A stretch of 64,000 nucleotides of DNA, from NCBI GenBank assembly GCA_902764145.1, contig CACWUS010000002.1:69493-133492 (forward strand), given 5' to 3'. How positions within the stretch are numbered: position 1 is the first letter of the stretch; every line of letters starts with the position of its first letter. This document shows, one piece after another, positions 1-64,000 of this stretch. The notes below the pieces were generated by a model that was given only the letters and a program-made list of their open reading frames with translations, was not told where the DNA came from and did no database searches. Source of the stretch: an uncultured Erysipelotrichaceae bacterium. Its GTDB lineage: Bacteria > Bacillota_I > Bacilli_A > RF39 > UBA660. Made by a program: the position numbers and the translations under genes.

Positions 1-1
1 A

Positions 2-433
2 ATTATAATGACAGATGCAGATGTTGATGGAGCACATATTCAAATATTACTACTTACATTCTTTTATCATTATATGCGTCCACTGATTGAAGAAGGAAAA
101 TTATATATAGCACTTCCTCCTCTTTATAAAGTTGATTATGGTAAAGGTAAAAGATTTTATGCATATTCAGATGATGAATTAAATGAAATAAAAGCTAAAA
201 ATACTGGAAAAGCTGCAATCCAAAGATATAAAGGTCTTGGAGAAATGAATGCAGATCAACTTTGGGAAACAACAATGAATCCTGAATCAAGAAGTTTAAT
301 TAGAGTAAATATAACAGATGCAGCTCTTGCAGAAAAAAGAGTTAATGTTTTAATGGGAGATAAAGTCGAGCCAAGGAAAGAGTGGATTAATGAAAATGTT
401 GAATTCACTATGGAAGACGATTATAGGAATTAG
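2..433 (+). CDS. parE: DNA topoisomerase IV subunit B, C-terminal fragment (5' end lies before the window)
   Basis: Translation [41 protein letters not shown] is the conserved Toprim/C-terminal segment of type IIA topoisomerase B subunits. Called ParE rather than GyrB because the adjacent gene has ParC-type motifs. Confidence 0.7.
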
Positions 434-446
434 TGGGGTGTAAGAG

Positions 447-3053
447 ATGAAAAATGACATTTTAAAAAGAATACAAAATTATGCCCTTGAAGAAATAATG
501 GGTGATAGATTTGGTTCATATGCTAAAGAAATAATATTAGATAGAGCCATTCCAGATGTAAGAGATGGATTAAAACCAGTCCAAAGAAGAATTCTATATG
601 CAATGTATAAAGCAGGAAATACTTGGGATAAAAGTTATATTAAATGTGCAGCAACAGTTGGAGATGTATTAGGTAAATTCCATCCACATGGTGATTCAAG
701 TGTTTATGATGCTATGGTTCGTATGAGCCAATGGTGGAAACAAAATCATATATTAGTTGATATTCAAGGTAATAATGGATCAATAGATGGAGATTCTGCT
801 GCTGCATATCGTTATACAGAAGCACGTCTTGCTAAAATAAGTGGAGAATTACTTGGAGATTTAGATAAAAATACAGTTAAATGGGCTCCAAACTTTGATG
901 ATAGATTTCTAGAGCCTACTGTTCTTCCTGCAAAATTCCCTAATTTACTTGTTAATGGATCAAATGGAATTTCAGCAGGTTATGCAACAAATATTCCACC
1001 TCATAATTTAAGTGAAATAATTGATGCGACTATTAAGAGAATAGATTCACCTAATTCACGACTTGACACAATTTTAGAAATAGTAAAAGGTCCTGATTTT
1101 CCAACTGGTGGAATAGTAGAAGGAAAACAAGGAATAATAGATGCATTTACAACTGGACGTGGAAAGGTAATTGTTAAAAGTAAAACAGAATTTAAAAAAG
1201 AAAAAGGTAAGGAACAAATCATTATTCATGAAATACCTTTTGAAGTTAATAAAGCTTTATTAGTTCAGAAAATAGATTCACTAAGAATAGATAAAAAAAT
1301 AGATGGAATAAGTGAAGTAAGGGATGAAACTGATAGAGAAGGACTTAGAATAGTTATAGATTTAAAAAGTGGAGCAAATAAGGATTTAGTATTAAATTAT
1401 TTACTTAAAAATACAGATTTACAAGTATCATACAATTATAATATGGTAGCTATTGTCAATAGAACACCTAAAACACTTGGTATTATTCCAATAATAGATG
1501 CTTATATTGAACACTTTAAAGAAGTAATTACTAAGAGAACAGAATTTGATCTTGCAGCATATAAGAAAGAATATAATATTGTTTCAGGATTAATTAAAGC
1601 AATATCTATATTAGATGAAGTAATTAAAACAATTCGTGCTAGTAAGAATAAAGTTGATGCTAAATATAATTTAGTTGATAAATATAAATTTACAGAAGAA
1701 CAAGCAGAAGCAATTGTAATGTTACAATTATATAAATTAACAAATACTGATATTGTTACATTAGAAGAAAGAAGTAAAACATTACAAGAACTAATTAAAG
1801 AATGTGAACATATTTTAGAAGATGAAAATGAACTTAAAAATGTAATGAAAAATGAACTTCGTGAAATTAAAAAGACATATGGAATACCAAGAAAAACTAT
1901 TATTAAAGATGAAATAACTGAAATAAAAATAGATGAACTTGATATGGTTAGCAAAGATAATTTTGTTGTATGTATATCTGGTGCTGGATATGTTAAAAAG
2001 CATTCAATTAAGGCATTCACAGCAAATGAGAATGAGTATCCCGCTGTTAAAGAAGGGGATTATATTGAAGGTCTTTATAAAGTAAATAACTTAGATACAA
2101 TACTATTATTTACTAATTTAGGCAATTACTTATATGTACCAGTTCATGAAATACCAGAAGCAAAATACAAGGATATTGGAGCACATATATCAAATATTAT
2201 TAAAGTTAGTGATGGAGAAAAAATTGTTAAGTCTATAGCTGTAAATAAATTTGATTCTTCTCCTATAACTTTATTTACTAAATTTGGTATGGTAAAAAGA
2301 GTACCACTTAAAGATTTGGAAGTTAGTCGTTATTCAAAACCAGTTAATTGCATGAAATTAAAGGATGGCGATGAACTTGTTAGTGTAAGTAGATGCGATT
2401 CTGCTGAAACATTAGTCGTAACAAAAGATGGATATGCATTAAAATATAACACTTCAGAAATACCTGTTTTAGGTCTTAAAGCTGGAGGAGTTAAATCAAT
2501 AAAATTAAATGCTGGCAGTGAAGTAATAAGTGCATTTGTAATAAATGAACAAAAAGAGTATCTATGTTTATTTACTGATAGAAATACTGCTAAAAGATTA
2601 CATATTACTGATATTGATAAAACAACTCGTGCTAAAAAAGGAACAAGTATTCTTAAGAGTCCAAAATCAAAACCATATATTATAACTCATGCATTTAATA
2701 TTGGTAGTAAAAATATATTTGGTATTATTGATAAGGAAATAGGATATTTAAAATCAAGTGATATTAGTATTTTAGATAAGTCTTCTACAGGAACAACATT
2801 TACTAAAAAGAATGTAGATGATATATTTATACTTACTAAGTTTACTGACATAACTAATCAAAATAAAGAAATTGAAGAAGCAAAAGAAGAAGCAGTAAAA
2901 ATAGTCAATGATGAAGATATGATTGAAGTTGAGAAAACAGATATTGTAAAAGAAAATAAACCTAAAAAAGAAACAATTATTAAAGTGGAAAAAGAAGAAA
3001 AAAAAGAAACACAATTAACTATGAGTGATTTCTTTGAAGAATTTAAGATTTAG
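447..3053 (+). CDS. parC: DNA topoisomerase IV subunit A with Lys/Glu-rich C-terminal tail
   Basis: 868 aa. N-terminus QRRILYAMY...HPHGDSSVYDAMVRMSQWW...NNGSIDGD..AAYRYTEARL matches the ParC/GyrA catalytic region (active-site Tyr region present). Gene order parE-parC. Confidence 0.8.
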   Translation: MKNDILKRIQNYALEEIMGDRFGSYAKEIILDRAIPDVRDGLKPVQRRILYAMYKAGNTWDKSYIKCAATVGDVLGKFHPHGDSSVYDAMVRMSQWWKQNHILVDIQGNNGSIDGDSAAAYRYTEARLAKISGELLGDLDKNTVKWAPNFDDRFLEPTVLPAKFPNLLVNGSNGISAGYATNIPPHNLSEIIDATIKRIDSPNSRLDTILEIVKGPDFPTGGIVEGKQGIIDAFTTGRGKVIVKSKTEFKKEKGKEQIIIHEIPFEVNKALLVQKIDSLRIDKKIDGISEVRDETDREGLRIVIDLKSGANKDLVLNYLLKNTDLQVSYNYNMVAIVNRTPKTLGIIPIIDAYIEHFKEVITKRTEFDLAAYKKEYNIVSGLIKAISILDEVIKTIRASKNKVDAKYNLVDKYKFTEEQAEAIVMLQLYKLTNTDIVTLEERSKTLQELIKECEHILEDENELKNVMKNELREIKKTYGIPRKTIIKDEITEIKIDELDMVSKDNFVVCISGAGYVKKHSIKAFTANENEYPAVKEGDYIEGLYKVNNLDTILLFTNLGNYLYVPVHEIPEAKYKDIGAHISNIIKVSDGEKIVKSIAVNKFDSSPITLFTKFGMVKRVPLKDLEVSRYSKPVNCMKLKDGDELVSVSRCDSAETLVVTKDGYALKYNTSEIPVLGLKAGGVKSIKLNAGSEVISAFVINEQKEYLCLFTDRNTAKRLHITDIDKTTRAKKGTSILKSPKSKPYIITHAFNIGSKNIFGIIDKEIGYLKSSDISILDKSSTGTTFTKKNVDDIFILTKFTDITNQNKEIEEAKEEAVKIVNDEDMIEVEKTDIVKENKPKKETIIKVEKEEKKETQLTMSDFFEEFKI

Positions 3054-3078
3054 GAAGTAGAAATACTTCCTTTTTATT
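3053..3078 (+). terminator. Rho-independent terminator after parC
   Basis: GGAAGTAGAAATACTTCC hairpin followed by TTTTTATT, overlapping the parC stop codon. Confidence 0.7.
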
Positions 3079-3126
3079 GACTTAAATATCTTTTTATGTT
3101 AATATTAGTATCGAACTTCAAGTTAT

Positions 3127-3203
3127 GGCGAGTTTGGTGAAGTGGTTAACACGGCGGATTGTGGTCCCGTTATGCGTGGGTTCGATTCCCACATCTCGCC
3201 CCA
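3127..3203 (+). tRNA. tRNA-His (anticodon GTG) with encoded G-1 and CCA
   Basis: Hand-folded cloverleaf: G-1 pairs with C73. Acceptor stem GCGAGTT/ATCTCGC, D-loop AAGTGGTTAA, anticodon loop TTGTGGT (GTG). T-arm GTGGG-TTCGATT-CCCAC, 3' CCA. Confidence 0.85.
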
Positions 3204-3405
3204 TTAATTGATAGTAATGGTAATTATGTTTATGATCGTCATTCGTTTATTAATTTTCATGGAACTGGTAAAAATTCTCTTTTTCTGTGATAAAATATTA
3301 TATAGATATAGTGATTGCTACGATAAATAGCATAAATGTAAAACAATGTTGCTGTTATTAAATGAGACATCAATGTAGAATTAAAGTCAGAAAGAAGGAG
3401 ATATT

Positions 3406-3981
3406 ATGACACTAGGTCAAAAATTAAAAGAGATAAGAAAAAGATTTGGATTATCTCAAGAAAGTCTTGCTGAAATAATGAATGTTTCAAGACAAGCAAT
3501 AACTAAATGGGAAAGTGATGAAGGACTTCCAGATGTAAGCAATTTACAAGAATTATCAAAAGTATTTAATCTTACGGTTGATTATTTATTAGATAATGAT
3601 AATTCATTACCTGCTTTATCTATGAAGAAAGAATTAGATAAAGATAAATATGAAATGAATGGAAAGGGTTATAAACAAATATTAAAAGAATATTATACTG
3701 AGCCTTGGGAAATTTATGAATTATTAAGAAGTGAAAATAAAGGCAGGCTTGCTAGTATTGTAAGTGACTTTATAATTGGTGCGGGTGCAATGGAAACTAT
3801 AGATGCATTAAATGATATAACACCATATTATTTAATAAAAAAAGATGGTTTAAAATTACTAGTAAATATTCATGATTATATTCTTGAGGTAATTGAATTG
3901 CCTGAAAACATTAATGATAAGAAATTCATATATGGTAAAAATAAGTTTAAACAATTTAAAAAATTAGAATTAACAAAATAA
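3406..3981 (+). CDS. XRE-family HTH transcriptional regulator with uncharacterised C-terminal domain
   Basis: N-terminus LSQESLAEIMNVSRQAITKWESDEGLPDVSNLQELSKVFNLTVDYLL is a Cro/C1-type HTH. RBS AAGGAG is 7 nt upstream of the ATG. Confidence 0.7.
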   Translation: MTLGQKLKEIRKRFGLSQESLAEIMNVSRQAITKWESDEGLPDVSNLQELSKVFNLTVDYLLDNDNSLPALSMKKELDKDKYEMNGKGYKQILKEYYTEPWEIYELLRSENKGRLASIVSDFIIGAGAMETIDALNDITPYYLIKKDGLKLLVNIHDYILEVIELPENINDKKFIYGKNKFKQFKKLELTK

Positions 3982-4002
3982 TTATATGTTACATTTAATC
4001 AA

Positions 4003-4025
4003 GTAGGAGGAATCCTACTTTTTTG
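4003..4025 (+). terminator. Rho-independent terminator
   Basis: GTAGGAGGAATCCTAC hairpin followed by TTTTTT. Confidence 0.6.
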
Positions 4026-4249
4026 ATATAATAAAATAAAGTTGATTGTATGAATAATTATGTTATTAAATATAATGAATCAATTGTTTGTAAGAGATTT
4101 AATTATTATGTTATCAATATTGATATTTCATTATTATTAAATGAAAGATCTGAAGGGAAAAAATAATTTAGAATATAGATGAGTAAAAATTCATCTTTTT
4201 AATTTTTATAATAGCATGATATAATAATAAAAGAGATGGGTGTGATATA

Positions 4250-5107
4250 GTGAAAAAATTATTTGGTGGAATTAATTTGACTTGGATGAAATTAATTATA
4301 TTTGCAATATTAGCAGGTGTTTATACAGGTATAATGGCAATGCTACCAATAGCAATGGATACATCATTTAGTGATTTGACGGTTACATTTGAAGTATGGA
4401 TTTTCTTTGGAATAATCATTATAATGAATAGTAAATCTGCAAAAGATTCGGCATTAAAATGTTTTGTGTTTTTCTTAATAAGTCAGCCATTGGTATATTT
4501 AGTTCAAGACGTAATAAATCATAGTAATTTGTTTTTAACTTACTATAGATTTTGGGTTCTTTGGACAATTGCGTGTATTCCAATGGGCTTTATTGGATAT
4601 TATATGAAAAAAGATAAATGGTGGGGATTATTAATTCTTGTACCTATGCTAGTTTTTACAGCAGCAGAATGTTCAGGGTACTTCTCTGAAACTATGTTTT
4701 CTTTTCCAAGACATTTATTAACTACTATTTTTTGTATATGCATGTTAATAATTTATCCATTAGCTATATTTAAAAATAAAAAAATAAAAACGACTGGTGT
4801 AATAATAAGTGGATTGTTGATTGCTATAGTATTAGTTGTATGTATATGCAATCCTCCTATATATAGTACAGATATATTATTTAATGGTGAAAAATATCAA
4901 TTTGATGATTCCTATAGGGTTTATTTAACAGATAAAAAATATGGAGATTTAAGTGTTAAATATGAGGCGGCAATAGAAGATTGGGTAATTCATGCAGACT
5001 TTAAGAAAGCAGGAAAGACTGAAATGATTTTGGAAGATAAAGAAGGAAATAAAACTACATTTGATGTATCAATAAGAAGATCCTCATATGATGTGAAAAA
5101 AAAGTAA
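4250..5107 (+). CDS. Polytopic membrane protein, function unknown
   Basis: 285 aa with about 7 hydrophobic helices and a soluble C-terminal about 90 aa. No recognisable motif. Confidence 0.5.
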   Translation: MKKLFGGINLTWMKLIIFAILAGVYTGIMAMLPIAMDTSFSDLTVTFEVWIFFGIIIIMNSKSAKDSALKCFVFFLISQPLVYLVQDVINHSNLFLTYYRFWVLWTIACIPMGFIGYYMKKDKWWGLLILVPMLVFTAAECSGYFSETMFSFPRHLLTTIFCICMLIIYPLAIFKNKKIKTTGVIISGLLIAIVLVVCICNPPIYSTDILFNGEKYQFDDSYRVYLTDKKYGDLSVKYEAAIEDWVIHADFKKAGKTEMILEDKEGNKTTFDVSIRRSSYDVKKK

Positions 5108-5201
5108 AAAATATTATTTTTAATTTATATAAATAATATTGTATAATAGTTTAGTACTAGTTAACCTACACATCCTAGTATAAAAAAGGGAAGGAGAGAA
5201 A

Positions 5202-5864
5202 ATGAATATATTTTATGGATTTATTAATATTATAGTAGTATTTAGTTTTGTAGTATTAATAGAAAAATTATTTAAAAGAGAAGGCTTATATGTGTGGCTT
5301 AGTATAGCAATTATACTTGCAAACTTGACTGTATGTAAAATGATTGATGTGTTTGGTTTTACTACAAGTTTAGGCAATGTACTATTTGCTTCAACTTTTT
5401 TAGCAACAGACATTATGTCTGAAAAATACAGTAAGGAAGATGCTAAGAAAGGAATATATATAAGTTTATTTAGTGGTATCACATTTATAATAGTTACGCA
5501 AATAACTCTTTTGTTTATTCCAAGTGCTGATGATGTTGTGAGTGATGCTATGAAAACTTTATTTAATGTTAGCATTAGAACAACTTTTGCAAGTATGCTT
5601 ATGTTTTTTATAAGTAATATGATGGATATTCATATTTATAATTATTTAAAAGTAAAATATCCAAACAAATTGTGGTTTAGAAATAATTTATCAACAATAT
5701 TGTGTAATTGTTTAGAAAACTACTTATTTAATTTTTTAGCTTTTGTAGGAATATTTTCTGTTCCTGTTATTATTTCAATAGCTACTACAACAACAATTAT
5801 AGAAATAGTAATTGCTTTATGTGATACACCATTTTTATATATTTCTAAATGGTTAAGAGAATGA
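5202..5864 (+). CDS. YhhQ/VUT-family queuosine-precursor transporter-like membrane protein
   Basis: 220 aa. Segments VFGFTTSLGN...FLATD and DIHIYNYLKVKYPNKLWFRN align with E. coli YhhQ (LGFHTTWG...FLATD, DVHVFNRLRQSRRWW) as recalled from memory. Confidence 0.55.
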   Translation: MNIFYGFINIIVVFSFVVLIEKLFKREGLYVWLSIAIILANLTVCKMIDVFGFTTSLGNVLFASTFLATDIMSEKYSKEDAKKGIYISLFSGITFIIVTQITLLFIPSADDVVSDAMKTLFNVSIRTTFASMLMFFISNMMDIHIYNYLKVKYPNKLWFRNNLSTILCNCLENYLFNFLAFVGIFSVPVIISIATTTTIIEIVIALCDTPFLYISKWLRE

Positions 5865-5955
5865 TTGCAATCAATAGACAATTATTTAGAATTCGCAGTT
5901 AAAAATCATTTTAAATATACAGAATATAATCTAGAAGAAGTTTTAATAAAGAGAT

Positions 5956-5988
5956 AAAAAAGATTAGAAATTAATTCTAATCTTTTTT
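5956..5988. terminator. Bidirectional terminator between convergent genes
   Basis: AAAAAGATTAGAA-TTAA-TTCTAATCTTTTTT is a perfect hairpin flanked by A-run and T-run. Confidence 0.65.
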
Positions 5989-5998
5989 AAATAGTAAA

Positions 5999-6580
5999 TT
6001 ATAATTTATCTGGAATTAGTTTATCCATATAATTTAGTAATTCTTCTTTTGTATAATTCTCGGTACCTGTTAACCATGAAATTCCAATATTAATTATTCC
6101 ACCTGCATAAAATTTAACAATAACATCAAGTGGTAAATTAGTTTCTTTAATGTCATTAATATTTTTTAATCTTACTAATGCATCTTTTTCTATTACATCT
6201 ATTAGAATATCAATTAAAAAGCCATTTTTATTATACGTTATAATTGCACTATAGATTTCTCTATTATTATCAATATAATCTATCAAAACACTTAGTAATT
6301 TCATTATGTATTTCTTTGATGATAATTCTGTTTCTTTTAATTCAAGTTCATTTAATAATAATTGTTTTTGATTTTCAAACAAATCAATTAATAATTCATA
6401 TTTATCTTCATAATGCGCATAAAAAGTTGAACGATTAATAAGTGCTTCTTCACATATATCTGATATTTTAATTTTTTCAAAATTTTTTTGTTTCATTAAT
6501 TTAAGTAATGTATCAAATAATATTTTTTTTGTTTTAATTACTCTTAGATCATTTTTTCTAGTCATTTTTAAACACCTCAT
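5999..6580 (-). CDS. TetR/AcrR-family transcriptional regulator
   Basis: 193 aa. N-terminus KKILFDTLLKLMKQKNFEKIKISDICEEALINRSTFYAHYEDKYELL is a TetR HTH. Divergent from the MMPL transporter gene. Confidence 0.8.
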   Translation of the reverse strand: MRCLKMTRKNDLRVIKTKKILFDTLLKLMKQKNFEKIKISDICEEALINRSTFYAHYEDKYELLIDLFENQKQLLLNELELKETELSSKKYIMKLLSVLIDYIDNNREIYSAIITYNKNGFLIDILIDVIEKDALVRLKNINDIKETNLPLDVIVKFYAGGIINIGISWLTGTENYTKEELLNYMDKLIPDKL

Positions 6581-6617
6581 GCCTAATTATAGTTTTTAAT
6601 TAGTAAAAAGTCAAATA

Positions 6618-6677
6618 ACATACAAATTGTATGATAAATATACATATACATTTTAAAAAATGTTGGATAACCAACAT
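6618..6677. promoter_or_regulatory. Two palindromes in the TetR/MMPL divergent intergenic region (candidate operators)
   Basis: ACATACAAATTGTATGA (6+1+6 palindrome) and ATGTTGGATAACCAACAT (7-bp arms with 4-bp spacer) lie between the divergent starts. Confidence 0.4.
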
Positions 6678-6738
6678 ATATATAATCATGATGTGGTATT
6701 TAATTTCTCATTATAATAAAATATATTGTCGAGGTGAA

Positions 6739-8814
6739 ATGATGAATAAGTTTTCAAATTTTGTAGTAAATAATAAAAAAATAATTTTACTTTTAAGTTT
6801 GATATTATTAATACCAGCTATAATTGGTTATTTATTAACTAAAACAAATTATGATGTTTTAGTATATTTACCAAGTGATATTGAAACTTTAAAAGGTCAA
6901 AATATATTGAAAGATGATTTCAATATGGGTGCTTTTTCTGTTTCTTTAGTAGATAATGATATAAGTGATAAAGAATTAATGACGTTAGAAAATAAAATTA
7001 GAGAAATAGATTGTGTCACTAATGTTATCAGCATAAATGATATTACAGGAACTACTATACCAATAGAAATATTACCTAAAAAAATAATTGATCATGTTGT
7101 AAGTAAAGATTCAAAGTTAATATTAATTACCTTTTCAACTGGTACTAGTGATGAAGAAACTACTGATGCTGTAAAAGAAATAGAAGAGCTTTCTAATAGC
7201 ATTAAGGTTGGTGGTATGAGTGCAATGTCTTTGGATACTAGAAAATTAGTTGAAAGCCAAACTTTTGCTTATGTGGCTGTAGCTGTAGTTTTTTGTTTAG
7301 TAGTATTAATGTTATCTTTAGATTCATATATAGTACCAATATTATTACTTATTAATATTGGAATATCAATTCTATATAATATGGGAAGCAATTTGCTTTT
7401 AGGAGAAATATCATATATTACAAAAGCAATAGCTGCTGTTTTACAATTAGGTGTTACGACAGATTTTTCTATATTCTTGTATCATAAATATGAAGCTGCT
7501 AAAAAAGATAATAAATCAAATGATGAAGCAATGAATAATGCAATTAATGAAACAATGGTTTCTGTAATTGGTTCATCACTTACAACAATTGCTGGATTCT
7601 TGGCATTATGTAGTATGAAATTTGGTCTTGGAAAAGATATTGGTTTAGTAATGGCAAAAGGTGTTTTATTTGGTGTTTTAACAGTATTAACTATTTATCC
7701 AGTATTACTTTTAATATTTGATAAATGGATACAAAAAACAAAACATAAACCATTGATACCTGAGTTTAAATTTGTTAAGCCAATTGTTTTGAAAGGATAT
7801 AAATGGATTTTTATTATATTTTTAATCTTATTAATTCCTGCATATTTATCTCAAAAAAATACTGAAGTTTATTATAAATTAGATTCATCTATTCCAGAAG
7901 ATTATAATTATTCAATTGTTAGTAAAAAATTAATGAATGAATATGGTCTTATATCACAATCGATGGTTTTGGTTCCATCATCTTTAAGCAATTCTAGTAT
8001 GAGTAAAATGATTGATGAAATTAATGATATAGATGGTATTGATAGTGTGATATCAACTAGTTTGCTTAATAAATATGGTATTTCAGATAATGCAATACCT
8101 TCAAAATTAAAAAGTGTTTTGGAAAGTGATAAATATAAGTTGTTGCTTATTAATTCTAATTATGAAATAGCTAGTGATGAACTAAATAATCAGATTGAAA
8201 AGATTAATTCAATAATTAAAAAGTATGATAGTAATTCAATTCTGGCAGGTGAAGGACCTTTAATGAATGATTTAGTTGAAATAACAGCGATTGATTTTAG
8301 AAATGTAAATTATGTTTCAATTGGAATTATTTTCTTCATAATGTTTTTTGTTTTAAAATCATTAAGTTTACCATTACTACTTGTATTATCTATTGAATTT
8401 GCAATATTTATAAATATGGGTGTGCCTTATTGGCATGGAACTAGTATTCCATTTATATCTTCTATAGTTATTGGGACAATACAATTAGGAGCTACAATAG
8501 ATTATGCAATTTTGATGACTACAAAATATTTAGAAGAAAGAAAAAAAGGCGTGGATAAAAAAACAGCTATGGGTGAAGTTTTGAGTTCATCTGTATCATC
8601 AATTTTTGTAAGTGCTATGTGCTTCTTTGCAGCAACAATTGCTGTATTTGCAATATCTAAAATAGATATGATTAGTTCTATATGTCTATTAATCGCAAGA
8701 GGTGCAATTATAAGTATGTTAGTTGTTATGTTTGTTGTTCCTAGTGTGTTATTAATGTTTGATAAATTAATAATTAAAACTACATTAGGATTTAAGAAAG
8801 GAATGAGAATATGA
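6739..8814 (+). CDS. MMPL-family (RND-superfamily) membrane transporter
   Basis: About 690 aa. N-terminal TM, a large extracytoplasmic domain, a 5-TM bundle, then a second extracytoplasmic domain and 5-TM bundle. Start moved from the track's 6631 to the ATGATG after the GAGGTG RBS. Confidence 0.7.
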   Translation: MMNKFSNFVVNNKKIILLLSLILLIPAIIGYLLTKTNYDVLVYLPSDIETLKGQNILKDDFNMGAFSVSLVDNDISDKELMTLENKIREIDCVTNVISINDITGTTIPIEILPKKIIDHVVSKDSKLILITFSTGTSDEETTDAVKEIEELSNSIKVGGMSAMSLDTRKLVESQTFAYVAVAVVFCLVVLMLSLDSYIVPILLLINIGISILYNMGSNLLLGEISYITKAIAAVLQLGVTTDFSIFLYHKYEAAKKDNKSNDEAMNNAINETMVSVIGSSLTTIAGFLALCSMKFGLGKDIGLVMAKGVLFGVLTVLTIYPVLLLIFDKWIQKTKHKPLIPEFKFVKPIVLKGYKWIFIIFLILLIPAYLSQKNTEVYYKLDSSIPEDYNYSIVSKKLMNEYGLISQSMVLVPSSLSNSSMSKMIDEINDIDGIDSVISTSLLNKYGISDNAIPSKLKSVLESDKYKLLLINSNYEIASDELNNQIEKINSIIKKYDSNSILAGEGPLMNDLVEITAIDFRNVNYVSIGIIFFIMFFVLKSLSLPLLLVLSIEFAIFINMGVPYWHGTSIPFISSIVIGTIQLGATIDYAILMTTKYLEERKKGVDKKTAMGEVLSSSVSSIFVSAMCFFAATIAVFAISKIDMISSICLLIARGAIISMLVVMFVVPSVLLMFDKLIIKTTLGFKKGMRI

Positions 8815-11009
8815 AAAAAATATTTAAAAGATTTATAGTTTTAACAATAATAATATCAGGATTATTTCAAAATACTTTAGTTTATGCATTAACTAAAGAA
8901 GAAAATGTATATGCAAAATTAGATGAATCTGGGAATGTAGAAAGTGTATCTATTACGGAGCATCTATTTGATTATTCTGGCAAAACTATTACTGATAAAA
9001 GTGATTTGATTGATATTAAAAATTTAAATGGAGAAGAAAAATATATTCAAAAAGGAAATGAATATATATGGGAAACTAATGGTAATGATATTTACTACCA
9101 AGGAACATATAAAAAAGATTTACCAATAAGCTTAAGCGTTAAATACTATTTAAATGGAAATGAGGAAAAAATAGATAATATTTTAGGTAAAAAAGGAAAT
9201 ATTAAAATTGTTTTAACTTATAAAAATAATATATATAAAAAAGTTAATATAAATGGTAAATATGAAAAGATGTATGTACCATATGTTATTATGACAACAT
9301 CAATATTAAATAATTCAGATAATAAAAATATTAAGGTTACAAATGGTAAAATCATAAATAATGGACAAAGCTCAGTAATAACAGCTATTTCTTCACCTGG
9401 ATTATATGAGTCTTTAAAAATAGATGATTTAAAAGATATAAATAAAGTGGAAATAACATATGATACTGATAATTTTGAATTAAATTCTATTTATTCAGTT
9501 GCTACAACAGATTTATTTAGTAATGGTAATTTTGATATGCTAGGAGAAATAAATAATCTATATAAAAGTATTGATTTATTACAAAGTAATATGAACACTA
9601 TTGTAGATGCATCTAAGAAATTAAGTGTTGGTGGAGAACAAATGGATGCAGGTATAACAGAGTTAAATAATAAAATTCAAGAATTAACTAAAAAGTATAA
9701 ATATTATAGAAATCAAGATCAAAATGTATTAAAAGAAGAATTAATTAAAATAGTTGAGAAAAATATTAATACAATTACTCCTGCACTAGAAGAAGAAATT
9801 AAAAATGAAACAAGTAAAGTTATAAAGGACAACAAAAAAGAATTAGAAGCATCAGTTTTAACTTATACAAAAAAGAATACAAAATTAGTAATTGATGAAG
9901 AGGTTAATAATATAGTAAACAAAATCGATGTTGATAGTTTGATACAAAGAGTAATTAATAGTAATTTATTTAATTTACTAAAAAATGATTCAGAAATTAA
10001 TGACCTTACTAATATGCTTAAAGAAGATATTAATAAAGAATTAAAAAATATAATAGTTAATGAATTTAACAAAATAAATGAATATATTAATAGTGATATG
10101 TCTCAATCAGAAAGAGATGGTTATATTAAAAATATTGCAGAAAAATATGGGATAACTTATGAACAAGCAGAAGGTATTGTAGGAGAAGTTCAAACAGATA
10201 CTATTAATCAAATTAAAACGAATATTAGTAAATCTAATATTACAGATAAAATAATAAATGCTTTAAATGATAAGAATTATGTTTCAAATTTAGTTAATAA
10301 TTATATAAAAAAATTAAATGATAAATTAAGTGAATCATTAAATAAAGATACAACAATTGAAGAGTATTCTAAGGAATTAAAAGAAAAAATATTAATTGCA
10401 ATAAATAAAGATTTAGAAAATGAAAGTATATATTTAAATATAGATGTTAAAAATTATTTATCTGGATTAGTTGATAAAATAATTGATAATACTGCTAGTG
10501 ATTTATCAGAAAAATATACAGAAGAATATACAAATAAAGTTGTTAGAAACGTTATTGAAAAAGAGTTTAGTGAAGAAAATGTTGATACTAAATTAAGAGA
10601 GTTACTTGATATATATGATGATGATATAAATCAAAAAGTAACTATTTTGGATGATACAATTAATACATTATCAGATTCATTAAATAAATTAAATGATGGA
10701 TCTAAACAAATGTCTTCTGGTATTAATGCATTATCTAATGGATTAGATAAATACAATAAAGAAGGAATTAAAAAAATAAGTAAATTAGTTAACGGAGATG
10801 TTAAAACTCTTCAAAAGAGATTGGATGCACTTGTAAAATTAAGCAAAGATAATAAGACAGTAGATAAGATTCCAAACAAATCAAAAAGTTCATCAAAAAT
10901 AATATTTATGATTGATTCAAAAGAAATGCCAAAAGAAACAAAAACTGAAACTAAAAAGATAGAAAAGAAAGACTCTTTTTGGGATAAAGTGAAAGGATTG
11001 TTTAAATAA
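8811..11009 (+). CDS. Secreted coiled-coil protein with YhgE/Pip-like repeats
   Basis: 732 aa. Signal peptide MKKIFKRFIVLTIIISGLF. C-terminal LNKLNDGSKQMSSGINALSNGLDKY repeats resemble the YhgE/Pip LxxG motifs. Start overlaps the MMPL stop (ATGA), suggesting translational coupling. Confidence 0.5.
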   Translation: MKKIFKRFIVLTIIISGLFQNTLVYALTKEENVYAKLDESGNVESVSITEHLFDYSGKTITDKSDLIDIKNLNGEEKYIQKGNEYIWETNGNDIYYQGTYKKDLPISLSVKYYLNGNEEKIDNILGKKGNIKIVLTYKNNIYKKVNINGKYEKMYVPYVIMTTSILNNSDNKNIKVTNGKIINNGQSSVITAISSPGLYESLKIDDLKDINKVEITYDTDNFELNSIYSVATTDLFSNGNFDMLGEINNLYKSIDLLQSNMNTIVDASKKLSVGGEQMDAGITELNNKIQELTKKYKYYRNQDQNVLKEELIKIVEKNINTITPALEEEIKNETSKVIKDNKKELEASVLTYTKKNTKLVIDEEVNNIVNKIDVDSLIQRVINSNLFNLLKNDSEINDLTNMLKEDINKELKNIIVNEFNKINEYINSDMSQSERDGYIKNIAEKYGITYEQAEGIVGEVQTDTINQIKTNISKSNITDKIINALNDKNYVSNLVNNYIKKLNDKLSESLNKDTTIEEYSKELKEKILIAINKDLENESIYLNIDVKNYLSGLVDKIIDNTASDLSEKYTEEYTNKVVRNVIEKEFSEENVDTKLRELLDIYDDDINQKVTILDDTINTLSDSLNKLNDGSKQMSSGINALSNGLDKYNKEGIKKISKLVNGDVKTLQKRLDALVKLSKDNKTVDKIPNKSKSSSKIIFMIDSKEMPKETKTETKKIEKKDSFWDKVKGLFK

Positions 11010-11056
11010 TTATTATTAATTTAATAAAGACAATTAAAAGATGATATAATATATAC

Positions 11057-11704
11057 ATGAATAAATTTTTGGATAATATCAGAAAAAAAGAAAGTAATTT
11101 AAAAATAAGTAATAAAATAATTTATACATTATTATTCTTTTTACTTGGAATCTTTTTAGGAACATTTTCAAAGTGGTTAGATAATTTATCAATAGATAAT
11201 TCTATATGGTGGATGAATATTATTGAAAAGTTTGATTTAATTAATTTCTTTTCTCAAATGGCTGTTTGGTTATTTATTGCTATTTGTATTTCAGTATTTA
11301 GTAAATCTCCTTTGAGAGCAAGTATTAATGTTTTTTCATTTTTTATGGGATTGTGTATAAGCTATCATTTATATACAATTATATTTAGTGGATTTAATCC
11401 TAAAAACTATATGCTTATATGGTATGGGTTAACATTAATATCCCCAATACTTGCATATATATGTTGGTATAGTAAGAGTGATAATAGATTATCAATTGTT
11501 ATTAGTAGTTTGATATTATTTGTAATGTTTTCTAGCTGTTTTAGTATAGGAATGTGGTATTTTGATTTTAAAGGAATATTATATTTAATTTCATTTGTCT
11601 TAACGTGTGTTGTTTTATATAAAAAAACATTTAATATGATTATTAGCTTAGTTATTGGAATTATTTTATCATTCTTAATAAGAATACCATTTATAGGTAT
11701 CTAA
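11057..11704 (+). CDS. Membrane protein, unknown function
   Basis: 215 aa with 6 predicted TM helices. Confidence 0.4.
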
Positions 11705-11778
11705 TTATGTACCCTAGGTTTGTTTCCTGTAAAATTATTTAAATTAATTATATAGTTTTATTGGAAAGGAGATAATTT

Positions 11779-12498
11779 ATGAATCAGGAAAAGATTGGAA
11801 AATTTATTGCAAAGTGTCGAAAAGATAAAAAAATGACACAATCAGATTTGGCAGAAAAGTTAGGTGTTACAGATAAATCAATTGGTAATTGGGAGAATGG
11901 TAGAAATATGCCTGACTTGTCTTTATTTAAGCCACTATGTGATGAACTTGGAATAAATATTAATGATTTATTAAGTGGTGAAAAAATAAATAAAGAAGAG
12001 TATCAAGAAAAATTTGAAGAGAATATTGTTAATACAATTGATTATTCAACTAAAAGGATAAATAAATATAGTAATGTAATAGGATTGTTATTTGTTATAT
12101 TTGGACTATTTATATCAATGTCAGCTATTATGATATTTCCAAGTGAGAGTAGTTGGGGATCAATTTATTCAGTTTTTGGAGTAATAATATTTATAATTGG
12201 TATTTCAAAATTAACTAATAAAATGAAGATGTGGAAAAGATTATTATTGGTATTATTAATATTTTTAGGAACGTTAGGTATATTATTTTTTACAGATTAT
12301 ATTAATGTCAAAAGAAATAATGTAGCACCAATGTTTAGAGCAACTTCAATGTATCTTGGTGGAGATGAAGAACTTCTTTATTATGATGCACCATTCTATG
12401 ATGTTATTAAATGTAATGAAAAGTTCAATATTGTAAAGAACAAAAAATATACACATGAAGAATTATTTGAATATTGTTATAAAAACAAAAGGAATTGA
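11779..12498 (+). CDS. Membrane-anchored XRE-family HTH regulator
   Basis: MTQSDLAEKLGVTDKSIGNWENGRNMPDL is an HTH_3. Two to three TM segments follow, then a C-terminal domain. Confidence 0.65.
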   Translation: MNQEKIGKFIAKCRKDKKMTQSDLAEKLGVTDKSIGNWENGRNMPDLSLFKPLCDELGININDLLSGEKINKEEYQEKFEENIVNTIDYSTKRINKYSNVIGLLFVIFGLFISMSAIMIFPSESSWGSIYSVFGVIIFIIGISKLTNKMKMWKRLLLVLLIFLGTLGILFFTDYINVKRNNVAPMFRATSMYLGGDEELLYYDAPFYDVIKCNEKFNIVKNKKYTHEELFEYCYKNKRN

Positions 12499-12583
12499 GT
12501 TATCAATTCCTTTTATATTGACAAAATAAAAAACATAGAATACAATATTATTGTATTAATTAAATAATACAAGGAGGATAATT

Positions 12584-12943
12584 ATGGAATTAACATTTGA
12601 TAATAATATTCCAATATATATTCAATTACTAGAATATATGAAAATATATCTCATATCTGGAGTATTTAAATGTGGTGAGAAACTACCGTCAGTAAGAGAG
12701 TTTGCAACTAATTTTAAAGTTAATCCTAATACTATGCAAAAAGCATTAGCGGAACTTGAAAGTATGAAATTAATATACACTGAAAGAACTAATGGGAAAT
12801 ATGTTACAAAGGATGAAAAGTTAATTGAAAAATTAAAAGATGAGTATGCTTTAACTCTTGCTAAAAGCTATTTTCAAGGCATGAGAAAAATAGGCTTAGG
12901 TAAAGCCGATTCTATAAAATATTTAGAGAGGATAGATGATTAA
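12584..12943 (+). CDS. GntR-family (YtrA-subfamily-like) transcriptional regulator
   Basis: 119 aa. GEKLPSVREFATNFKVNPNTMQKALAELES is a GntR wHTH. The short C-terminus and the downstream ABC pair fit a YtrA-type operon. Confidence 0.7.
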   Translation: MELTFDNNIPIYIQLLEYMKIYLISGVFKCGEKLPSVREFATNFKVNPNTMQKALAELESMKLIYTERTNGKYVTKDEKLIEKLKDEYALTLAKSYFQGMRKIGLGKADSIKYLERIDD

Positions 12944-13640
12944 TATGAATCTTTTAGAAATTAAAAATTTAAATAAATCTTTTGATAAAAAAACCATTCT
13001 TAAAGATATTAACATAAGTATTCCTAGTGGTAAAATAGTTGGTTTGCTTGGTAAAAATGGGGCTGGGAAAACAACATTAATTAAATTAATAAATGATTTA
13101 TTAACACCTACAAGTGGAGAAATATTAATTAAGGGTAAAAAAATAGGTGTTGAAACAAAAAAAGTAATATCTTATTTACCTGAAAGAACATACTTAAATA
13201 AACAAATGAAAGTTTCAGAAATAGTTGACTATTTTAAAGACTTTTATGAAGATTTTGATGAAAATAAAGCAAAAAAATTGTTAAATGATTTAGATTTAGA
13301 TATAAATGAGCATTTAACTAAAATGAGTAAGGGAATGCAAGAAAAAGTAGGGCTAGTACTTGTAATGTCAAGGTGTGCAGATTTGTATATTTTAGATGAA
13401 CCACTTGGTGGAGTAGACCCTGCAACTAGAGATTATATATTAGATACAATTCTTTCTAATTTTAATGAAAATGCTAGTGTAATTATCTCAACACATTTAA
13501 TATCTGATATAGAACGTATTTTAGATGAGGTAATATTTATTGATAAAGGAAAAGTTATATTACAAAGCGAAGCAGATAAACTTAGAAACAAAGAAAAATC
13601 TTCAATTGATGAAATCTTTAGGAGGATGTTTAAATGTTAA
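12936..13640 (+). CDS. ABC transporter ATP-binding protein
   Basis: Walker A GKNGAGKTT, signature MSKGMQEKV, Walker B LYILDEPLGGVDP. Confidence 0.85.
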   Translation: MINMNLLEIKNLNKSFDKKTILKDINISIPSGKIVGLLGKNGAGKTTLIKLINDLLTPTSGEILIKGKKIGVETKKVISYLPERTYLNKQMKVSEIVDYFKDFYEDFDENKAKKLLNDLDLDINEHLTKMSKGMQEKVGLVLVMSRCADLYILDEPLGGVDPATRDYILDTILSNFNENASVIISTHLISDIERILDEVIFIDKGKVILQSEADKLRNKEKSSIDEIFRRMFKC

Positions 13641-14428
13641 ATAAATTGTTAAAATATGATTTAAAATATATGATTAAGAATATGTCTATATTATATATAT
13701 TATCTATATTTTTTGCTATAACAACTAGATTATTATTTGATGTAGAACAATCTGTAATAATTAAAATAATTGGTCAAATAAGTGTTGGGTGTATGTTTGC
13801 TATGATTGTAAACACATTAATAAACACTATGATGAGAAGTTGGATTAGATTTAGAGATTCTTTGTACAAAGATGAATCATATTTAACGCATACTTTACCT
13901 GTAACTAAAAATGACTTATATAATTCAAAATTTTTATTAACATTAATATTTTTCTTTGTGGGCTTTATTATTATTTTAATTAGTTTATTTATAGCATATT
14001 ATAGTAAAGAAAACTGGTTGGCTATTACAAATTTTGTAAAAAATATTACTATTGGTTTAAACATGAAGACTATATTTTTTGTAACTATGTTTATAATTGT
14101 TGTGTTTTTAGAAGTCTTTAATGCTATTCAATGTGGTTTTTATGGTATTATTTTAGGATATAGAAAAAATAATAATAAACTTGGTTATTCTATATTATTT
14201 GGATTTGTTTTATACTTAATATCACAATTTACTGTTTTATTGTTAGTGTTTGTGTATGGTTTATTTAATCCTTCAATTATGGAATTATTTAAAACTGCAC
14301 CAACAAGTATTGATGCTAATGCATTTAAAGTGTTATTAGTTATAACATCATTATTGTATGTGATTATTATATTTATAATGAGTATGTTATGCAAAAAAGC
14401 ACTTAATAAAGGAGTAAATGTTGAATAA
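13634..14428 (+). CDS. ABC transporter permease (ABC-2-like membrane protein)
   Basis: 264 aa with 6 TM helices. Start overlaps the ATPase gene stop. Confidence 0.6.
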   Translation: MLNKLLKYDLKYMIKNMSILYILSIFFAITTRLLFDVEQSVIIKIIGQISVGCMFAMIVNTLINTMMRSWIRFRDSLYKDESYLTHTLPVTKNDLYNSKFLLTLIFFFVGFIIILISLFIAYYSKENWLAITNFVKNITIGLNMKTIFFVTMFIIVVFLEVFNAIQCGFYGIILGYRKNNNKLGYSILFGFVLYLISQFTVLLLVFVYGLFNPSIMELFKTAPTSIDANAFKVLLVITSLLYVIIIFIMSMLCKKALNKGVNVE

Positions 14429-14555
14429 TATTATAAAAAAAATACATTTAAATAGGAATCTTTGATTCCTGTTTTTAATTAGAAAACAGATCATGTAAAT
14501 AATAGTTTTACTTAGTTTAATTAACTGATACTTATGATATAATCATTAATAGTAT

Positions 14556-16217
14556 ATGGATGGTGTAAATATGAAAAAAACATTAAAGATATTAACAAGT
14601 ATATTAATAGTACTTTGGATTTTAATTGGAGCATATTTTCTTTATGATAAATATAGAAATAAAGAGTTATCTGGAGAAAAAATATTTGATGGAATGTATC
14701 TATATAAATTAGATGTAGGAGATCAAACCCATGGAGTTAGAGTATATGATAAAAATATATATTATTGGATAGAAAATAATAATGGTTTTGATTTTTATAA
14801 AATCAATATCTATAATAATAAAAGTACTAAAATAGGTGATTTACATGGAAAAGATTTTTATTGTTATTTTGAAGAAGACTACATTGAATGTTCGAATGAT
14901 GATAAAATGATTCTTTATGATTTTAATTTTAAAAAATTATATGAAGGTGACATTAAAACAGTAATACCTTATAAAAAGAAATTAATGAAGTTTGAAAATA
15001 ATACCATTTATTATGATGATAAAAAATTTAAAATAGTAAAAGAGGATTTAACAGAATATAATTATTATCGTCATGAATCTTTTGATAATAATATCTATTT
15101 ATTCTTTTCTGGTTATAGAGATTTAGGCGGTTGTTTATTAAATGTAATGGATAATAAATGTGAAGATTATTCATATACTAATGTAAAAAAGTATAATAAT
15201 GGTTTATATTTTATAGATAAAGAAAATATTAAAATTCTTGATGTAAATACAAAAAAAATAAAAGAATATAAAAATCCATTTGATGATGCATTATTAGCAT
15301 TAAGTCAATTATATAATAATAAATTATATAATTTTGTAGATGATTATTTAAAAATATATAATTTAGATAATAACAAAGTTAGTTTTTTAGATTATAGATT
15401 AAATGAATATATTGATGATATATATCTAAATGATGGCTTATTATATTTAATTGAGTCAGATAGAGTATATATAGTAAATTTAAACGAAATAATTCTTGAA
15501 GAAATGACTTACAAGGAGTTAGAGACAAAGTTAAATAATAGACTAATTGATAGAATTAATAGTATTAAAAATGATTATAATGTCGAGATTAAGATAAAAG
15601 AAGAAGCAGACTTGAAATTTATGATAGGTGAAAGATCATATGATCTTATAAATGATTCATTAGATTATACAGAAGAAGTTTTTAAAATGTTTGGAAGTGA
15701 TTTTTTTAAAGAGTTTATTCATGATGAATATAAGGGATTAAGAATTTATTTAACAAGCGAAATACAGTCAAATGACTTTAGTAAAAGTGGTGAAGCATTT
15801 AGATATTATGACAATTATGCTATTATTGCTAATTCATCTGAATATAAGAGAACACTATGTCATGAATTATTGCATTCATTAGAAGATGCTGCTAGTGTAA
15901 AAGATAAACTTATGTTCACAAAATGGAATAAATATAATCCAAAAGATTTTAACTATAAAATTATTTTTCAAGATTATGAGGAACCTTATAAATACACTAT
16001 TAACTATGGAAAAGGTGATGTTTATTTTATAGATAATTATTCACAAACTAATGAGCATGAAGATAGAGCTAGAATATTTGAAAACATTTGTATGAATACT
16101 ACTTCTGACATTAAAGATAATAAATATTTATTAAAGAAGGCAGAATATGAAAAAAGTGAAATATTAAAATATTATCCTATTTTAAAAGATACAGTCATAT
16201 TTGATAGTTTAAAATAA
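14556..16217 (+). CDS. Membrane-anchored protein with C-terminal HExxH zincin-like motif
   Basis: 553 aa. N-terminal TM (ILTSILIVLWILIGAYFLY). HELLH in the context KRTLCHELLHSLEDAAS. No other family recognised. Confidence 0.4.
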   Translation: MDGVNMKKTLKILTSILIVLWILIGAYFLYDKYRNKELSGEKIFDGMYLYKLDVGDQTHGVRVYDKNIYYWIENNNGFDFYKINIYNNKSTKIGDLHGKDFYCYFEEDYIECSNDDKMILYDFNFKKLYEGDIKTVIPYKKKLMKFENNTIYYDDKKFKIVKEDLTEYNYYRHESFDNNIYLFFSGYRDLGGCLLNVMDNKCEDYSYTNVKKYNNGLYFIDKENIKILDVNTKKIKEYKNPFDDALLALSQLYNNKLYNFVDDYLKIYNLDNNKVSFLDYRLNEYIDDIYLNDGLLYLIESDRVYIVNLNEIILEEMTYKELETKLNNRLIDRINSIKNDYNVEIKIKEEADLKFMIGERSYDLINDSLDYTEEVFKMFGSDFFKEFIHDEYKGLRIYLTSEIQSNDFSKSGEAFRYYDNYAIIANSSEYKRTLCHELLHSLEDAASVKDKLMFTKWNKYNPKDFNYKIIFQDYEEPYKYTINYGKGDVYFIDNYSQTNEHEDRARIFENICMNTTSDIKDNKYLLKKAEYEKSEILKYYPILKDTVIFDSLK

Positions 16218-16287
16218 AAAATTCACATAATTTTGACATTATACCATAAATATGTTATAATATGTGCGTTTTAAAAAGGGGGATAAT

Positions 16288-17073
16288 ATGAAAAATATTC
16301 ATAATACAAATTTAGGAAATAAGATAATTATTTCAAAGAAATGTTTTCATAGAGAAGATTTAAAACCAGAATTTAATAAATATGAAACTAAAGAGGAAAA
16401 AAGATTAATTAAAAGCGAGGCTAAATATATTTATAGTAAGCTTCTTAATAGTGAAAATAATAGTTACTATAGTATAATTGATTCTGCAATTATTAGAATT
16501 AATTGTTATAGTGTTGCATATAATAGTCAAGTATTTACATCAAGTGGTAAATTAATTAATGAAACAGATACACTAATGGAATATGAATATGGATATAATC
16601 CATATTATTATAAAAAACTAGTTTCTGAATTAAATAAATTAGCAAGAAAAGACAATTTATTTTTAGATATATCTTTAAAAGAAAAACGTGATATGGGTAC
16701 ATATATTATTGTTATTTCTTCATTAACGAAAGAACAATTTGAAGGAATATATGAAATTACATTAGATCAATATTATGAATCTATGACTAAAAAATCTAAA
16801 AAAGGATATACTAAAGAAGAATCTAGATTTAGAAGTGAAATTGAAAAATTAAGAGAATCATATATCGAATTCATGATTGCTGATATAAATAAAGGATTTG
16901 ATAAGTCTGATATTGAAATGGATGGTTATATAGCATATTTACAAATATCTTGTAAATATAGCAGTATAGATAATAAAGAAGAGATTCTTAGAGAATATGG
17001 TTTTGAGTTAAATGAACAAAATCAATCATTAGTTTTAAAGTCAAATAGAGAGTTAACGTTAGAATTAAAATAA
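16288..17073 (+). CDS. Hypothetical protein
   Basis: ATG preceded by the GGGGGATAA RBS. The track's 16264 start is an upstream GTG extension. Confidence 0.45.
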   Translation: MKNIHNTNLGNKIIISKKCFHREDLKPEFNKYETKEEKRLIKSEAKYIYSKLLNSENNSYYSIIDSAIIRINCYSVAYNSQVFTSSGKLINETDTLMEYEYGYNPYYYKKLVSELNKLARKDNLFLDISLKEKRDMGTYIIVISSLTKEQFEGIYEITLDQYYESMTKKSKKGYTKEESRFRSEIEKLRESYIEFMIADINKGFDKSDIEMDGYIAYLQISCKYSSIDNKEEILREYGFELNEQNQSLVLKSNRELTLELK

Positions 17074-17110
17074 TAACTAGTTAAATTAAAAAGAGGGGGC
17101 AAATAATAAA

Positions 17111-17482
17111 ATGTTTGTAAGGTTAACATCTGGTGAAATATTATTAGTAGATAGTGAAGAAGAATTAATTAATTATTCAGAATTTAGATATAGCAATAAT
17201 ATTTTAGATTTATTAGAAGAAGAAGACTTAGTTAGAATTGAATATTTCTCACCTAGACATAATAAAAGAATTACACGATTGTTTATAGTTGATGAAATAT
17301 CTAATGATAGACAATTTATTACAATTAATAATGGGCATATGCACTTTTTAATCAGTGAAAATGATTTTTTAGGAAATGATAAAAAATTAGAACCTACAAT
17401 AAAATCATTCATTCCAAGAGAAAAGTTATTAGAAAGTGAATGTAATTTAACAGAAGAGAAAGAAAAAACATTGAAGTTATAA
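17111..17482 (+). CDS. Hypothetical protein
   Basis: 123 aa. RBS AGAGGGGG upstream. Confidence 0.45.
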   Translation: MFVRLTSGEILLVDSEEELINYSEFRYSNNILDLLEEEDLVRIEYFSPRHNKRITRLFIVDEISNDRQFITINNGHMHFLISENDFLGNDKKLEPTIKSFIPREKLLESECNLTEEKEKTLKL

Positions 17483-17612
17483 AAAGATGGTTATGATAAT
17501 GTAACTTATATTGAGTACTTTATCAAACCTTTTTTATTGGTTAAATTTAATTCAATTAAAAAACTATATAATTATTTATAAAAATGATATATAATATTAT
17601 CAGGAGGTAAAA

Positions 17613-18281
17613 ATGAAGAAATATTTAATTGTACTATTTTTATTAGTTATTTTACTTGGAGTAACAGGATGCAAATCTAATAAATATGCATTAGAGTTTA
17701 AAGAAGAATATGAAAGTATAAATGGTACTACTAATAATAGTGGTAAAGTGCATAGAACAATTATTATTCCAAAAGATAATCCTTTTCATAAAGTTGAACA
17801 AAAAGAAATTGTTAAGATGATTGAAGAAGGAAAAACATTCTATTTATATGTTGGAGATCCTTTATGTCCATGGTGCAGAAGTGTACTTGAAAAGTCAATT
17901 GAAGTTGCTAAGAAAAAAGGCGTTAAAGAAATTTATTATATTGATATATGGGATGATAATGGTAATGAAATATTAAGAGATAAATATGAATTAAAAGACG
18001 GTTCTTTAGAAAAAACTGTAGAAGGAACAGAAGAATATAAAAAATTATTGAAATATTTTGACTCTGTTTTAACTAAATACACATTAACAGATAGTGATGG
18101 AAATAAAGTTGATACAGGTGAAAAAAGAATATATGCTCCTAACTTTTTCTATGTTGAAAAAGGAAAAGTAATTAGACTTGTAGAAGGAATTTCTGACAAG
18201 CAAAAAGATTCAAGAGAAGAATTAACAAAAGAAATGTTAGATGATGAACAAAAAATATTTGAAGATTTTTTTGATAATTAA
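17613..18281 (+). CDS. Thioredoxin-fold lipoprotein (CxxC)
   Basis: Lipobox LLGVTGC after the signal peptide. CPWC motif in GDPLCPWCRSVLEK. RBS AGGAGG. Confidence 0.65.
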   Translation: MKKYLIVLFLLVILLGVTGCKSNKYALEFKEEYESINGTTNNSGKVHRTIIIPKDNPFHKVEQKEIVKMIEEGKTFYLYVGDPLCPWCRSVLEKSIEVAKKKGVKEIYYIDIWDDNGNEILRDKYELKDGSLEKTVEGTEEYKKLLKYFDSVLTKYTLTDSDGNKVDTGEKRIYAPNFFYVEKGKVIRLVEGISDKQKDSREELTKEMLDDEQKIFEDFFDN

Positions 18282-18299
18282 TAATTATTGTAGTATAAT
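18272..18299 (+). promoter_or_regulatory. Sigma-A-type promoter for the retron ncRNA/RT
   Basis: TTGATA-17 nt-TATAAT overlapping the stop of the upstream lipoprotein gene. Coordinates +/-3. Confidence 0.55.
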
Positions 18300-18302
18300 A
18301 TA

Positions 18303-18470
18303 AGTGCAGTAGTGATTGGAATTATTTTCCTACTTTAACGAGTCGTTAAGGGACTTAGTTGCCTAAACTAATAAATTGTAATATTTCAAAGTACCAATCT
18401 ATACTTCGTATAGCGCGCTTCGCTTAAGTACATTTCCATATTACAATATTTAAAGTACTGCAAGGGAGGT
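18303..18470 (+). ncRNA. Candidate retron msr-msd non-coding RNA
   Basis: The 196-nt non-coding gap directly 5' of a retron RT on the same strand. Hairpins TTAAC-GAGTC-GTTAA, CTATAC-TTC-GTATAG and GCG-CTT-CGC. A 31-nt imperfect hairpin GTACATTTCCATATTACAATATTTAAAGTAC. Short inverted repeats TGCAGTA...TACTGCA and ATTGTAATAT...ATATTACAAT as possible a1/a2. Exact ends unknown. Confidence 0.45.
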
Positions 18471-18477
18471 AGTAAAA

Positions 18478-19428
18478 ATGTGGAAATACATTGGAAAAAA
18501 AGAATGTAATGAATTTTTACTATCTCTTTTTTTAATTGATGAAAAAGATAGTAAAAAATATATAAACAAATTATATTCAATTTCTAATAATATAGATAAT
18601 AATTATAGAATTTATAAAATAAAAAAAAGAAATGGTAAATTAAGAACTATATATGAACCTAATAGTACTTTAAAATATATTCAAAAACAAATACTTAAGA
18701 ATGTTTTAGAAGAAAAACATATATCTTCTTTTGCTAAAGCATATCATAAAGGAGTATCTTTAAAGGATAATGCTTTAGTTCATGTTAATAAAAAAATAAT
18801 ATTAAAATTAGATATTAAAAATTTCTTTGATAACATTAGTTTTTATCAAGTATACAATTCTTGTTTTCCAATTGAATATTATCCAAAGTCTGTTGGAATG
18901 ATTTTAACGTATTTATGCACATATGATGGACATTTAACTCAAGGCAGTCCAACTTCATCTTATATATCAAATTTAGTTATGAGAGATTTTGATGAAGAAA
19001 TTGGAAATTATTGTGTAAATAATAATATTTCTTATAGTAGATATTCTGATGATATGACTTTTTCTGGTGACTTTGATGTTAGTGAATTAATTATAAAAGT
19101 TAGAAAAATGCTATTAAAATTAGGATTTGAACTTAACAAAGATAAAATAAGTATTATAAATAAATCTAGATCTCAGAATGTAACTGGTCTTGTTGTTAAT
19201 GAAAAAGTGCAAGTTTGTAAAAAATATAGAAATAAAATTAGACAAGAAATATATTATATAAAGAAGTTTGGTATTGAATCACATCTAAAAAAAATTAACT
19301 CTTCTTTAACAAAAGAAGATTATATTAAAAAGTTGTTGGGTAGGATTTTGTATGTTCTACAGATTGATGAAAACAATAAAGAATTTTTAGAATACAAAAA
19401 ATATATTAAATTTTTAAATGGGAATTAA
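18478..19428 (+). CDS. Retron-type reverse transcriptase
   Basis: 316 aa. RT motifs 1-7: RIYKIKKRNGKLRTIYEP, AYHKGVSLKDNALVH, LDIKNFFDNIS, LTQGSPTSSYISN, YSRYSDDMTFS (YxDD). Also the retron-specific QNVTGLVVNEKV (VTG) motif. Weak terminator GGAATTAATATTCC plus T6 after the stop. Confidence 0.85.
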   Translation: MWKYIGKKECNEFLLSLFLIDEKDSKKYINKLYSISNNIDNNYRIYKIKKRNGKLRTIYEPNSTLKYIQKQILKNVLEEKHISSFAKAYHKGVSLKDNALVHVNKKIILKLDIKNFFDNISFYQVYNSCFPIEYYPKSVGMILTYLCTYDGHLTQGSPTSSYISNLVMRDFDEEIGNYCVNNNISYSRYSDDMTFSGDFDVSELIIKVRKMLLKLGFELNKDKISIINKSRSQNVTGLVVNEKVQVCKKYRNKIRQEIYYIKKFGIESHLKKINSSLTKEDYIKKLLGRILYVLQIDENNKEFLEYKKYIKFLNGN

Positions 19429-19481
19429 TATTCCTGTTTTTTAATTGTATTATGATATAATATTTATAAGGAGATGTTAAT

Positions 19482-19979
19482 ATGAAAAAAGTAATTGTTA
19501 TTGGCTGTCCCGGCTCTGGAAAAAGTTATTTTTCTAAAAAATTAAAAGTACTTGTTAATATCCCTTTATATCATTTGGATATGATATATCATAAAAAAGA
19601 TGGAAGCCAAATATCTAAAGAAGAATTTGATAGTATATTAGATAATATTATGAGTAAAGATGAATGGATACTAGATGGTAATTATCAGAGAACTTTGGAA
19701 AAAAGACTTGAAAAAAGTGATACAGTATTTTTGCTTGATTATAGTACGGATGTATGTATTAAAGGCGCTAATGAAAGAATTGGAACAAAAAGAGATGATT
19801 TACCTTGGGTAGAAAATGAACTTGATAAAGAATTTGAACAAAGAATAATTAATTTTAATAATGAAAAGTTACCATTAATATATAAATTGCTAGATAAGTA
19901 TAATGATAAAAATATTATTATTTTTAAAACAAGAGAACAATCAAGTGATTATTTAGAAAAACTGAAAGAAGGAATTTAA
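19482..19979 (+). CDS. P-loop NTPase, adenylate-kinase-like (topology-modulation/FlaR-like family)
   Basis: Walker A GCPGSGKS at the N-terminus, 165 aa, DGNYQRTLEKRL. Own extended -10 (TGATATAAT) upstream. Confidence 0.65.
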   Translation: MKKVIVIGCPGSGKSYFSKKLKVLVNIPLYHLDMIYHKKDGSQISKEEFDSILDNIMSKDEWILDGNYQRTLEKRLEKSDTVFLLDYSTDVCIKGANERIGTKRDDLPWVENELDKEFEQRIINFNNEKLPLIYKLLDKYNDKNIIIFKTREQSSDYLEKLKEGI

Positions 19980-19980
19980 T

Positions 19981-20937
19981 ATGGTAGATAGTCATTATGA
20001 TTTATTAAGTATTTGTTATAAATGTTATTTATTAAATGATTATAGCTTAATAGAAAAGTATTCAAAAGAAATAATGTCTTCTGGTGTAAAATGTATATTT
20101 GCTAATTTATATTTTATGAGTGAGGAAGAAATGAAAGATGAATTACATCCTAATTACTATAATAAAGATATTTCAATATTAGAAATGTTTAGAATTTCTA
20201 AAAAAATATTATTATCATATTTACCTAATATTGATTTTGTATTTAGTATTGAAGGTTGTGATTATATAAAAGTTAATGAATTAGAAGACTTATATAATGA
20301 AGGATTAAGATCAATATTACTTGTTTGGAACAATGAAAATATCTATGGTTCTGGAGTCAAAACTAATAAGCATTTAACTTCTCTTGGAAAAGAGTTTTTG
20401 CAAGAAGCAATAAGACTTGGTATTGGAATTGATTTGTCACATGCTAATGAGGAAACGTTTTATGATATGATTGATGTTATAAAAGAGAATATTGAAAATG
20501 GACAAAATGTTATATGTTATGCAAGTCATTCTAATTCAAGAAAACTTTGGGACATAAGAAGAAATTTGACTGATAGACAGTTAGAATGTATTAGAGATGT
20601 TAATGGTTATGTTGGTGCAATATCAAATGTTCATTTTGTAGATGCACTTAATTGTTCTTTTGAAAATAAAAGCAAAGAATATTTGAAACATATTATTCAT
20701 ATAGCGAGCATTATTGGTAAAGATAAAGTAATGTTATCTACAGATGATATGAGATTTTATTCTGATTATGATAAAAGTTATCTTAATGCACCAATATATC
20801 AATACACAAGTGTTAAAGAAGATATAGAAAGAGAATTATTAACATTTTTTAACAGAACAGATACAGATAATATTTTATATAATAATGGATATAGAATATA
20901 TAGTGAACTTTTAAATAAACAAATGATAAGGAGTTAA
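19981..20937 (+). CDS. Peptidase M19 (membrane/renal dipeptidase) family protein
   Basis: HYD at the N-terminus, IEGCDY, GIGIDLSHANE, CYASHSNSRKLWDIRRNLTDRQL and STDDM. These match the M19 metal-binding and catalytic segments (H-x-D, E, H, H) as recalled for DPEP1. Confidence 0.7.
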   Translation: MVDSHYDLLSICYKCYLLNDYSLIEKYSKEIMSSGVKCIFANLYFMSEEEMKDELHPNYYNKDISILEMFRISKKILLSYLPNIDFVFSIEGCDYIKVNELEDLYNEGLRSILLVWNNENIYGSGVKTNKHLTSLGKEFLQEAIRLGIGIDLSHANEETFYDMIDVIKENIENGQNVICYASHSNSRKLWDIRRNLTDRQLECIRDVNGYVGAISNVHFVDALNCSFENKSKEYLKHIIHIASIIGKDKVMLSTDDMRFYSDYDKSYLNAPIYQYTSVKEDIERELLTFFNRTDTDNILYNNGYRIYSELLNKQMIRS

Positions 20938-20938
20938 T

Positions 20939-21316
20939 ATGAAAATAAATAAAAAACAAGTTATTTTTATATATAATCAGGAAGAATTTGTTGCAAGAGT
21001 AAATGAAATAGTAAATACTATTGAAAAATTATTCAGTAGTTATTATGATATGTCTAAATATGAAAGATTTTCTTTATTGAAAGTGTTCTATGATTTTGAT
21101 TTTGAAAAAGAAGATAAAACTATTGATGAAATAATTGATTATTTTGATAGTACACATTCATTAATTGATGTTTATCAAGATATAAAAGGATATTTAGCAA
21201 TATTTATTTATGAAATAAATAGAAATGCAAATACAACAGAAGAGGAAGACATATCCTTAAAATTAAAGTATTATTATAATACTACTTTTAAACAAAAACA
21301 AAGAATGATTGAATAA
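20939..21316 (+). CDS. Hypothetical protein
   Basis: 125 aa, acidic. Overlapping start-stop with the upstream gene. Confidence 0.4.
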   Translation: MKINKKQVIFIYNQEEFVARVNEIVNTIEKLFSSYYDMSKYERFSLLKVFYDFDFEKEDKTIDEIIDYFDSTHSLIDVYQDIKGYLAIFIYEINRNANTTEEEDISLKLKYYYNTTFKQKQRMIE

Positions 21317-21366
21317 GTAGTTTTATGATTATATTTTTGTTATAATTATTATTGTAAGGAGTAAAA

Positions 21367-21972
21367 ATGAAAAAGAGAAGTATTTCATTATTATTAAATA
21401 TATTAATTATCATTTTGGAAATTATAGGATTTGCAGTTTCTTATAATAATATGCATAGGATAGGTATAGAATATTTTACTGAAGAGTCAAATTTACTTGC
21501 CCTTATATGTTCTATAATATTTGTTATTTACTTAATTAAAAATAAAACTATACCTAAATGGTTAAATGAATTTAAATACATTACAAATATTAATTTAGCT
21601 ATTACTTTTTTAGTTGTTTTGTTTATATTAATACCTATGGATAACTTTAGTTATAAGAAATATTTATTAGATGGAACAATGAAATATCATCATTTAATAT
21701 GTCCTTTATTATCTATTTGTAGTTTTATATTTTTTGATAGATTAAAAAAATATAATATGAAGGATTTGTTTATTGGCTTGATAGTTACGTTTATATATGC
21801 AATTGTTATGATAATATTAAATATATTAGGTACTATAATTGGTCCATATCCATTTTTAATGGTTAAGAATCAAAGTGTTCTTATGTCAACAATATGGGCA
21901 TTAACAATTTTAAGTTTTTCATTTTTAATAGCACTATTACTTATGAAATTACATTCTAAATATAATAATTAG
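21367..21972 (+). CDS. Membrane protein, unknown function
   Basis: 201 aa with 5-6 TM helices. Confidence 0.45.
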   Translation: MKKRSISLLLNILIIILEIIGFAVSYNNMHRIGIEYFTEESNLLALICSIIFVIYLIKNKTIPKWLNEFKYITNINLAITFLVVLFILIPMDNFSYKKYLLDGTMKYHHLICPLLSICSFIFFDRLKKYNMKDLFIGLIVTFIYAIVMIILNILGTIIGPYPFLMVKNQSVLMSTIWALTILSFSFLIALLLMKLHSKYNN

Positions 21973-21980
21973 GAGGTATT

Positions 21981-22481
21981 ATGGAATTACTAGATGTTTA
22001 TGATGATAATGCTAAAAAAACGGGTAGAGTTGTTGAAAGAGGAAATAAAGATGAAATATTTGCTCCAAATGAACATATAGCAGTTTCAATTATTTTTATA
22101 GAGAATTCTAAGGGTGATTTTTTAATACAGAAGACAGCTAAAGGAGAATATTCTTCAACTGGAGGTCATATAGATCATGGTGAAGAAGCTGATGATGTTA
22201 TAGTAAGAGAAGTAAAAGAGGAACTTGGGATTGATATTAATATTAATGAAGTTGTTAAGCTTGGATATAGATTGTTTGATTTCCCACTAAGATTTTTATA
22301 CTATTTAAAAAAAGATATAAATTTAAATGATATTAAAATGCAAACTTCTGAAGTATCAAGTGTAGAATATATGAGTATAAGTAAAATAAACAAATTGATC
22401 GATAGTAATTTAATGAATAAAGGGCATGCAATGTTATTTAAAGAAATTTTGAAATATAAAGGAGAAAAAAATGGCAAATAA
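21981..22481 (+). CDS. NUDIX hydrolase
   Basis: Nudix box GGHIDHGEEADDVIVREVKEELGI (GX5EX7REUXEEXGU). Confidence 0.8.
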   Translation: MELLDVYDDNAKKTGRVVERGNKDEIFAPNEHIAVSIIFIENSKGDFLIQKTAKGEYSSTGGHIDHGEEADDVIVREVKEELGIDININEVVKLGYRLFDFPLRFLYYLKKDINLNDIKMQTSEVSSVEYMSISKINKLIDSNLMNKGHAMLFKEILKYKGEKNGK

Positions 22482-22749
22482 AAAAACTAACAATAATAAA
22501 AAAATTAGTAAAAAAGAAGAAGTTAAAGTTGAAAAAGTTAAAAAAGAGGAAAATAAAGTTGAAGAGAAAAAAATATTAAGTGATAAAAAAATAGCCATAT
22601 TATATGTTATTTGTGCTTTATGTTGGGTGGCTAGTGCAATTTTAGAGTATGTTGGTAATAAAAAAATATCATATTTAGATATATGTATATCTGTAATATT
22701 AATAATATTAGCTGTAGTATATTTTAGAAAAAGTAAAATAAATAAATAA
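22471..22749 (+). CDS. Small membrane protein with Lys/Glu-rich N-terminus
   Basis: 92 aa with two TM helices. Overlaps the Nudix stop and ends at the next gene's start. Confidence 0.4.
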   Translation: MANKKTNNNKKISKKEEVKVEKVKKEENKVEEKKILSDKKIAILYVICALCWVASAILEYVGNKKISYLDICISVILIILAVVYFRKSKINK

Positions 22750-23573
22750 TGCTTGAACATATATGGAATCCATGGCATGGATGTATAAAATATTCTGAAG
22801 GTTGTAAACATTGCTATATGTACTATTTAGATAAAGAAAGAGGCAAGGATGGGTCTAAAATATACAAAGTTAAAAGTAATTTTGATTTACCATTAAAAAA
22901 AGATAAATATGGCAATTATAAAATACCTAGTGGATCATTAGTACATGTGTGTATGACAAGTGATTTCTTCTTAAGTGAAGCTGATGAATGGAGAAACGAA
23001 GCTTGGAATATTATTAAAGCTAGAAGTGATGTAACTTTTTGGATTCAAACAAAAAGGGCTTCAAGAGTGAAAGAATGTTTACCTGATGATTGGAATAATG
23101 GATATAAAAATGTAATAATGTGTTTTACAGCTGAAAATCAATTAAGAGCAGATGAAAGAATACCAATATTACTTGATTTACCAGTAAAAAGAAAAGTTAT
23201 AATGTGTGCTCCAATGATTGGAGAAATAACTTTATTAGATTATTTAAAAACAGGTAAAATAGAGAGGGTACTAGTAGATGGTGAAAATTATGATGGAGAT
23301 AGACCTCTTAATTATGATTGGGTTAAGAAGTTATATAGTGAATGCTTAGAAAATAATGTATTATTTGATTTTGTTGGTACAGGCAATTATTTTATTAAAG
23401 ATAATAAGACTTATCATATTGTAAAAGCATATCAAGGTGTGATGGCAAGAAGAAGTTTTTTGCAAATACCATTAAAAGATTATAATTTAAAAATTCAACC
23501 AAAATGTAAGAATTGTAAAAGAAATAATTCATGTAATGGATGTACATGGTGTATGAGATGTGTAAAAAAATAG
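22749..23573 (+). CDS. DUF5131 (phage Gp37/Gp68-like) family protein
   Basis: N-terminus LEHIWNPWHGCIKYSEGCKHCYMY resembles the TWNPxxGC(T/K)xxSxGCxxCYA start of Gp37/Gp68-family proteins, recalled from memory. Cys-rich C-terminus. Confidence 0.45.
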   Translation: MLEHIWNPWHGCIKYSEGCKHCYMYYLDKERGKDGSKIYKVKSNFDLPLKKDKYGNYKIPSGSLVHVCMTSDFFLSEADEWRNEAWNIIKARSDVTFWIQTKRASRVKECLPDDWNNGYKNVIMCFTAENQLRADERIPILLDLPVKRKVIMCAPMIGEITLLDYLKTGKIERVLVDGENYDGDRPLNYDWVKKLYSECLENNVLFDFVGTGNYFIKDNKTYHIVKAYQGVMARRSFLQIPLKDYNLKIQPKCKNCKRNNSCNGCTWCMRCVKK

Positions 23574-23633
23574 TTATCATAATATAAATATTTTTAATTG
23601 TGGTATAATAAAAATAGAGTGAGATGTAGAGTT

Positions 23634-25073
23634 ATGAGTAGAAACAAAATTATTGTATTATCTATAATATGTGGATTAATAATATTAATGCTTTTTTTAT
23701 TGTTGGAAATAAAGCCTGAAATAATAGTTTATTATGATAATATAGAAATAAATGATGAGATAAACCAAGAGGTTTTTAATGATTTTGACTTACCAGTTAT
23801 TAAATGTAATTTTTTAAATAAAGATGTTTCAAATGAAGTGGTAGTTACAAGCAATGTTAATAAAGATAAATTAGGAAAATATGAAATTAATTATAATTTA
23901 AAAAAATTTATTTTTAATATAAATAAGACTATTACAGTTAATATAGTTGATAATATAAAACCAATAATACTATTAAATGGTGAAAATGAAGTACATGCTT
24001 GTAGTATACAAAGTTATAATGAAGAGGGGTATAGTGCTAGTGATAATTATGATGGTGATTTAACTGATAAAGTAATAATTGAAAAAGAAAATGATATTAT
24101 AAAATATACAGTTAAAGATTCATCTAATAATGAAAAATATATAACAAGAAAGATATTAACAAGTGATATAGAAGCGCCTAAAATTAAATTGAATGGTAAA
24201 GAAGTAGTATATGTTAAATTAAATGAAAAATATAATGATGAAGGTATTAGTGTTAGTGATAATTGTGATACAAGTATTAGTAATATAAGTATTGAAAATA
24301 AAGTAGATTATTCTAAAGTTGGTGTATATGAAATTATATATACAGCAGTAGATTCAAGTAATAATTCATCATCTATAAAAAGGTATATTTATGTATATGA
24401 TCCAAATACAGGAGTAAATATAAATGGTGGTAAAAAAGGTGTTATTTATTTAACATTTGATGATGGACCATCTACGTATACTCCTAAGATTTTAGATATA
24501 CTATCTAAATATAATATAAAAGCAACATTCTTTGTTACAAATAATGGAAAAGATAGTGTTATAAAAAGAGAATTTGATGAAGGACATACAGTTGCTCTTC
24601 ATACAGCAACACATAGTTATAAAAAGGTATATAAAAGTGTTGATAATTATTTTAAAGATTTAGAAAGTGTACAAAATAGAGTATATAAGATAACTGGTGA
24701 AAAACCTATGATTATTAGATTTCCAGGAGGTTCGTCAAATACAATTAGCAAAAATTATTCAAAAGGTATTATGACTATACTTACAAGTGAAGTACTACTA
24801 AGAGGATATCATTATTTTGATTGGACAAGTGTGATAGAAGATGCTGGAAGTTGTTCAAGTAAGAAAAATGAAGTAGAAAAAGAAAATTGTATCTATAAAT
24901 ATTTTGTAAAAGGACTTTCTAAAAAAAGAAGTAATGTAGTATTAATGCATGATATAAAAAGCTATACAGCAAATAAACTTGAAGACATGATAAATTATGC
25001 TATAAAAGAAGGATATACATTTGAAAAAATAACAATGGAGACAGAACAAATACATCATAAAGTTAATAATTAA
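23634..25073 (+). CDS. Membrane-anchored protein with two Ig-like (DUF5011-type) domains and a polysaccharide deacetylase (NodB/CE4) domain
   Basis: N-terminal TM. Repeated ...NGENEVHACSIQSYNEEGYSASDNYDGDLTDKV... / ...NGKEVVYVKLNEKYNDEGISVSDNCD... NodB motifs TFDDGP, HTATH, RFPGG. Confidence 0.7.
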   Translation: MSRNKIIVLSIICGLIILMLFLLLEIKPEIIVYYDNIEINDEINQEVFNDFDLPVIKCNFLNKDVSNEVVVTSNVNKDKLGKYEINYNLKKFIFNINKTITVNIVDNIKPIILLNGENEVHACSIQSYNEEGYSASDNYDGDLTDKVIIEKENDIIKYTVKDSSNNEKYITRKILTSDIEAPKIKLNGKEVVYVKLNEKYNDEGISVSDNCDTSISNISIENKVDYSKVGVYEIIYTAVDSSNNSSSIKRYIYVYDPNTGVNINGGKKGVIYLTFDDGPSTYTPKILDILSKYNIKATFFVTNNGKDSVIKREFDEGHTVALHTATHSYKKVYKSVDNYFKDLESVQNRVYKITGEKPMIIRFPGGSSNTISKNYSKGIMTILTSEVLLRGYHYFDWTSVIEDAGSCSSKKNEVEKENCIYKYFVKGLSKKRSNVVLMHDIKSYTANKLEDMINYAIKEGYTFEKITMETEQIHHKVNN

Positions 25074-25141
25074 TCCATGTATATTAAATTGACTAAATAA
25101 TTTATTTATATTAAAATAATAAATAGTGTATAGGAGGAAAT

Positions 25142-25825
25142 ATGAAAAAAGTATTAGTAGTGATTTGTACTATGTTATTATTTATTCCAACAATATTATT
25201 TGCTGAAGGTAATAACAAGGTAAAAGTTTATATTTTTGAAGCTGGAGGTTGTCCTTATTGTGAAATGGAAGTTGAGTATTTAAAAGGATTAAGCTCATAC
25301 AAAACAAAATTTGAAATTGTTAAAAAAGAATTATATGTTGATCATATAGATTGGAAAGAGGGAAAAGATTATAAATTAGGTGTAAATGTTGCAACTGCAT
25401 TTAATGAAGCTGGATTTGAAGATGCAGCTTATACTGGAACTCCTTTTGTTGTAATTAGTGATATATATGCAGCTGCTTCATATAGTACTGATTTAGAAGA
25501 TATTATAGAAGAAGCATATGAAGAAGGAGATAAAGATGCTGTTGCATGTATAGCATCAGGAAAAGAAAATTGTATTAGACCAATTAATACAGATAATATA
25601 CCATCAACAACTCCTGGTAAAATTAACTCTAAAGCTGGCATTGCAATTGCAGTATTAGCTGTAGTAGGTTTAGTTGTAGCGGTTATTTATATTGCTAAAA
25701 ATAGAGATACAGAAGTTAAAGAAGATACAACTTTCGAACCTGTTATAGAAAAGCCAGCTAGAAAAACTAGTCCTGCAAAAAAAACAACAACTAAAACAGC
25801 AACAAAAAAAACAACTAAAAAGTAG
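25142..25825 (+). CDS. Secreted, C-terminally membrane-anchored CxxC (glutaredoxin/thioredoxin-like) protein with basic Thr/Lys tail
   Basis: Signal peptide, GGCPYCE, TM IAIAVLAVVGLVVAVIYIA, tail KKTTTKTATKKTTKK. Confidence 0.5.
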   Translation: MKKVLVVICTMLLFIPTILFAEGNNKVKVYIFEAGGCPYCEMEVEYLKGLSSYKTKFEIVKKELYVDHIDWKEGKDYKLGVNVATAFNEAGFEDAAYTGTPFVVISDIYAAASYSTDLEDIIEEAYEEGDKDAVACIASGKENCIRPINTDNIPSTTPGKINSKAGIAIAVLAVVGLVVAVIYIAKNRDTEVKEDTTFEPVIEKPARKTSPAKKTTTKTATKKTTKK

Positions 25826-25875
25826 GAAACTACTTTTTTTATTTATAATATGATAAAATTTATATAGGTGAAAAT

Positions 25876-26310
25876 ATGAAATGTTATAGATGTAATAATG
25901 AATTAGATGATAAAGATGAAGTGTGCCCTAAATGTGGAAGTAAAGTAATAAGATATAAAGCAAAAGAAAAAGTTAGAGTGGAAAAAGTAAACAATGAAAA
26001 TTATGGACTAGAGTATTATAATTTTGCTTTAGGATGTTTGATAACTAAAGCAATATCTATTTTTATTGCATTTATTTTTCCAATTAATTTAATTATTCCT
26101 TGGACACTTATTTCATTAATATTTGCATGTGTATCTAAATTTAAATACAAATATAATAAGTCTTTAATAATAATGATAATAGACATTGTTTTAATAATAA
26201 TAGAAATTGTTATATTTATATTATGTATATTATTTATAAAAAAATTATTTATTATTTCATCTCCATTTTTAAATAATATTATTAATGGAATAATTGATAT
26301 GTTTAAGTAA
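25876..26310 (+). CDS. Zinc-ribbon membrane protein
   Basis: CYRCN...CPKCGS zinc ribbon followed by 3 TM helices. Confidence 0.5.
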   Translation: MKCYRCNNELDDKDEVCPKCGSKVIRYKAKEKVRVEKVNNENYGLEYYNFALGCLITKAISIFIAFIFPINLIIPWTLISLIFACVSKFKYKYNKSLIIMIIDIVLIIIEIVIFILCILFIKKLFIISSPFLNNIINGIIDMFK

Positions 26311-26358
26311 AATTTGATATAATAATTAAAGAAAATGCATGCTATTTTGGAGGCAAAA

Positions 26359-28305
26359 ATGGAAGATAAATTAAATAGAATGAAAGAACTTGTGGAAACA
26401 CTTAATTATGCATCAAAAATGTATTATCAAGAAAGTTCTCCAATAATGACAGATTATGAATATGATAAGTTATATGATGAACTTGTAAAACTTGAAAAAG
26501 AAACAAACACAACTTTTGCTAATAGTCCCACTGTTAATGTTGAAACAGAAGTATCAAAATCACTTGAAAAAGTAGAGCATAGTACTCCTATGCTTTCACT
26601 TGGAAAAACAAAGATAGTTAGTGACCTTGTAAGTTTTATAGGAGATAAGGAAGGACTATTATCATGGAAATTAGATGGTCTTACAATAGTTCTTACATAT
26701 AAAGATGGTAAACTTTTAAGAGGTGTTACTCGTGGTAATGGAATAATTGGCGAAGTAGTAACAGAGAATGTTAAAAGATTTAAAAATGTTCCACTTACAA
26801 TTCCATTCAAAGGTGAACTTGTTGTAAGAGGAGAAGCAATAATAAAGTATTCAGATTTTAATAAAATGAATGATGATGCTGATGAAGATGATGTTCAATA
26901 TAAAAATCCTAGAAATTTATGTTCTGGTTCTGTAAGACAATTAGATCCAAATGTAACAGCAAGTAGAAATGTAAATTGTATTATTTTTGCATTAATTAGT
27001 TCTAGTGAAAACATACCAAATATGAAAAATGAACAATTTGATTGGTTAGAATCTCTAGGCTTTGAGTGTGTTGAGAGAATTCTTGTAAACAAAAATAATA
27101 TTGAAGAAACAGTAATGTATTATAAAGAAAAAATCAAAAATTATGATATTCCATCAGATGGACTTGTTTTAACATTTAATGATATGGCATATGGCCTTAG
27201 TTTGGGAAGTACAGCCAAAGCACCAAGACATTCAATAGCATTTAAATGGAAAGATGAGACAGTTGAAAGTAAATTATTAAGTATAGATTGGAGTACATCA
27301 AGAACAGGGCTTATTAATCCTGTGGCAGTATTTGAGCCAATAGAAATTGAAGGAACAATAGTATCAAGAGCTTCAGTACATAATCTATCTATTATGCAAA
27401 GACTTAAACTTGGAATAGGAGACACTATTGAAGTATTTAAAGCAAATATGATTATTCCTCAGATAGCTAAAGATATTGAAGAAACAAATAATATAAGTAT
27501 TCCATTATATTGTCCTGTTTGTAATAATGAAACAACTATAGTTGAAAATAATGGTGTTAAATATTTATATTGTTTAAATGAGTTTTGTCATGCTAAGTTT
27601 ATAAAAAAACTAGATCTATTTACTAGTAGAAATGCTATGAATATAGATGGAATTAGTGAACAAATCTTATCAAAATTATTTAAAGAAGGAATGTTAGATG
27701 ATTATGCTGATATTTATCATTTAGATAGATATAAAGATAAAATTATTAATTTTGAAGGATTTGGAACTAAATCATATGATAATATGATAGCTAGTGTAGA
27801 AAAATCTAGAAATGTTAAAATAGCAAATTTTATTTATGCATTAGGTATACCTGAAATAGGACTATCAAGAGCAAAATTAATATGTAAACATTGCAACAAT
27901 GATATTAATAAAATTAGAAATATTACATTTGAAGAATTAAGTGTTATTGATGGTGTAGGAGATGTAATAGCGAAAACATGGTGTGATACTTTTAATAATC
28001 CTTTGTTTAATGAATCACTTGACAAATTATTATTAGAAGTTAAATTTAATGATGTTAAGAGTGATAAAACACCATTTAATGATTTAGTTTTTGTAATTAC
28101 AGGTTCACTTGAAAAATTTACCAATAGAGATGAAATGATAGAATACATTGAAAACTATGGTGGAAAAGTAATTAGTTCTGTTTCATCAAAGGTTAATTAT
28201 TTAATTAATAATGATGTTACAAGTAATTCAACAAAAAACAAGAAAGCAAAAGAATTAGGTATTAAAATAATAAGTGAAAATGATTTAATAGATATGAGTA
28301 AATAG
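26359..28305 (+). CDS. ligA: NAD-dependent DNA ligase
   Basis: Adenylation motif KLDG (SWKLDGLTIV), CPVCN...C zinc finger, HhH region, C-terminal BRCT (VFVITGSL...). Start at the ATG after the GGAGG RBS. Confidence 0.9.
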   Translation: MEDKLNRMKELVETLNYASKMYYQESSPIMTDYEYDKLYDELVKLEKETNTTFANSPTVNVETEVSKSLEKVEHSTPMLSLGKTKIVSDLVSFIGDKEGLLSWKLDGLTIVLTYKDGKLLRGVTRGNGIIGEVVTENVKRFKNVPLTIPFKGELVVRGEAIIKYSDFNKMNDDADEDDVQYKNPRNLCSGSVRQLDPNVTASRNVNCIIFALISSSENIPNMKNEQFDWLESLGFECVERILVNKNNIEETVMYYKEKIKNYDIPSDGLVLTFNDMAYGLSLGSTAKAPRHSIAFKWKDETVESKLLSIDWSTSRTGLINPVAVFEPIEIEGTIVSRASVHNLSIMQRLKLGIGDTIEVFKANMIIPQIAKDIEETNNISIPLYCPVCNNETTIVENNGVKYLYCLNEFCHAKFIKKLDLFTSRNAMNIDGISEQILSKLFKEGMLDDYADIYHLDRYKDKIINFEGFGTKSYDNMIASVEKSRNVKIANFIYALGIPEIGLSRAKLICKHCNNDINKIRNITFEELSVIDGVGDVIAKTWCDTFNNPLFNESLDKLLLEVKFNDVKSDKTPFNDLVFVITGSLEKFTNRDEMIEYIENYGGKVISSVSSKVNYLINNDVTSNSTKNKKAKELGIKIISENDLIDMSK

Positions 28306-28337
28306 AAAAAAGAATTTTTATAATGGGTGATAGGTGT

Positions 28338-31229
28338 ATGAAAAAAAGAATGGGTTTTACATTAGTAGAGTTATTAGCAGTAATAGCAATTTTGGCAATA
28401 TTAGTAATTATAGCGCTTCCAAATATAATAGAAATGTTTAATAATGCTAAGAAAAGATTTTTCTATAATGAAATTAGAATAGTTTATAATACTGCTGAAG
28501 AAACATATATAAAAGATGCTTTTAGTAATTCTGGTATAAAAGTATATGCCAAGGGTGAAGATGGAACTAAATGTGCTAAAGAATTAGATATGAGTGATAG
28601 AGATGGTTTCTATTATTATATTTCTGTTGATAGCAGTGGTAAAGTTAATAAAATATATATAAAGGATAATAATTATCAGTATGTTTTAGAAAAAGAAGAT
28701 ATAAAAAAGAATGATATTTCATTTGATGATATTAAACCTTTATCAGAAGTAGAAAATATAATTGATATTACATGTGATGGTATTTTAGCAGATACTCCAT
28801 CAAGCGATAATGGAGTAACTATGTTTGTATCTGGTAAAACTTTAAATAAAACAATGAAAAAATTATCAGGTCAACAGAATTATAATTTAGATACATTTAA
28901 TAATAGTATAACTGCATTTAAAAGAAGTACTAATAGTAATGTACCTAATAATGCAGAAGTTGTATCTACTGAAAATTCTAAAAAAACTATATACATGTGG
29001 TATCAAAGTGGAACAATATATTATTATAGTGAAGATGATAAATTATATTTAAATGATAATAGTTCACATATGTTTTATAAGTTAAGAAGCCTATCTGATA
29101 TTGAGGGTATGAATTCTTTAGACACTTCAAGAGTAGTTAACATGCTAGCAATGTTTAGCGTAACTACTAATTTAAAATCACTAGAATGGAAAGATAGTTG
29201 GGATACTTCTAACGTAACTAATATGAGTCAAATGTTTACTAGTAGTGGTATCACTAATATGGATTTGAAAAAACTAAATACAGAAAAAGTTGCAAATATG
29301 TATTATATGTTTGCTGGAACTGAATTTTCTAGAATAGATTTAAGCAATTTTAATACAAAAAATCTTGTAGATATGGGTGGAATATTTAGTCAAAATTCAA
29401 ATCTTGTTGAAATTGATTTAAGTAGTTTTGATACATCAAAAGTAACAGATATGTCTGAACTATTTCATGGTGCAAGTAATATAACTAATGTAATTTTTGG
29501 TGATAATTTTAATACATCAAAAGTTACAGATATGGGATTTATGTTTGCAGGTGCTGAAAAATTAGAATCAATAGATTTAAGTAATTTTGATACATCAAAT
29601 GTAACTGATATGAGTTATATGTTCCATGGTTGTAAGAGTTTAAAGCAATTAGATGTAAGTAATTTTAATACGTCAAAAGTAACTAATATGTTAGATATGT
29701 TTAGTAGATGTGAAAAATTGACGCAACTTGATGTAAGTAATTTTAACACATCAAATGTTACAAACATGGCTGATATGTTTGAAGGATGTAAAAATTTATC
29801 ATCATTAAACTTAAGTAATTTTAATACATCAAAAGTAACATATATGCAATCTATGTTCTCTGGAAATACAAGTTTATTAGATATAAATTTAAGTAATTTT
29901 GATACATCAAATGTTACTAGTATGACATATATGTTTAATAATTGTGAAAATCTAAGGCAACTAAATGTAAGTACTTTTGATACAAAAAAAGTTACAGATA
30001 TGGAAAGTATGTTTGCTGGATGTAAAAACTTAACACAATTAAATTTAAGTAACTTTAACACATCAAAAGTAACAAATATGAAAAATATGTTTTATGAAGA
30101 TACTAATATAATATCTGTCAATTTAAGCAGTTTTAATACAACAAATGTAATAAATATGAGTAGTATGTTTTCTTTCGATGAAAGTTTAACCTCATTAGAT
30201 TTAAGTAGTTTTGATACATCAAATGTTACTAGTATGTCATATATGTTTTCTAAAAATAAAAGTTTAACTTCACTAGACTTAAATAATTTTAATACTCAAA
30301 ACGTTACAAATATGCAAGGAATGTTTAATGAATGTGAGAAGTTAACAACATTAAATATAAGTAATTTTGATACATCAAAAGTAACAAATATGAGAGAAAT
30401 GTTTAGAATGTGTCATAATTTATCATCATTAGATGTAAGTAACTTTAACACATCAAAAGTAACAAATATGAATAAAATGTTTAATGAATGTAAAAGTTTA
30501 TCATCACTAGACTTAAGTAGTTTTAATACCCAAAACGTTACAAACATGAATGGGATGTTTAGCGAATGTAAAAGTTTAACAACATTAAATGTTAGTAATT
30601 TTAATACTAGAAAAGTGACTGACATGGAAGAAATGTTTAAAATGTGCCATAATTTGTCATCACTAGATGTCAGTAGTTTCAACACAGAAAATGTTACAAA
30701 TATGAAAAAAATGTTTAATGAATGTAAAACTTTAACAACAATTAACTTAAACAATTTTAATACAAAAAATGTTACAAATATGAATTCAATGTTCTCTGGT
30801 AGTGATAACTTAAAAACATTAGATTTGAGTAGTTTTGATACAAGAAATGTTACTGATATGGGCGCTATGTTTAGAACTTGTGGTAAATTAGAAAATGTAA
30901 ATTTAAGTAATTTTACAACAGATAAAGTTAAAAATATGGAATCAATGTTTGCGGGATGCTTCAAATTAAAAACTCTTGATTTGAGTAGCTTTGATACAAA
31001 AAATGTTACTGATATGTCTTATATGTTTCTTTATAATTCACAATTAACTACAATATTTGCTAATAATTCAAAATTTAATACAACTAATGTTACTAAATCA
31101 GATAATATGTTTAATGGATGTAGTATTTTAAAAGGTGGAAATAATACTTCTTATGATTCTAGTCATATAGATAAAATATATGCTCGTATTGATAAATCTG
31201 GTTCTCCAGGATATTTTACAGCTAAGTAA
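28338..31229 (+). CDS. Type IV prepilin-like protein fused to about 25 BspA-type leucine-rich repeats
   Basis: MKKRMG/FTLVELLAVIAILAIL is a class III (prepilin peptidase) signal with Phe+1 and Glu+5. The C-terminal 650 aa are 22-23 aa repeats LxxLDLSNF(N/D)TSKVTNMxxMFxxCxxL. Confidence 0.75.
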   Translation: MKKRMGFTLVELLAVIAILAILVIIALPNIIEMFNNAKKRFFYNEIRIVYNTAEETYIKDAFSNSGIKVYAKGEDGTKCAKELDMSDRDGFYYYISVDSSGKVNKIYIKDNNYQYVLEKEDIKKNDISFDDIKPLSEVENIIDITCDGILADTPSSDNGVTMFVSGKTLNKTMKKLSGQQNYNLDTFNNSITAFKRSTNSNVPNNAEVVSTENSKKTIYMWYQSGTIYYYSEDDKLYLNDNSSHMFYKLRSLSDIEGMNSLDTSRVVNMLAMFSVTTNLKSLEWKDSWDTSNVTNMSQMFTSSGITNMDLKKLNTEKVANMYYMFAGTEFSRIDLSNFNTKNLVDMGGIFSQNSNLVEIDLSSFDTSKVTDMSELFHGASNITNVIFGDNFNTSKVTDMGFMFAGAEKLESIDLSNFDTSNVTDMSYMFHGCKSLKQLDVSNFNTSKVTNMLDMFSRCEKLTQLDVSNFNTSNVTNMADMFEGCKNLSSLNLSNFNTSKVTYMQSMFSGNTSLLDINLSNFDTSNVTSMTYMFNNCENLRQLNVSTFDTKKVTDMESMFAGCKNLTQLNLSNFNTSKVTNMKNMFYEDTNIISVNLSSFNTTNVINMSSMFSFDESLTSLDLSSFDTSNVTSMSYMFSKNKSLTSLDLNNFNTQNVTNMQGMFNECEKLTTLNISNFDTSKVTNMREMFRMCHNLSSLDVSNFNTSKVTNMNKMFNECKSLSSLDLSSFNTQNVTNMNGMFSECKSLTTLNVSNFNTRKVTDMEEMFKMCHNLSSLDVSSFNTENVTNMKKMFNECKTLTTINLNNFNTKNVTNMNSMFSGSDNLKTLDLSSFDTRNVTDMGAMFRTCGKLENVNLSNFTTDKVKNMESMFAGCFKLKTLDLSSFDTKNVTDMSYMFLYNSQLTTIFANNSKFNTTNVTKSDNMFNGCSILKGGNNTSYDSSHIDKIYARIDKSGSPGYFTAK
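29150..31060 (+). repeat. Tandem 66-69-nt coding repeats (LRR units)
   Basis: Recurrent AGTAATTTTAATACATCAAAAGTAACAAATATG... units. Their mirror image creates the spurious minus-strand ORFs 29615..30061 and 30413..30964. Confidence 0.8.
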
Positions 31230-31233
31230 AAAC

Positions 31234-31262
31234 TTGACAATAAATAATTATAGTTGTAATAT
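31234..31262 (+). promoter_or_regulatory. Near-consensus sigma-A promoter upstream of the hisS leader
   Basis: TTGACA-17 nt-TAATAT with TG two nt upstream of the -10. Confidence 0.6.
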
Positions 31263-31288
31263 TTATAACCAAGAAAGAAGGAATAAAT

Positions 31289-31366
31289 ATGATGAATTTA
31301 TTTAACAATAATCATAATAATCATCAAGTTCATAATAATGAACCTTCTTTGTTTTGTATAAAATAG
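31289..31366 (+). CDS. Candidate leader peptide (25 aa, Asn/His-rich)
   Basis: MMNLFNNNHNNHQVHNNEPSLFCIK. RBS AAGGAA 7 nt upstream. The stop codon is immediately followed by the attenuator hairpins. Confidence 0.4.
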   Translation: MMNLFNNNHNNHQVHNNEPSLFCIK

Positions 31367-31426
31367 CGACATAATTAAAATTAAATATTAATAAAGATTA
31401 TATGTCGACATATAATCTTTTTATTT
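31367..31426 (+). terminator. Attenuator: antiterminator/terminator alternative hairpins upstream of hisS
   Basis: CGACATAAT...ATTATATGTCG (7-9 bp) competes with the perfect 13-bp palindrome AAGATTATATGTC/GACATATAATCTT followed by TTTATTTT. Confidence 0.5.
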
Positions 31427-31473
31427 TAATAACAATAAAAAAATGATAAAATTAAATAGAAAGGATGATATAA

Positions 31474-32814
31474 ATGAAAACAGAACCTAAAACATTATCT
31501 GGATTTATGGAATTATATCCAAATGAGCAAATTGCTTTTGATAATATTAAAAATACAATAATAGATACATATAAAAAATATGGATTTTATCCTCTTGATA
31601 CACCAATAATAGAGTATTCTGAAGTTCTACTTGCTAAAGCAGGAGGAGAGACAGAAAAACAAATATATAGATTTGAAAAAGGTGATAATGATTTATCTTT
31701 AAGATTCGATTTAACTGTGCCTTTAGCTAAATATGTAGCAAGAAGATATAATGAACTTGTATTTCCATTTAAGAGATATCAAGTAGGAAAAGTATTTCGT
31801 GGTGAAAGACCACAAAAAGGTAGATTTAGAGAGTTTTATCAATGTGATATAGATGTTATAGGTGATGAAGAATTATCACTTAAATATGATTCAGAATTAG
31901 TTAATGTTATTTATGATATATTTAGTAAATTAAATATTGGTGATTTTAAAATTAGAATTAATAATAGAAAGATATTGAATGGTTTTTTTGGTAGATTGGG
32001 GATCAATAAAGAACTAACAGCTGAAGTATTAAGAATTATTGACAAGTCTGAAAAAATAAGTAGAGAAAGTTTGATTGATGAATTAGATAAAATTGGAATC
32101 ACTGAAATGCAAAGATTCGATATACTTAATTTGATGGATAGAAGATTAATTAATCCTGATATGGAAGAAAGTTTGAATTATTTGAAAAGAGAATATCCAA
32201 AAACTAATAAAGATAATAGTTTATTAAATGAGGGAATAGAAGAATTAGAAACTATTTTAAATGATTTGAAGTCAAGAGGAATACCTCGTAAATATTATGC
32301 AGTTGATTTAACAATAGCAAGGGGACTTGATTATTATACTGGTACAGTGTATGAAACATCACTTGTTGATTATCCTTCTATTGGAAGTGTATGTTCTGGT
32401 GGAAGATATGAAAATTTAGCAGAATTTTATACAGATAAAAAATTACCTGGAGTAGGACTTTCAATTGGGCTTACTAGACTTTTTTATCAATTAGTAGAAG
32501 CAAATATTATTAAAATTGATAATGTATCTTCTTCAGATGTTATGATACTTCCTATGTGTGATAATTACGAATATATATATAAAGTTAATAATATACTAAA
32601 AGAGAATAATATAAAGGTTAATATTTGTTATTTAGATAAAGGTTTTAAACAAAAAATGAAATATGCTAATAGAATGAATAATAAATATATAATAATAATT
32701 GGAGAAGATGAAGTTAATAATAATACAGTAGTACTTAAAAATATGATTAGTGGAAATCAAATGACTATTAGTTTTAATGAATTAGCTTCATTAAAAGAAA
32801 AAATACTAGAATAA
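31474..32814 (+). CDS. hisS: Histidyl-tRNA synthetase, archaeal/eukaryote-like type
   Basis: LRFDLTVPLAKYVA and GRFREFYQCDIDVIG match the YDLTVPFARY / REFYQCDFDIAG motifs of eukaryotic-type HisRS. C-terminal anticodon-binding domain present. Confidence 0.8.
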   Translation: MKTEPKTLSGFMELYPNEQIAFDNIKNTIIDTYKKYGFYPLDTPIIEYSEVLLAKAGGETEKQIYRFEKGDNDLSLRFDLTVPLAKYVARRYNELVFPFKRYQVGKVFRGERPQKGRFREFYQCDIDVIGDEELSLKYDSELVNVIYDIFSKLNIGDFKIRINNRKILNGFFGRLGINKELTAEVLRIIDKSEKISRESLIDELDKIGITEMQRFDILNLMDRRLINPDMEESLNYLKREYPKTNKDNSLLNEGIEELETILNDLKSRGIPRKYYAVDLTIARGLDYYTGTVYETSLVDYPSIGSVCSGGRYENLAEFYTDKKLPGVGLSIGLTRLFYQLVEANIIKIDNVSSSDVMILPMCDNYEYIYKVNNILKENNIKVNICYLDKGFKQKMKYANRMNNKYIIIIGEDEVNNNTVVLKNMISGNQMTISFNELASLKEKILE

Positions 32815-32858
32815 TTTTATAAAATATGATATAATATATTCCACTTAAGGGGGATATT

Positions 32859-33182
32859 ATGAATATAATAGAGCATTTAAATTATGCATTAGATCATGAA
32901 TATGATGTTTATTTATCAAGTAGTGTATTTAGAGAATTAACTTTAGATAATCCACGTATATCTTTATGGATAAAAGATAATGTTATCAACATTACTTCAA
33001 CAAGGGATTATAATTCATATTTGTATTATAGTAAAAATGATACTATTAAAATATGTGATGTATCTGATGTAGATACAATAATAGATATATATAGAGCTAC
33101 TAATGGATATACTCCAAAAGATATTAAAATTAATGGTTTAATTGAAATATTAGCGCAAGGTTATAAACTAGAAATAAAATAA
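32859..33182 (+). CDS. Hypothetical protein
   Basis: 107 aa. RBS AAGGGGGA upstream. Confidence 0.4.
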   Translation: MNIIEHLNYALDHEYDVYLSSSVFRELTLDNPRISLWIKDNVINITSTRDYNSYLYYSKNDTIKICDVSDVDTIIDIYRATNGYTPKDIKINGLIEILAQGYKLEIK

Positions 33183-33211
33183 TTGACAATAAATAGTCAA
33201 GAAAGTATAAT
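33183..33211 (+). promoter_or_regulatory. Consensus sigma-A promoter for T-box leader 1
   Basis: TTGACA-17 nt-TATAAT. Confidence 0.65.
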
Positions 33212-33217
33212 GAAAAG

Positions 33218-33424
33218 AGTAAATCGATGATGTGGAGAAGTAACATATAAATTCTTTATAGAGAGTTAGTGTCTGGTGAAAACTAATAAGATATATATGT
33301 GAATAACACCACTGAGTGGAATGTCGAAATTAAGTAGACACTCACGGTTAATACCGTTATATAAATTAAGTAAATAAAGGGATGGTACCGTCTTATGACT
33401 CCTTGTGCCATTCCTTTTTATTTT
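33218..33424 (+). promoter_or_regulatory. T-box riboswitch leader (controls ASCH-asnS-aspS-gatCAB)
   Basis: Stem I AGAGAG...GGTGAAA elements. Distal AGTGGAATG. T-box sequence AAATAAAGGGATGGTACCGTC. Terminator GGATGG...CCATTCC plus TTTTTATTTT. Confidence 0.7.
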
Positions 33425-33436
33425 AGGAGAGTAACT

Positions 33437-33775
33437 ATGAAACATATAATGAGATTAAATAATGAACCATTTGAATCAATTAAAAATGGTACTAAAACAA
33501 TTGAACTTAGACTCTATGATGACAAAAGAAGACTACTCAATATTGGTGATACAATAGAATTTATAAATAGAATAAATGAAGATACAATTTTAACTAAAGT
33601 TATAAAACTACATATTTATAAAAATTTTAGAGAATTATATAATTATTTTAATAAAATATCTTTAGGATATAGTGAAAATGAAGAAAAAAATCCTGATGAT
33701 ATGTATAAATATTATAGTGAAGAAGAACAAAATAAATATGGTGTAGTTGGAATAGAAATAAAATTAATAAAATAG
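33437..33775 (+). CDS. ASCH-domain (PUA-like) protein
   Basis: MKHIMRLNNEPFESIKNGTKTIELRL is typical of the ASCH N-terminus. Start moved to the ATG after AGGAGAG; the track's 33395 start lies inside the T-box terminator. Confidence 0.5.
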   Translation: MKHIMRLNNEPFESIKNGTKTIELRLYDDKRRLLNIGDTIEFINRINEDTILTKVIKLHIYKNFRELYNYFNKISLGYSENEEKNPDDMYKYYSEEEQNKYGVVGIEIKLIK

Positions 33776-33778
33776 GAG

Positions 33779-35167
33779 ATGATAAAAATGGATGTAAAAG
33801 ATTTGTTTGAAAGTATTAAAAAGTTTGAAGGAAAAGAAGTTACTTTAGAAGGATGGGTTAGAAATAATAGAAATCAATCTAATTTTGGTTTCGTAGATTT
33901 TAATGATGGAACATATTTTAAAAGCTTACAATTAGTATATGATAAAGAATTAAAAGATTTTGATAATATTAGTAAAATTAGAGTTGGCTCTGCAATTAGA
34001 GTAAAAGGAAAAATAGTTAAGAGTGAAGGTAGTGGTCAAAGCCATGAAATGAAAGTATCTAGTGTAGAATTATTAGGTGATAGTCCTGAAGATTATCCAA
34101 TTCAACCTAAGAGACATACTAGAGAATTCTTAAGAGAAGTTGCATATTTAAGACCAAGAACTAATTTGTTTAATGCAGTATTTAGAGTACGTAGTGTAGC
34201 TGCACAAGCTATTCATGAATATTTTCAAAGTCATAATTATGTTTATTTTCATAGTCCAATTATAACTGCTGCTGATTGCGAAGGATCAGATCAAATGTTT
34301 AAACTTACTACATTTGACTTAAATAATGTTCCTAAAGATGAAAAAGGTAATGCTGACTTTAAAAAAGATTTGTTTGGTAAAAAAGTATATATTACAGGAA
34401 GCGGACAATTACATGGCGAAACATATGCTCTTGCATATAAGAAAATTTATACTTTTGGACCAACACTTAGAACTGAAAAATCAAATACTAAAACACATGC
34501 TAATGAATTTTGGATGATTGAACCAGAAGTGGCATTTTGTGATTTAAATGGAATAATGAATATTGAAGAAGAAATGCTTAAATTTGTTATTAAATATGTT
34601 ATGGATAAATGTCCTTTAGAAATGGAATTTTTTGATAAATTTGTAGAAAAAGGAATTATAGAAAAATTAAATAAAGTATTAAATAGTAAGTTTGTTAGAA
34701 TTACTCATCATGATGCAATTACTTTACTTAAGGAAGCAAATGTTAAATGGGAATTTGAACCAGAATATGGTGAAGATATAGCAAAAGAACATGAAAAATA
34801 TATTACAGAACATTTTAATGGTCCAGTATTTATTACTGATTGGCCAAAAGATATTAAAGCTTATTATATGAAATTAAATCCAGATAATGAAACAGTAGCT
34901 GCTGTTGATTTAGAAGTACCAGGTTCTGGAGAACTTATGGGTGGAAGTCAAAGAGAAGATGATTATGATAAACTTATAAATAGAATGAAAGAATTAAATA
35001 TTGATTATAGTGAAATGGATTGGTACACAAATCTTAGACGTTTTGGAGGATGCTATCACTCTGGATTTGGCTTAGGATTTGAAAGATTAATAATGTATTT
35101 AACAGGAATAGAAAATATTAGAGATGTTATACCATATCCAAGAACACCAAATAATTGTGATTATTAA
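33779..35167 (+). CDS. asnS: Asparaginyl-tRNA synthetase
   Basis: Class IIb aaRS with N-terminal OB fold. Motifs FRVRS, GSGQLHGE, EPEVAFCDL, GGSQRE, GFGLGFERL. 462 aa. Confidence 0.85.
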   Translation: MIKMDVKDLFESIKKFEGKEVTLEGWVRNNRNQSNFGFVDFNDGTYFKSLQLVYDKELKDFDNISKIRVGSAIRVKGKIVKSEGSGQSHEMKVSSVELLGDSPEDYPIQPKRHTREFLREVAYLRPRTNLFNAVFRVRSVAAQAIHEYFQSHNYVYFHSPIITAADCEGSDQMFKLTTFDLNNVPKDEKGNADFKKDLFGKKVYITGSGQLHGETYALAYKKIYTFGPTLRTEKSNTKTHANEFWMIEPEVAFCDLNGIMNIEEEMLKFVIKYVMDKCPLEMEFFDKFVEKGIIEKLNKVLNSKFVRITHHDAITLLKEANVKWEFEPEYGEDIAKEHEKYITEHFNGPVFITDWPKDIKAYYMKLNPDNETVAAVDLEVPGSGELMGGSQREDDYDKLINRMKELNIDYSEMDWYTNLRRFGGCYHSGFGLGFERLIMYLTGIENIRDVIPYPRTPNNCDY

Positions 35168-35181
35168 TAGGAGGAATTGAT

Positions 35182-36936
35182 ATGGATAAAATGTATCGTT
35201 CCACTATGATTGAAGATATTACAATTGATTTTATAGATAAAAAAATAGTTGTTAGTGGATGGATACAGAATATTAGAGATCATGGTGGAGTTTTATTTTT
35301 AGATTTAAGAGATTCTACTGGTATTTTACAAACAGTATCAAATGATGATAATATGTTTAAAGGTCTTGCTAAAGAATCAGTTATTAGACTTGAAGGTACC
35401 ATTAGAAAAAGAAGTGAAGAAACATATAATGATAAAATTAAAACTGGTGAAGTTGAACTTTTAGTAAGTGATATTAAAGTATTATCTTCTTCATTACATG
35501 AACTTCCATTTGAAATAATATCTAGTAAGCAAGTAAGTGAAGATGTAAGACTTAAATATAGATATTTAGATATGAGGAATGATAAAGTAAAAGATAATAT
35601 ATTACTTAGAAGTGAACTTTTGCATTTCTTAAGAAATAAAATGCATGACTTAAAATTTACTGAAGTAGAAACACCAATATTAACAGCTTCTTCTCCAGAA
35701 GGAGCAAGGGATTTTGTTGTTCCATCAAGAAAATATAAAGGTAAATTTTATGCTCTTCCACAAGCACCACAAATATATAAAGAATTATTAATGGTTGGAG
35801 GAATTGATAAATACTTTCAAATCGCTCCATGTTTTAGAGATGAGGATTCTAGAAAAGATAGAACTTTAGAATTTTATCAATTAGATTTAGAAATGAGCTT
35901 TGTAGATGAAGAAGATGTGCTTTCATTAGGAGAAAAAATATTTTATGATGTTTTTTCAAAATATAGTGATAAGGTAGTTAGTAAAATTCCATTTAAAAGA
36001 CTTACTTATGAAGAAAGTATGGAATTATATGGTACTGATAAACCAGATTTAAGGAACCCACTTATAATTGAAGATATCGGCGAAATATTAAAAAACACTT
36101 CATTTGGACCTTTCAAAAATGCTACAATAAAAGCAATTAATGTTGATAAAATTGGTGATAAGCCAAACTCTTGGTTTAATGAAATAGTTGATTATGCTTC
36201 ATCTATTGGAATGCCAGGAATAGGTTATTTAACATTAAACAGCGATGGTACATTTAAGGGACCTATTGATAAATTTTTGACTGATAAAGAAAGAGAAGAT
36301 ATTATAAGTACTCTTAAAATGAAAAATAATTCAGTAGTATTCTTTATCGCTAATAAAAATAAAAAAGTTGCTCAAAAATTTGCGGGGTTAATTAGAACTG
36401 AGTTAGGGAAAAAATTAGATTTAATTGATAAAAATAAAATAGAAATGTGTATAATAAAAGATTTTCCATTATTTGAATATAATGATGAAAAAAGAAAATA
36501 TGAATTTTGTCACAATCCATTTAGTAAACCACAAGAAGAAACTGAATATACTAAAGAAAATATGAGTAACATTCTTGCATATCAATATGACTTTGTATGT
36601 AATGGTAATGAGATGGCATCTGGTGCTGTTAGAAATAGTGATTTAGATTCATTAACAAAAGGTTTTGAAGCAGTAGGATATACAAAAGAAGAAGTAGAAA
36701 ATAAATTTCAAAGTATGTTTACTGCATTTAAATATGGTGTTCCACCACATGCTGGAATGGCAATTGGAATAGATAGACTTCTAATGATTATTAAAGATGA
36801 AGATAACTTAAGAGAAGTACAAGCTTTTCCTGTTAGTTCTAGTGGTATAGATTATATGATGGGAAGTCCTAGTACACTTGATAAAAGTCAACTTGATGAA
36901 CTTGGAATTGTTTTTAGGAGGGATGTAAATGAGTAA
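35182..36936 (+). CDS. aspS: Aspartyl-tRNA synthetase (bacterial type, probably non-discriminating given gatCAB downstream)
   Basis: 584 aa with GAD insertion. FYALPQAPQIYKE, QIAPCFRDED, GMAIGIDRL. Confidence 0.85.
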   Translation: MDKMYRSTMIEDITIDFIDKKIVVSGWIQNIRDHGGVLFLDLRDSTGILQTVSNDDNMFKGLAKESVIRLEGTIRKRSEETYNDKIKTGEVELLVSDIKVLSSSLHELPFEIISSKQVSEDVRLKYRYLDMRNDKVKDNILLRSELLHFLRNKMHDLKFTEVETPILTASSPEGARDFVVPSRKYKGKFYALPQAPQIYKELLMVGGIDKYFQIAPCFRDEDSRKDRTLEFYQLDLEMSFVDEEDVLSLGEKIFYDVFSKYSDKVVSKIPFKRLTYEESMELYGTDKPDLRNPLIIEDIGEILKNTSFGPFKNATIKAINVDKIGDKPNSWFNEIVDYASSIGMPGIGYLTLNSDGTFKGPIDKFLTDKEREDIISTLKMKNNSVVFFIANKNKKVAQKFAGLIRTELGKKLDLIDKNKIEMCIIKDFPLFEYNDEKRKYEFCHNPFSKPQEETEYTKENMSNILAYQYDFVCNGNEMASGAVRNSDLDSLTKGFEAVGYTKEEVENKFQSMFTAFKYGVPPHAGMAIGIDRLLMIIKDEDNLREVQAFPVSSSGIDYMMGSPSTLDKSQLDELGIVFRRDVNE

Positions 36937-37228
36937 TTTTACAAAAGAAAAAATTGATAAGTATGCAGATGATTTACTTATAGGTTTAACAGAAGAAGAA
37001 AGAACAATGATACAAGAGGAATTTGATTTAATTGAAAAAAATATGGATTTAATTAATAAGATTCCAAATATTAAAGATGTAGAACCTCAAAGTTTTCCTT
37101 TTGAAATGGAAGTAACGGATTTAAGAAGCGATGAAAAGGAAATAGAGCCAATAGATATAGACGTGCTTCTTAGTAATTGTGATCAAACAGAAGGAAGAGA
37201 AGTAGAAGTTCCAAAGGTGGTGGGATAA
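36929..37228 (+). CDS. gatC: Glutamyl/aspartyl-tRNA amidotransferase subunit C
   Basis: 99 aa. Position and size between aspS and gatA. Overlapping starts. Confidence 0.75.
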   Translation: MSNFTKEKIDKYADDLLIGLTEEERTMIQEEFDLIEKNMDLINKIPNIKDVEPQSFPFEMEVTDLRSDEKEIEPIDIDVLLSNCDQTEGREVEVPKVVG

Positions 37229-38673
37229 TGAATAAAGGTATTGTTGAATTACATAATGAATTAAAAAGTAAAAAAACAACAAGTGAAGAATTAGTTAAAG
37301 AATCTTTAAAGTTAGCTCACGATTGCCAAAAATTAACAAATTCATTTGTAACTATATTAGATGATGCTGTAGGAAGTGAAGTAACAGATGATTTGTTAAG
37401 TGGAATTCCTTATGGTATCAAAGATATATTTTCAACAAAAGGAATTTTATCTACAGGTAGTAGTAATACACTAAAAGATTATGTTCCATTCTTTGATGCT
37501 ACATGTGTTAAAAATTTAAAGAGTCATGGTGCAGTTGCAGTAGGTAAAACAGTACTTGATGAACTTGGTATGGGTGGTACTGGTACTACAGGACACACAG
37601 GTGTTGTTAAAAACCCATGGGATACAAGTAGAATGTGTGCTGGTTCTTCTGCAGGTAGTGCAGCAAGCGTTGCTTATGGTGTTTATCCTTATGCTCTTGG
37701 AAGTGATACAGGAGACTCAATTAGAAAACCAGCTGCATATTGTGGAATAGTTGGATATAAACCTACATATGGTATGATTTCAAGATATGGAATGTTTCAA
37801 TTTGCTTCATCTTTAGATACAGTAGGAGTATTATCAAGAAGTGTAGAAGATGCTGCAATAGTTGTAGATGGAATGAAAGGTATAGATGAAAATGATATGA
37901 CTTCTTGGGATAGTAGTAATATTCATCTATATGATTCATTAAAGACTGTTAAAGATAAAAAATTATTCTATATTAAAGAAGTTTGTGATATAGAAAACTA
38001 TGAAAACCCAAGCGAAGAATTAATACATCACTTAGAAAACTTTAAAGAAACAGTCAAGAAGTGTGAAAGCCTTGGATTTAGTGTAGAAGGAATAAGTATT
38101 GATAAGACATTATTAAATGCTCTTCCATCAGTGTATGTTGTTATATCTTGTGCAGAAGCAACAAGTAATATGTCAAATCTAACTGGAATATCTTTTGGTC
38201 CAAGAGGTAATGGAGATAGTCCAAAAGAAATAATGAAGAATCATAGAACTGTAGGATTTAGTCCTCTTATTAAAAGAAGATTTGTAATAGGTTCATATGT
38301 ATTACAAAGTGAAAATCAAGAAAAATATTTTAACAATGCTAAAAGAGTTAGAAGATTAATTGTTGATAAAATGAATGAATTATTTGAAAAATTTGACGCT
38401 ATGATTGCTCCTGTTGGAATAGGACCCGCTAAATATTTAGACAATAGTAAGAATATGTTAAGTGAAGATACTGCTGTATTAGATGAATTATTACAAATAG
38501 GTAACTATGGAGGATACCCATCAATTACGATACCAAATGGTTTTGTATCTAATCTTCCAGTAGGTGTAAATATTACAGGAAAAGTTAAAGACGATCAAAA
38601 TGTGCTTAATATTGCATATACATTAGAATCTAGTATGGAATATAAAAATCAATTAGCAAGGAGGGAAAAATAA
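37228..38673 (+). CDS. gatA: Amidotransferase subunit A (amidase signature)
   Basis: GGSSAGSAASVA amidase signature, KDIFSTKG (Lys), 481 aa. Confidence 0.9.
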   Translation: MNKGIVELHNELKSKKTTSEELVKESLKLAHDCQKLTNSFVTILDDAVGSEVTDDLLSGIPYGIKDIFSTKGILSTGSSNTLKDYVPFFDATCVKNLKSHGAVAVGKTVLDELGMGGTGTTGHTGVVKNPWDTSRMCAGSSAGSAASVAYGVYPYALGSDTGDSIRKPAAYCGIVGYKPTYGMISRYGMFQFASSLDTVGVLSRSVEDAAIVVDGMKGIDENDMTSWDSSNIHLYDSLKTVKDKKLFYIKEVCDIENYENPSEELIHHLENFKETVKKCESLGFSVEGISIDKTLLNALPSVYVVISCAEATSNMSNLTGISFGPRGNGDSPKEIMKNHRTVGFSPLIKRRFVIGSYVLQSENQEKYFNNAKRVRRLIVDKMNELFEKFDAMIAPVGIGPAKYLDNSKNMLSEDTAVLDELLQIGNYGGYPSITIPNGFVSNLPVGVNITGKVKDDQNVLNIAYTLESSMEYKNQLARREK

Positions 38674-40103
38674 TGGCATATAAAGCAGTAATTGGACTTG
38701 AATTTCACTGTGAAATGAAATCTCATACAAAAGTATTTTCCCCATCTATAAATGGATACTCAAAACTTGCTAATGAATATGTAAGTCCTATTGATATGGC
38801 ATTTCCTGGTACACTTCCAGTAGTTAATAAAACTTGTGTAAGAAAAGCTATTGAGATGGCAATGATTTTAAATTGTAAAATACCTGAATATATGGAATTT
38901 GATAGAAAAAATTATTTTTATCCTGATTTACCAAAAGGATATCAAATAACACAATTTTATAATCCAGTAGGAGTAAATGGTAAGATAACAATAGATGTTA
39001 ATGGAAAAGAAAAAGAAGTATTAATTCATGATATACATTTAGAAGAAGATGCTGCATCACTAGATCATTACTATAATACATCAACAATTGATTATAATAG
39101 AGCTGGTGTACCTTTACTTGAACTTGTAACAGAACCTTGTTTGCATTCTGCTGATGAAGCTCTTGCATTTTTAGAGCATGTAAGAAGTATATATCAGTAT
39201 ACAGATATATCTGAGTGTGATACTAAAAAAGGTCAAATAAGAGCGGATGTTAATGTTTCAATAATGGAAGAAGATGCAACTGAATTTGGTACAAAAGTAG
39301 AAGTTAAAAATGTAAATAGTTTTGATGCTATTAGACAAACTATTGAATATGAAATTAAAAGGCAAAGCAAACTTAAAGATGAAGGTAGATATGATGAAGT
39401 TGTTCAAGAAACAAGAAGATGGGATGATGAATCATGTACAACTATTCATATGAGAAGTAAAGCAGATGCTATAGATTATAAATATTTTAGAGAACCAAAT
39501 CTTCCTAGATTTAAAATAACTGAAGAATTAAAAGAAGATATTAGAAAAAGTATACCAGAACTTGCTTATGAAAGACGTGAAAAGTATATTAATAAATATG
39601 GACTAAGTGAATATGATGCAGGAGTACTTGTTAAATCAAAGAAAGTATCTGATTATTTTGAAGAATGTTTACATCTTGGAACAGATGCTAAAAGTGCTTG
39701 TAATTGGATAACAACAAGAGTACTTGCTGAAGTTAATAAATCTGAAGATACTACAATAGATGATGTATTTGTAAGACCAAATATGATTTATGAATTAGTA
39801 AAACTAATAGAAGACAAGAAGATAACTAACAATCAAGGAAAAGAAGTATTCATTCATATGTTAGAAGATCATCTTACTCCAAAAGAAATAGTTAAAAAAT
39901 ATGATATGGAGATAATAGAAGATGAGGGATTAATTGATTCATTAGTTAGTGAAGTAATAAATGAAAATTCACAGGCTATTGAAGATTATCATAATGGAAG
40001 AACAAACATGTTAGATTATATGGTTGGACAAGTTATGAAAAAATCAAAAGGTAAAGCTAATCCGGTTGAAGCAAAACAAAAATTGTTAGAGAAGATTAAA
40101 TAA
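38673..40103 (+). CDS. gatB: Amidotransferase subunit B
   Basis: GLEFHCEM, VDYNRAGVPLLELVTEP, C-terminal GatB/YqeY domain. 476 aa. Hairpin GATTAAATAATTTATTTAATC plus T6 terminator at 40094..40120. Confidence 0.9.
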   Translation: MAYKAVIGLEFHCEMKSHTKVFSPSINGYSKLANEYVSPIDMAFPGTLPVVNKTCVRKAIEMAMILNCKIPEYMEFDRKNYFYPDLPKGYQITQFYNPVGVNGKITIDVNGKEKEVLIHDIHLEEDAASLDHYYNTSTIDYNRAGVPLLELVTEPCLHSADEALAFLEHVRSIYQYTDISECDTKKGQIRADVNVSIMEEDATEFGTKVEVKNVNSFDAIRQTIEYEIKRQSKLKDEGRYDEVVQETRRWDDESCTTIHMRSKADAIDYKYFREPNLPRFKITEELKEDIRKSIPELAYERREKYINKYGLSEYDAGVLVKSKKVSDYFEECLHLGTDAKSACNWITTRVLAEVNKSEDTTIDDVFVRPNMIYELVKLIEDKKITNNQGKEVFIHMLEDHLTPKEIVKKYDMEIIEDEGLIDSLVSEVINENSQAIEDYHNGRTNMLDYMVGQVMKKSKGKANPVEAKQKLLEKIK

Positions 40104-40179
40104 TTTATTTAATCTTTTTTATATTGAATTCTAATTATTTTAATGTTAAAATAATTATTAGAATAAGGAGGATATCCAA

Positions 40180-40932
40180 ATGGATAAAGTATTAGACTTT
40201 TTAGCTGATAATTATATGATATTTATGATTATTAGTGGTGTATTATTAGTGTTATTAATTGTATTTTTAATAGGAAGTAGAAAGAAAGGAAAACAAGTAG
40301 AAACAGCTAGTGCAACAGCACAACCTCAAACTGAAGTTCCACAACCAACAGAAGTTCCACAACCAACAACTTTTGTTGCTAATAATGAAGTTCAATCTTC
40401 AGAGCCAACTTTAGTTATAGATGCAAATCAACCATCAACTCAAACTGGTGGAGATGTTCCAATGGGAAATGATCAAGTTGCATCAAATGAACCAACTTTA
40501 GTTATTGAAGATCCTAGTGCTACTTCAAGTGTAGTTGAGCCAACTCCCGCTCCTGTACCAGAACCTGTTCCTGTAGCAAGTCCAGAAGTTACTCCAGTAG
40601 TTGAACCTGCAACTACAAGTATTTTTGAGACTCCTGATGCAACACAAGCTACCCCTACAATAGAGCCAGTAACTCCAGAAGCTGCAACAGGTGCAACTCC
40701 TGTGGTAGAGCCTATGGCTACACCTGCTATGGAACCAATAGCTCCAGTAGTTGAGCCAGTTGCTACACCTACAGTTGAACCAATAGCTCCAGTAGTAGAG
40801 CCTGTGGCTACACCTGCTATGGAACCAATAGCTCCAGTAGTTGAGCCAGTTGCTACTCCTACAGTTGAACCAGTAGCTCCAGCAGTAGAACCTGTGGCAG
40901 CACCTGCTCCTGAACAAACTATTCAACAATAA
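40180..40932 (+). CDS. Membrane-anchored Pro/Thr/Val/Glu-rich tandem-repeat protein
   Basis: N-terminal TM MIFMIISGVLLVLLIVFLIG. Then a low-complexity region with repeats EPIAPVVEPVATP(A/T)(M/V). Confidence 0.5.
   Translation: MDKVLDFLADNYMIFMIISGVLLVLLIVFLIGSRKKGKQVETASATAQPQTEVPQPTEVPQPTTFVANNEVQSSEPTLVIDANQPSTQTGGDVPMGNDQVASNEPTLVIEDPSATSSVVEPTPAPVPEPVPVASPEVTPVVEPATTSIFETPDATQATPTIEPVTPEAATGATPVVEPMATPAMEPIAPVVEPVATPTVEPIAPVVEPVATPAMEPIAPVVEPVATPTVEPVAPAVEPVAAPAPEQTIQQ
40690..40905 (+). repeat. Tandem 45/90-nt coding repeats
   Basis: GCTACACCTGCTATGGAACCAATAGCTCCAGTAGTTGAGCCAGTTGCTACACCTACAGTTGAACCAATAGCTCCAGTAGTAGAGCCTGTG repeated. Creates the spurious minus-strand ORF 40525..40929. 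Confidence 0.8.
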
Positions 40933-40954
40933 GAATCATTTGATTCTTTTTTTC

Positions 40955-40983
40955 TTGCAATTAATTCTTAAATTTGATACAAT
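40955..40983 (+). promoter_or_regulatory. Promoter for T-box leader 2
   Basis: TTGCAA-17 nt-TACAAT. Preceded by the terminator AAGAATCATTTGATTCTT plus T7 (40931..40957). Confidence 0.55.
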
Positions 40984-40989
40984 TTATTT

Positions 40990-41180
40990 CGTTGAAGGAC
41001 GAGTAAAATAATTAATTATTTTAAGAGAGTTAGTGTTTGGTGAAAACTAATAATAATATTATTTGAAGCTACTTTCATTATTTGAGTTAATCACTCACGG
41101 TTAAAACCGTTATATTAAGTAAGTTAAATAAAGGATGGTACCGTGCATTTGCACTCCTTATGTACTATTCTTTTTTGTTT
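40990..41180 (+). promoter_or_regulatory. T-box riboswitch leader with GCU (Ala) specifier, controls alaS
   Basis: AGAGAGTTAGTGTTTGGTGAAAAC stem I base. Specifier context GAA-GCT-A at about 41065..41071. T-box sequence AAATAAAGGATGGTACCGTG. Terminator plus T6. Confidence 0.7.
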
Positions 41181-41194
41181 TTAAGGAGGAAAAT

Positions 41195-42937
41195 ATGAAT
41201 TTAAAAGATTTATTTATTGATTTTTTTGTTAGTAAAGGACATAAACAAATTCCTAGTGCTCCAGTAGTACCAGAAAATGATCCAAGTGTTTTATTTAATA
41301 CAGCCGGAATGCAACCTTTAATACCATATTTAATGGGAGAGCCTCATCCATATGGTACTAGATTGTGTGACTATCAAAAGTGTATTAGAACAAATGATTT
41401 AGATAATATAGGGGATTCATACCATCATACTTTTTTTGAAATGTTAGGCAATTGGTCATTAGGAGATTATTTTAAAGAAGAAGCTATAGAATGGAGTTTT
41501 GAATTCTTGACTAAAGTATTAAATATACCTGTAGAAAAACTAGCAGTGACAGTTTATGAAGGAAGCGACAAAATTCCTTTTGATCAAGTGTCTCATGATA
41601 AATGGTTAAGTTTAGGAATAGATGAAAAGAAAATAGCAAGAACAAAAGATGATAATTTTTGGATTGCTGGAGAAACTGGGCCATGTGGACCAGACAGTGA
41701 AATGTTTTATTTTAGAAGCGATGATGAAATTCCAGAAGTATTTGATCCAGAAGATGAAAGATGGGTTGAAATATGGAATGATGTGTTTATGCAATATTAT
41801 AAAGATGAAAACGGCAATATTACTGAACTTCCTAAAAAGAATGTTGATACTGGAATGGGATTAGAAAGAACAGTTGCAATATTAGAAGGAGTAGATGATA
41901 ATTATACTTCTAGTGTATGGAAAGATGTAATTGAAGTAATAGAAAACATTTCAAAACTACCATATAAAGGTAATGAAAAATCTATGAGAATAATAGCTGA
42001 TCATATTAGAACATCAGTATTTATTAGTGCAGATTATAGTGGTATTAAACCATCTAATGTTGGGCAAGGATATATACTTAGAAGACTTATTAGAAGAGCA
42101 ATTAGACATGCAAAAAAACTTGGAATTGATATTGATAGTAATTGGGAAAGTTTAATAGCAGAAAAAATAATTGAAAAATATAGTAAATATTATAAAGAAT
42201 TAGAAGATAACAAAGCTATAGTATTAGATGTCTTAAAAAATGAAAAAATTAGATTTAACAGAACTATAGAAAAAGGATTAAAAGAATTTGAAAAAGTCGC
42301 TAATAAAGATATAGATGGAATAACTGCATTTCATTTATTTGATACTTACGGTTTTCCAATTGAATTAACAGAAGAATTAGCAAGCGAAAAAGGATTAAAA
42401 GTAGATATAGAAGGTTTTAATACAAAATTTAAAGAACATCAAGAATTGTCTAGAACAGCTTCGCAAGGCCAATTTAAAGGAGGACTTGGTGGACATTCAG
42501 AAAAAGAAACAATGTATCATACAGCAACACATCTTTTAAATGCTGCATTGAAAAAGACTGTATCTAAAGATGTTCATCAAAAAGGATCAAATATTACAGA
42601 AGAAAGAATGAGATTTGATTTTAGTTGTGATCATAAACTAACAGATGAAGAAAAACAAAGCACAGAAGATTTAGTTAATAAATGGATTAATGAAGGTATT
42701 GATGTAACTCAAGAAGAGATGAAAAAAGAAGATGCTATTAAGAGTGGAGCAGAGTGTATGTTTATAGAAAAGTATCCTGATATTGTAACAGTTTATTCAA
42801 TAGGAGATTTTTCAAAAGAATTATGTGGAGGTCCACATGTTAAAAATACTAAAGAACTTGGTCATTTTAAAATAGTAAAAGAAGAAGCAAGTAGTGCTGG
42901 AGTAAGAAGAATAAAAGCAATATTAGAAGATAAGTAA
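41195..42937 (+). CDS. alaS: Alanyl-tRNA synthetase, short form (catalytic, tRNA-recognition and editing domains; no C-Ala domain)
   Basis: N-terminus FFVSKGHKQIPSAPVVPENDPSVLFNTAGMQPL. HTATHLLNAAL and CGGPHV editing-site motifs. Ends ...GVRRIKAILEDK, where full-length AlaRS continues. 581 aa. Confidence 0.8.
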   Translation: MNLKDLFIDFFVSKGHKQIPSAPVVPENDPSVLFNTAGMQPLIPYLMGEPHPYGTRLCDYQKCIRTNDLDNIGDSYHHTFFEMLGNWSLGDYFKEEAIEWSFEFLTKVLNIPVEKLAVTVYEGSDKIPFDQVSHDKWLSLGIDEKKIARTKDDNFWIAGETGPCGPDSEMFYFRSDDEIPEVFDPEDERWVEIWNDVFMQYYKDENGNITELPKKNVDTGMGLERTVAILEGVDDNYTSSVWKDVIEVIENISKLPYKGNEKSMRIIADHIRTSVFISADYSGIKPSNVGQGYILRRLIRRAIRHAKKLGIDIDSNWESLIAEKIIEKYSKYYKELEDNKAIVLDVLKNEKIRFNRTIEKGLKEFEKVANKDIDGITAFHLFDTYGFPIELTEELASEKGLKVDIEGFNTKFKEHQELSRTASQGQFKGGLGGHSEKETMYHTATHLLNAALKKTVSKDVHQKGSNITEERMRFDFSCDHKLTDEEKQSTEDLVNKWINEGIDVTQEEMKKEDAIKSGAECMFIEKYPDIVTVYSIGDFSKELCGGPHVKNTKELGHFKIVKEEASSAGVRRIKAILEDK

Positions 42938-43008
42938 TTATCTTCTTTTTAATTGACAAAAATGTTAATAAATGTATAATATTATTTACAAATATTTACG
43001 GGGGAAAT

Positions 43009-43404
43009 ATGGATAATAATAGTTTAATATTAGGAAAAATACCTACTTCTGGAGGAGGTATTACAAAGACATATGAAGAAAGTAGATTTGTTTTTATTCA
43101 AGATAAATCTCATCAAGCATATTGTTTAAAAAACAATTGTGAGTTTTATCTTAATGTAAAAACAAATGAAATTACACCAGATAAAAATGAAGAAGATACA
43201 TATAAGGAAATGGTTATTTTAAGTATTTTACCATATGGAGGAGCAAGTCAACATGGTGGAATATATTTTGATTTTATTATAGAAGTTATTGAGAAAGATA
43301 TTCTAAGAGCTCATTTATATGATGAAAGAATGATTTTAGAAGAACTAACAAATAAAAATCAAAATGGTTTAGTTTTAAAACAGGAGGTTATTTATGAAAA
43401 TTGA
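43009..43404 (+). CDS. Hypothetical protein
   Basis: 131 aa. RBS GGGGGA upstream. Confidence 0.4.
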   Translation: MDNNSLILGKIPTSGGGITKTYEESRFVFIQDKSHQAYCLKNNCEFYLNVKTNEITPDKNEEDTYKEMVILSILPYGGASQHGGIYFDFIIEVIEKDILRAHLYDERMILEELTNKNQNGLVLKQEVIYEN

Positions 43405-44170
43405 ATTAGTAGATATTGAAATGGATGGAGTATTACTTAATGATTTTAAAGAACTAGAAGAAATGTATTGTTTTTATAAAAAAGCTTGTGAAGATTTAAA
43501 ATTAATAATTGAAAACAATTTAGATTTAGATAGTTTTTTTAGAATAATTATGAAGTATTATGATGTTGAATTATTTGAAAGTGAACATGATACTTATATG
43601 ACTTGTAATCTTTTAGGAATTAAACCAAAAAGATTATCAACAGATTTTATTTTATATGAAAAAGATAAACATGCACCTAAGTTCTATTTTGAAGATTGGA
43701 TTATAATGGAAACTGGTAAAGTAGATGCAAGAAGAATTTATTCACAAGGAGAAATTGATAATTTATTAGATGATGATCAAATGGTAGTATTATATCCATA
43801 TGCAAAAAGACCTGCATCTAAGAGATTACAACATGTACCAAATGATAATAGTAGTTATGATTTAACATATAATGGAGAGTTTGTAATTGATGAAAGTGAA
43901 CTTGGACAGACATCAGGACAACTTGAAAATATAACATATTATAATGACTGGATGAGAACAGAGTTTAATCTTTATAATAGTCCAATAATTCAGAGTAAAT
44001 TAAAAGAAAAAGTATTTACTAAAGAAAGATTAATGAAAGATGTAGCAAGTTATAGATTTAGAGCTTTAGAAGTACTTAAATTAATCAAAAACTTAGCAAC
44101 AAAAAAGAATTTAAATATAAGTGGAATTATAGAAGAAGAAATTAATATGCTAAGATTAAAGAAAAATTAA
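43394..44170 (+). CDS. Hypothetical protein
   Basis: 258 aa. Overlaps the upstream gene by 11 nt. Confidence 0.4.
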   Translation: MKIELVDIEMDGVLLNDFKELEEMYCFYKKACEDLKLIIENNLDLDSFFRIIMKYYDVELFESEHDTYMTCNLLGIKPKRLSTDFILYEKDKHAPKFYFEDWIIMETGKVDARRIYSQGEIDNLLDDDQMVVLYPYAKRPASKRLQHVPNDNSSYDLTYNGEFVIDESELGQTSGQLENITYYNDWMRTEFNLYNSPIIQSKLKEKVFTKERLMKDVASYRFRALEVLKLIKNLATKKNLNISGIIEEEINMLRLKKN

Positions 44171-44224
44171 TAAACATAGATAATATCTATGTTTTTTTAT
44201 GATATAATTATTTTGGTGAAAAAA

Positions 44225-45244
44225 ATGAATATCTATGATTTTACATTAAAAGAATTAGAAGAATATTTAATAAAAAATGGTTTCAAAAAATATAATGCTA
44301 CTCAAATAATAGAGTGGATTTATGAACATAAAGTATATGACTTTAATAAAATGACTAATTTAAGCAAAAAACTTATATCTTTTTTAAGTGAGAATTTATT
44401 TTTTGAAGATTTAGAAGTAATTGAAGTAGAAAAAAGTGAGCTTGCTAATAAATATTTATTAAAATTAAAAGACAACAACAAAATAGAATGTGTACTTATG
44501 AATCATGATTATGGTTATTCACTTTGTGTATCTAGTCAAGTTGGATGTAATATGGGATGTTCATTTTGTGAAAGTGGAAGGCTTAAAAAAGTTAGAGATT
44601 TATCACTTGGAGAATTAGTTGGACAAGTATTATGTGTATCAAAATATGAAAATATTAGAATAGATAGTATCGTTGTTATGGGAATAGGAGAACCATTTGA
44701 TAACTTTAATAATATTAAAAGATTTATAAGTGTTGTAACAAATAATAAAATGATAAATATTGGCCAAAGACATTTAACAATATCAACATGTGGATTAGTG
44801 CCAAAAATATATGAATTTGCAGACCTTGAAACCGGTGTAAACTTAGCAATAAGTTTACATGCTCCTAATAATGAAATAAGGGATAAGATTATGAAAGTTA
44901 ATCATGCATATAAAATTGAAAAAGTTATGGAAGCCTTGGATTATTATATTTCTAAAACAAACAGAAGAGTAACTATTGAATATATAATGCTTGAAGGAAT
45001 TAATGATAGTGATAAATGTGCATATGAATTATCTTCTCTTGTTAAAGGTAAATTAATGTATGTGAATTTAATACCATATAATGAAACCTCAAATATCTCA
45101 ATGAAAAGAAGTAATGACTTTAAAATAAAAAGTTTTTATGATATACTTAAATCGAACAATGTAAATGTGACAATAAGAAAAGAAATGGGCGGTAATTTAT
45201 CTGCAGCTTGTGGACAATTACGTGCTAATGCAGAAAGGTTGTGA
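44225..45244 (+). CDS. rlmN: 23S rRNA/tRNA m2A methyltransferase (radical SAM)
   Basis: CxxxCxxC as GCNMGCSFCESG. MGIGEP. C-terminal Cys in ...SAACGQL. Conserved position before stp-prkC. Confidence 0.85.
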   Translation: MNIYDFTLKELEEYLIKNGFKKYNATQIIEWIYEHKVYDFNKMTNLSKKLISFLSENLFFEDLEVIEVEKSELANKYLLKLKDNNKIECVLMNHDYGYSLCVSSQVGCNMGCSFCESGRLKKVRDLSLGELVGQVLCVSKYENIRIDSIVVMGIGEPFDNFNNIKRFISVVTNNKMINIGQRHLTISTCGLVPKIYEFADLETGVNLAISLHAPNNEIRDKIMKVNHAYKIEKVMEALDYYISKTNRRVTIEYIMLEGINDSDKCAYELSSLVKGKLMYVNLIPYNETSNISMKRSNDFKIKSFYDILKSNNVNVTIRKEMGGNLSAACGQLRANAERL

Positions 45245-45247
45245 AAT

Positions 45248-45985
45248 ATGAAATCATATTATCAAACAGACCCTGGTAAAGTTAGAAGCCATAATGAGGA
45301 TTCTGTTAATATAGTTGAGAACGATAGTGGAGAAGTCCTTGTTGTTGTAGCTGATGGAATGGGAGGCCATAAGGCTGGTGAAGTTGCTAGTTCTCTTGCT
45401 GTCAATGAATTAAGTCGAAGATTTAGTGAATTATCAAGTATAGGCAGTAAAGAAGAAGCAGTGGTTTGGTTAAAAGAGATAATAGATGAAGTTAATATAA
45501 AGATATTAAAATATGCAGAAGAACATGTAGATGCTTCTGGTCTTGGAACAACTTGTGTCTGCACAATTGTTACAAAAGATTTCTTACTATTTGGAAATAT
45601 AGGAGACTCAAGTGGCTATGTTTATAAAAAAGGAAAGCTATATAAAGTAACAAAAGATCATACACTTGTAAATATACTTCTTGAAAGTGGAGAACTTACA
45701 GAAAGTGCTGCTAAGATGCATCCACAAAAAAATGTTCTTATGAAAGCACTTGGCGTTGCAGAAAAAATAGAAATGGACATATTTGATGTTGAAAGAGATG
45801 TTGATGGTATTTTCTTATGCAGTGATGGTCTTACAAATATGATGACAGTAGAACAAATGGAAAAAATATTAAATGATAAAGAATTAGAATTAGAAGAGCA
45901 AGTTGGTAAAATGATTATGAAAGCCAATATGCGTGGGGGAACGGATAATATTACAATTGCATGTTTAAGATTCGGTGGTGAATAG
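45248..45985 (+). CDS. stp: PP2C-family Ser/Thr protein phosphatase
   Basis: VADGMGGHKAGEVAS, DGLTNM, GGTDNIT. Confidence 0.85.
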   Translation: MKSYYQTDPGKVRSHNEDSVNIVENDSGEVLVVVADGMGGHKAGEVASSLAVNELSRRFSELSSIGSKEEAVVWLKEIIDEVNIKILKYAEEHVDASGLGTTCVCTIVTKDFLLFGNIGDSSGYVYKKGKLYKVTKDHTLVNILLESGELTESAAKMHPQKNVLMKALGVAEKIEMDIFDVERDVDGIFLCSDGLTNMMTVEQMEKILNDKELELEEQVGKMIMKANMRGGTDNITIACLRFGGE

Positions 45986-47789
45986 TGTGATAGTTAAAGG
46001 TTCAAAAATAAATGATAGATATCAAATCATTAAAACATTAGGTGAAGGTGGAATGGCTAATGTATATTTAGCTCATGATACAATTTTAGATAGAAATGTT
46101 GCAGTTAAAGTTTTAAGAGGAGACCTTGCAAATGATGAAAAGTTTGTTAGACGTTTTCAAAGAGAAGCTCTTTCTGCTTCAAGTTTATCTCATCCTAATA
46201 TAGTTGAAATGTATGATGTTGGTGAAGATGATGGGCAATATTATATTGTTATGGAATATGTAGATGGTAAAACATTAAAACAAGTGTTGAAATCTCGTGG
46301 AAAACTTTCTATAACAGAAGTAATAGATATTATGCTTCAACTAACAGATGGAATGGCTCATGCCCATGATGCATATATTATTCACAGAGATATTAAGCCA
46401 CAAAACATAATGATACTTTCAAATGGTATGATAAAAATTACTGACTTTGGTGTAGCTGCTTCACTTAATTCAACACAGCTTACACAAACAAATTCAGTAA
46501 TGGGAACAGTTCATTATTTACCTCCAGAACAAGCTCAAGGAAAAGGTTCAACAATTAAAAGTGATATATATTCAATGGGTATAATGATGTATGAGTTATT
46601 AACAGGACTTGTTCCATATAAAGGAGATAATGCTGTAGAAATAGCATTAAAACATTTAAAAGAACCAGTTCCAAGTGTTAGAAAAGTTGATCCAACTATA
46701 CCACAATCTATTGAAAATATTATAATTCGTGCTACTGCTAAGAATCCTAAAAATAGATATACAGATGCTAGAAGTATGCATGAAGACTTAAAAACAGCTT
46801 TAGATGATTCAAGAAAAGATGAAAAAAAATATGTATATAAATATCCAGAAAACGATGGAGAAGAAACAAAAAAATTGGAAGCTACAAAAGAGGTAGTTAA
46901 AAAACAAGAAACTGCCAAAAAAGAAGACAAAGTAAAAAAAGTTGAGAAAGATATTGATGAAGATTTTTTAGATGATGATGAACCAAAGGGTAAAAAGACT
47001 TTAATAATTTTCTTAAGTATATTTGCTGCGCTTGCGCTTGTAACTGTAATTGTTATGTCTAAAATACTAGGAAACCTAGATGGTAATGAGAAAAAAGAAG
47101 TTCCAAATGTTTCAGGTAAAACAATAAATGACGCTACTAATGAATTACTTGATGTTGGATTTGATGTTGATCCAGAATATAAGTATGAAGCAAGTGAAAC
47201 TATAGAAAAAGGTTTAGTTGTTAGAACTAGTCCTGAAGGTGGAAAGACTAGAAAGACTAGTGTTAAAGTTATTCTTTATGTATCTAGTGGAGAGGCGACA
47301 TATATAGTAGAAGATTTTACTGGTCAAAATTACTTAGAAGCAAAAGGTAAAATTGAAGCACAATGTGATTGTAATGTTTCTGTTGAAACAGAAAAAGTAA
47401 GTGAAAAAGATAAGAAAAAAGAAGATACAGTTTTAAGAACAGAACCAGCAGCTGGAGAATCAAGCAAATTAGGTTCTCAAATAACAATTTTTATTCCAGA
47501 AGTAGAATATAAATATCCTGACTTTACAAGTGGATACACTGTAGATAAAGTAGAAAAATATGCAAAAGATCATGATATTAAATTAGAAGTAACTTATCAA
47601 GAAAATTCATCTAAACCAGAGGGTACAATTGTAAAACAAAGTAGAGCAGCTGGAAGTATTGTTACACCAGGCGCAACGCTTGTAATTACAGTAACTACTA
47701 AGCCAGAAGAAACAACACATGTTGATGATGAAGAAATACCATCACAAGATGTTGTTGATGATACAGAAGATAACAATTCAGGGGAGTAA
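45975..47789 (+). CDS. prkC: Ser/Thr protein kinase with TM and PASTA repeats
   Basis: GEGGMANVYLA, HRDIKPQN, DFGVA, single TM IIFLSIFAALALVTVIVM, extracellular PASTA-like repeats. Confidence 0.85.
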   Translation: MVNSVIVKGSKINDRYQIIKTLGEGGMANVYLAHDTILDRNVAVKVLRGDLANDEKFVRRFQREALSASSLSHPNIVEMYDVGEDDGQYYIVMEYVDGKTLKQVLKSRGKLSITEVIDIMLQLTDGMAHAHDAYIIHRDIKPQNIMILSNGMIKITDFGVAASLNSTQLTQTNSVMGTVHYLPPEQAQGKGSTIKSDIYSMGIMMYELLTGLVPYKGDNAVEIALKHLKEPVPSVRKVDPTIPQSIENIIIRATAKNPKNRYTDARSMHEDLKTALDDSRKDEKKYVYKYPENDGEETKKLEATKEVVKKQETAKKEDKVKKVEKDIDEDFLDDDEPKGKKTLIIFLSIFAALALVTVIVMSKILGNLDGNEKKEVPNVSGKTINDATNELLDVGFDVDPEYKYEASETIEKGLVVRTSPEGGKTRKTSVKVILYVSSGEATYIVEDFTGQNYLEAKGKIEAQCDCNVSVETEKVSEKDKKKEDTVLRTEPAAGESSKLGSQITIFIPEVEYKYPDFTSGYTVDKVEKYAKDHDIKLEVTYQENSSKPEGTIVKQSRAAGSIVTPGATLVITVTTKPEETTHVDDEEIPSQDVVDDTEDNNSGE

Positions 47790-47790
47790 T

Positions 47791-48636
47791 ATGAAAGGTA
47801 GAATTATTTGTATTAATGCAGCTATACATAAAGTATTATTAGAAAATAATACTATTATGGATACTAAGACTAGAGGAAAAATAAGAAATGAAAAAATAGT
47901 TCCTGTAGTCGGAGATATAGTGGTTGTTAATACTGATACTAAAACTATTGAGAAAGTTGAAACTAGAAAAAACTATTTAGAAAGACCACTTATAGCAAAT
48001 ATAGATAAATTATTAATTGTTATGAGTACATCTATTCCTAGTTTTTCTAGTTACTTAATAGATAAATTTTTAATAATAGCTTATTCAAATAATATAGAAC
48101 CTATAATAGTTATAACTAAAACAGATATGATTTCTATGAAAGAAAAATCTGATATAAAAAAATATATTAACTATTATAGACATTTAGGAATTAAAGTATA
48201 TATTAATACTAGTGTTAGTAAAATAAAGAAAGAGTTTTCTGCATCAGTTGTTGCTTTATGTGGACAAACTGGAGCGGGAAAATCTAGTTTATTAAATCGA
48301 ATAGATGCATCACTTTCTCTTAAGACTGGAGAAGTATCAGAATCTCTTGGAAGAGGTAAACATACAACTAGACTAGTGGAATTATTAGAAGTAAATAATG
48401 GTTTAATAGCTGATACTCCTGGATTTAGTTCACTTGATATTAATATTGATAAAAAAGATATTAAAAAGTATTATAAAGACTTTAATAAGCCATGTAAATA
48501 TAGAACATGTTTACATATAAAAGAAGATGGATGTGCAATAATTGATTTAAAAAATAAAGGAAAAATACCAGAGTGGAGATATAATAATTATATAAAATTT
48601 ATTGAAGAAGCAAACAAGAACAAGCAGGTATTTTAG
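47791..48636 (+). CDS. rsgA: Ribosome small-subunit-dependent GTPase A
   Basis: GQTGAGKSSLLN, DTPGF, C-terminal zinc knuckle CKYRTCLHIKEDGC. Start at the ATG after the GGGGAG RBS. Confidence 0.8.
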   Translation: MKGRIICINAAIHKVLLENNTIMDTKTRGKIRNEKIVPVVGDIVVVNTDTKTIEKVETRKNYLERPLIANIDKLLIVMSTSIPSFSSYLIDKFLIIAYSNNIEPIIVITKTDMISMKEKSDIKKYINYYRHLGIKVYINTSVSKIKKEFSASVVALCGQTGAGKSSLLNRIDASLSLKTGEVSESLGRGKHTTRLVELLEVNNGLIADTPGFSSLDINIDKKDIKKYYKDFNKPCKYRTCLHIKEDGCAIIDLKNKGKIPEWRYNNYIKFIEEANKNKQVF

Positions 48637-48664
48637 ACTTGCTTGTTTTCTATAAGAGGTATAT

Positions 48665-50230
48665 ATGAGTGAAGAAGAACTACTAGAAAAGAACGTTAGT
48701 GGACTTAGCAAATTAGAAATAATATTGATAGCTAAAGGTACACCTGATTGTGATTGGTATACTAAAACAGAAAGCTTAGATATTATCTGTAAATATAAAA
48801 GATTTGATTTATTAGAGTTTGCAGTTCCAAGTGGTTTATTATTAAGATATAAAACCATTAATGAAACATATTTAGATTATATTCTAGATTGTTTTAATAA
48901 TGGAGATAAAGTAAATTTAGATTCATTTTCACCAGAGTTATATGTTTCTCAATTAAATCAAATAGCTGAATATTATATTACTTTTGCAAGACACAATTTA
49001 ATAGAATATATTTCACCAATTACTAAAGAAGAACTATTTAGAAAGAAAAAAGGAAAAAGATTAATAGATGTTTTATTTGAAAATGACTCTAAAACAACAG
49101 TAGATAAAATAATACCTGATTATTTAAAAAAAGATTTTGATGTTGCAATTTGTTTAAAACAAAATGGTTTAATTCAGTCAGATATCGATTTACCTATTAA
49201 AGAAGATAATTTTACACAAATATATTTAGATGAATTTTATTCAAAATATAATATATCTATATTAAGTGATGATGCATTAGCCTTATTAGATGTTGTAAAA
49301 TCATTTTTATTGGATGATGGAAAAAGTGATGAAACACTAGTAGATTTATTAATTAAATCATATGGATATCAAATATCAAGTGGTAATCCATATGCATTAA
49401 GAGAACTAGAACAGCTTTCATATATTAAACTTAATAATCCAGAATTTAGATTAACAAAAGGTAAGGTTAATTGCTTTTATGATGGAAGAAATGAAGTAAT
49501 AATGAATGAAAATGTTATAAACACAATTAATCATGAAATAGGACATGCATTATTTCATTTACTAGCTGGCTCAGAAGTCCCATCTTGGTATAAAGAAGCA
49601 AAAAACAGAATAAAAAGCAATCCAAGTACATTATTAAAAGTTAGTGAATTATCAAATACATATGAAAGAATAAAAAAAGAAATACTAGTAAGAATAAATA
49701 AATATTATGAAACTCTAGATTTTGATGAAGAAGATATACAAAGGTTTATAGACACAGAAAAAGCAAAGAAAATTGAACTATATAGACAAAAGGGTTTTAG
49801 TGATGAAGATTTAGAATTATTATTTAATAAAGAGTTTAATATTAAAAATTATGAGCAACAGCACAAAAGAATTAAAACTGCTGAAATGAAAGATGTAATG
49901 ATAAGATGTGAATATGGATATCTAATCGCAGTTTGTGATATTGTTGATGCTATATTTGAAGGACAATACTGGGATGGTAAATTAATGTTACCAGGAAACA
50001 AATCTATAGAGCCAACATCTGGTCATGGAATATATTATTATATGGATGAAACAAACCAATTTGATGAAATAATTGCAAACTATTCACAAATATTGAAGTC
50101 ACCTAATAGAAAAGAAGGATTGGAACTTTTAGAAAATGTATTAGGAATAGAATTTGCAAATAAATTAAAAGAATATTATGAACAGAATATAGTTTATTCA
50201 AAAACATATGAAGGAGAAATGAAATTATGA
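48665..50230 (+). CDS. Cytoplasmic protein with HEIGH zincin motif, unknown family
   Basis: 521 aa, no signal peptide. INHEIGHALFH. Sits between rsgA and rpe. Confidence 0.4.
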   Translation: MSEEELLEKNVSGLSKLEIILIAKGTPDCDWYTKTESLDIICKYKRFDLLEFAVPSGLLLRYKTINETYLDYILDCFNNGDKVNLDSFSPELYVSQLNQIAEYYITFARHNLIEYISPITKEELFRKKKGKRLIDVLFENDSKTTVDKIIPDYLKKDFDVAICLKQNGLIQSDIDLPIKEDNFTQIYLDEFYSKYNISILSDDALALLDVVKSFLLDDGKSDETLVDLLIKSYGYQISSGNPYALRELEQLSYIKLNNPEFRLTKGKVNCFYDGRNEVIMNENVINTINHEIGHALFHLLAGSEVPSWYKEAKNRIKSNPSTLLKVSELSNTYERIKKEILVRINKYYETLDFDEEDIQRFIDTEKAKKIELYRQKGFSDEDLELLFNKEFNIKNYEQQHKRIKTAEMKDVMIRCEYGYLIAVCDIVDAIFEGQYWDGKLMLPGNKSIEPTSGHGIYYYMDETNQFDEIIANYSQILKSPNRKEGLELLENVLGIEFANKLKEYYEQNIVYSKTYEGEMKL

Positions 50231-50862
50231 AAGTAAGTGTATCAATACTGTCTAGTAGTATAAAAGCAAGTGATATTGTAAAAAAATTAGATAATACAAA
50301 AGCAGACTATATACATCTTGATATTATGGATGGAAAATTTGTAGAAAATAAAACATGGACATTTTCTGAAATAAAGAAGATTACTAGTTATTCTAAATTA
50401 CCATTAGATGTTCATTTAATGGTAAATAATCCAGAAAAATATATAGAAGACTATGCTATGTTAAATACAACGTACTTAGCTTTTCATTATGAAGCAGTTA
50501 AAGATGTTAATAAGATGATAAATTTAGTAAAAAATTATGGATTAAAAGTTGGAATAGCAATTAATCCGGAAACAAGTGAAGAAGTAGTTTATCCATATTT
50601 AAAAGAGATTGATGAAGTACTTGTTATGAGTGTACATCCTGGTAAAAGTGGACAAACATTCATTGATTCTTCAATTAATAAAATTAAAAATATAAAAGAT
50701 GAAATTGTTAGACAAAATACAAAAACCATAGTATCAGTAGATGGTGGAATAAATGATGAAACAGCAGTTCTTTGTAAAGAAGCAGGAGTAGACACATTAA
50801 TTTCAGCTTCATATTTACATAACAATTTAAATGATAATATTAATAAATTAAAGAATATTTAA
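50227..50862 (+). CDS. rpe: Ribulose-phosphate 3-epimerase
   Basis: HLDIMDGKFV, LDVHLMV, SVHPG, VDGGIN. Confidence 0.85.
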   Translation: MKVSVSILSSSIKASDIVKKLDNTKADYIHLDIMDGKFVENKTWTFSEIKKITSYSKLPLDVHLMVNNPEKYIEDYAMLNTTYLAFHYEAVKDVNKMINLVKNYGLKVGIAINPETSEEVVYPYLKEIDEVLVMSVHPGKSGQTFIDSSINKIKNIKDEIVRQNTKTIVSVDGGINDETAVLCKEAGVDTLISASYLHNNLNDNINKLKNI

Positions 50863-50872
50863 GAGGTATTAT

Positions 50873-51082
50873 ATGGATGATGATTATAAATTATATTTAT
50901 TATCTGAATTAAGATATAAAGAAGAAAATAAAGATAAAACAGAAGAAGAAATATTTCCAGGTGACTGGTATAGTTCAAAAGATTATAATTTTAAAACAAA
51001 AATAATTTTAGAAGCAATGAAGAATAATATATTAATTAAAGAAACTAAATTGTACAAAGAGTTTCAAGAACATGTAAATTAA
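50873..51082 (+). CDS. Small hypothetical protein
   Basis: 69 aa. Followed by the terminator CATCTTTAAAAAAGATG plus T8 (51083..51107). Confidence 0.35.
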   Translation: MDDDYKLYLLSELRYKEENKDKTEEEIFPGDWYSSKDYNFKTKIILEAMKNNILIKETKLYKEFQEHVN

Positions 51083-51112
51083 CATCTTTAAAAAAGATGT
51101 TTTTTTTATGTT

Positions 51113-51171
51113 AAAAAAGAAGTGTTTTAGTATTTCTATAGCTAATTATATTAATAGGAGGATAAAAAATG
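51113..51171 (+). repeat. Repeat R1: 58-nt 5' UTR module AAAAAAGAAGTGTTTTAGTATTTCTATAGCTAATTATATTAATAGGAGGATAAAAAATG
   Basis: Near-identical copy at 51953..52011. Core AAAAAGAAGTGTTTTA also at 63709. Confidence 0.8.
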
Positions 51172-51969
51172 AATAATAATATATTTGAACAAATTAAACA
51201 CACTGATGAAAACGGAAATGAATACTGGGAAGCTAGAGAATTGATGATAGTGTTAGATTACAACAAATGGGAAAATTTTCACAAAGTAATTAAAAAAGCA
51301 AAAAATACATGTATTAATAGTAATATTAATATTAATGAACACTTTCTTGACATCAAGAAACCGATTAAAGGTGGCAATGGAAATATTCAAAATGTGGTTG
51401 ATTATAAGCTATCAAGATATGCGTGTTATTTAATTGCACAAAATTCAGATTCAAGAAAAAAAGTGATTGCACTTGCTCAAACATATTTTGCTATCCAAAC
51501 TAGGCGACAAGAATTATTTGAAAAAGAATATAATTTACTTACTGAAGATGAAAAAAGGTTATATCAAAGAGGTTTGACTAAAAAAAGAAATTATTCATTA
51601 AATAAAACTGCTGCCTTATTAGGAGTAAAAAACTTTGGCAAGTTTCATGATGCAGGGTATATGGGATTGTATGGAGGTGAAACAGCAAATGATATTGCTA
51701 AAAGAAAAGAACTTAAATACAGAGAAGAAATACTTGATAATATGGGTAGTGAAGAACTTACTGATAATTAATTTAGAATTGTTCAAACAGAATCAATATT
51801 AAAAAAGATGATATAAAAGGAGAAAAAAATGCAAGTGCCACACATAACAAAATAGGAAAGATAGTTAGAAATGCAATACTTGAAGCAGGTGGAACTATGC
51901 CAGAAGAACTCTTGACACCTAACAAAAGTATAAAAGAAATAGAAAAAGATATAAAAAAAGAAGTGTTTT
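51169..51969 (+). pseudogene. dinD: dinD-like (DNA-damage-inducible protein D family) gene disrupted by an in-frame stop and a frameshift
   Basis: The 51169..51771 ORF (FEQIKHTDENGNEYWEARELM...YACYLIAQNSDSRKK...AQTYFAIQTRRQE) matches DinD as recalled. TAA at 51769. Homology continues after it in the same frame (FRIVQTESILKK). It continues in the +1 frame after the A-run at about 51801 (KDDIKGEKNASATHNKIGKIVRNAILEAGGTMPEELLTPNKSIKEIEKD). Confidence 0.5.
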
Positions 51970-52011
51970 AGTATTTCTATGGCTAATTATATTAATAGGA
52001 GGATAAGAATG
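51953..52011 (+). repeat. Repeat R2 (copy of the R1 5' UTR module)
   Basis: AAAAAAAGAAGTGTTTTAGTATTTCTATGGCTAATTATATTAATAGGAGGATAAGAATG. Two mismatches versus R1. Begins inside the dinD-like C-terminal coding remnant. Confidence 0.8.
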
Positions 52012-54081
52012 CTAAATAAAAAACATTTCGTTAAACAATCCGGTCTCAAAGATTGTGCATCTGCATGTTTACTCACTATTATGAATTATTATGGATTCAA
52101 CACATCACTAGATGAAGTATCATACATATTAAAAACAAATAATTCAGGAACAAATGCATTAAACATAATAAATGGATGCAAAGTATTTGGGTTTGATGGA
52201 TATGGAATACATTATAGTTATGAAGAAATAATTAATAATAAAGTTAATATGCCAATAATATGTCATACAATGAAAAATAATATGTTTCATTTTATAGTTG
52301 TTTTTAGTTCTAATAAAAAATATTTATTAATTAATGATCCCTCTTCAAATATAAATAAAATAACACATGATTATTTTAAAAAGATTTATTTAAATACTTC
52401 ACTTGTTATATATCCAATAAAGATACAAAATAATATTAATAGTAGTAAATCGTTATATAGTTTTATATTTGATTATATTAAATTAGAAAAAAATAAGATA
52501 ATAAAAAACATATTACTTTCATTTATGTTTATATTATTATCAATATTATCAAATTATTATTTATTAATAATATTAGATATTATTCTTCCCCAATATAATT
52601 ATAAATTATTTATATTTATAACAATTTGTTTTTTAAATATTTATATTATAAAAAATCTGTTATTTTTTTATAGAGAAAGAAGTACATTTTCTATTGAAAA
52701 TAATATATATAAAAAAATAAACTTAAATATTATAAATAGCATATTTAATCTTCCTTATAATTTCTTTAAATCCAAATCCACTTCAGAAGTACAAACTAGA
52801 ATTGATGATATTAAAATCATAAAATCATATTTATCTAAAACTATAGTTGCTATTAGTATGGATACTACTTTTATAATTATTAGCTCCCTAATATTAATAA
52901 GCATTAATATTAAATTATTTATCATTTGTTTAATAGAAATACTATTATACTTTCTTATATACTTATTGTTTAAGAATAATTATATAGTTAAATGTGAGGA
53001 GGTGTTAGAAAGTGAGAGTGAATATAATAAGCAATTATATGAAAGTATAAATGGATATGAAGTAAATAGAAATTTAAATATTATTAATGAGCAAAATAAG
53101 AGAGTTGAAATAAGTTTTATAAGATATATTAATAAAATAAATAATTATGAAAATATTACAAATAAAGAACTATTATTTAAAAAAATGATAGAAGATATAT
53201 TCTATATTAGCTTAATATTTATTGGAATTACATTTGTTAATAGTAATGATATAACATTAGGTAGTTTTATACTATTTAGTAGTCTTCTATATTATTTTAG
53301 TGAGCCCATTAAAAATATTATTGACTTAAAAAATAATTTGATATATTTGAAAAATGCCTATAGAAGAATAAATGATTTATTACTATTTAGAAAAGAAAAA
53401 ATGATAGTAAAAAAACAACAATTAAATAAAAATATTATTATTGATAATTTAAGCTATAGTATAGATGGTTTAAAATATTTATTTGAAAATGTTAGTTTTG
53501 AAATTAAATATGGTGAAAAATTATTAATATATGGTAATAGTGGAAGTGGTAAAAGTACATTAATAAAAATTATTCTAAAATATTTAAATGAATATAAAGG
53601 TAATATATATTTTGATAATGTTAATTTAAAAGATATAAGTGAATACGTAATAAGCTATAATTTTACATATGTATCTCAAAACAATTTTATTAATAATGAT
53701 ACACTTAAGAATAATATTATTCTTGATAGAAATGTTTCAGAAGATGAATATGAAAAAGTAATAAATATTTGTAATTTGAATAAGTTAAGAGATTCAAAAT
53801 TTAACAGAAATAATTTCATTATAGAAGATGATGGATTTAATATTTCTGGAGGAGAAAGACAAAAAATGATACTTGCAAGAAGTTTACTTAAAAAAAGTAA
53901 TTATATTGTACTTGATGAAGCATTAAGTGAAGTAGGATTTGAAGAAGAAAAAGATATAATAAACAAAATATTTGAGCATTTTAAAGATAAAACAATTATT
54001 TATATTTCACATAAAAAAGAAATAATTAATTTATTTAAAAACAAATATAAATTAGAAAGGAGTTGTGGTTATGTTAAGTGA
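52009..54081 (+). CDS. Bacteriocin-processing ABC transporter with N-terminal C39 peptidase domain (SunT/LagD/ComA-like)
   Basis: C39: GLKDCASACLLTIMNYYG (Cys), HFIVV (His), NDP (Asp). 6 TM. Walker A GNSGSGKST, signature ISGGERQK, Walker B IVLDEALS, H-loop. Confidence 0.8.
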   Translation: MLNKKHFVKQSGLKDCASACLLTIMNYYGFNTSLDEVSYILKTNNSGTNALNIINGCKVFGFDGYGIHYSYEEIINNKVNMPIICHTMKNNMFHFIVVFSSNKKYLLINDPSSNINKITHDYFKKIYLNTSLVIYPIKIQNNINSSKSLYSFIFDYIKLEKNKIIKNILLSFMFILLSILSNYYLLIILDIILPQYNYKLFIFITICFLNIYIIKNLLFFYRERSTFSIENNIYKKINLNIINSIFNLPYNFFKSKSTSEVQTRIDDIKIIKSYLSKTIVAISMDTTFIIISSLILISINIKLFIICLIEILLYFLIYLLFKNNYIVKCEEVLESESEYNKQLYESINGYEVNRNLNIINEQNKRVEISFIRYINKINNYENITNKELLFKKMIEDIFYISLIFIGITFVNSNDITLGSFILFSSLLYYFSEPIKNIIDLKNNLIYLKNAYRRINDLLLFRKEKMIVKKQQLNKNIIIDNLSYSIDGLKYLFENVSFEIKYGEKLLIYGNSGSGKSTLIKIILKYLNEYKGNIYFDNVNLKDISEYVISYNFTYVSQNNFINNDTLKNNIILDRNVSEDEYEKVINICNLNKLRDSKFNRNNFIIEDDGFNISGGERQKMILARSLLKKSNYIVLDEALSEVGFEEEKDIINKIFEHFKDKTIIYISHKKEIINLFKNKYKLERSCGYVK

Positions 54082-54202
54082 AGAAGAATTAAGAAGTATA
54101 CATGGAGGTTTTGCTAAAGGAGTTATAGTTAGTATAGCTAGTTATATTGTATCTTTTATAATTGGTGTATTTGATGGATATTATAGACCACTTGGCTGTT
54201 AA
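54071..54202 (+). CDS. Class IIb bacteriocin precursor peptide A (double-glycine leader)
   Basis: MLSEEELRSIHGG / FAKGVIVSIASYIVSFIIGVFDGYYRPLGC. Leader has L-12, E-8, L-7, I-4, GG. Mature peptide is hydrophobic with GVFDG (GxxxG). The ATG is 11 nt inside the 3' end of the transporter gene. Not in the ORF track (43 aa). Confidence 0.6.
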   Translation: MLSEEELRSIHGGFAKGVIVSIASYIVSFIIGVFDGYYRPLGC

Positions 54203-54203
54203 A

Positions 54204-54365
54204 ATGAATGAAATTGAACTATATAATATAAAAGGTGGCAGTACAATTAACTCAACTATGTTAAATGCTATTGTAAGAGCTTTTAATCTCTCTTTAGAAC
54301 TTGGAAGAATGCTTGGAAGTTATATTAGAAGAAAAAGAGATAAAAGATTATGTCCAATAAGATAG
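54204..54365 (+). CDS. Class IIb bacteriocin precursor peptide B (double-glycine leader)
   Basis: MNEIELYNIKGG / STINSTMLNAIVRAFNLSLELGRMLGSYIRRKRDKRLCPIR. Cationic mature peptide with GRMLG (GxxxG). The track's 54162 start is an N-terminal over-extension. Confidence 0.65.
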   Translation: MNEIELYNIKGGSTINSTMLNAIVRAFNLSLELGRMLGSYIRRKRDKRLCPIR

Positions 54366-54383
54366 GGAAAGCCCTATCTTTTT
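54361..54383 (+). terminator. Rho-independent terminator after the bacteriocin genes
   Basis: ATAGGGAAAGCCCTAT hairpin plus CTTTTT. Confidence 0.65.
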
Positions 54384-54402
54384 AATTGTTAACATTTAAA
54401 AG

Positions 54403-54430
54403 TTGACATATATTTTAATATTAGTATAAT
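54403..54430 (+). promoter_or_regulatory. Sigma-A promoter for the downstream ABC transporter pair
   Basis: TTGACA-16 nt-TATAAT. Confidence 0.6.
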
Positions 54431-54451
54431 TAATTAGGATTGAGGTGAAAT

Positions 54452-56206
54452 ATGTTAAATATATTAAAAAACTTTAATAAAAAAGAAATATTAGCAATAT
54501 TTATTTCATTCATATTTATAGTACTACAAGTATTTTTAGAGCTTAAAATACCAGATTATATGAGTAATATAACAACTCTTGTTCAAACTGGAAGTGAAAC
54601 ATCTAAAATATTAACTCAAGGTATATATATGCTTATATGTGCTTTTTTAAGTATGATTTGCGCTATTGTAGTAGGATATATAATTGCCAATAGCTGTTCA
54701 TCATTTTCTAAAAATATAAGAGAAAAATTGTTTAAAAAAGTTAGTTTGTTTAGTATGGAAGAAATAAAGAAATTTAATACAAGTAGTCTAATTACAAGAA
54801 CGACAAATGATGTTACTAATGTTGAATCATTTCTTATTATGGGACTTCAAACTATAATTAAAGCACCAGTTACTGCAGTATGGGCTATAATGAAAATACT
54901 AGGTAAGAATTTTACATGGACTATTATTACTGGTGGGGCAGTTGTTATATTATTAATTGGTGTAACTTTAATTATGACAACCGTATTACCAAGATTTAAA
55001 TTAATACAAAAAATGATAGATGGAGTAAATGAACTTACACGTGAAAATTTAAAAGGTATTAGAGTAATTAGAGCATTTAATGCAGAAAAATATCAAGAAA
55101 AGAAATTTGAACGTCAAAATGAAAAGCTTACAAATACTTTATTATTTACACAAAAAGTGATTGCTTTAATGTCACCAATGATGTATTTAATTATGAATGG
55201 TGTTGCATTATCTATTTATTTCTTTGGGGCATTTATAATAAATAATTCAGCAATTGAACTTAGAATTGATTTATTTAGTAGTATGATTATTTTTACTTCA
55301 TATGCTACACAAGTAATTATGTCATTTTTAATGTTTGCATTTATATTTGCTATGTATCCAAGAGCAGCTATATCTATAGATCGTATTAATGAAGTATTAA
55401 ATACAAAAACAAAAATTAAGAGTGGTAAACTAAGAAAATCTAAAACTAATCATGAAATAGAATTTATAAATGTAAGTTTTAAATATCCTGATTCAGAGGA
55501 ATATACATTAAAAGATATTTCATTTAAAGCACAGAGGGGTCAAATGATAGCTATTATTGGCTCTACTGGTAGTGGTAAAAGTACATTAATAAATTTAGTT
55601 CCTAGATTTTATGATGCTACTGAAGGAGTAATTCTAGTAGATGGTGTAAATATCAAAGAATATGATTTAGAATATTTATATGATAAAATTGGATATGTTC
55701 CTCAAAAAGCAGTTATGTTTAATGGAAGTGTTAATTATAATGTTTCTTATGGTAAAAAAGATAATTATAATATAACAGAAGATACAATAAAAGAAGCCAT
55801 TAAAGTAGCCCAAGCAGAAGATTTTGTACTTAAAATGGATAATACTTATGAATCAAATATTGCTGAAGGTGGCACAAATATATCAGGTGGTCAAAAACAA
55901 AGAATAGCAATTGCAAGAGCGATCGCAAGAGATCCAGAAATATATATATTTGATGATTCTTTTAGTGCACTTGATTATAAAACTGATTATATACTTAGAA
56001 GTGAACTTAAAAAATATACAAAAGATGCTATTAGTTTAGTAGTTGCATCTAGAATAGGTACAATAAAAAATGCTGATAAGATAATAGTTTTAGATAATGG
56101 TAAATGTGTAGGAATGGGAACTCATAAAGAATTACTTAAGAATTGTGAAGTGTATAAAGAAATAGCTTACTCACAACTATCAAAGGAGGAGCTTTTAAAT
56201 GAATAA
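54452..56206 (+). CDS. ABC exporter ATP-binding/permease protein (heterodimer partner 1)
   Basis: 6 TM. GSTGSGKSTL, ISGGQKQRIAIARA, IYIFDDSFSALD. Confidence 0.85.
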   Translation: MLNILKNFNKKEILAIFISFIFIVLQVFLELKIPDYMSNITTLVQTGSETSKILTQGIYMLICAFLSMICAIVVGYIIANSCSSFSKNIREKLFKKVSLFSMEEIKKFNTSSLITRTTNDVTNVESFLIMGLQTIIKAPVTAVWAIMKILGKNFTWTIITGGAVVILLIGVTLIMTTVLPRFKLIQKMIDGVNELTRENLKGIRVIRAFNAEKYQEKKFERQNEKLTNTLLFTQKVIALMSPMMYLIMNGVALSIYFFGAFIINNSAIELRIDLFSSMIIFTSYATQVIMSFLMFAFIFAMYPRAAISIDRINEVLNTKTKIKSGKLRKSKTNHEIEFINVSFKYPDSEEYTLKDISFKAQRGQMIAIIGSTGSGKSTLINLVPRFYDATEGVILVDGVNIKEYDLEYLYDKIGYVPQKAVMFNGSVNYNVSYGKKDNYNITEDTIKEAIKVAQAEDFVLKMDNTYESNIAEGGTNISGGQKQRIAIARAIARDPEIYIFDDSFSALDYKTDYILRSELKKYTKDAISLVVASRIGTIKNADKIIVLDNGKCVGMGTHKELLKNCEVYKEIAYSQLSKEELLNE

Positions 56207-58370
56207 TGAAAAAATAAATAGAAGGCCAGTAAGGCCACATGGACCAGCTGGAAGAGGAGCTCCAGGAGAAAAACCAAAAAACTTAAAAGAGGCAGTAAAA
56301 AAATTAATATTTTATTTAAAACCTTATAGATTTCTTATATTTTTAGCAATTATACTTGCTGCTTTAAGTAGCGTATTATCAATAATTGGTCCAGATAAAT
56401 TAAGAAATTTAACTGATGAAATTTCAAAAGGACTTGTAATCAATACTGAAAGTTTCGAATTAATAAAAGAAGATATTGATAAAGATATAAAAAATAATAT
56501 TATTATAAACGAGGAAGATTTGAATTCTTTAACTCCTGAAGATAGAGAATTATATGATAAAACAATATCTAATTTAAATAATTTAAGTGATGAAGATAAA
56601 TTTATATCAATAGTTAATTTACCAGCTTCTGTAAAAACATTAATATTTAAAGATAAAGAAATAAATGGAACTATTGTTACTAGTATGGATAAAGTAGAAA
56701 TATTAGATTTCATGTTAGTGGCTAATAGTGAAAATATGTATGATCAAATAAATATGTTGGATGATCATTTAAAAGATTTAATAAAACCTAAAATGGACTT
56801 AAATAAGATTAAAACAATTGCTTTAACATTAGTAATAATGTATGTTCTAAGTGCACTATTTAGTTATACGCAAAACTATTTAATGGTAAGAGTAGCTAAT
56901 TCTTTTTCTAAAACGCAAAGAAGAGACATTACTAGAAAAATAAATAATTTACCACTTAAATATTTTGATACACATAGTTATGGAGATATATTATCAAGAG
57001 TAACAAATGATGTAGAATCAATTAATATGTCACTTCATAATAGTTTAGGTTCTTTAGTTTCAGCAGTTGCATTATTAATAGGTTCACTTATTATGATGTT
57101 TAAAACAAATATAGTACTTGCTTTAATTAGTATAGCTTCTTCTTTAATAGGCTTTGTATTTATTTCAATTATTACCATGAAATCACAAAAATACTTTATA
57201 GCAAGACAAGATGAACTTGGTAAATTAAATGGTCATATAGAAGAGATTTATTCAAATCATAATGTAGTAAAAGCATATAATGGAGTAGAAGAGGCTAATA
57301 AAACATTTGATGAATATAATAGTGGACTTTATAATGCAAACAGGATGAGTCAATTCTTATCTGGTATTATGGGGCCAATGATGGGATTTGTTGGTAATAT
57401 TGGATATGTAGCTGTATGCGTAGTAGGTTCTGTATTGGTATTAAAAGGAACAATAACTTTTGGAGTAATAGTTGCATTTATAATGTATGTAAGATTATTT
57501 AGTAGCCCACTTACTCAAATTGCGGGTGCTATTCAAAATTTACAAACAGCAACAGCAGCTGGAGAAAGAGTATTTGAATTTGTAGAAGAAAAAGAATTAA
57601 AAGATGAATCACATATTACTAAGCATTTAGATCCAACTAAAGTAAAAGGTAACATAGAATTTAATCATGTAAAATTTGGTTATGATAAAGATAAAATAAT
57701 CATAAAAGACTTTAATTGTAAAGTAAAACCTGGACAAAAAATAGCAATAGTAGGGCCAACCGGAGCAGGTAAAACAACTATAGTAAATTTACTTATGAAA
57801 TTCTATGAAATAAATAGTGGTGATATTAAAATAGATGGAGTTTCAACAAAAGAATTAACAAGAGAAAATATTCATAGTTTATTCATTATGGTTCTTCAAG
57901 ATACTTGGCTATTTAATGGAACAATTAGAGATAATATCAAATTTAATAATGGAAGTATAAGTGATGAAGAAATATGGAATGCTCTTAGTGTAGTAGGGGT
58001 AGACCATTTTGTTAAAACTCTTCCAAAAACATTAAACTATAGAATAGAAGATAATGAATCTATTTCTAGTGGACAAAAACAATTATTAACAATAGCTCGT
58101 GGTATGATTGAAAATTCACCATTTCTAATTCTTGATGAAGCAACTAGTAGTGTTGATACAAGAACAGAAGAATTAGTACAAAAAGCTATGGATAAATTAA
58201 CAGAAGGAAGAACATCTTTCATAATTGCACATAGACTTTCAACAATTAAAAATGCAGATTTAATACTTGTAATGAAAGAAGGAAATATAATAGAAACAGG
58301 TACACATGAAGAATTACTTAAAAAGAATGGTTTCTATGCAGAACTTTATAATTCACAATTCCAAAATTAA
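56199..58370 (+). CDS. ABC exporter ATP-binding/permease protein (heterodimer partner 2, with about 150-aa extracytoplasmic insertion after TM1)
   Basis: GPTGAGKTT, SSGQKQLLTIARG, LILDEATSSVD. Overlaps the upstream gene by 8 nt. Confidence 0.85.
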   Translation: MNNEKINRRPVRPHGPAGRGAPGEKPKNLKEAVKKLIFYLKPYRFLIFLAIILAALSSVLSIIGPDKLRNLTDEISKGLVINTESFELIKEDIDKDIKNNIIINEEDLNSLTPEDRELYDKTISNLNNLSDEDKFISIVNLPASVKTLIFKDKEINGTIVTSMDKVEILDFMLVANSENMYDQINMLDDHLKDLIKPKMDLNKIKTIALTLVIMYVLSALFSYTQNYLMVRVANSFSKTQRRDITRKINNLPLKYFDTHSYGDILSRVTNDVESINMSLHNSLGSLVSAVALLIGSLIMMFKTNIVLALISIASSLIGFVFISIITMKSQKYFIARQDELGKLNGHIEEIYSNHNVVKAYNGVEEANKTFDEYNSGLYNANRMSQFLSGIMGPMMGFVGNIGYVAVCVVGSVLVLKGTITFGVIVAFIMYVRLFSSPLTQIAGAIQNLQTATAAGERVFEFVEEKELKDESHITKHLDPTKVKGNIEFNHVKFGYDKDKIIIKDFNCKVKPGQKIAIVGPTGAGKTTIVNLLMKFYEINSGDIKIDGVSTKELTRENIHSLFIMVLQDTWLFNGTIRDNIKFNNGSISDEEIWNALSVVGVDHFVKTLPKTLNYRIEDNESISSGQKQLLTIARGMIENSPFLILDEATSSVDTRTEELVQKAMDKLTEGRTSFIIAHRLSTIKNADLILVMKEGNIIETGTHEELLKKNGFYAELYNSQFQN

Positions 58371-58401
58371 AAAAGAGTTAATATTTAAAATTAACTCTTT
58401 T
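58371..58401. terminator. Bidirectional terminator
   Basis: AAAAGAGTTAAT...ATTAACTCTTTT hairpin between convergent genes. Confidence 0.65.
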
Positions 58402-58993
58402 ACTTTAATACTCTAATTAGTCTTTGCTCTAAATAAGGCCTTGCAAATTGTTCTTCTAAAAGCAATATACTTTCTTTATATCTATTATATGCAAATTCAT
58501 AATCACCATTTTCAATAGCTAGAACACAAGCGTCTACTACATTATCATAAATATAATTATATATTAATTCACTATTTTCATCTTTGTCTATTGCTTCAAC
58601 AATATAAGGAGCAGTTTCATAATAATGTTCAATATCTTCTTTACTTACAAAATTATCTCTAAACCATCTTAGAACTGTAAGTTCATAACATTTGTCATCA
58701 AATTTATCTTGAAAAAATTTCATACATGCAGACGTTAAATAACAACCACCATTATTTTGTACTTCACCAATAGAAGGATTTTTAGAATCATTACTTTCTT
58801 GTCTGCTAAAGTCAGGTTCTTTTCCAGAATTGTAATCATCTTTATTATTCCAATGTTCATGACTGTGACCACCATCACCATTGTCATGATATCTATTTAC
58901 ACTTCCATTTTTTTCATAACTTGTATATATTAAACGATCATCTTCACCATAGCTAGCATATCCCCATTCTCTATTTTTTCCACCATTACTCAT
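58400..58993 (-). CDS. Hypothetical protein with Gly/His/Asp-rich N-terminus and Cys-containing C-terminal domain
   Basis: MSNGGKNREWGY...DNGDGGHSHEHWNNKDDY...GGCYLTSACMKFFQDKFDDKCYEL. Start chosen at the ATG 2 nt after the upstream gene's stop. Confidence 0.4.
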   Translation of the reverse strand: MSNGGKNREWGYASYGEDDRLIYTSYEKNGSVNRYHDNGDGGHSHEHWNNKDDYNSGKEPDFSRQESNDSKNPSIGEVQNNGGCYLTSACMKFFQDKFDDKCYELTVLRWFRDNFVSKEDIEHYYETAPYIVEAIDKDENSELIYNYIYDNVVDACVLAIENGDYEFAYNRYKESILLLEEQFARPYLEQRLIRVLK

Positions 58994-59333
58994 TTTTATT
59001 ATTTCCTTTCCAAATATAGAAGAAACTACCATCATCATTAAATTCAAACTTATCTCTTCCAACAATATCAATTAGTTCTTCAAACTTTTTAATAATTTCA
59101 TTAGTTTTTTCAATTTTAAATTGATATTCTAAACTATCTTTATTTTGTCTTAAATCATCAATTTCTTTGTATAAATCAAGTAGTAATTTTGGCTCTTTAC
59201 CAGTATCATCCATATAGTTTTCAAACTCTAAACTATAATCAAGTATTAATGACATATTATCATCAAATTCATTATTATTAATAATAATCACTCCTTTCAA
59301 GAACATTATATTAATAAAAAAAATAATTATCAA
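58986..59333 (-). CDS. Hypothetical acidic protein (start uncertain)
   Basis: The track ORF contains an AAAGGAG RBS inside its 5' part. First in-frame ATG is MSLILDYSLEF at about 59255. Confidence 0.35.
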   Translation of the reverse strand: MIIIFFINIMFLKGVIIINNNEFDDNMSLILDYSLEFENYMDDTGKEPKLLLDLYKEIDDLRQNKDSLEYQFKIEKTNEIIKKFEELIDIVGRDKFEFNDDGSFFYIWKGNNKNE

Positions 59334-59401
59334 TAAAATACCTTTGATATAAAAAATTGATATAACGAAAAAAATACATTTTATGTTAAATTATTATTGA
59401 G

Positions 59402-59755
59402 GTGTATAATATGGATAAAGTTAATGCAAAAGATTATTTAAATAAAGAAGTTGAAGTTATTATAGATAGACCATTAGGATCACGTCATCCTAAGCATAAT
59501 TTTATGTATATGGTTAATTATGGATATATACCAAATACTATAAGTGGAGATAATGAAGAATTAGATGCATACATTCTAGGCGTATTTGAACCAATAGAGA
59601 AATTTAATGGTAAAGTAATAGCATATATACATAGAACAAATGATGATGATGACAAATTAATAGTAGTACCAAAAGATAAAAATTATACTAATGAACAAAT
59701 AGAAGCATTAACAGAATTTCAAGAAAGATTCTTTAAATCAACAATTATTAGATAG
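59402..59755 (+). CDS. Family I inorganic pyrophosphatase-like short protein
   Basis: NYGYIPNTISGDNEELDAYILG...KLIVVPKD...FQERFF parallels NYGYI..T...DGDPVDVLV...KLVAVP..HFFEHY of PPase, recalled from memory. Only 117 aa. Followed by a strong terminator at 59787..59822. Confidence 0.4.
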   Translation: MYNMDKVNAKDYLNKEVEVIIDRPLGSRHPKHNFMYMVNYGYIPNTISGDNEELDAYILGVFEPIEKFNGKVIAYIHRTNDDDDKLIVVPKDKNYTNEQIEALTEFQERFFKSTIIR

Positions 59756-59923
59756 TATATGTATCAATAATGTATCATAAATTGTAAACTACGTATCACA
59801 TTTGATACGTAGTTATTGTTTTATATAAATCAATTTGATAAATTGGATAAGTAATACAAAAAATATAAAATTGATTTTTTATACAAGATGTGTTATAATA
59901 TACGACCAATAAAGGGGAGAGTT

Positions 59924-61696
59924 ATGAAAAAAGAAGATTTAATTAGTTTGAGAAAACAAATTTCAGAATTATCTGATGAAAAAAATCAAAGATTGTATAG
60001 TGTAAATCCTAATCAAACTAAATACAATTACATGTTAGAGAATAATGCTAATCATATGAATTCTATTGCATTAACTTTTGAAAACAAAAAAATAACTTAT
60101 GAAGAATTACATGAAAGAATTAATCAATATGCTAAAGCATTATACAAAAAAGGTGTAAGAAAGGGAGATTTAATTGGAGTTTGTACTTTGAATACTCCCG
60201 AATCAGTTTATTTACTTTATGCGTTAAATTTATTAGGTGCAGTTGTTGTTGGATATAGTCCATTTGATAATAAAGAACGTATAAAAAAAGACGTTGAATT
60301 AACAAAACCAAAAATGATTATAACCACGGATTATTCTTATGGTAATTTTAAAGATTTAGAAAAATCTTTTAATATATCTACACTTATGTATTCACCATTA
60401 GAGTCAAGTGATAATAAATTATTAAAAGCACTTTATGGTTTATCACAATTTAAATCTGGAAATTTTATACTAGATAAGAATAAAAAGTTAATGGAATTAT
60501 TAAAACAGTCAATTCCAACTATTGATTTTTCAACAATTCCATATGTTGACGGAGAATTAAGTGATATATTATTTACTGGTGGTTCTTCTGGTATACATAA
60601 AGGCGTAGAACTAAATGATTTTGGTTTGAATTGTTCAGTAGCAGGAATTAAAAGTTTTTATGATGAAGGATATTGTGATGGTTTAATATATTTAGGACAA
60701 ATTCCTTTTGGACATATGGCTTTTGGTAGATCAATATTACATTTTGCATTAGCGAACAATATGACATATGCATTGACTTTAAAGGCTATGCCTAAAGATT
60801 TTTATGATGAATTAGTAAGAACTAGAGCTAATGGTGCTTCAGGTGGTCCTCCTCATTGGACTTCATTGATTGAAATGAAAAATGGTATCTATGTTCCTAG
60901 AGGTGATTTAAAACAGAACTCATTAACTAATTTAGAAGTTACATTTTCAGGTGGTGAGGCTAAAAAGGAAGCTACTGAATCAGCTATTAATGAGGCACTT
61001 TCTTTTTGCGGTAGTAAAGCTAAGCTTGGAGATGGATTGGGTGCGACTGAAACTTGGGGATCAAATATTTTAAATTCTGGAAATTATTTTATGGACGGAA
61101 TGCTAGGTTATCCAATTCCAAATTTAAAAGTTAAATTAATTGATCCTGAAACTGGAAAAGAAGTAACTAAAGGTAGCAAAGGAATTGTATACTTTTCAGG
61201 ACCATCAATTATGTTAGGATATTATAATAATGAAGAAGAAACAAATAAGGTAATCTCTTATGATGAAAATGGTGATAGATGGTTGAATCTAGGAGACTAT
61301 TTATTAGAAAAAGATGGATTTTATAAATATGTTGGTAGACAAAAAAGAAATTTTGTTTGTGGAGTTGACAACATTTATCCAGAACAAATTGAAGAGTTAC
61401 TTATACAAATGCCAGAAATAAGAGAAGCTGTAGTTACACCAATATCAGATGATATACTACAATATATTCCAAGTTATCATATTTCCTTATATTCAGACGA
61501 TATAGATTTTGAAGAATTTGAGAATAGAATGAGAAAGATTATTTCTAAAGGTGTTTGCGAAAGTGCAATCCCACAAAAAATAGAATATACATTAGAACCA
61601 TTAGTAAGAATGACAAATTCAAAAATTGATATAGAATATTATAAAAATAAAGATTTAGAAGAAACACAAACTAAAAAATTATTATTGAACAAATAA
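59924..61696 (+). CDS. AMP-dependent synthetase/ligase (acyl-CoA synthetase, ANL superfamily)
   Basis: AMP-binding motif ILFTGGSSGIHKGVEL. GDGLGATET, GDYL...DGFYKYVGRQKR. Confidence 0.7.
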   Translation: MKKEDLISLRKQISELSDEKNQRLYSVNPNQTKYNYMLENNANHMNSIALTFENKKITYEELHERINQYAKALYKKGVRKGDLIGVCTLNTPESVYLLYALNLLGAVVVGYSPFDNKERIKKDVELTKPKMIITTDYSYGNFKDLEKSFNISTLMYSPLESSDNKLLKALYGLSQFKSGNFILDKNKKLMELLKQSIPTIDFSTIPYVDGELSDILFTGGSSGIHKGVELNDFGLNCSVAGIKSFYDEGYCDGLIYLGQIPFGHMAFGRSILHFALANNMTYALTLKAMPKDFYDELVRTRANGASGGPPHWTSLIEMKNGIYVPRGDLKQNSLTNLEVTFSGGEAKKEATESAINEALSFCGSKAKLGDGLGATETWGSNILNSGNYFMDGMLGYPIPNLKVKLIDPETGKEVTKGSKGIVYFSGPSIMLGYYNNEEETNKVISYDENGDRWLNLGDYLLEKDGFYKYVGRQKRNFVCGVDNIYPEQIEELLIQMPEIREAVVTPISDDILQYIPSYHISLYSDDIDFEEFENRMRKIISKGVCESAIPQKIEYTLEPLVRMTNSKIDIEYYKNKDLEETQTKKLLLNK

Positions 61697-61773
61697 GGTT
61701 ATATATATGAATATATAATCTTTTTAAATTCAAATTGATACAATGCACATTTTTATGTTATAATAATATTAAT

Positions 61774-63678
61774 ATGATAGATTGGAGTGTGATAATTTTG
61801 GGAATTGGTTTTTATTTATCTATTTCAATGATTCCTATTTTATTACTATTAACAATTATATTTTTTGTTAAAAAAAGAGTTAATAATGAGGAAACAAAAA
61901 TTTATAGTCATATTTTGATATCTTCAATAATAATGTCTATTTTCGAAGTCACATCAGCAATAATGTATAAAGAGTACTTTGGATTGTTGATTTATGATAT
62001 AGTTGCAAAATTAGTTTTAGTGTGTTATGTCGTAGTAAACTATTTGTTTTGTAATTATTTAATGACTATATGTAATAGGCCTAAGCCAACTTTTATATTG
62101 TTAAAAGTGATTACGATTGTTACATTATTACTCATGGCTTTTACTAAAACTATATATGTTGAGAATAATGGAGTAGTGGCACCTCAGGGAGGACCGATTG
62201 TTGCGACATTTGCTTATGCTATTTGTTTGGGACTATATCAATTAGTATTAGCTTTGTCAAATAGAAAAACAATTAATGCCAAAAAGTTCACACCATTTTA
62301 TTTATTCTTAGTATTTGGCGCTATTAATGCTATAATTGTTATTTTATATCCAACTTCTTTTGTCGTTGGATATATATGGTGTTTAACTATAATTACTATG
62401 AACTTCACAATTGAAAACCCAGATGCTAAACTTGTTGAGTATGAGAAGACTGAGAAGGAGAGAGCTGAAGCTGCTAGTATTGCTAAGAGTGAATTTTTAA
62501 GTAGTATGTCTCATGAGCTTAGAACTCCTTTGAATGCTATTGTTGGTTTAAGTGAAGATATTGAATCATTTAATGATAAAGTACCAAAAGAAGTTAAAGA
62601 AGATACTGTTGATATTGTTAATGCATCAAATACTTTACTTGAAATAATTGGTAGTATCTTAGATATAAGTAAGATTGAAAGTGGAAAGCTTGATATAGTT
62701 GAAAGTGATTATGCACCTAAAGATGAATTTGAAAGTATTGCTAAAATACTTAGAACTAAAGCAAGTGAAAAGAATTTAGAATTTAATGTATCTATTAGTG
62801 AAAGAATACCTGATGTATTATTTGGTGATAGACTTAGAATTAAACAAATTATTAACAATTTACTTTCTAATGCTATTAAATATACTGATCATGGTAGAGT
62901 AAACTTCTTTGTTAATTGGTTGGATGCTTCTAGTGCACTATCCATTACAGTAGCTGATACTGGTAGAGGTGTAAAACCTGAAGATATTGATAAATTGTTT
63001 AGCAAATATGATAGACTTGGTGTTGAGAAAACAAGTAATGTTCAAGGAACCGGTTTAGGTCTTGCTATTACTAAGACACTTATTGATTTAATGGGTGGAC
63101 ATGTAGAAGTTAAAAGTGAATATTTAATTGGAACAACATTTAGTGTAACAATACCTCAAAAACTTGGAGATGCTGAGAGACTTGAATCTATTAAGATGGC
63201 TCAAATGTATGTTCCTAAGGATTTAGACTTTAGTGGTAAAAAATTACTTGTTGTTGATGATAATTTATTAAATATTAAAGTGTTTAAGAAAGCTATTAAG
63301 GATTTAAATTTTGAAGTAGATGAATGTTATAATGGACAAGAAGCGCTTGATAAAATAGAACTAAATAATGATTATGATATTATATTTATGGATATTAAAA
63401 TGCCTGTTATGGATGGAGAAGAAGCAATTGGACATTTAATTAATATGCCAAACTTTAAAACTCCTGTAGTAGCACTAACAGCAGATGCAATGACAGGATC
63501 AAATAATAAGTATATTAATATGGGATTTAGTGATTATATGTCTAAACCATTCTCAAGAAAAGTTATAGCTGTAAAACTAGACACTATATTAAATAAAGGA
63601 GAAGTTGCTAATAAAAATTTAAATACTGAAGAAGAGAAGAAAGAAGAAACACAATCAGAAGAAGTTAAAGAATCATAA
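61774..63678 (+). CDS. Hybrid sensor histidine kinase/response regulator with polytopic N-terminal sensor domain
   Basis: 6-7 TM. HisKA FLSSMSHELRTPLNAIVG. HATPase_c (NLLSNAIKYT, GTGLGLAI). C-terminal REC (LLVVDDN...DIIFMDIKMPVMDG...K). Confidence 0.8.
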   Translation: MIDWSVIILGIGFYLSISMIPILLLLTIIFFVKKRVNNEETKIYSHILISSIIMSIFEVTSAIMYKEYFGLLIYDIVAKLVLVCYVVVNYLFCNYLMTICNRPKPTFILLKVITIVTLLLMAFTKTIYVENNGVVAPQGGPIVATFAYAICLGLYQLVLALSNRKTINAKKFTPFYLFLVFGAINAIIVILYPTSFVVGYIWCLTIITMNFTIENPDAKLVEYEKTEKERAEAASIAKSEFLSSMSHELRTPLNAIVGLSEDIESFNDKVPKEVKEDTVDIVNASNTLLEIIGSILDISKIESGKLDIVESDYAPKDEFESIAKILRTKASEKNLEFNVSISERIPDVLFGDRLRIKQIINNLLSNAIKYTDHGRVNFFVNWLDASSALSITVADTGRGVKPEDIDKLFSKYDRLGVEKTSNVQGTGLGLAITKTLIDLMGGHVEVKSEYLIGTTFSVTIPQKLGDAERLESIKMAQMYVPKDLDFSGKKLLVVDDNLLNIKVFKKAIKDLNFEVDECYNGQEALDKIELNNDYDIIFMDIKMPVMDGEEAIGHLINMPNFKTPVVALTADAMTGSNNKYINMGFSDYMSKPFSRKVIAVKLDTILNKGEVANKNLNTEEEKKEETQSEEVKES

Positions 63679-63708
63679 AATACGAATTAAAAATTCGTAT
63701 TTTTTTTA
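63679..63708 (+). terminator. Rho-independent terminator
   Basis: AATACGAATTAAAAATTCGTATT hairpin plus T8. Confidence 0.7.
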
Positions 63709-63775
63709 TAAAAAAGAAGTGTTTTATATAAATTATAACGAATTATATTTATAGAGAGGGTTAAACACTTCTTTT
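63709..63775 (+). promoter_or_regulatory. Repeat R3: AAAAAAGAAGTGTTTTA core with inverted partner TAAACACTTCTTTT 37 nt downstream
   Basis: Same 16-nt core as R1/R2, here forming a long-range inverted repeat just upstream of the GGAGG RBS. Confidence 0.6.
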
Positions 63776-63789
63776 ATTATGGAGGAAAC

Positions 63790-64000
63790 ATGAATTATTA
63801 CGAAGAAATTAAAAATGAACTTATAAATAATGAAGTATATAAGAAAGTAAAAGATTATTCGAAAAATAAAAATGATCTATAATGTTGGTAAATTATTATT
63901 TAAAGCTGGTAAGCATTATGGAAATGGAATAATAAAATAATAAATTAGTTGAAGAATTTAGTAATGCTAAATACGGATATAGAAATCTATTTAATATGAG
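63790..64000 (+). pseudogene. DUF1016/YhcG-like (PDDEXK nuclease family) gene, 5' part, with at least two frameshifts; continues beyond the window
   Basis: MNYYEEIKNELINNEVYKKVKDYSKNKNDL stop. Then YNVGKLLFKAGKHYGNGIIK in the +1 frame. Then KLVEEFSNAKYGYRNLFNM in another frame. Concatenated they read like one N-terminal domain. Confidence 0.4.

Follow-up and report, generated by a model that had tools for sequence, protein, structure and literature searches.

Retrons are now regarded as three-part anti-phage systems. The Ec107 branch is the main exception to this view: it makes msDNA, as Ec107 itself does, but is not known to have an effector or function, a question that goes back to the 1990s. 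It was described in 2020 as a set of stand-alone cassettes of msr, msd and reverse transcriptase (RT) (Mestre et al. 2020, PMC7736814). A 2026 survey of SPIRE metagenomes found the group, there labelled 'clade2_Ec107like', mostly in host-associated Bacillota and with no recurrent accessory module (bioRxiv 10.64898/2026.05.14.725207). Three effector-less clade-2 retrons, census terminals 430 (Clostridium sp. KLE 1755), 443 (Budvicia aquatica) and 482 (Ruminococcus flavefaciens), gave RT-DNA in E. coli in amounts 0.65-2.3 times those of Eco1, and the RT-DNA sequenced for terminals 430 and 443 starts a few nt 5' of a2 and extends back as far as the position just 3' of the hairpin called stem-loop 2 below (Khan et al. 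2024).

The locus described here lies in the window, by which we mean the whole 64-kb stretch of DNA that was analysed. Very probably it is a stand-alone retron, intact and belonging to the Ec107 (Retron-Eco5) branch of RT clade 2; its host is an uncultured low-GC member of the Bacilli or 'Tenericutes', and it sits in the core chromosome (Table 1). The initial annotation had proposed a retron with a promoter-driven msr-msd RNA, and this is borne out by retron RT matches, covarying RNA and the promoter. Its suggestion of an unclassified architecture does not hold, since RT and RNA both place in the Ec107 branch, clade 2 of Mestre et al., published in 2020 in just this stand-alone form. The locus is thus one more Ec107-like retron of a group that is already described and functionally unexplained; it is a clean, well-conserved example from a low-GC gut or rumen bacterium whose lineage is already catalogued. 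Like Ec107, it is flanked by housekeeping genes, lies outside prophage and has no recurrent accessory gene, whereas its host (25% GC) and its insertion site are different.

Table 1 Features of the retron locus and its downstream boundary (window coordinates).
Feature	Position	Strand	Remarks
Self-contained retron unit	18271-19443	+	Promoter, ~160 nt structured RNA, 316-aa RT, terminator-like hairpin
Sigma-70-type promoter	18271..18299	+	TTGATA 18271-18276, 17-nt spacer, TATAAT 18294-18299
a1, 5' arm of terminal inverted repeat, TGCAGTA	18305..18311	+	Pairs with 18456-18462
Predicted branching (priming) G	18312	+	Directly 3' of a1, context UA-G-(U/C)G
msr stem-loop 1, GGAA-TTATT-TTCC	18318..18330	+	Length and sequence vary between lineages
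msr stem-loop 2, CUUUAACG-AGU-CGUUAAGG (DNA CTTTAACG-AGT-CGTTAAGG)	18333..18351	+	CGAGUCG core conserved
Predicted msd, template for roughly 90 nt msDNA	18363..18455	+	5' boundary approximate
msd stem	18375-18384/18438-18447	+	Covarying helix
GTAC/GTAC helix of msd	18391-18394/18428-18431	+	4 bp, 100% of cells paired
msd tip hairpins	18399-18413 and 18415-18423	+	Part of msd
a2, 3' arm of terminal inverted repeat, TACTGCA	18456..18462	+	RT ribosome-binding site GGAGG (18465-18469) directly after
Retron RT, Ec107-like, no fused effector domain	18478..19428	+	316 aa
Terminator-like hairpin AAAUGGGAAU-UAAU-AUUCCUGUUU with U run	19416..19443	+	Overlaps RT stop codon; fold z -3.3
Extended -10 box TGATATAAT of downstream P-loop/M19 operon	19453..19461	+	Read from sequence; outside retron, sets downstream boundary
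P-loop protein, 165 aa	19482-19979	+	53 nt past RT; 'DNA topology modulation' family, 1.5e-39, below cut-off

The reverse transcriptase

The RT matches Pfam RVT_1 at 9e-23, with no extra domain in Pfam, and its best 25 PADLOC matches are retron RTs without exception (25/25). The RT_Ec107-like model scores it at 417 bits (1e-125), 67 bits above the best RT_III-A model (350 bits). The same model gave 437 bits for the E. coli Ec107 RT and 385-453 bits for five relatives, and the best III-A model always falls 50-134 bits lower, in the window RT as in these others. Aligned over 304 aa with the E. coli Ec107 RT, the window RT shows 41% identity (E 8e-83), and both proteins are ~316-319 aa long without a fused domain. 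Judged by profile scores and identity, the RT groups with that of Ec107 instead of with other retron types. Type III-A1 retrons (clade 2, with PRTase-like and winged-helix proteins) are the sister group of the Ec107 branch, and the RT_III-A models rank second for the window RT.

Three motifs, NAxxH, Y(S/C)DD and VTG, do not vary among 17 family members, one of which is Ec107; the window RT carries them as NALVH, YSDD and VTG, and residues N98, H102, Y189, D191, D192, T236 and G237 are invariant (n=17). The catalytic box is Y-S-DD here but Y-C-DD in Ec107. The initial annotation had named a retron RT with VTG, which agrees with the top matches in PADLOC, in NCBIfam and among solved structures, where the closest relative is the Ec86 RT (5e-33).

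The msr-msd RNA and its transcription unit

Next to the RT lies an RNA of retron layout, in which a1/a2 enclose msr hairpins and a long msd stem-loop. An ordinary MAFFT alignment of 19 related loci served to test its helices by RNAalifold and pair counts. In the proposed helices 85.3% of cells are paired, compared with 71.1% in shuffles, and changes on both sides occur in 34/42 pairs, compared with 19.3 (0/500 shuffles were as good); when the 3' partner is slid by 1-3 columns, pairing falls to 28-46%. Folded as a single sequence, the leader is only weakly better than shuffles (z -1.7), so the support for the RNA is comparative, not thermodynamic. A covariance model (R1) built on 19 low-GC Bacilli sequences only, without any E. 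coli sequence, detects the E. coli Ec107 msr-msd at full length (65.7 bits, E 3.5e-9); the K-12 locus that lacks the retron and loci with other RT types give no match. The RNA features are common from E. coli to Bacilli. An Rfam scan of 17000-20500 gave no meaningful match and no intron, only chance matches (E 2.6 and 9.5).

Two inverted repeats had been offered as a1/a2 candidates in the initial annotation. The pair TGCAGTA/TACTGCA is a1/a2, with 97.7% of cells paired and compensatory changes in 7/7 pairs, while the other, ATTGTAATAT/ATATTACAAT, forms the base of the msd stem. An automatic a1/a2 search by longest inverted k-mer chose chance AT-rich pairs in several loci and was dropped. The repeat is 7 bp long, compared with 16 bp in Ec107. 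G18312, in an invariant column (G14) of the same 19-locus alignment, has its aligned counterpart in GGCAAUA-G-CGUUU of the Ec107 msr from E. coli, and by this homology we infer it to be the priming site.

Most of the hairpins that the initial annotation had listed upstream of the RT are likewise retained. Stem-loop 2 (8 bp, 94% of cells paired, compensatory changes in 7/8 pairs), the GTAC helix and the CTATAC-TTC-GTATAG hairpin (6 bp, 92%) are 92-100% paired; GCG-CTT-CGC (3 bp) is paired in 50% of cells and present only in a subset of loci. At stem-loop 1 each printed relative carries a hairpin whose stem sequence differs, as seen by eye, and indels bring pairing in the MAFFT columns down to 65%; Ec107 has CCGGC...GCCGG at this place. 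The reverse complement of the msd folds into a Y-shaped DNA hairpin (z -2.3).

The order of elements is that of Ec107: a1, a branching G in UAG(C/U)G, a variable hairpin, the GCGAGUCGC hairpin, the msd CAAUGUAC...GUACAUUUCC core, and a2. Ec107 has the GCGAGUCGC hairpin of stem-loop 2, likely the RT recognition hairpin, as do the clade-2 retrons whose activity Khan et al. showed by experiment. It is also present in one or more III-A1 RNAs, which makes it a mark of clade 2 rather than of the Ec107 branch in particular. The msd core CAAAGUAC...GUACAUUUCC is common to the window, Ec107 and terminals 430 and 443. Terminals 430, 443 and 482 are of the same clade, have no subtype assigned, and have RNAs with the same hairpin and msd core, but they differ in host and sequence; the window retron is outside that census, and the likeness is drawn from RNA, not RT identity.

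The near-consensus promoter that had been noted ahead of the RNA is confirmed as the top match in a scan of 17400-20100, with 11/12 consensus positions. Transcription is predicted to start at ~18305, the first base of a1, and printed relatives inspected by eye have a -10 box, often TGnTATAAT, 6-12 nt 5' of a1. At the other end, the hairpin and U run recur at the equivalent position in the sister species (locus L024) and in locus L027; a consensus terminator scan missed this hairpin because its stem has fewer than three G-C pairs. The extended -10 box beyond it supports separate transcription of the next gene. From promoter and terminator-like hairpin, the retron would be its own transcription unit, and the msr-msd-RT cassette they delimit, a compact ~1.17 kb, is a candidate for RT-DNA production or genome editing.

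We propose that the promoter (18271-18299) would drive a single transcript of msr-msd and RT, ending at the hairpin over the stop codon. The a1/a2 duplex would set G18312 beside the 3' end of the msd, and the RT would bind the conserved CGAGUCG hairpin and prime from the 2'-OH of G18312. Copying of the msd from ~18455 back to ~18363 would then yield a branched msDNA, roughly 90 nt long, whose stem is Y-shaped. Priming, msDNA extent and hairpin recognition are modelled here by homology on Ec107 and the three clade-2 retrons that make RT-DNA. The predicted msDNA of ~90 nt compares with 107 nt in Ec107.

Neighbouring genes and the search for an effector

The flanks are as the initial annotation had given them, a thioredoxin-like lipoprotein upstream (weak PedC/BrcD match) and the P-loop protein followed by an M19 peptidase downstream. 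Its statement that no recognisable effector is fused or adjacent to the RT also stands, with Pfam, PADLOC and neighbour clustering all negative: PADLOC had no match on the 7 flanking genes tested, and no gene cluster is common to RT neighbourhoods across lineages. The comparative genomics of the RT flanks that it had called for found no conserved neighbour between lineages. In the set of 98 neighbours, drawn from 18 loci, PADLOC families are each seen at most twice, and no retron effector family recurs. For the 54 other ORFs of the window, the 25 of 63 matched PADLOC families listed include no retron effector, apart from two ORFs whose match to HTH_VI is of a generic XRE type. Pfam families listed for the 64-kb window are core-genome functions, and in relatives the RT lies beside housekeeping genes, CTP synthase, metG, folC and ychF among them. 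Neither the families listed for the 64-kb window nor the recurrent neighbours in relatives include a recognisable effector, and one may be encoded elsewhere in the genome.

The locus accordingly differs from the three-part defence retrons (types I-XIII) in having no cognate effector gene or fused domain. Unlike types I-A and I-B (ATPase with HNH or Toprim), its flanks hold no ABC/OLD-type ATPase effector in PADLOC, and unlike type III-A, its RT has no adjacent PRTase-like or winged-helix gene, nor is either among the families listed for the 64-kb window.

Several partner candidates occur in single lineages and were rejected after a check of all loci, as they are not common to other lineages. 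These are a 288-aa ATPase in L027, the 86-aa and 354-aa ORFs of L005/L008, and AbiQ in L010. The ATPase is weakly PtuA-like, lies upstream only in the L027-L030 lineage (RT 73% identical) and has no nuclease partner; the 354-aa ORF has no Pfam, PADLOC, NCBIfam, PHROG or solved-structure match.

The immediate neighbour deserves separate consideration. It is very unlikely that the P-loop NTPase at 19482-19979, with or without the M19 peptidase, is a cognate effector and the locus a new three-part retron type. P-loop enzymes are frequent defence effectors, and this gene follows the RT on the same strand after a gap of 53 nt, a position kept in the sister species and in every contig with an identical RT. 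This synteny is, however, of the ordinary close-species kind, all flanking genes being equally conserved, and no homologue was detected in the other related loci. The gene is also preceded by an extended -10 box and a ribosome-binding site of its own, with the terminator-like hairpin between it and the RT, and its product resembles a widespread 'DNA topology modulation'/adenylate-kinase-like family and has no PADLOC match.

For the stand-alone retron that we favour, one may speculate that the RT-msDNA complex senses phage and acts via a partner encoded elsewhere or a host factor. A tentative and rather doubtful proposal is that Ec107-like retrons need no dedicated effector, the RT-msDNA of these bacteria being kept vertically at fixed core-genome positions, where it would act directly on a host process or via a housekeeping protein, not as a toxin guard. 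In that case, the search for the partner or function of orphan retrons might be easier in a host whose gene set is limited. In viral contigs the best relative reaches no more than 40% identity, and none of the 11 viral loci searched gives a match to the RNA model; therefore nothing points to phage carriage.

Conservation, selection and decay

The RT is under purifying selection. Against the sister species its dN/dS is 0.18, compared with 0.08-0.33 for neighbouring genes, and the retron RNA is 91% identical, compared with 65-82% for other intergenic regions and a 44% difference at synonymous sites. The degenerate state that the initial annotation had allowed for is thus not supported: dN/dS resembles that of the neighbouring genes, the catalytic motifs are intact, and conservation of the RNA well exceeds that of other intergenic DNA. 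Retained function also fits the RT-DNA that effector-less clade-2 retrons of Firmicutes yield in E. coli.

These data bear on whether the locus is a decaying type III-A remnant, now without function and without its former PRTase and winged-helix partners, a reading to which we give hardly any credence. Mestre et al. suggested that the Ec107 branch may have lost a PRTase partner (PMC7736814), the III-A models come second at 350 bits, and the RT gene is disrupted by nonsense or frameshift in 3/18 related species representatives, so that the element can be lost. Selection on the RT with every catalytic motif intact and conservation of the RNA with compensatory changes argue against such decay; moreover, family RTs at 45% to 83% identity all retain RNA and ORF, and related effector-less members are active in RT-DNA synthesis. 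That the locus encodes another bacterial RT class (group II intron, DGR, Abi or DRT) with a leader structured by chance has next to no probability and is already refuted. It shares with these the RVT_1 domain alone; in NCBIfam its scores are 173-218 bits with retron models but 52 with the group II intron RT and 48 with Drt2, solved-structure matches are 1e-33 to 1e-11 for retron RTs against 2e-6 for Drt2, the retron-specific NAxxH and VTG are invariant, and the upstream RNA has retron layout and matches Ec107. For orphan retrons such as the intact Ec107-type element described here, the syntenic and pseudogenised relatives could support comparative work.

Reverse transcriptase and upstream RNA

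The initial annotation had read the 316-aa ORF as a retron reverse transcriptase (RT), an identification upheld by PADLOC, NCBIfam, solved structures and a covarying RNA. The window RT matches Pfam RVT_1 at 9e-23, and its best 25 PADLOC matches are all retron RTs, headed at full length by RT_Ec107-like (1e-125) and then RT_III-A (350 bits). Retron models of NCBIfam score 173–218 bits versus 52 for the group II intron RT and 48 for Drt2. The closest solved structures are likewise retron RTs, with Ec86 on top (5e-33), and no extra domain was found in the window RT. Within the RT family no variation is seen in the catalytic or retron-specific motifs, save for the X of YxDD, which is S or C.

Folded singly, the leader was unconvincing (z −1.7), and relatives were therefore used for the RNA test. 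Scanning a single genome of each species yielded 18 loci with RTs 45–83% identical to the window RT, all in uncultured low-GC Bacilli, ‘Tenericutes’ or Clostridia-like MAGs. Their 200-nt RT leaders have a common layout. RNAalifold, run on a plain MAFFT alignment of 19 loci (A1), recovered the a1/a2 helix, the 8-bp CGAGUCG hairpin and the hairpin at the msd tip, with compensatory changes in 19 of the 21 pairs predicted for these three helices. Pairs were also counted on A1 for a fuller hand-drawn structure, in which 85.3% of cells held standard pairs versus 71.1% in shuffles, and 34 of 42 pairs had changed on both sides versus 19.3 in shuffles (0/500 shuffles reached 34). When the 3′ partner was slid by 1–3 columns as a control, paired cells fell to 28–46%. 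An invariant G at 18312 directly follows a1. Two inverted repeats had been proposed as a1/a2: TGCAGTA/TACTGCA does form that helix, while ATTGTAATAT/ATATTACAAT turns out to be the base of the msd stem.

By homology, we infer the steps from transcription start to msd copying as follows: the transcript would begin at ~18305, the 7-bp a1/a2 duplex would present G18312, and the RT would bind stem-loop 2, prime from the 2′-OH of G18312 and copy the msd from ~18455 towards ~18363. In the RT-DNA sequenced from census terminal 443, and approximately in that from 430 (both clade-2 retrons), one end lies a few nt 5′ of a2 and the other just 3′ of stem-loop 2 (Khan et al.). Based upon this extent, an msDNA of ~90 nt is predicted, which folds into a Y-shaped stem (z −2.3). 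With its own promoter, a hairpin and U run at the RT stop codon (a counterpart was seen in two relatives) and a separate box on the next gene, the retron looks like a self-contained transcription unit.

Features of the window retron and of related loci (L-numbered; positions within each locus)
Feature	Position	Strand	Remark
Promoter TTGATA-17-TATAAT	18271-18299	+	Top consensus match of region
a1/a2 helix	18305-18311/18456-18462		97.7% of cells paired (A1)
msr stem-loop 2	18333-18351		94% of cells paired (A1)
GTAC helix			100% of cells paired (A1)
msd tip hairpin			92% of cells paired (A1)
GCG-CTT-CGC hairpin			50% of cells paired; some lineages only (A1)
Retron RT ORF	18478-19428	+	316 aa, RVT_1 + PADLOC
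Hairpin + U run across RT stop codon	19416-19443	+	Fold z −3.3
TGATATAAT box of next gene downstream of RT	19453-19461	+	Separate promoter element
L006 RT	6001-6950		Two nonsense codons: TAG at codon 47, TAA at codon 233
L015 RT	~6001-6926		One frameshift
L018 RT	~6001-6928		Two frameshifts
L027-L030 ATPase	4926-5792	+	288 aa
L027-L030 retron RNA	5807-5991
L027-L030 serine recombinase genes	~6955 onwards	-
L005 added ORFs	6927-8244		86 aa, 354 aa
L008 added ORFs	2175-3492		86 aa, 354 aa
L010 AbiQ gene	5088-5603		7e-39
Window group context			Thioredoxin-like lipoprotein upstream of retron
Second group context			CTP synthase upstream, ZIP transporter downstream
Third group context			metG upstream; folC, thyA, DHFR-like gene downstream
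Other context			ychF

Placement with Ec107

A genuine Ec107 locus was recovered from E. coli as a reference. Of 5,425 complete E. coli genomes, 382 have a split pyrE-slmA junction. In strain E22, which is among them, a 319-aa RT is annotated between slmA and pyrE and is preceded by an RNA identical to the Ec107 RNA in the census supplement of Khan et al. The split junctions are consistent with an insert of the retron Ec107 kind in ~7% of these genomes, one of which was inspected.

Over 304 aa, the RTs of the window and of Ec107 share 41% identity (E 8e-83). RT_Ec107-like scores 437 bits for the Ec107 RT, 417 for the window RT and 385–453 for five relatives, with the top III-A model 50–134 bits lower for all of these. 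A covariance model (R1) built from 19 low-GC sequences only recovers the E. coli Ec107 msr-msd at full length (65.7 bits, E 3.5e-9) and matches a single site in the window, with no match in a retron-free K-12 locus, loci of other RT types or viral loci. Common to Ec107 and the window group are GGCAAUA-G-CGUUU, a GCGAGUCGC hairpin and the msd core UCAUUGUAC...GUACAGUUAC. Because the GCGAGUCGC hairpin was also seen in one III-A1 RNA, we regard it as a mark of clade 2 as a whole rather than of the Ec107 branch alone. Judged by protein identity, profile score and RNA model, the window retron belongs with Ec107.

Stand-alone msr-msd-RT cassettes have been described in the clade-2 branch containing Ec107, which comprises 59 RTs without an associated protein cluster, forms the sister group of the PRTase-linked III-A1 retrons, and led its authors to ask whether effectors are encoded elsewhere or these retrons have another function (Mestre et al. 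2020, PMC7736814). Firmicutes clade-2 entries without a subtype make RT-DNA in E. coli (Khan et al. census). A 2026 SPIRE survey lists 192 ‘clade2_Ec107like’ retrons (178 from Bacillota, 91% host-associated), scores their recurrent accessory architecture as ‘absent’ and gives them low novelty priority (bioRxiv 10.64898/2026.05.14.725207), a description that the window locus fits. The earlier suggestion of an unclassified architecture does not hold, since RT and RNA are of Ec107 type and the branch was published in 2020; the window retron adds one member to an already described group.

Genomic setting, conservation and effector search

The window has a GC content of 25% and, from its gyrB, gyrA, several tRNA synthetases, gatA/gatB, DNA ligase and Ser/Thr kinase genes, reads as core chromosome. 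It opens with the gyrB C-terminus followed by gyrA, and 53 of its 55 ORFs (≥70 aa) lie on the + strand, which suggests a strand-biased core region, possibly close to the replication origin. Records of contigs bearing an identical RT carry the labels STEW18 and PRJEB21624, which we take to be cattle rumen metagenomes.

Selection was tested against the sister species, which has an RT 83% identical and the same synteny. The RT has a dN/dS of 0.18 (five neighbouring genes, 0.08–0.33), 44% of synonymous sites differ, and the a1-to-a2 RNA is 91% identical versus 65–82% for other intergenic regions. Such conservation, together with invariant motifs, argues against the alternative that the retron is degenerate. 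Among 18 related species representatives the RT is disrupted in three (L006, L015, L018), and the RNA upstream remains recognisable. All three may be true pseudogenes, or the frameshifts may be assembly errors; the retron can be lost.

The proposal that no recognisable effector accompanies the RT was confirmed in the flanks, the window families listed and 98 neighbours. Seven flanking genes were tested and matched none of the PADLOC models. Of the other 54 window ORFs, those with a PADLOC match resemble generic ABC ATPases, XRE-type HTH proteins and a Ser/Thr kinase, with no specific retron effector family among the PADLOC and Pfam families listed. Two XRE-type HTH proteins, both outside the genes tested at 14556-21316, match HTH_VI, the type VI retron partner (up to 9e-14), probably through generic HTH_3 similarity. 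Clustering of ORFs around 19 loci gave no cluster common beyond closely related genomes; neighbours are housekeeping genes that vary by lineage. PADLOC, applied to the 98 neighbours (≤3 genes from the RT, 18 loci), matched no family in more than two.

The P-loop gene downstream (165 aa) is kept in the sister species and in all contigs bearing the identical RT, as an effector might be. However, it is separately promoted, resembles a common ‘DNA topology modulation’/adenylate-kinase-like family, and had no homologue detected in loci of other lineages, so that a role as the effector of this retron is highly improbable.

Lineage-specific neighbours

In L010, metG and the retron are separated by an inserted AbiQ gene, and other single neighbours among the 18 loci include a Type IV methyl-directed restriction enzyme match (9e-230) and PbeA. 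From these annotations, a few relatives adjoin other defence genes, none of which recurs. L005 and L008 carry two added ORFs with a 22-nt overlap with the RT stop codon. The 86-aa ORF is PRK13678-like, and the 354-aa ORF matched nothing in Pfam, PADLOC, NCBIfam, PHROGs or solved structures. L006, L011 and L015 are syntenic apart from lacking the pair, which may be a lineage-specific addition to the retron.

The L027-L030 lineage, with an RT 73% identical, is abundant in metagenome assemblies. An AAA_15/AAA_21/SMC_N-type ATPase, not present in any other lineage, ends 15 nt before its retron RNA, weakly matches the PADLOC models PtuA, mad3 and AriA (~1e-15) and lacks a nuclease partner. Serine recombinase genes adjoin the RT and overlap the last few bases of it. 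They belong to two or more distinct mobile elements, accompanied by Mob_Pre or Relaxase genes, and the RT terminator region may be an integration hot spot.

Follow-up and report, generated by a model that had tools for sequence, protein, structure and literature searches.

The locus analysed here lies in a 64 kb stretch of DNA, referred to as the window, in which the product of an open reading frame on the + strand (28338..31229) is a type IV pilin-like protein of modular build that carries an array of PARCEL/DUF285 leucine-rich repeats (LRRs). The source of the DNA is an uncultured, very AT-rich rumen bacterium. The ORF is complete, with 963 aa plus a stop codon, and runs uninterrupted to 31229, as an earlier sequence-only reading of the same DNA had it; the length of 964 aa given there had counted the stop codon. 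Gene callers choose an alternative upstream ATG (28323..28337, +), which adds MGDRC and yields a 968-aa product. ATG 28323 is probably not the real start, because the N-termini of homologues differ, and a GGTGAT sits 6 nt before ATG 28338. By exact-protein look-up, which detects identical copies only, the 968-aa product was found on 8 metagenome contigs from at least four samples, and we therefore regard the gene as maintained.

The upstream neighbour is ligA, encoding an NAD-dependent DNA ligase (26335..28305, +), whose stop lies 32 nt before ATG 28338, and the downstream neighbour is hisS (31474..32814, +). No promoter belonging to the gene itself stood out, since promoter-like sites were no commoner than in shuffled sequence, and the search for a terminator of its own gave a single weak terminator-like site that falls within the 3′-terminal part of the ORF. 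Protein annotation look-ups, combined with Pfam searches of unannotated ORFs, revealed no T2SSE, T2SSF, or Peptidase_A24 protein in the 64 kb window, in agreement with the initial description of a gene between ligA and hisS without assembly genes in the window. An upstream reverse transcriptase was considered as part of a diversity-generating retroelement for surface proteins and rejected: it is of the retron type, and no TR/VR repeat pair was found.

The encoded protein begins with the leader peptide MKKRMG (28338..28355, +), which ends in Gly(−1) with a predicted prepilin-peptidase cleavage site after it. The leader is followed by the hydrophobic α1N segment FTLVELLAVIAILAILVIIALP (28356..28421, +), which contains Phe1, Glu5, and Pro22 of the mature protein and is nearly invariant across the family. 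Taken together, MKKRMG/FTLVELLAVIAILAILVIIALP (the slash marks the predicted cleavage site) displays the features of a class III signal, namely a short basic leader, Gly(−1), Phe(+1), Glu(+5), and ∼21 hydrophobic residues, and its leader (MKKRMG/FTLVE) is one residue longer than that usual in homologues (MKKKG/FTLVE). Both Pfam N_methyl (PF07963; 24.2 bits, cut-off 21.2) and TIGR02532 (18.5 bits, cut-off 16.3) score above their cut-offs and, with the motif, bear out the canonical prepilin form of the N-terminus, a predicted prepilin peptidase substrate. A scan of all six frames of the window found just one prepilin motif, that in the 28338–31229 ORF.

The pilin module spans aa 1–150 (28338..28787, +), as supported by the family profile and by an AF2 model (pLDDT 89–98) in which a 53-residue α1 helix (aa 9–61) packs with a four-stranded antiparallel sheet at pLDDT >90. 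The structure prediction that had been suggested as a check on the sequence-only reading thus returned a confident pilin-like module. The family profile aligns with α1 of solved pilins, with profile position 6 corresponding to mature residue 1. When Foldseek was run against the PDB, neither model produced a significant pilin match, so that membership of the pilin family at the level of the fold, which calls for an α1 helix of ∼53 residues packed on 4–5 antiparallel strands, is judged on topology only. The N-terminus appears to be more than a generic hydrophobic anchor, consisting of a class III signal and then a pilin-like module, as indicated by the AF2 model and the alignment to solved pilins.

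A segment predicted with low confidence (pLDDT 40–50) follows, comprising a linker and the N-terminal flank of the repeat array (aa 151–254; 28788..29099, +), and it is partly conserved among other pilin-DUF285 fusions. The array itself (aa 255–932; 29100..31133, +) is an LRR-type solenoid in which a PARCEL (DUF285/TIGR02167) unit of 26 aa (78 nt) occurs 26 times in tandem, with 25 regular copies and one degenerate copy. The repeat region is real and far above chance, with matches to DUF285 (PF03382) at 604.5 bits (E = 4.5e-185, cut-off 25) and to TIGR02167 at 687.5 bits (E = 3e-213, cut-off 30) over 22 matched stretches. The AF2 model of the array shows one β-strand per 26 aa (pLDDT 82–93); LRR proteins were matched in the PDB, including the “cell surface protein” 4gt6 at 5e-6, and weak Pfam matches to LRR_4, LRR_8, and LRR_EndoS were also seen. 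The array and its LRR-class solenoid had been recognized from the sequence alone, with a count of about 25 repeats that now becomes 26, a period of 22–23 aa (66–69 nt) that proved wrong, and a solenoid length of 650 aa that is corrected to about 680 aa. The accompanying assignment to BspA-type LRR_5 (PF13306) is replaced by DUF285/PARCEL, as LRR_5 is absent from the Pfam hits at E≤0.1. The NCBI name for DUF285 proteins is nonetheless “BspA family leucine-rich repeat surface protein.”

At the DNA level, the 78-nt units share on average only 68% identity (at most 85%), and no exact internal repeat is longer than one of 37 nt, which does not fit the earlier description as highly repetitive; the proposed proneness to copy-number variation does not stand as written, because the repeats are too diverged. 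A full-length search for repeat-number variants between strains gave only giant PARCEL proteins without pilin modules, and one candidate variant (P0001) was rejected as a copy cut off at a contig end. Two antisense ORFs overlie the array, one of 148 aa (29615–30061, −) and one of 183 aa (30413..30964, −) with a periodic amphipathic pattern (FVTFxVLKLL every 26 aa). An open antisense strand with a periodic amphipathic repeat is the mark of PARCEL “palindromic” coding (PMC2996958), and the 183-aa frame is a by-product of such coding and probably not a gene. The protein ends in a C-terminal cap (31134..31226, +) terminating in SPGYFTAK, which is common to other DUF285 proteins (the homologues P0089 and P0097 end similarly in GPSNPGYFTRK) and in which neither an LPXTG motif nor a transmembrane segment was seen.

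A search with the pilin module returned 2944 hits. The family profile recovered 418 representatives at E≤1e-30, which puts the family at 418 or more clusters (50% identity); the median length is 355 aa. The 963-aa protein is therefore not an isolated curiosity; it is one of a large paralogue family, whose members are mostly modular. Only six of the best 150 representatives measure ≤200 aa, and an ordinary-sized member exists in P0110 (161 aa). N_methyl was detected in 128/128 representatives examined, with additional domains that included DUF285 (13), DUF6273 (7), LRR_5 (4), PT-HINT (2), and LamG_3 (1). Over hundreds of homologues, Gly−1, Phe+1, Glu+5, and Pro22 show little or no variation. 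The family belongs to Bacilli of gut and rumen that have not been cultured (“Tenericutes”-type MAGs), with at least 7–8 pilin-module genes per relative genome; the species of the window is absent among the best 80 GTDB matches. Nearly all such genes, even that of the PilB-like ATPase described below, are dispersed among housekeeping genes, and for this reason the “orphaned” status of the gene carries little weight. Our literature search found no work on pili in RF39/RFN20-type Bacilli.

The relatives carry a strongly conserved T2SSE ATPase of the PilB/GspE type, which adjoins a small pilin in conserved synteny. This ATPase is N-terminally short and scores 474 bits against the NCBIfam model for GspE, 452 against PilB, and 261 against ComGA. 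A T2SSE ATPase and a pilin-module gene were found once on a single 883,710-bp contig. Regex scans and phmmer searches (queries E. coli HofC, GspF, and GspO) detected no PilC (T2SSF) or PilD (A24) in ∼1.57 Mb of related loci, which represent a small part of each genome. Two proteins near the ATPase (323 aa and 311 aa) were considered as divergent platform proteins and set aside, as they are mutually unrelated and match no family. The T2SSE homologue P0235, a candidate for the ATPase of the window organism itself, belongs to a human-gut relative, and ranking candidate ATPases for the window organism by amino-acid composition was uninformative.

We consider it fairly likely that the product of this gene is a modular type IV pilin, in which the pilin module is put into a type IV filament and holds the LRR solenoid outward. 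The putative function of the protein is probably that of a pilus-displayed adhesin. The original proposal that a type IV filament presents the protein as an adhesin fits the published modular-pilin concept (PMC8179133) in its general idea; from the features described above we infer the remaining elements, namely leader processing, display at the tip, and adhesion. According to this model, the precursor would insert into the membrane via α1N, and a prepilin peptidase would cleave behind Gly6, releasing the 6-residue leader. A type IV filament machine, with a PilB/GspE-type ATPase as in the relatives, would then add the pilin module to a filament; given the bulk of the C-terminal part, the tip or a short stub is the most likely place. 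The LRR solenoid would thereby be kept off the wall, where it could bind a ligand, for example another microbe or surface material of plant or host origin. The pilin module would serve as an interchangeable carrier, with an α1N that is almost invariant and C-terminal modules that differ among the paralogues of these uncultured gut and rumen Bacilli. Against the model stand the negative searches for A24 and T2SSF proteins in the window and in ∼1.57 Mb of related loci, as well as the lack of a significant Foldseek match to pilins. A point against a position at the filament tip is that dozens of bulky pilins per genome are hard to seat all as tip subunits.

The same difficulty lends some weight to the idea that the protein is anchored by its pilin module and not borne on a filament, which we regard as rather unlikely overall. 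The class III signal and α1N would then serve in processing and anchoring, leaving the protein membrane-bound or part of a very short stub resembling a pseudopilus, and the pilin-module family would give a bacterium that has a wall and a reduced genome a general route of surface display. Besides the problem of squaring at least 7–8 paralogues per genome, most with bulky modules, with a single tip position, this reading accommodates the dispersal of the genes away from any machinery and the limited machinery seen, an N-terminally short ATPase and one small pilin only, and it has a precedent in the Sulfolobus bindosome (PMC3047682). However, a simple anchor needs neither the conserved globular pilin head nor the invariant Glu5 and Pro22, which are features under selection for polymerization, and ordinary-sized members such as P0110 could build a filament shaft. 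That the N-terminus is instead a generic signal-anchor or Sec signal resembling a prepilin motif, making this an ordinary membrane-tethered PARCEL protein like the mycoplasma lipoproteins, seems very improbable. PARCEL arrays do sit on many anchors, including lipoboxes, transmembrane segments, and dockerins (PMC2996958), and the closest full-length PARCEL relatives are devoid of N_methyl (0/120 of the best 120); yet the near-invariance of the four signal positions across homologues, HMM scores that exceed their cut-offs, the conserved 150-aa pilin-like head after the helix, and the co-occurrence of PilB-type ATPases in relatives all argue against this reading.

It is equally hard to credit that the pilin-like N-terminus merely directs the LRR protein to the type IV filament machinery, from which it is expelled in a soluble or loosely attached form, in a T2SS-like or TcpF-like manner. 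The slightly better match of the relatives' ATPase to GspE than to PilB would agree with such a release, but the hydrophobic α1N would remain after cleavage, and a monoderm would presumably need no outer-membrane secretin pathway. Moreover, to our knowledge, the known T2SS and T4P secretion substrates carry no class III signals of their own.

Tentatively, and with doubt, a broader proposal can be made, in which one pilin module may have become a universal carrier of the cell's surface proteins in uncultured AT-rich gut and rumen Bacilli (“Tenericutes”/RF39/RFN20-type MAGs), with dozens of dispersed fusions (adhesin, lectin, LRR, and pretoxin-HINT) that would all depend on a minimal type IV filament machine, itself dispersed. 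If true, such a system would be a “Swiss-army” pilus or the equivalent in bacteria of the archaeal bindosome, and the 963-aa PARCEL fusion would be the largest cargo seen here. Modular pilins are thought to explain the functional variety of simple type IV filaments, and the two or three that have been studied all come from cultured pathogens. The gene described here represents an extreme of the design, in which an LRR solenoid of 680 aa is joined to a pilin of only 150 aa, and brings to light a lineage of gut and rumen Bacilli, all uncultured, where modular pilins are the rule and not the exception and where pilin genes and the assembly ATPase are scattered through the housekeeping gene set. 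If one filament machine displays the family, it would be a main determinant of the attachment of these abundant, unculturable symbionts to feed particles, the host, or other microbes, as well as a natural scaffold for surface display.

Among known systems, the ComG pseudopilins (ComGC to ComGG) share with this protein a monoderm class III signal and a weak NCBIfam similarity that is confined to α1. The scores for ComGC, ComGD, and ComGE (25.7, 21.7, and 20.4) lie far below the equivalog cut-offs (75, 70, and 49, respectively), the window contains no comG operon, and the relatives' ATPase scores higher for GspE and PilB than for ComGA; the competence pseudopilus, offered as an option by the sequence-only reading, is accordingly disfavored. 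The large minor pilins ETEC CofB, V. cholerae TcpB, T2SS GspK, and Thermus ComZ, for which a tip location has been proposed or shown (reviewed in PMC8179133), likewise combine an N-terminal pilin module with extra domains. Their sequence relationship to the protein here is limited to α1, however, and they are encoded within machinery operons and have extra domains that are not LRRs. The sugar-binding proteins of the Sulfolobus bindosome (PMC3047682) are similar in being binding proteins with a prepilin-type signal, with many substrates served by one small assembly system. In contrast to the family described here, the bindosome belongs to archaea and handles substrates without a conserved globular pilin head, and its Bas system comes with an ATPase and platform genes of its own, no such genes having been identified here.

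The repeat array is closely comparable to the PARCEL/DUF285/TIGR02167 proteins (Roske et al. 2010, PMC2996958), with which it shares the 26-residue repeat and its core (L.LS.F.TS.VT.M..MF..C..L), long arrays, open antisense frames, and a surface location, which is predicted in the present case. The anchor differs, being a prepilin/pilin module in place of a lipobox, transmembrane segment, or dockerin, and pilins are not mentioned in the PARCEL paper. The closest parallel in overall architecture is provided by the modular type IV pilins PilB (vWA module) and PilC (lectin module) of S. sanguinis (Raynaud et al. 2021, PMC8179133; Shahin et al. 2023, PMC9934059), the concept having been demonstrated experimentally for PilB (PMC8179133). 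Likeness extends to the class III signal, the small pilin module, the linker, a bulky module that is not pilus-specific, predicted ligand binding, and a monoderm Firmicute host. The protein described here differs in that its effector is a 26-repeat PARCEL LRR solenoid of ∼680 aa, far bigger than the vWA or lectin modules, and its linker is ∼100 aa and not a short loop; its gene lies outside a pil operon, has many paralogues per genome, and is known from its sequence. A modular pilin is defined by an N-terminal IPR012902 together with a domain not specific to type IV pili, and N_methyl plus DUF285/TIGR02167 are found here in one ORF. Dataset S1 of Raynaud et al. 2021 lists the combination IPR012902-IPR005046 (DUF285) for nine proteins with one copy and four with three copies (PMC8179133). 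The pilin-DUF285 architecture is thus already known, and the 963-aa protein is a large example of a described modular-pilin design.

The gene at window 28338–31229 (+) runs without interruption to a stop at 31229, in a very AT-rich window (GC ∼24%). Read from the ATG at 28338, it encodes 963 aa with the N-terminus MKKRMGFTLVELLAVIAILAILVIIALPN. Gene callers choose an in-frame ATG at 28323, which prepends MGDRC; the start at 28338, as the sequence-only reading had it, is preferable because MKKKG/FTLVE is the near-universal N-terminus among homologues and GGTGAT lies 6 nt 5′ of this ATG. The exact 968-aa product (start 28323) is present on eight contigs of rumen-type ENA assemblies. Both Pfam N_methyl (24.2 bits, cut-off 21.2) and TIGR02532 (18.5 bits, cut-off 16.3) match above cut-off, confirming the N-terminus as prepilin-type, and a six-frame scan of the whole 64 kb revealed no second prepilin motif. 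The overall architecture is a class III signal, a pilin module, a linker, and a 26-repeat LRR solenoid.

A query of 257 aa, spanning the pilin module together with the linker, retrieved 2944 proteins at E≤1e-3, which share approximately their first 150 aa and differ in their C-terminal domains. Gly-1, Phe1, Thr2, Leu3, Val4, Glu5, and Pro22 show little or no variation in the alignments, α1N is near-identical across the aligned family (GFTLVELLAVIAILAILVIIALPN), and D60, Y70, L83, G101, D110, and Q114 are conserved in the globular part. The AlphaFold2 model of the protein, built with a 121-sequence alignment, displays within residues 1–150 a helix (residues 9–61) followed by four antiparallel strands (pLDDT 87–98), then a low-confidence linker (residues 153–250) and a solenoid in which a strand recurs every 26 residues (pLDDT 82–93); modeled by itself, the pilin module reaches a pLDDT of 89.4 and a pTM of 0.77. 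The module profile matches α1 of solved pilins (Geobacter PilA, 2e-8; M. xanthus PilA, 4.5e-8; S. sanguinis PilE1, 1.3e-7; and Thermus PilA4), whose mature residue 1 falls on profile position 6, and the predicted cleavage site is thus in register.

Over its C-terminal two thirds, the protein matches DUF285 (E=4.5e-185) and, in 22 stretches, the “PARCEL repeat” model TIGR02167 (E=3e-213). Motif counting identifies 25 regular units and one degenerate unit at 26-aa spacing (residues 255–932), and Tandem Repeats Finder reports a period of 78 nt with multiples of 156 and 234 nt; the earlier estimate of about 25 repeats therefore holds, while its period of 22–23 aa (66–69 nt) gives way to 26 aa (78 nt). 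Assignment to the BspA/LRR_5 type is borne out only in part: the Pfam LRR_5 (BspA) model is unmatched at E≤0.1, but the repeat region resembles solved LRR proteins (FBXL2, 2.6e-6; the cell-surface protein 4gt6, 5e-6), and NCBI names DUF285 proteins “BspA family leucine-rich repeat surface protein.” The description of the array DNA as highly repetitive and prone to copy-number variation was overstated, because the 78-nt units have diverged (mean identity 68%, maximum 85%) and the longest exact repeat is 37 nt. Two ORFs lie antisense (−) within the array, a long one at 29615–30061 and one of 183 aa at 30413–30964 with a 26-aa periodic amphipathic pattern (...FVTFxVLKLL...). Such periodic antisense coding is the “palindromic” property behind the PARCEL name, and neither ORF is probably a gene.

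None of the best 120 full-length PARCEL relatives (1008–1674 aa) carries N_methyl. PARCEL arrays in mycoplasmas are anchored by lipoboxes (PMC2996958), and arrays elsewhere also co-occur with dockerins and vWA domains. These varied anchors, together with the N_methyl-free relatives, point to the solenoid as a promiscuous binding module for which the pilin would be one among several alternative anchors.

The family sharing the pilin module is large. An exhaustive HMMER search over 1.84 billion cluster representatives returned 418 family representatives at E≤1e-30 and 2684 at E≤1e-10. Among the best 150 (median length 355 aa), 6 are ≤200 aa and 27 are ≥500 aa, and the longest (P0319, 939 aa) is likewise a pilin-DUF285 fusion. 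A Pfam run on 128 representatives identified N_methyl in all 128, DUF285 in 13, DUF6273 in 7, LRR_5 in 4, PT-HINT/Hint/intein in 2, and Laminin_G_3 in 1, making DUF285 the commonest recognizable cargo of the module; most of the remaining representatives lack a recognized C-terminal domain. The protein P0095 and one other representative join the pilin module to PT-HINT, Hint, or intein-splicing domains. Such domains are typical of polymorphic toxins, which suggests that the module may also carry toxin cargo. An ordinary-sized member with identical α1N, P0110 (161 aa; locus L009, 10001–10486), has counterparts in several genera (loci L064, L051, L048, L049, and L079) within a conserved neighborhood of housekeeping genes (murG, ftsQ, ylbD, ylbE, pilin, AP endonuclease), and proteins of this type are candidates for the shaft (major) pilin of the family.

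Scanning the species genomes of GTDB yielded 374 confirmed relatives. The top 80, which do not include the window's own species, all come from MAGs of uncultured gut and rumen bacteria, most labeled Bacilli, “Tenericutes,” Mollicutes, Mycoplasmatota, or “Erysipelotrichaceae” (including CAG:582 and CAG:1000) and a few labeled Clostridium/Clostridiales, Muribaculaceae, Bacteroides helcogenes, or unclassified “bacterium”; in the nearest genomes, gyrA and alaS DNA is only 74–76% identical to that of the window. Individual genomes contain several family loci. The DNA fetched around the GTDB matches holds 129 prepilin-motif ORFs (median 353 aa, maximum 770 aa), with at least 7–8 per genome in RUG840, RUG12046, and Lapin-027_bin88. 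On a 509 kb contig of an uncultured “Tenericutes” MAG (L067, ∼5990–17500), seven tandem prepilin-motif ORFs of 367–687 aa occupy one 20 kb locus, where modular pilin-like genes have thus expanded to an extreme degree. The typical family gene is single and wedged among housekeeping genes.

Window gene content was taken from precomputed Pfam annotation of identical metagenome genes and direct Pfam scans of unannotated ORFs. It comprises gyrB, gyrA, MMPL, ABC transporters, the prepilin gene in the order ligA, target, hisS, two class II aminoacyl-tRNA synthetases (the second with a GAD domain, aspS-like), gatCAB, alaS, rlmN, PP2C, PASTA kinase, rsgA, rpe, and C39 and ABC exporters. T2SSE, T2SSF, and Peptidase_A24 are absent from the window by annotation and scans, and E. 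coli HofB, HofC, GspE, GspF, and GspO found no match there as phmmer queries, in agreement with the claim that no pilus genes lie nearby. The gene is “orphaned” in that sense, but its position is normal in this lineage, where family genes typically stand alone. The ligA-X-hisS order recurs in three of the four loci shown from contigs with the identical 968-aa product. In one sample (L004, 605–2568), ligA directly upstream of the intact gene is broken into 54-aa and 600-aa products, a frameshift or assembly error. The left edge of the window region differs in assembly ERZ919304 scaffold_1161 (L006 1–5200 versus L005 1–5200, upstream of window ∼3400): gyrB and gyrA give way there to a protein of >989 aa, another with Big_14, and small ORFs, a strain-level rearrangement or chimeric contig.

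The only gathering-level Rfam matches in the window are a tRNA gene following gyrA (3128–3200, +) and a T-box leader (33218–33406, +, 109.9 bits), which lies upstream of the first class II aminoacyl-tRNA synthetase gene downstream of hisS. A Peptidase_C39/ABC bacteriocin-type exporter (51979–54081) coincides with the window's GC minimum (18%, 52001–54000); a Bro-N protein is encoded before it, and a 43-aa ORF comes after it. For a 316-aa reverse transcriptase (18478–19428, +), PADLOC reports matches to its retron model RT_Ec107-like (E=1e-125) and to RT_III-A models; on the retron-model matches, a retron-type defence system is probably encoded ∼9 kb upstream of the prepilin gene. The ORFs beside it (17111–18281 and 19482–19979) have no PADLOC match, the downstream one (165 aa) shows weak KTI12/AAA_18 similarity, and no DGR-like TR/VR repeat is present.

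Relatives carry an assembly-type ATPase, although none of its homologues could be traced to the window organism. RUG840 has a T2SSE ATPase (E=4e-123) transcribed divergently from a 167-aa N_methyl pilin, followed by proS, a gene without assigned function, and a 723-aa pilin-Gly_rich_2 fusion; in another MAG, housekeeping genes fill the ∼4.6 kb that separate T2SSE from the gene for a 203-aa pilin. Locus L103 (7761–11413), with the arrangement proS, 140-aa pilin, T2SSE, ..., PBP2, lexA, rhomboid, rluD, is syntenic with RUG840, and its ATPase copy shares an 883,710-bp contig with a family member. The core of proS, small pilin (140–167 aa), and ATPase, with PBP2, lexA, rhomboid, and rluD further on, is common to L103 and L032 (5354–12172), and a Hadza-gut relative (L093, 9515–11323) shares only the divergent pair of a small pilin (121 aa) and the ATPase. 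The ATPase scores 474 bits as GspE, 452 as PilB, and 261 as ComGA, all under equivalog cut-offs, lacks the N-terminal domain of PilB, and is highly conserved, with >8000 homologues (top 120 at 69–99% identity). The ATPase-linked small pilin has α1 alone in common with the module studied here. At L032, L093, and L103, neither a platform protein nor a prepilin peptidase is encoded within 10 kb, and neither PilC/T2SSF nor PilD/A24 was found in ∼1.57 Mb of sampled loci, which cover only a few per cent of each genome, too little to show absence.

We propose that the precursor would insert into the membrane through α1N and be cut after Gly6 by prepilin peptidase, and that its pilin module would then be built into a type IV filament powered by a PilB/GspE-like ATPase. 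The LRR solenoid would be displayed for ligand binding, most likely at the filament tip because of its bulk. As the main alternative, the protein could act in a bindosome-like manner (PMC3047682), as a membrane anchor or short stub; the many bulky paralogues in each genome favor such an arrangement, whereas the conserved, polymerization-competent pilin head argues against it, and we consider it less likely.

Raynaud et al. (2021) searched InterPro for IPR012902 with foreign domains and obtained >1,200 proteins in 264 architectures (PMC8179133); their Dataset S1 lists IPR012902-IPR005046 (DUF285) in 9 proteins, its three-copy form in 4, and IPR012902-IPR026906 (BspA LRR_5) in 18. Both the kind and the pilin-DUF285 combination were therefore already catalogued, the latter never studied; the PARCEL paper (PMC2996958) does not mention pilins, and our literature searches returned nothing on pili in this group of uncultured Bacilli. 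What appears novel is how far the phenomenon extends within one lineage, where one conserved module serves as carrier, most members are modular, paralogues are numerous and scattered, and the machine is minimal and dispersed. The family as a whole is a more interesting lead than this gene alone. The filament display proposed here for the gene follows the modular-pilin model, which was established for PilB of S. sanguinis (PMC8179133).

Follow-up and report, generated by a model that had tools for sequence, protein, structure and literature searches.

A putative class IIb-type two-peptide bacteriocin operon, and the peptide pair family to which it belongs, in an uncultured low-GC bacterium

The segment from 52009 to 54365 of the window, which is the whole 64-kb stretch of DNA that was analysed, is probably a single operon, exporter-pepA-pepB, whose sequence points to a class IIb-type bacteriocin made up of two peptides. 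A preliminary description of the same DNA had recognized the signature of this class, and much of that signature stands: two coupled precursors bearing leaders and GxxxG motifs, a PCAT exporter, a match to the class IIb model TIGR03949 and a conserved pairing of the peptides. However, the operon contains no immunity gene and both leaders are short.

Organization of the Locus

The features of the locus are as follows.

51953..52008, + strand: conserved leader region 5′ of the exporter, with a Shine-Dalgarno sequence (AGGAGG) at 51997-52002
52009..54081, + strand: PCAT exporter, 690 aa, with a C39 peptidase, a six-helix membrane domain and an ATPase domain
54071..54202, + strand: pepA, 43-aa precursor composed of MLSEEELRSIHGG and FAKGVIVSIASYIVSFIIGVFDGYYRPLGC (evidence: ORF, TIGR03949, dN/dS, family profile)
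54071-54109, + strand: pepA leader MLSEEELRSIHGG, 13 residues
54110-54199, + strand: pepA mature peptide, 30 aa, hydrophobic, with GVFDG and a C-terminal Cys
54204..54365, + strand: pepB, 53-aa precursor composed of MNEIELYNIKGG and STINSTMLNAIVRAFNLSLELGRMLGSYIRRKRDKRLCPIR (evidence: ORF, homologues, dN/dS, AlphaFold2)
54204-54239, + strand: pepB leader MNEIELYNIKGG, 12 residues
54240-54362, + strand: pepB mature peptide, 41 aa, cationic and amphipathic, with GRMLG and a Cys 12 residues further on
54359..54390, + strand: intrinsic terminator with the stem AAGATAGGG/CCCTATCTT, in which the pepB stop codon lies, and a T tract after it
54403..54430, + strand: sigma-70 promoter, TTGACA-16-TATAAT
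54452..56206 and 56199..58370, + strand: heterodimeric ABC exporter pair, 584 aa and 723 aa, with an 8-nt overlap

The exporter ORF spans 51979..54081, and its start is placed at the ATG at 52009 because AGGAGG lies 6 nt upstream of it and because relatives are called at 690 aa. Upstream of the exporter, the alignment of six lineages contains a near-identical stretch running from AAAAAAGAAGTGTTTT to AGGAGGATAAAAATG; the promoter scan recognized no strong or clear + strand promoter in this region, which counts against the operon reading. The ATG of pepA lies 11 nt inside the 3′ end of the exporter gene and is preceded, 8 nt upstream, by its own Shine-Dalgarno sequence (AAAGGAG). This 11-nt overlap is preserved in relatives, and a single nucleotide separates the pepA stop from the pepB start. 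Judging from this arrangement, exporter, pepA and pepB are translationally coupled, and the earlier proposal of a 43-codon pepA coupled to the exporter is thereby supported. As in class IIb systems, the two peptide genes stand side by side, separated by 1 nt and served by a common terminator.

The terminator, consensus promoter and ABC pair that had been said to follow the peptides were all located (54359..54390, 54403..54430 and 54452..58370). The hairpin, placed by the scan at 54359-54380, is the sole terminator-like site between 50.8 and 58.8 kb, and hairpins occur at the equivalent place in lineages L017, L002, L146 and L144. The promoter, a 12/12 match and the only such match in the same interval, probably drives the downstream ABC operon and would thus lie outside the bacteriocin unit; in relatives, the equivalent promoter precedes a marR gene that is missing in the window lineage. 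The locus occupies a fixed, syntenic chromosomal site across a whole clade. Many bacteriocin islands are less stably placed, and this counts against a bacteriocin.

The Two Peptide Precursors

Both peptide ORFs are kept at constant lengths in six diverged lineages (64-93% peptide identity) and evolve under strong purifying selection, with dN/dS values of 0.04-0.24 for pepA and 0.11-0.28 for pepB across these lineages (0.04-0.28 overall); pepA and pepB are therefore real genes. Across the 64-kb window, read in all six frames, they are the sole ORFs with double-glycine leaders, and they are indeed the two small ORFs that had been noticed behind a C39-peptidase ABC exporter. Public gene callers annotate the 43-aa pepA gene in related contigs. 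A longer in-frame start for pepB, at 54174, was rejected as an artefact of the conserved C-terminal codons of pepA: the frame of pepB relative to pepA varies among relatives, so that the extension cannot be conserved.

Each precursor bears a double-glycine leader, the type recognized by PCAT exporters. The pattern L-12/E-8/L-7/I-4/GG that had been ascribed to both is complete in pepA; pepB has E-8, L-7, I-4 and GG with Met, not Leu, at position -12. At 13 and 12 residues, both leaders are shorter than the 15-30 residues usual in class IIb (PMC2850506). The mature parts agree with the earlier account of a hydrophobic 30-aa peptide and a cationic 41-aa peptide. Mature A has a GRAVY of +1.21, a single GxxxG (GVFDG) and a single Cys, its last residue. 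Mature B has a pI of 11.6, with nine K/R against two D/E, and likewise carries a single GxxxG (GRMLG) and a single Cys, which is found 12 residues past the motif, in keeping with the earlier remark that both peptides have a Cys near their ends. GxxxG (or AxxxA/SxxxS) in both mature peptides is a further mark of class IIb. AlphaFold2 predicts for pepB one long helix spanning residues 17-46 (mean pLDDT 81.5), and in a natural A-B read-through fusion A and B are each predicted, with low confidence, as a single helix.

Profile searches place pepA in NCBIfam TIGR03949 (class IIb, lactobin A/cerein 7B) with 23.5 bits against a cut-off of 21.5 (E 3.6e-5) over profile positions 4-45 of 45; the score is 2 bits above the cut-off and in part leader-driven, which counts against class IIb membership. 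With NF038034 (lactococcin G-beta/enterocin 1071B), pepA reaches 20.6 bits, below the cut-off of 37. For pepB no Pfam or NCBIfam family was matched in these searches, and this too speaks against class IIb; TIGR03949 in particular has no match in pepB and only weak matches in 15 of 111 B relatives.

The Dedicated Exporter

The exporter gene adjoining the peptide genes codes for a protein with the Pfam domains Peptidase_C39, ABC_membrane and ABC_tran. It aligns over its full length with ComA (PDB 8hf4, E 4e-80), the nearest solved exporter structure, and with PCAT1 (PDB 4ry2, E 2e-73), two exporters with which it has in common the three-domain architecture and the catalytic and ATPase motifs; ComA carries a pheromone and PCAT1 the peptide CtA. 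Walker A, signature motif and Walker B are recognizable in these alignments, and the aligned Gln, Cys, His and Asp, which we take to be the catalytic residues, are all in place. TIGR01193 is the best-scoring family, the match covering almost the full length, with a score of 362.9 bits that stays below the cut-off of 523.85. Next in score comes NF045998, a PCAT model for mycoplasmas, consistent with a divergent low-GC lineage. From its sequence and position, this exporter would cut the double-glycine leaders and export both peptides, and would thus be the dedicated ABC transporter for leader cleavage and export that class IIb systems possess.

A Large Family of Peptide Pairs and the Missing Immunity Gene

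Homologous peptides with double-glycine leaders in related loci, whose absence the preliminary description had named as evidence against its proposal, were found well beyond the lineage. Besides the 8 close homologues of pepB, pepA and pepB belong to a large, uncurated family of A/B pairs (at least 157 clusters at 50% identity) from low-GC gut and rumen Bacillota. An A gene lies directly upstream of B in 91 of 94 loci, B being without an adjoining A in the other 3, and a PCAT exporter lies upstream in 59 of 63. pepA matches the family profile with E=5e-18, and 30 of 51 A relatives match TIGR03949 at E<=0.01. The family profiles also match the leaders of CtA, the substrate of PCAT1, and of pre-carnobacteriocin B2 (PDB). 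GxxxG is present in 78 of 79 A relatives, and in 111 B relatives each glycine of the motif reaches at least 90% conservation. The cysteines are conserved as well: a single Cys is present in 74 of 79 A peptides, and among 118 mature B peptides 117 have at least one and 96 exactly one. Their register is fixed, 7 residues past GxxxG in A and 12 residues past it in B (65/65).

Operons of other lineages add two genes, one coding for a ~140-aa protein that has a membrane helix at its N-terminus and one for a membrane protein of 45-60 aa that resembles the C-terminal half of B. The gene of the latter overlaps the B stop in 37 of 95 family loci, and its product is homologous to that half of B (hhalign 95%, E 2.7e-8); it is likely the immunity protein of these relatives. 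The operon of the window lineage has neither the ~140-aa protein nor the 45-60-aa membrane protein. As had been stated, no small immunity gene follows pepB, no ORF fitting into the 86 nt behind it, and a profile of the immunity-like protein of relatives has no significant match in any frame of the window. As class IIb is defined, the operon of the two peptides also contains an immunity gene (PMC2850506). None was found in or near this operon or elsewhere in the 64-kb window, which counts against the assignment.

Relation to Known Systems and Proposed Mechanism

With lactococcin G, plantaricin EF/JK and lactobin A/cerein 7B (PMC2850506), the locus shares adjoining small genes, double-glycine leaders, a C39-ABC exporter, one GxxxG per mature peptide and a combination of hydrophobic and cationic peptides predicted to be helical, and pepA passes the TIGR03949 threshold. 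It differs from them by the lack of an immunity gene and of an accessory protein, by leaders of 12-13 residues and by a pepB that belongs to no curated family. The bacteriocin is putative, assigned by sequence. In the mechanism that we propose, the C39 domain would cut after Gly-Gly during export and so free A as a hydrophobic helix of 30 residues and B as a cationic amphipathic helix of 41 residues. In the target membrane the two helices would pack against each other via GxxxG and make the membrane leak; by analogy with other class II bacteriocins, a membrane-protein receptor would probably be involved.

The single Cys of A and that of B may pair after export as an inter-peptide disulfide. 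This is hinted at by the conservation in each peptide of a Cys at a fixed distance from GxxxG, which to our knowledge characterised class IIb peptides do not show; whether a disulfide would form in an anaerobic habitat is uncertain. A parallel is gallocin A of Streptococcus gallolyticus, a two-peptide bacteriocin of a gut bacterium in which cysteines are reported to matter for activity, with intramolecular disulfide bonds within each peptide (PMC10100652). With a single Cys per peptide, any disulfide of the present pair must, unlike those of gallocin A, link the two chains. A bolder version, which we regard as speculative and rather doubtful, holds that A and B form a disulfide-linked heterodimer, that sister lineages are shielded by the membrane-anchored C-terminal half of B, Cys included, acting as a decoy, and that this decoy was lost in lineages like the present one, which would then need another means of self-protection. 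No report of a covalently linked heterodimer among bacterial two-peptide bacteriocins was found in the searchable literature.

The Downstream ABC Pair and Other Readings of the Locus

Both halves of the downstream ABC pair contain the Pfam domains ABC_membrane and ABC_tran. LmrCD, BmrCD and TM287/288 are heterodimeric ABC exporters with one degenerate ATP site, and the pair resembles exporters of this type in being two half-transporters with overlapping genes, in the degeneracy of one ATP site and in having MarR-regulated relatives. In ABC1 the catalytic Glu is missing (Walker B "DD") and Ser replaces the switch His, and ABC2 has a deviant signature (ISSGQ). The differences are an insert of ~130 residues between TM1 and TM2 of ABC2 and the missing marR in the window lineage. 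Homologues number in the thousands, with 66-100% identity among 120 matches listed. Most likely, the pair forms an efflux operon of its own, from which the marR repressor gene has been lost.

The suggestion that the pair could provide immunity or export loses ground with these results. In its stronger form, which we consider unlikely, the pair would be a functional partner that pumps the peptides from the producer membrane and so stands in for the missing immunity gene; its expression would be constitutive, owing to the loss of marR and the consensus promoter. The adjacency is preserved in every clade lineage examined, including L144 with its inverted bacteriocin genes, the small membrane-protein gene occurs in no lineage with an adjoining ABC pair, and the window lineage has lost marR, leaving a perfect promoter that now directly drives the pair. 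Yet the terminator and the separate promoter split the two units, and the flanks are syntenic as a whole, with prkC-rsgA-rpe upstream and an AMP-ligase and a kinase downstream, so that the adjacency may be inherited and not selected. The conservation of ABC1 above that of the peptides (74% against ~50% in L139) is as expected of a housekeeping gene. An immunity system should co-occur with the peptide family and be absent when those genes are absent; the pair, highly conserved across a wide clade, does neither. Among the 42 family loci with at least 2.5 kb of flank, a single one has it downstream of B, 56 of the 58 loci without the small membrane gene are also without the pair, and L148 holds marR and the pair (67% identity) with neither PCAT nor peptides nearby. 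We also know of ABC-based bacteriocin immunity systems only of the LanFEG type, not as MsbA-like half-transporter pairs.

Two further readings concern the peptides themselves. That A and B are secreted quorum-sensing pheromones of the ComC/BlpC type, and not toxins, is very unlikely, even if double-glycine leaders and PCAT export also serve peptide pheromones, the nearest solved exporter being ComA, and even if the lack of an immunity gene, the chromosomal stability of the locus and a hybrid histidine kinase ~7 kb downstream (61735..63678) would suit it. No sensor kinase or response regulator adjoins the peptides in any of more than 100 loci, weak matches to pheromone models are confined to 1 A relative out of 51 and 1-2 B relatives out of 111, and an immunity-like membrane protein is encoded in ~40% of family loci. 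The mature peptides, moreover, are long (30 and 41 aa), resemble membrane helices with GxxxG and are nearly always paired. This pairing also bears on the least probable reading, namely that A and B are independent one-peptide bacteriocins that share an exporter and act without synergy. Synergy is not readable from sequence, many PCAT loci hold multiple unrelated cargo peptides, and 3 of 94 loci have B without an adjoining A; the A-then-B order and coupled translation in the remaining 91, the complementary hydrophobic and cationic helices with one GxxxG and one fixed-register Cys each, and the match of pepA to the class IIb model nevertheless favour a two-peptide system.

Significance

If the peptides are active, the locus offers an entry point to a large bacteriocin family of uncultured low-GC Bacillota from the rumen and the human gut. 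Since the peptides are short, unmodified and synthesisable, the Cys linkage, the survival of the producer without an immunity gene and the B-like decoy are all directly testable. The family also matters for annotation: pepB-type genes are without a curated model, 43-codon genes of the pepA type are easily overlooked, and public records label the genes of the family only "hypothetical" or "bacteriocin-like". One variant, from Clostridium sp. CAG:433, is present on roughly a thousand human-gut contigs.

Organization of the exporter and peptide genes

The window is very AT-rich (25% G+C), and the operon in it, together with the transporter genes downstream, is laid out as follows:

52009-54081, + strand: exporter, a peptidase-containing ABC transporter (PCAT) gene of 690 codons with Peptidase_C39, ABC_membrane and ABC_tran domains
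54071-54202, + strand: pepA, 43 aa, starting 11 nt before the exporter stop, behind AAAGGAG
54204-54365, + strand: pepB, 53 aa, starting 1 nt past the pepA stop
54359-54380: terminator-like hairpin holding the pepB stop codon, the sole one found in 8 kb
54403-54430: promoter TTGACA-16-TATAAT, the sole perfect match found, after the terminator-like hairpin
54452-56206 and 56199-58370: overlapping ABC half-transporter genes (ABC1 and ABC2), after the perfect promoter

The mechanical ORF of the exporter opens at 51979; the start was placed at the ATG at 52009 because AGGAGG lies 6 nt upstream of it and because related contigs carry gene calls of 690 aa, and this start would also account for the failure of an exact database look-up of the 700-aa ORF to return a match. 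Alignments to ComA (8hf4, E 4e-80) and PCAT1 (4ry2, E 2e-73) span the whole length of the protein, with Walker A, signature motif and Walker B intact. TIGR01193 is its best-scoring family, yet the score falls under the trusted cut-off. In the peptidase, the presumed catalytic Gln, Cys, His and Asp are all present. A longer pepB ORF, opening at 54174, was dropped as a by-product of the conserved C-terminal codons of pepA; such an extension cannot be conserved, since the frame of pepB relative to pepA varies among relatives.

Two observations concern the exporter and its upstream flank. In the related loci L009 (278-2350) and L010, which come from two samples, an in-frame stop splits the exporter into calls of 581 and 87 aa within a single-frame tblastn alignment, and pepA and pepB are intact; the interruption may reflect gene decay or a recurring assembly error. 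Upstream, a BRO-N (DinD-like) gene (51169-51975) carries a frameshift at about 51800: an intact 267-aa homologue in locus L005 aligns to the window in two frames, one for its residues 1-211 and another for 211-267. The gene is missing from the related loci L017, L001 and L002, but all relatives retain its last ~18 nt (AAAAAAGAAGTGTTTTAG) right before the exporter, which indicates an ancestral gene that was repeatedly lost.

Conservation of pepA and pepB

Judged by comparative sequence evidence, pepA and pepB are real genes. They are the sole ORFs in the six frames of the window with the double-glycine leader pattern, and across six lineages their exact lengths are kept, with dN/dS of 0.04-0.24 for pepA and 0.11-0.28 for pepB (dS often >0.7). 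A pepB search of 5.8 billion proteins returned eight clusters, 64-100% identical and each derived from a rumen or gut metagenome; for pepA, a word-indexed search yielded just two close relatives. The relatives' contigs share the order of the window (rsgA, rpe, exporter, 43-aa gene, 53-aa gene, ABC pair), including the 11-nt overlap between the exporter and the 43-aa gene. Among 185,579 genomes, the locus occurs in one species representative (L017), a metagenome-assembled genome (MAG) labelled ‘uncultured Tenericutes bacterium.’

A large family of peptide pairs

An exhaustive pepB profile search of 1.84 billion representative proteins (E<=1e-3) revealed that the locus belongs, by sequence, to a large and uncurated peptide-pair family of putative bacteriocins. 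The matches fall into 157 clusters, nearly all of 49-57 residues and aligned end to end; together with the eight close pepB clusters, they supply the homologous double-glycine peptides in related loci that the preliminary description had called for. The B signature comprises a leader to GG, x(3-5)-[ST]-x3-N-[AS], and then [ED]-x-G-[RK]-x-x-G-S-x-I-R-R-x(6)-C. Pfam and NCBIfam hold no model of the B family, and generic bacteriocin models are matched weakly by 11-15 of 111 B members. In the A-like peptides, the GG leader is followed by a hydrophobic stretch of ~30 mature residues that ends in ...F-x-I-G-V-x-D-G-Y-x-R-P-L-x-C.

Metagenome loci were gathered with a degenerate DNA pattern, which is biased to AGA-rich, AT-rich members, so that the resulting counts describe a sample. 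At least 120 loci matched; among those listed, 101 encode B-like peptides, and the sources of the listed matches include rumen, human gut and activated sludge. The compiled set comprises 79 distinct A+B pairs.

Gene content of the family loci, among the matches listed
A-like gene immediately before B: 91 of 94 loci with enough sequence
PCAT exporter upstream: 59 of 63 loci with enough sequence
~140-aa protein with N-terminal membrane helix, between exporter and A: 26 of 63 loci
45-60-aa membrane protein overlapping the B stop: 37 of 95 loci

In 25 of 77 family loci among the matches listed, the peptide module is followed by rpsU, the gene for ribosomal protein S21 (e.g., L025, L027, L029, L033, L038, L041, L137, L138, L143); its downstream position in several lineages indicates a second conserved chromosomal site, distinct from the place between rpe and the ABC pair that the module occupies in the window. 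One human-gut variant, recorded as ‘unknown’ in Clostridium sp. CAG:433, has been seen on some thousand contigs; other sources label relatives ‘bacteriocin-like protein’ or ‘hypothetical protein,’ and a literature search on CAG-433 and on the family sequence motifs found nothing relevant. In one public protein call, P0099 (L023 892-1197), an A-like and a B-like peptide are joined in a single 101-aa product, the TGA that separates them being translated as Trp (genetic code 4); this looks like an annotation artefact of a very AT-rich contig.

Relation to class IIb bacteriocins

The preliminary description of the sequence was accurate apart from three small corrections, one of which is the longer pepB ORF treated above. 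Both leaders do end in a double glycine, but they are just 13 and 12 residues long, and the Leu assigned to position -12 of pepB is a Met. Compared with the class IIb features set out in a review (PMC2850506), the locus agrees in that the two peptide genes lie side by side in a single operon, both leaders end in a double glycine, a dedicated ABC transporter is encoded and each peptide contains GxxxG; it departs from them in leader length and in having no immunity gene in the operon. The NCBIfam model TIGR03949 (class IIb, lactobin A/cerein 7B family) is matched by 30 of 51 A relatives and by pepA itself, whose 23.5 bits exceed the cut-off (21.5 bits) by a small margin to which the leader and a generic Gly/Ala/Ile-rich segment contribute, and pepA fails the lactococcin G-beta model (20.6 bits vs. 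37). Profile searches of the PDB with both mature peptides gave no related structure; the leaders alone matched those of the PCAT1 substrate CtA and pre-carnobacteriocin B2. As to the kind of system, the interpretation of the locus as a putative PCAT-dependent two-peptide bacteriocin is largely right.

Paired cysteines

The predicted mature peptides are the following:

Mature A (FAKGVIVSIASYIVSFIIGVFDGYYRPLGC): 30 residues, hydrophobic (GRAVY +1.21), with GVFDG and one Cys, the last residue; expected average mass ~3256 Da
Mature B (STINSTMLNAIVRAFNLSLELGRMLGSYIRRKRDKRLCPIR): 41 residues, pI 11.6, nine K/R, with GRMLG and one Cys; expected average mass ~4765 Da

From an alignment of 111 sequences, AlphaFold2 predicted B as a single long helix (precursor residues 17-46, core pLDDT ~95). 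The P0099 fusion, predicted without an alignment, gave two long helices at low confidence (mean pLDDT 67), and their packing is uninformative.

Genome mining yields many putative class II loci, but the peptides of this family are abundant across gut microbiomes, can easily be synthesised and raise a well-defined structural question; their paired cysteines are the feature that most deserves experiment. Among the unbiased profile matches, at least one Cys occurs in 117 of 118 mature B peptides and exactly one in 96 of 118, and the Cys column shows no variation across the alignment of 111 sequences. Exactly one Cys is present in 74 of 79 A relatives, and in each partner of 60 of 65 A/B pairs, figures that are partly circular because the metagenome A-like and B-like ORF filters required a C-terminal Cys. 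The spacing is free of this bias: counted from the second Gly of GxxxG, the B Cys follows after exactly 12 residues in 65 of 65 cases, where the filter tolerated 9-15. The A Cys lies 7 residues past the corresponding Gly.

This fixed register between GxxxG, the presumed motif of helix packing, and a lone Cys in both peptides suggests that the two thiols meet, and its simplest reading would be an inter-chain disulfide between A and B, with an expected mass of ~8018 Da for the linked pair. It is equally possible that, in this anaerobic habitat, the conserved cysteines are needed as reduced thiols. A literature search for intermolecular disulfides or disulfide-linked heterodimers found no such two-peptide bacteriocin reported; the disulfide bonds described for gallocin A (PMC10100652) are intramolecular, within each peptide, in contrast to the inter-chain bond proposed here.

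Self-protection and host

In ~40% of the family loci listed (e.g., L137, L143, L047, L086), a gene for a protein of 45-60 aa opens inside the B gene, as a rule ~10 nt ahead of the stop. The N-terminus of this protein is basic; a single membrane helix and G-x3-G-[ST]-x2-R follow, often with a Cys 12 residues on (the 12-residue spacing occurs in 12 of the 19 such proteins having Cys), and its C-terminal half is homologous to that of B (hhalign 95%, E 2.7e-8, for a set enriched by a motif filter). This protein is likely an immunity protein, in the form of a membrane-anchored copy or mimic of B. The other extra protein of the family loci, ~140-150 aa long and with its membrane helix at the N-terminus, overlaps the 3′ end of the exporter (L027, L033, L122, L132, L137 and others); it has no Pfam match and may serve as a small accessory protein or in secretion.

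Searched with profiles of these immunity-like and accessory-like proteins, the six frames of the window gave no match, and a displaced copy elsewhere in it was rejected. The following features bear on the nature of the host:

45975-47789: PrkC-type Ser/Thr kinase with three PASTA domains, in an rlmN-prpC-prkC-rsgA-rpe cluster
28323-31229: 968-aa protein with nine DUF285 (‘Mycoplasma’) repeats and LRR-like matches
33218-33406: T-box leader

An intrinsically immune, wall-less Mollicute host is unlikely given the PASTA-domain kinase, and is further countered by the PBP, VanY and sporulation genes of relatives; genetic code 4 was dropped, as long ORFs are intact under table 11. The kinase, the DUF285 protein and the T-box leader, with the PBP and sporulation genes of relatives, point to a walled low-GC member of the Bacillota, despite the ‘Tenericutes’ label of the related MAG.

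The downstream ABC transporter pair

ABC1 has Walker B ‘DD’ and a Ser replacing the switch His, and ABC2 has the signature ISSGQ; by these motifs the two are half-transporters of a typical heterodimer in which one ATP site is degenerate, comparable to the LmrCD/BmrCD type. Homologues of ABC1 number in the thousands, the best 120 being 66-100% identical and 570-586 aa long.

Neighbourhood and percent identity of ABC1 homologues in four related loci
L144: ABC1 76%; PCAT-A-B module adjacent but inverted; marR upstream of ABC1
L151: ABC1 73%; PCAT-A-B module adjacent; marR upstream of ABC1
L146: ABC1 69%; PCAT-A-B module adjacent; marR upstream of ABC1
L148: ABC1 67%; marR-ABC pair in another neighbourhood, without PCAT or peptide genes

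The preliminary description had proposed the pair for immunity or export, a role that it probably does not have. Among the matches listed, 42 B-family loci extend 2.5 kb or more past B, and only 1 of them has the pair; in L148 it occurs without the peptides. In the loci with an adjacent module, synteny covers the whole region from prkC-rsgA-rpe to AMP-ligase and kinase genes, and in the related locus L139 the pair is better conserved (74%) than the peptides (~50%). On these grounds it is read as a resident efflux operon, which probably adjoins the bacteriocin module by inheritance. Recruitment of the pair to protect the producer is improbable by comparison, although it would fit the history of marR: in L146 and L151 this gene stands between ABC1 and the same promoter as in the window, and it is missing in the window lineage, L017 and L002, so that the perfect promoter would drive the pair directly, with repression lost. 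The MarR-family gene of the relatives encodes 147-151 aa; the regions compared were 54366-54451 of the window, L146 5437-5570 and L151 6430-6570. ABC2 itself carries an insert of ~130 residues rich in D/E/N/K between its first and second membrane helices, and family models cover the protein just from about residue 170-200 on.
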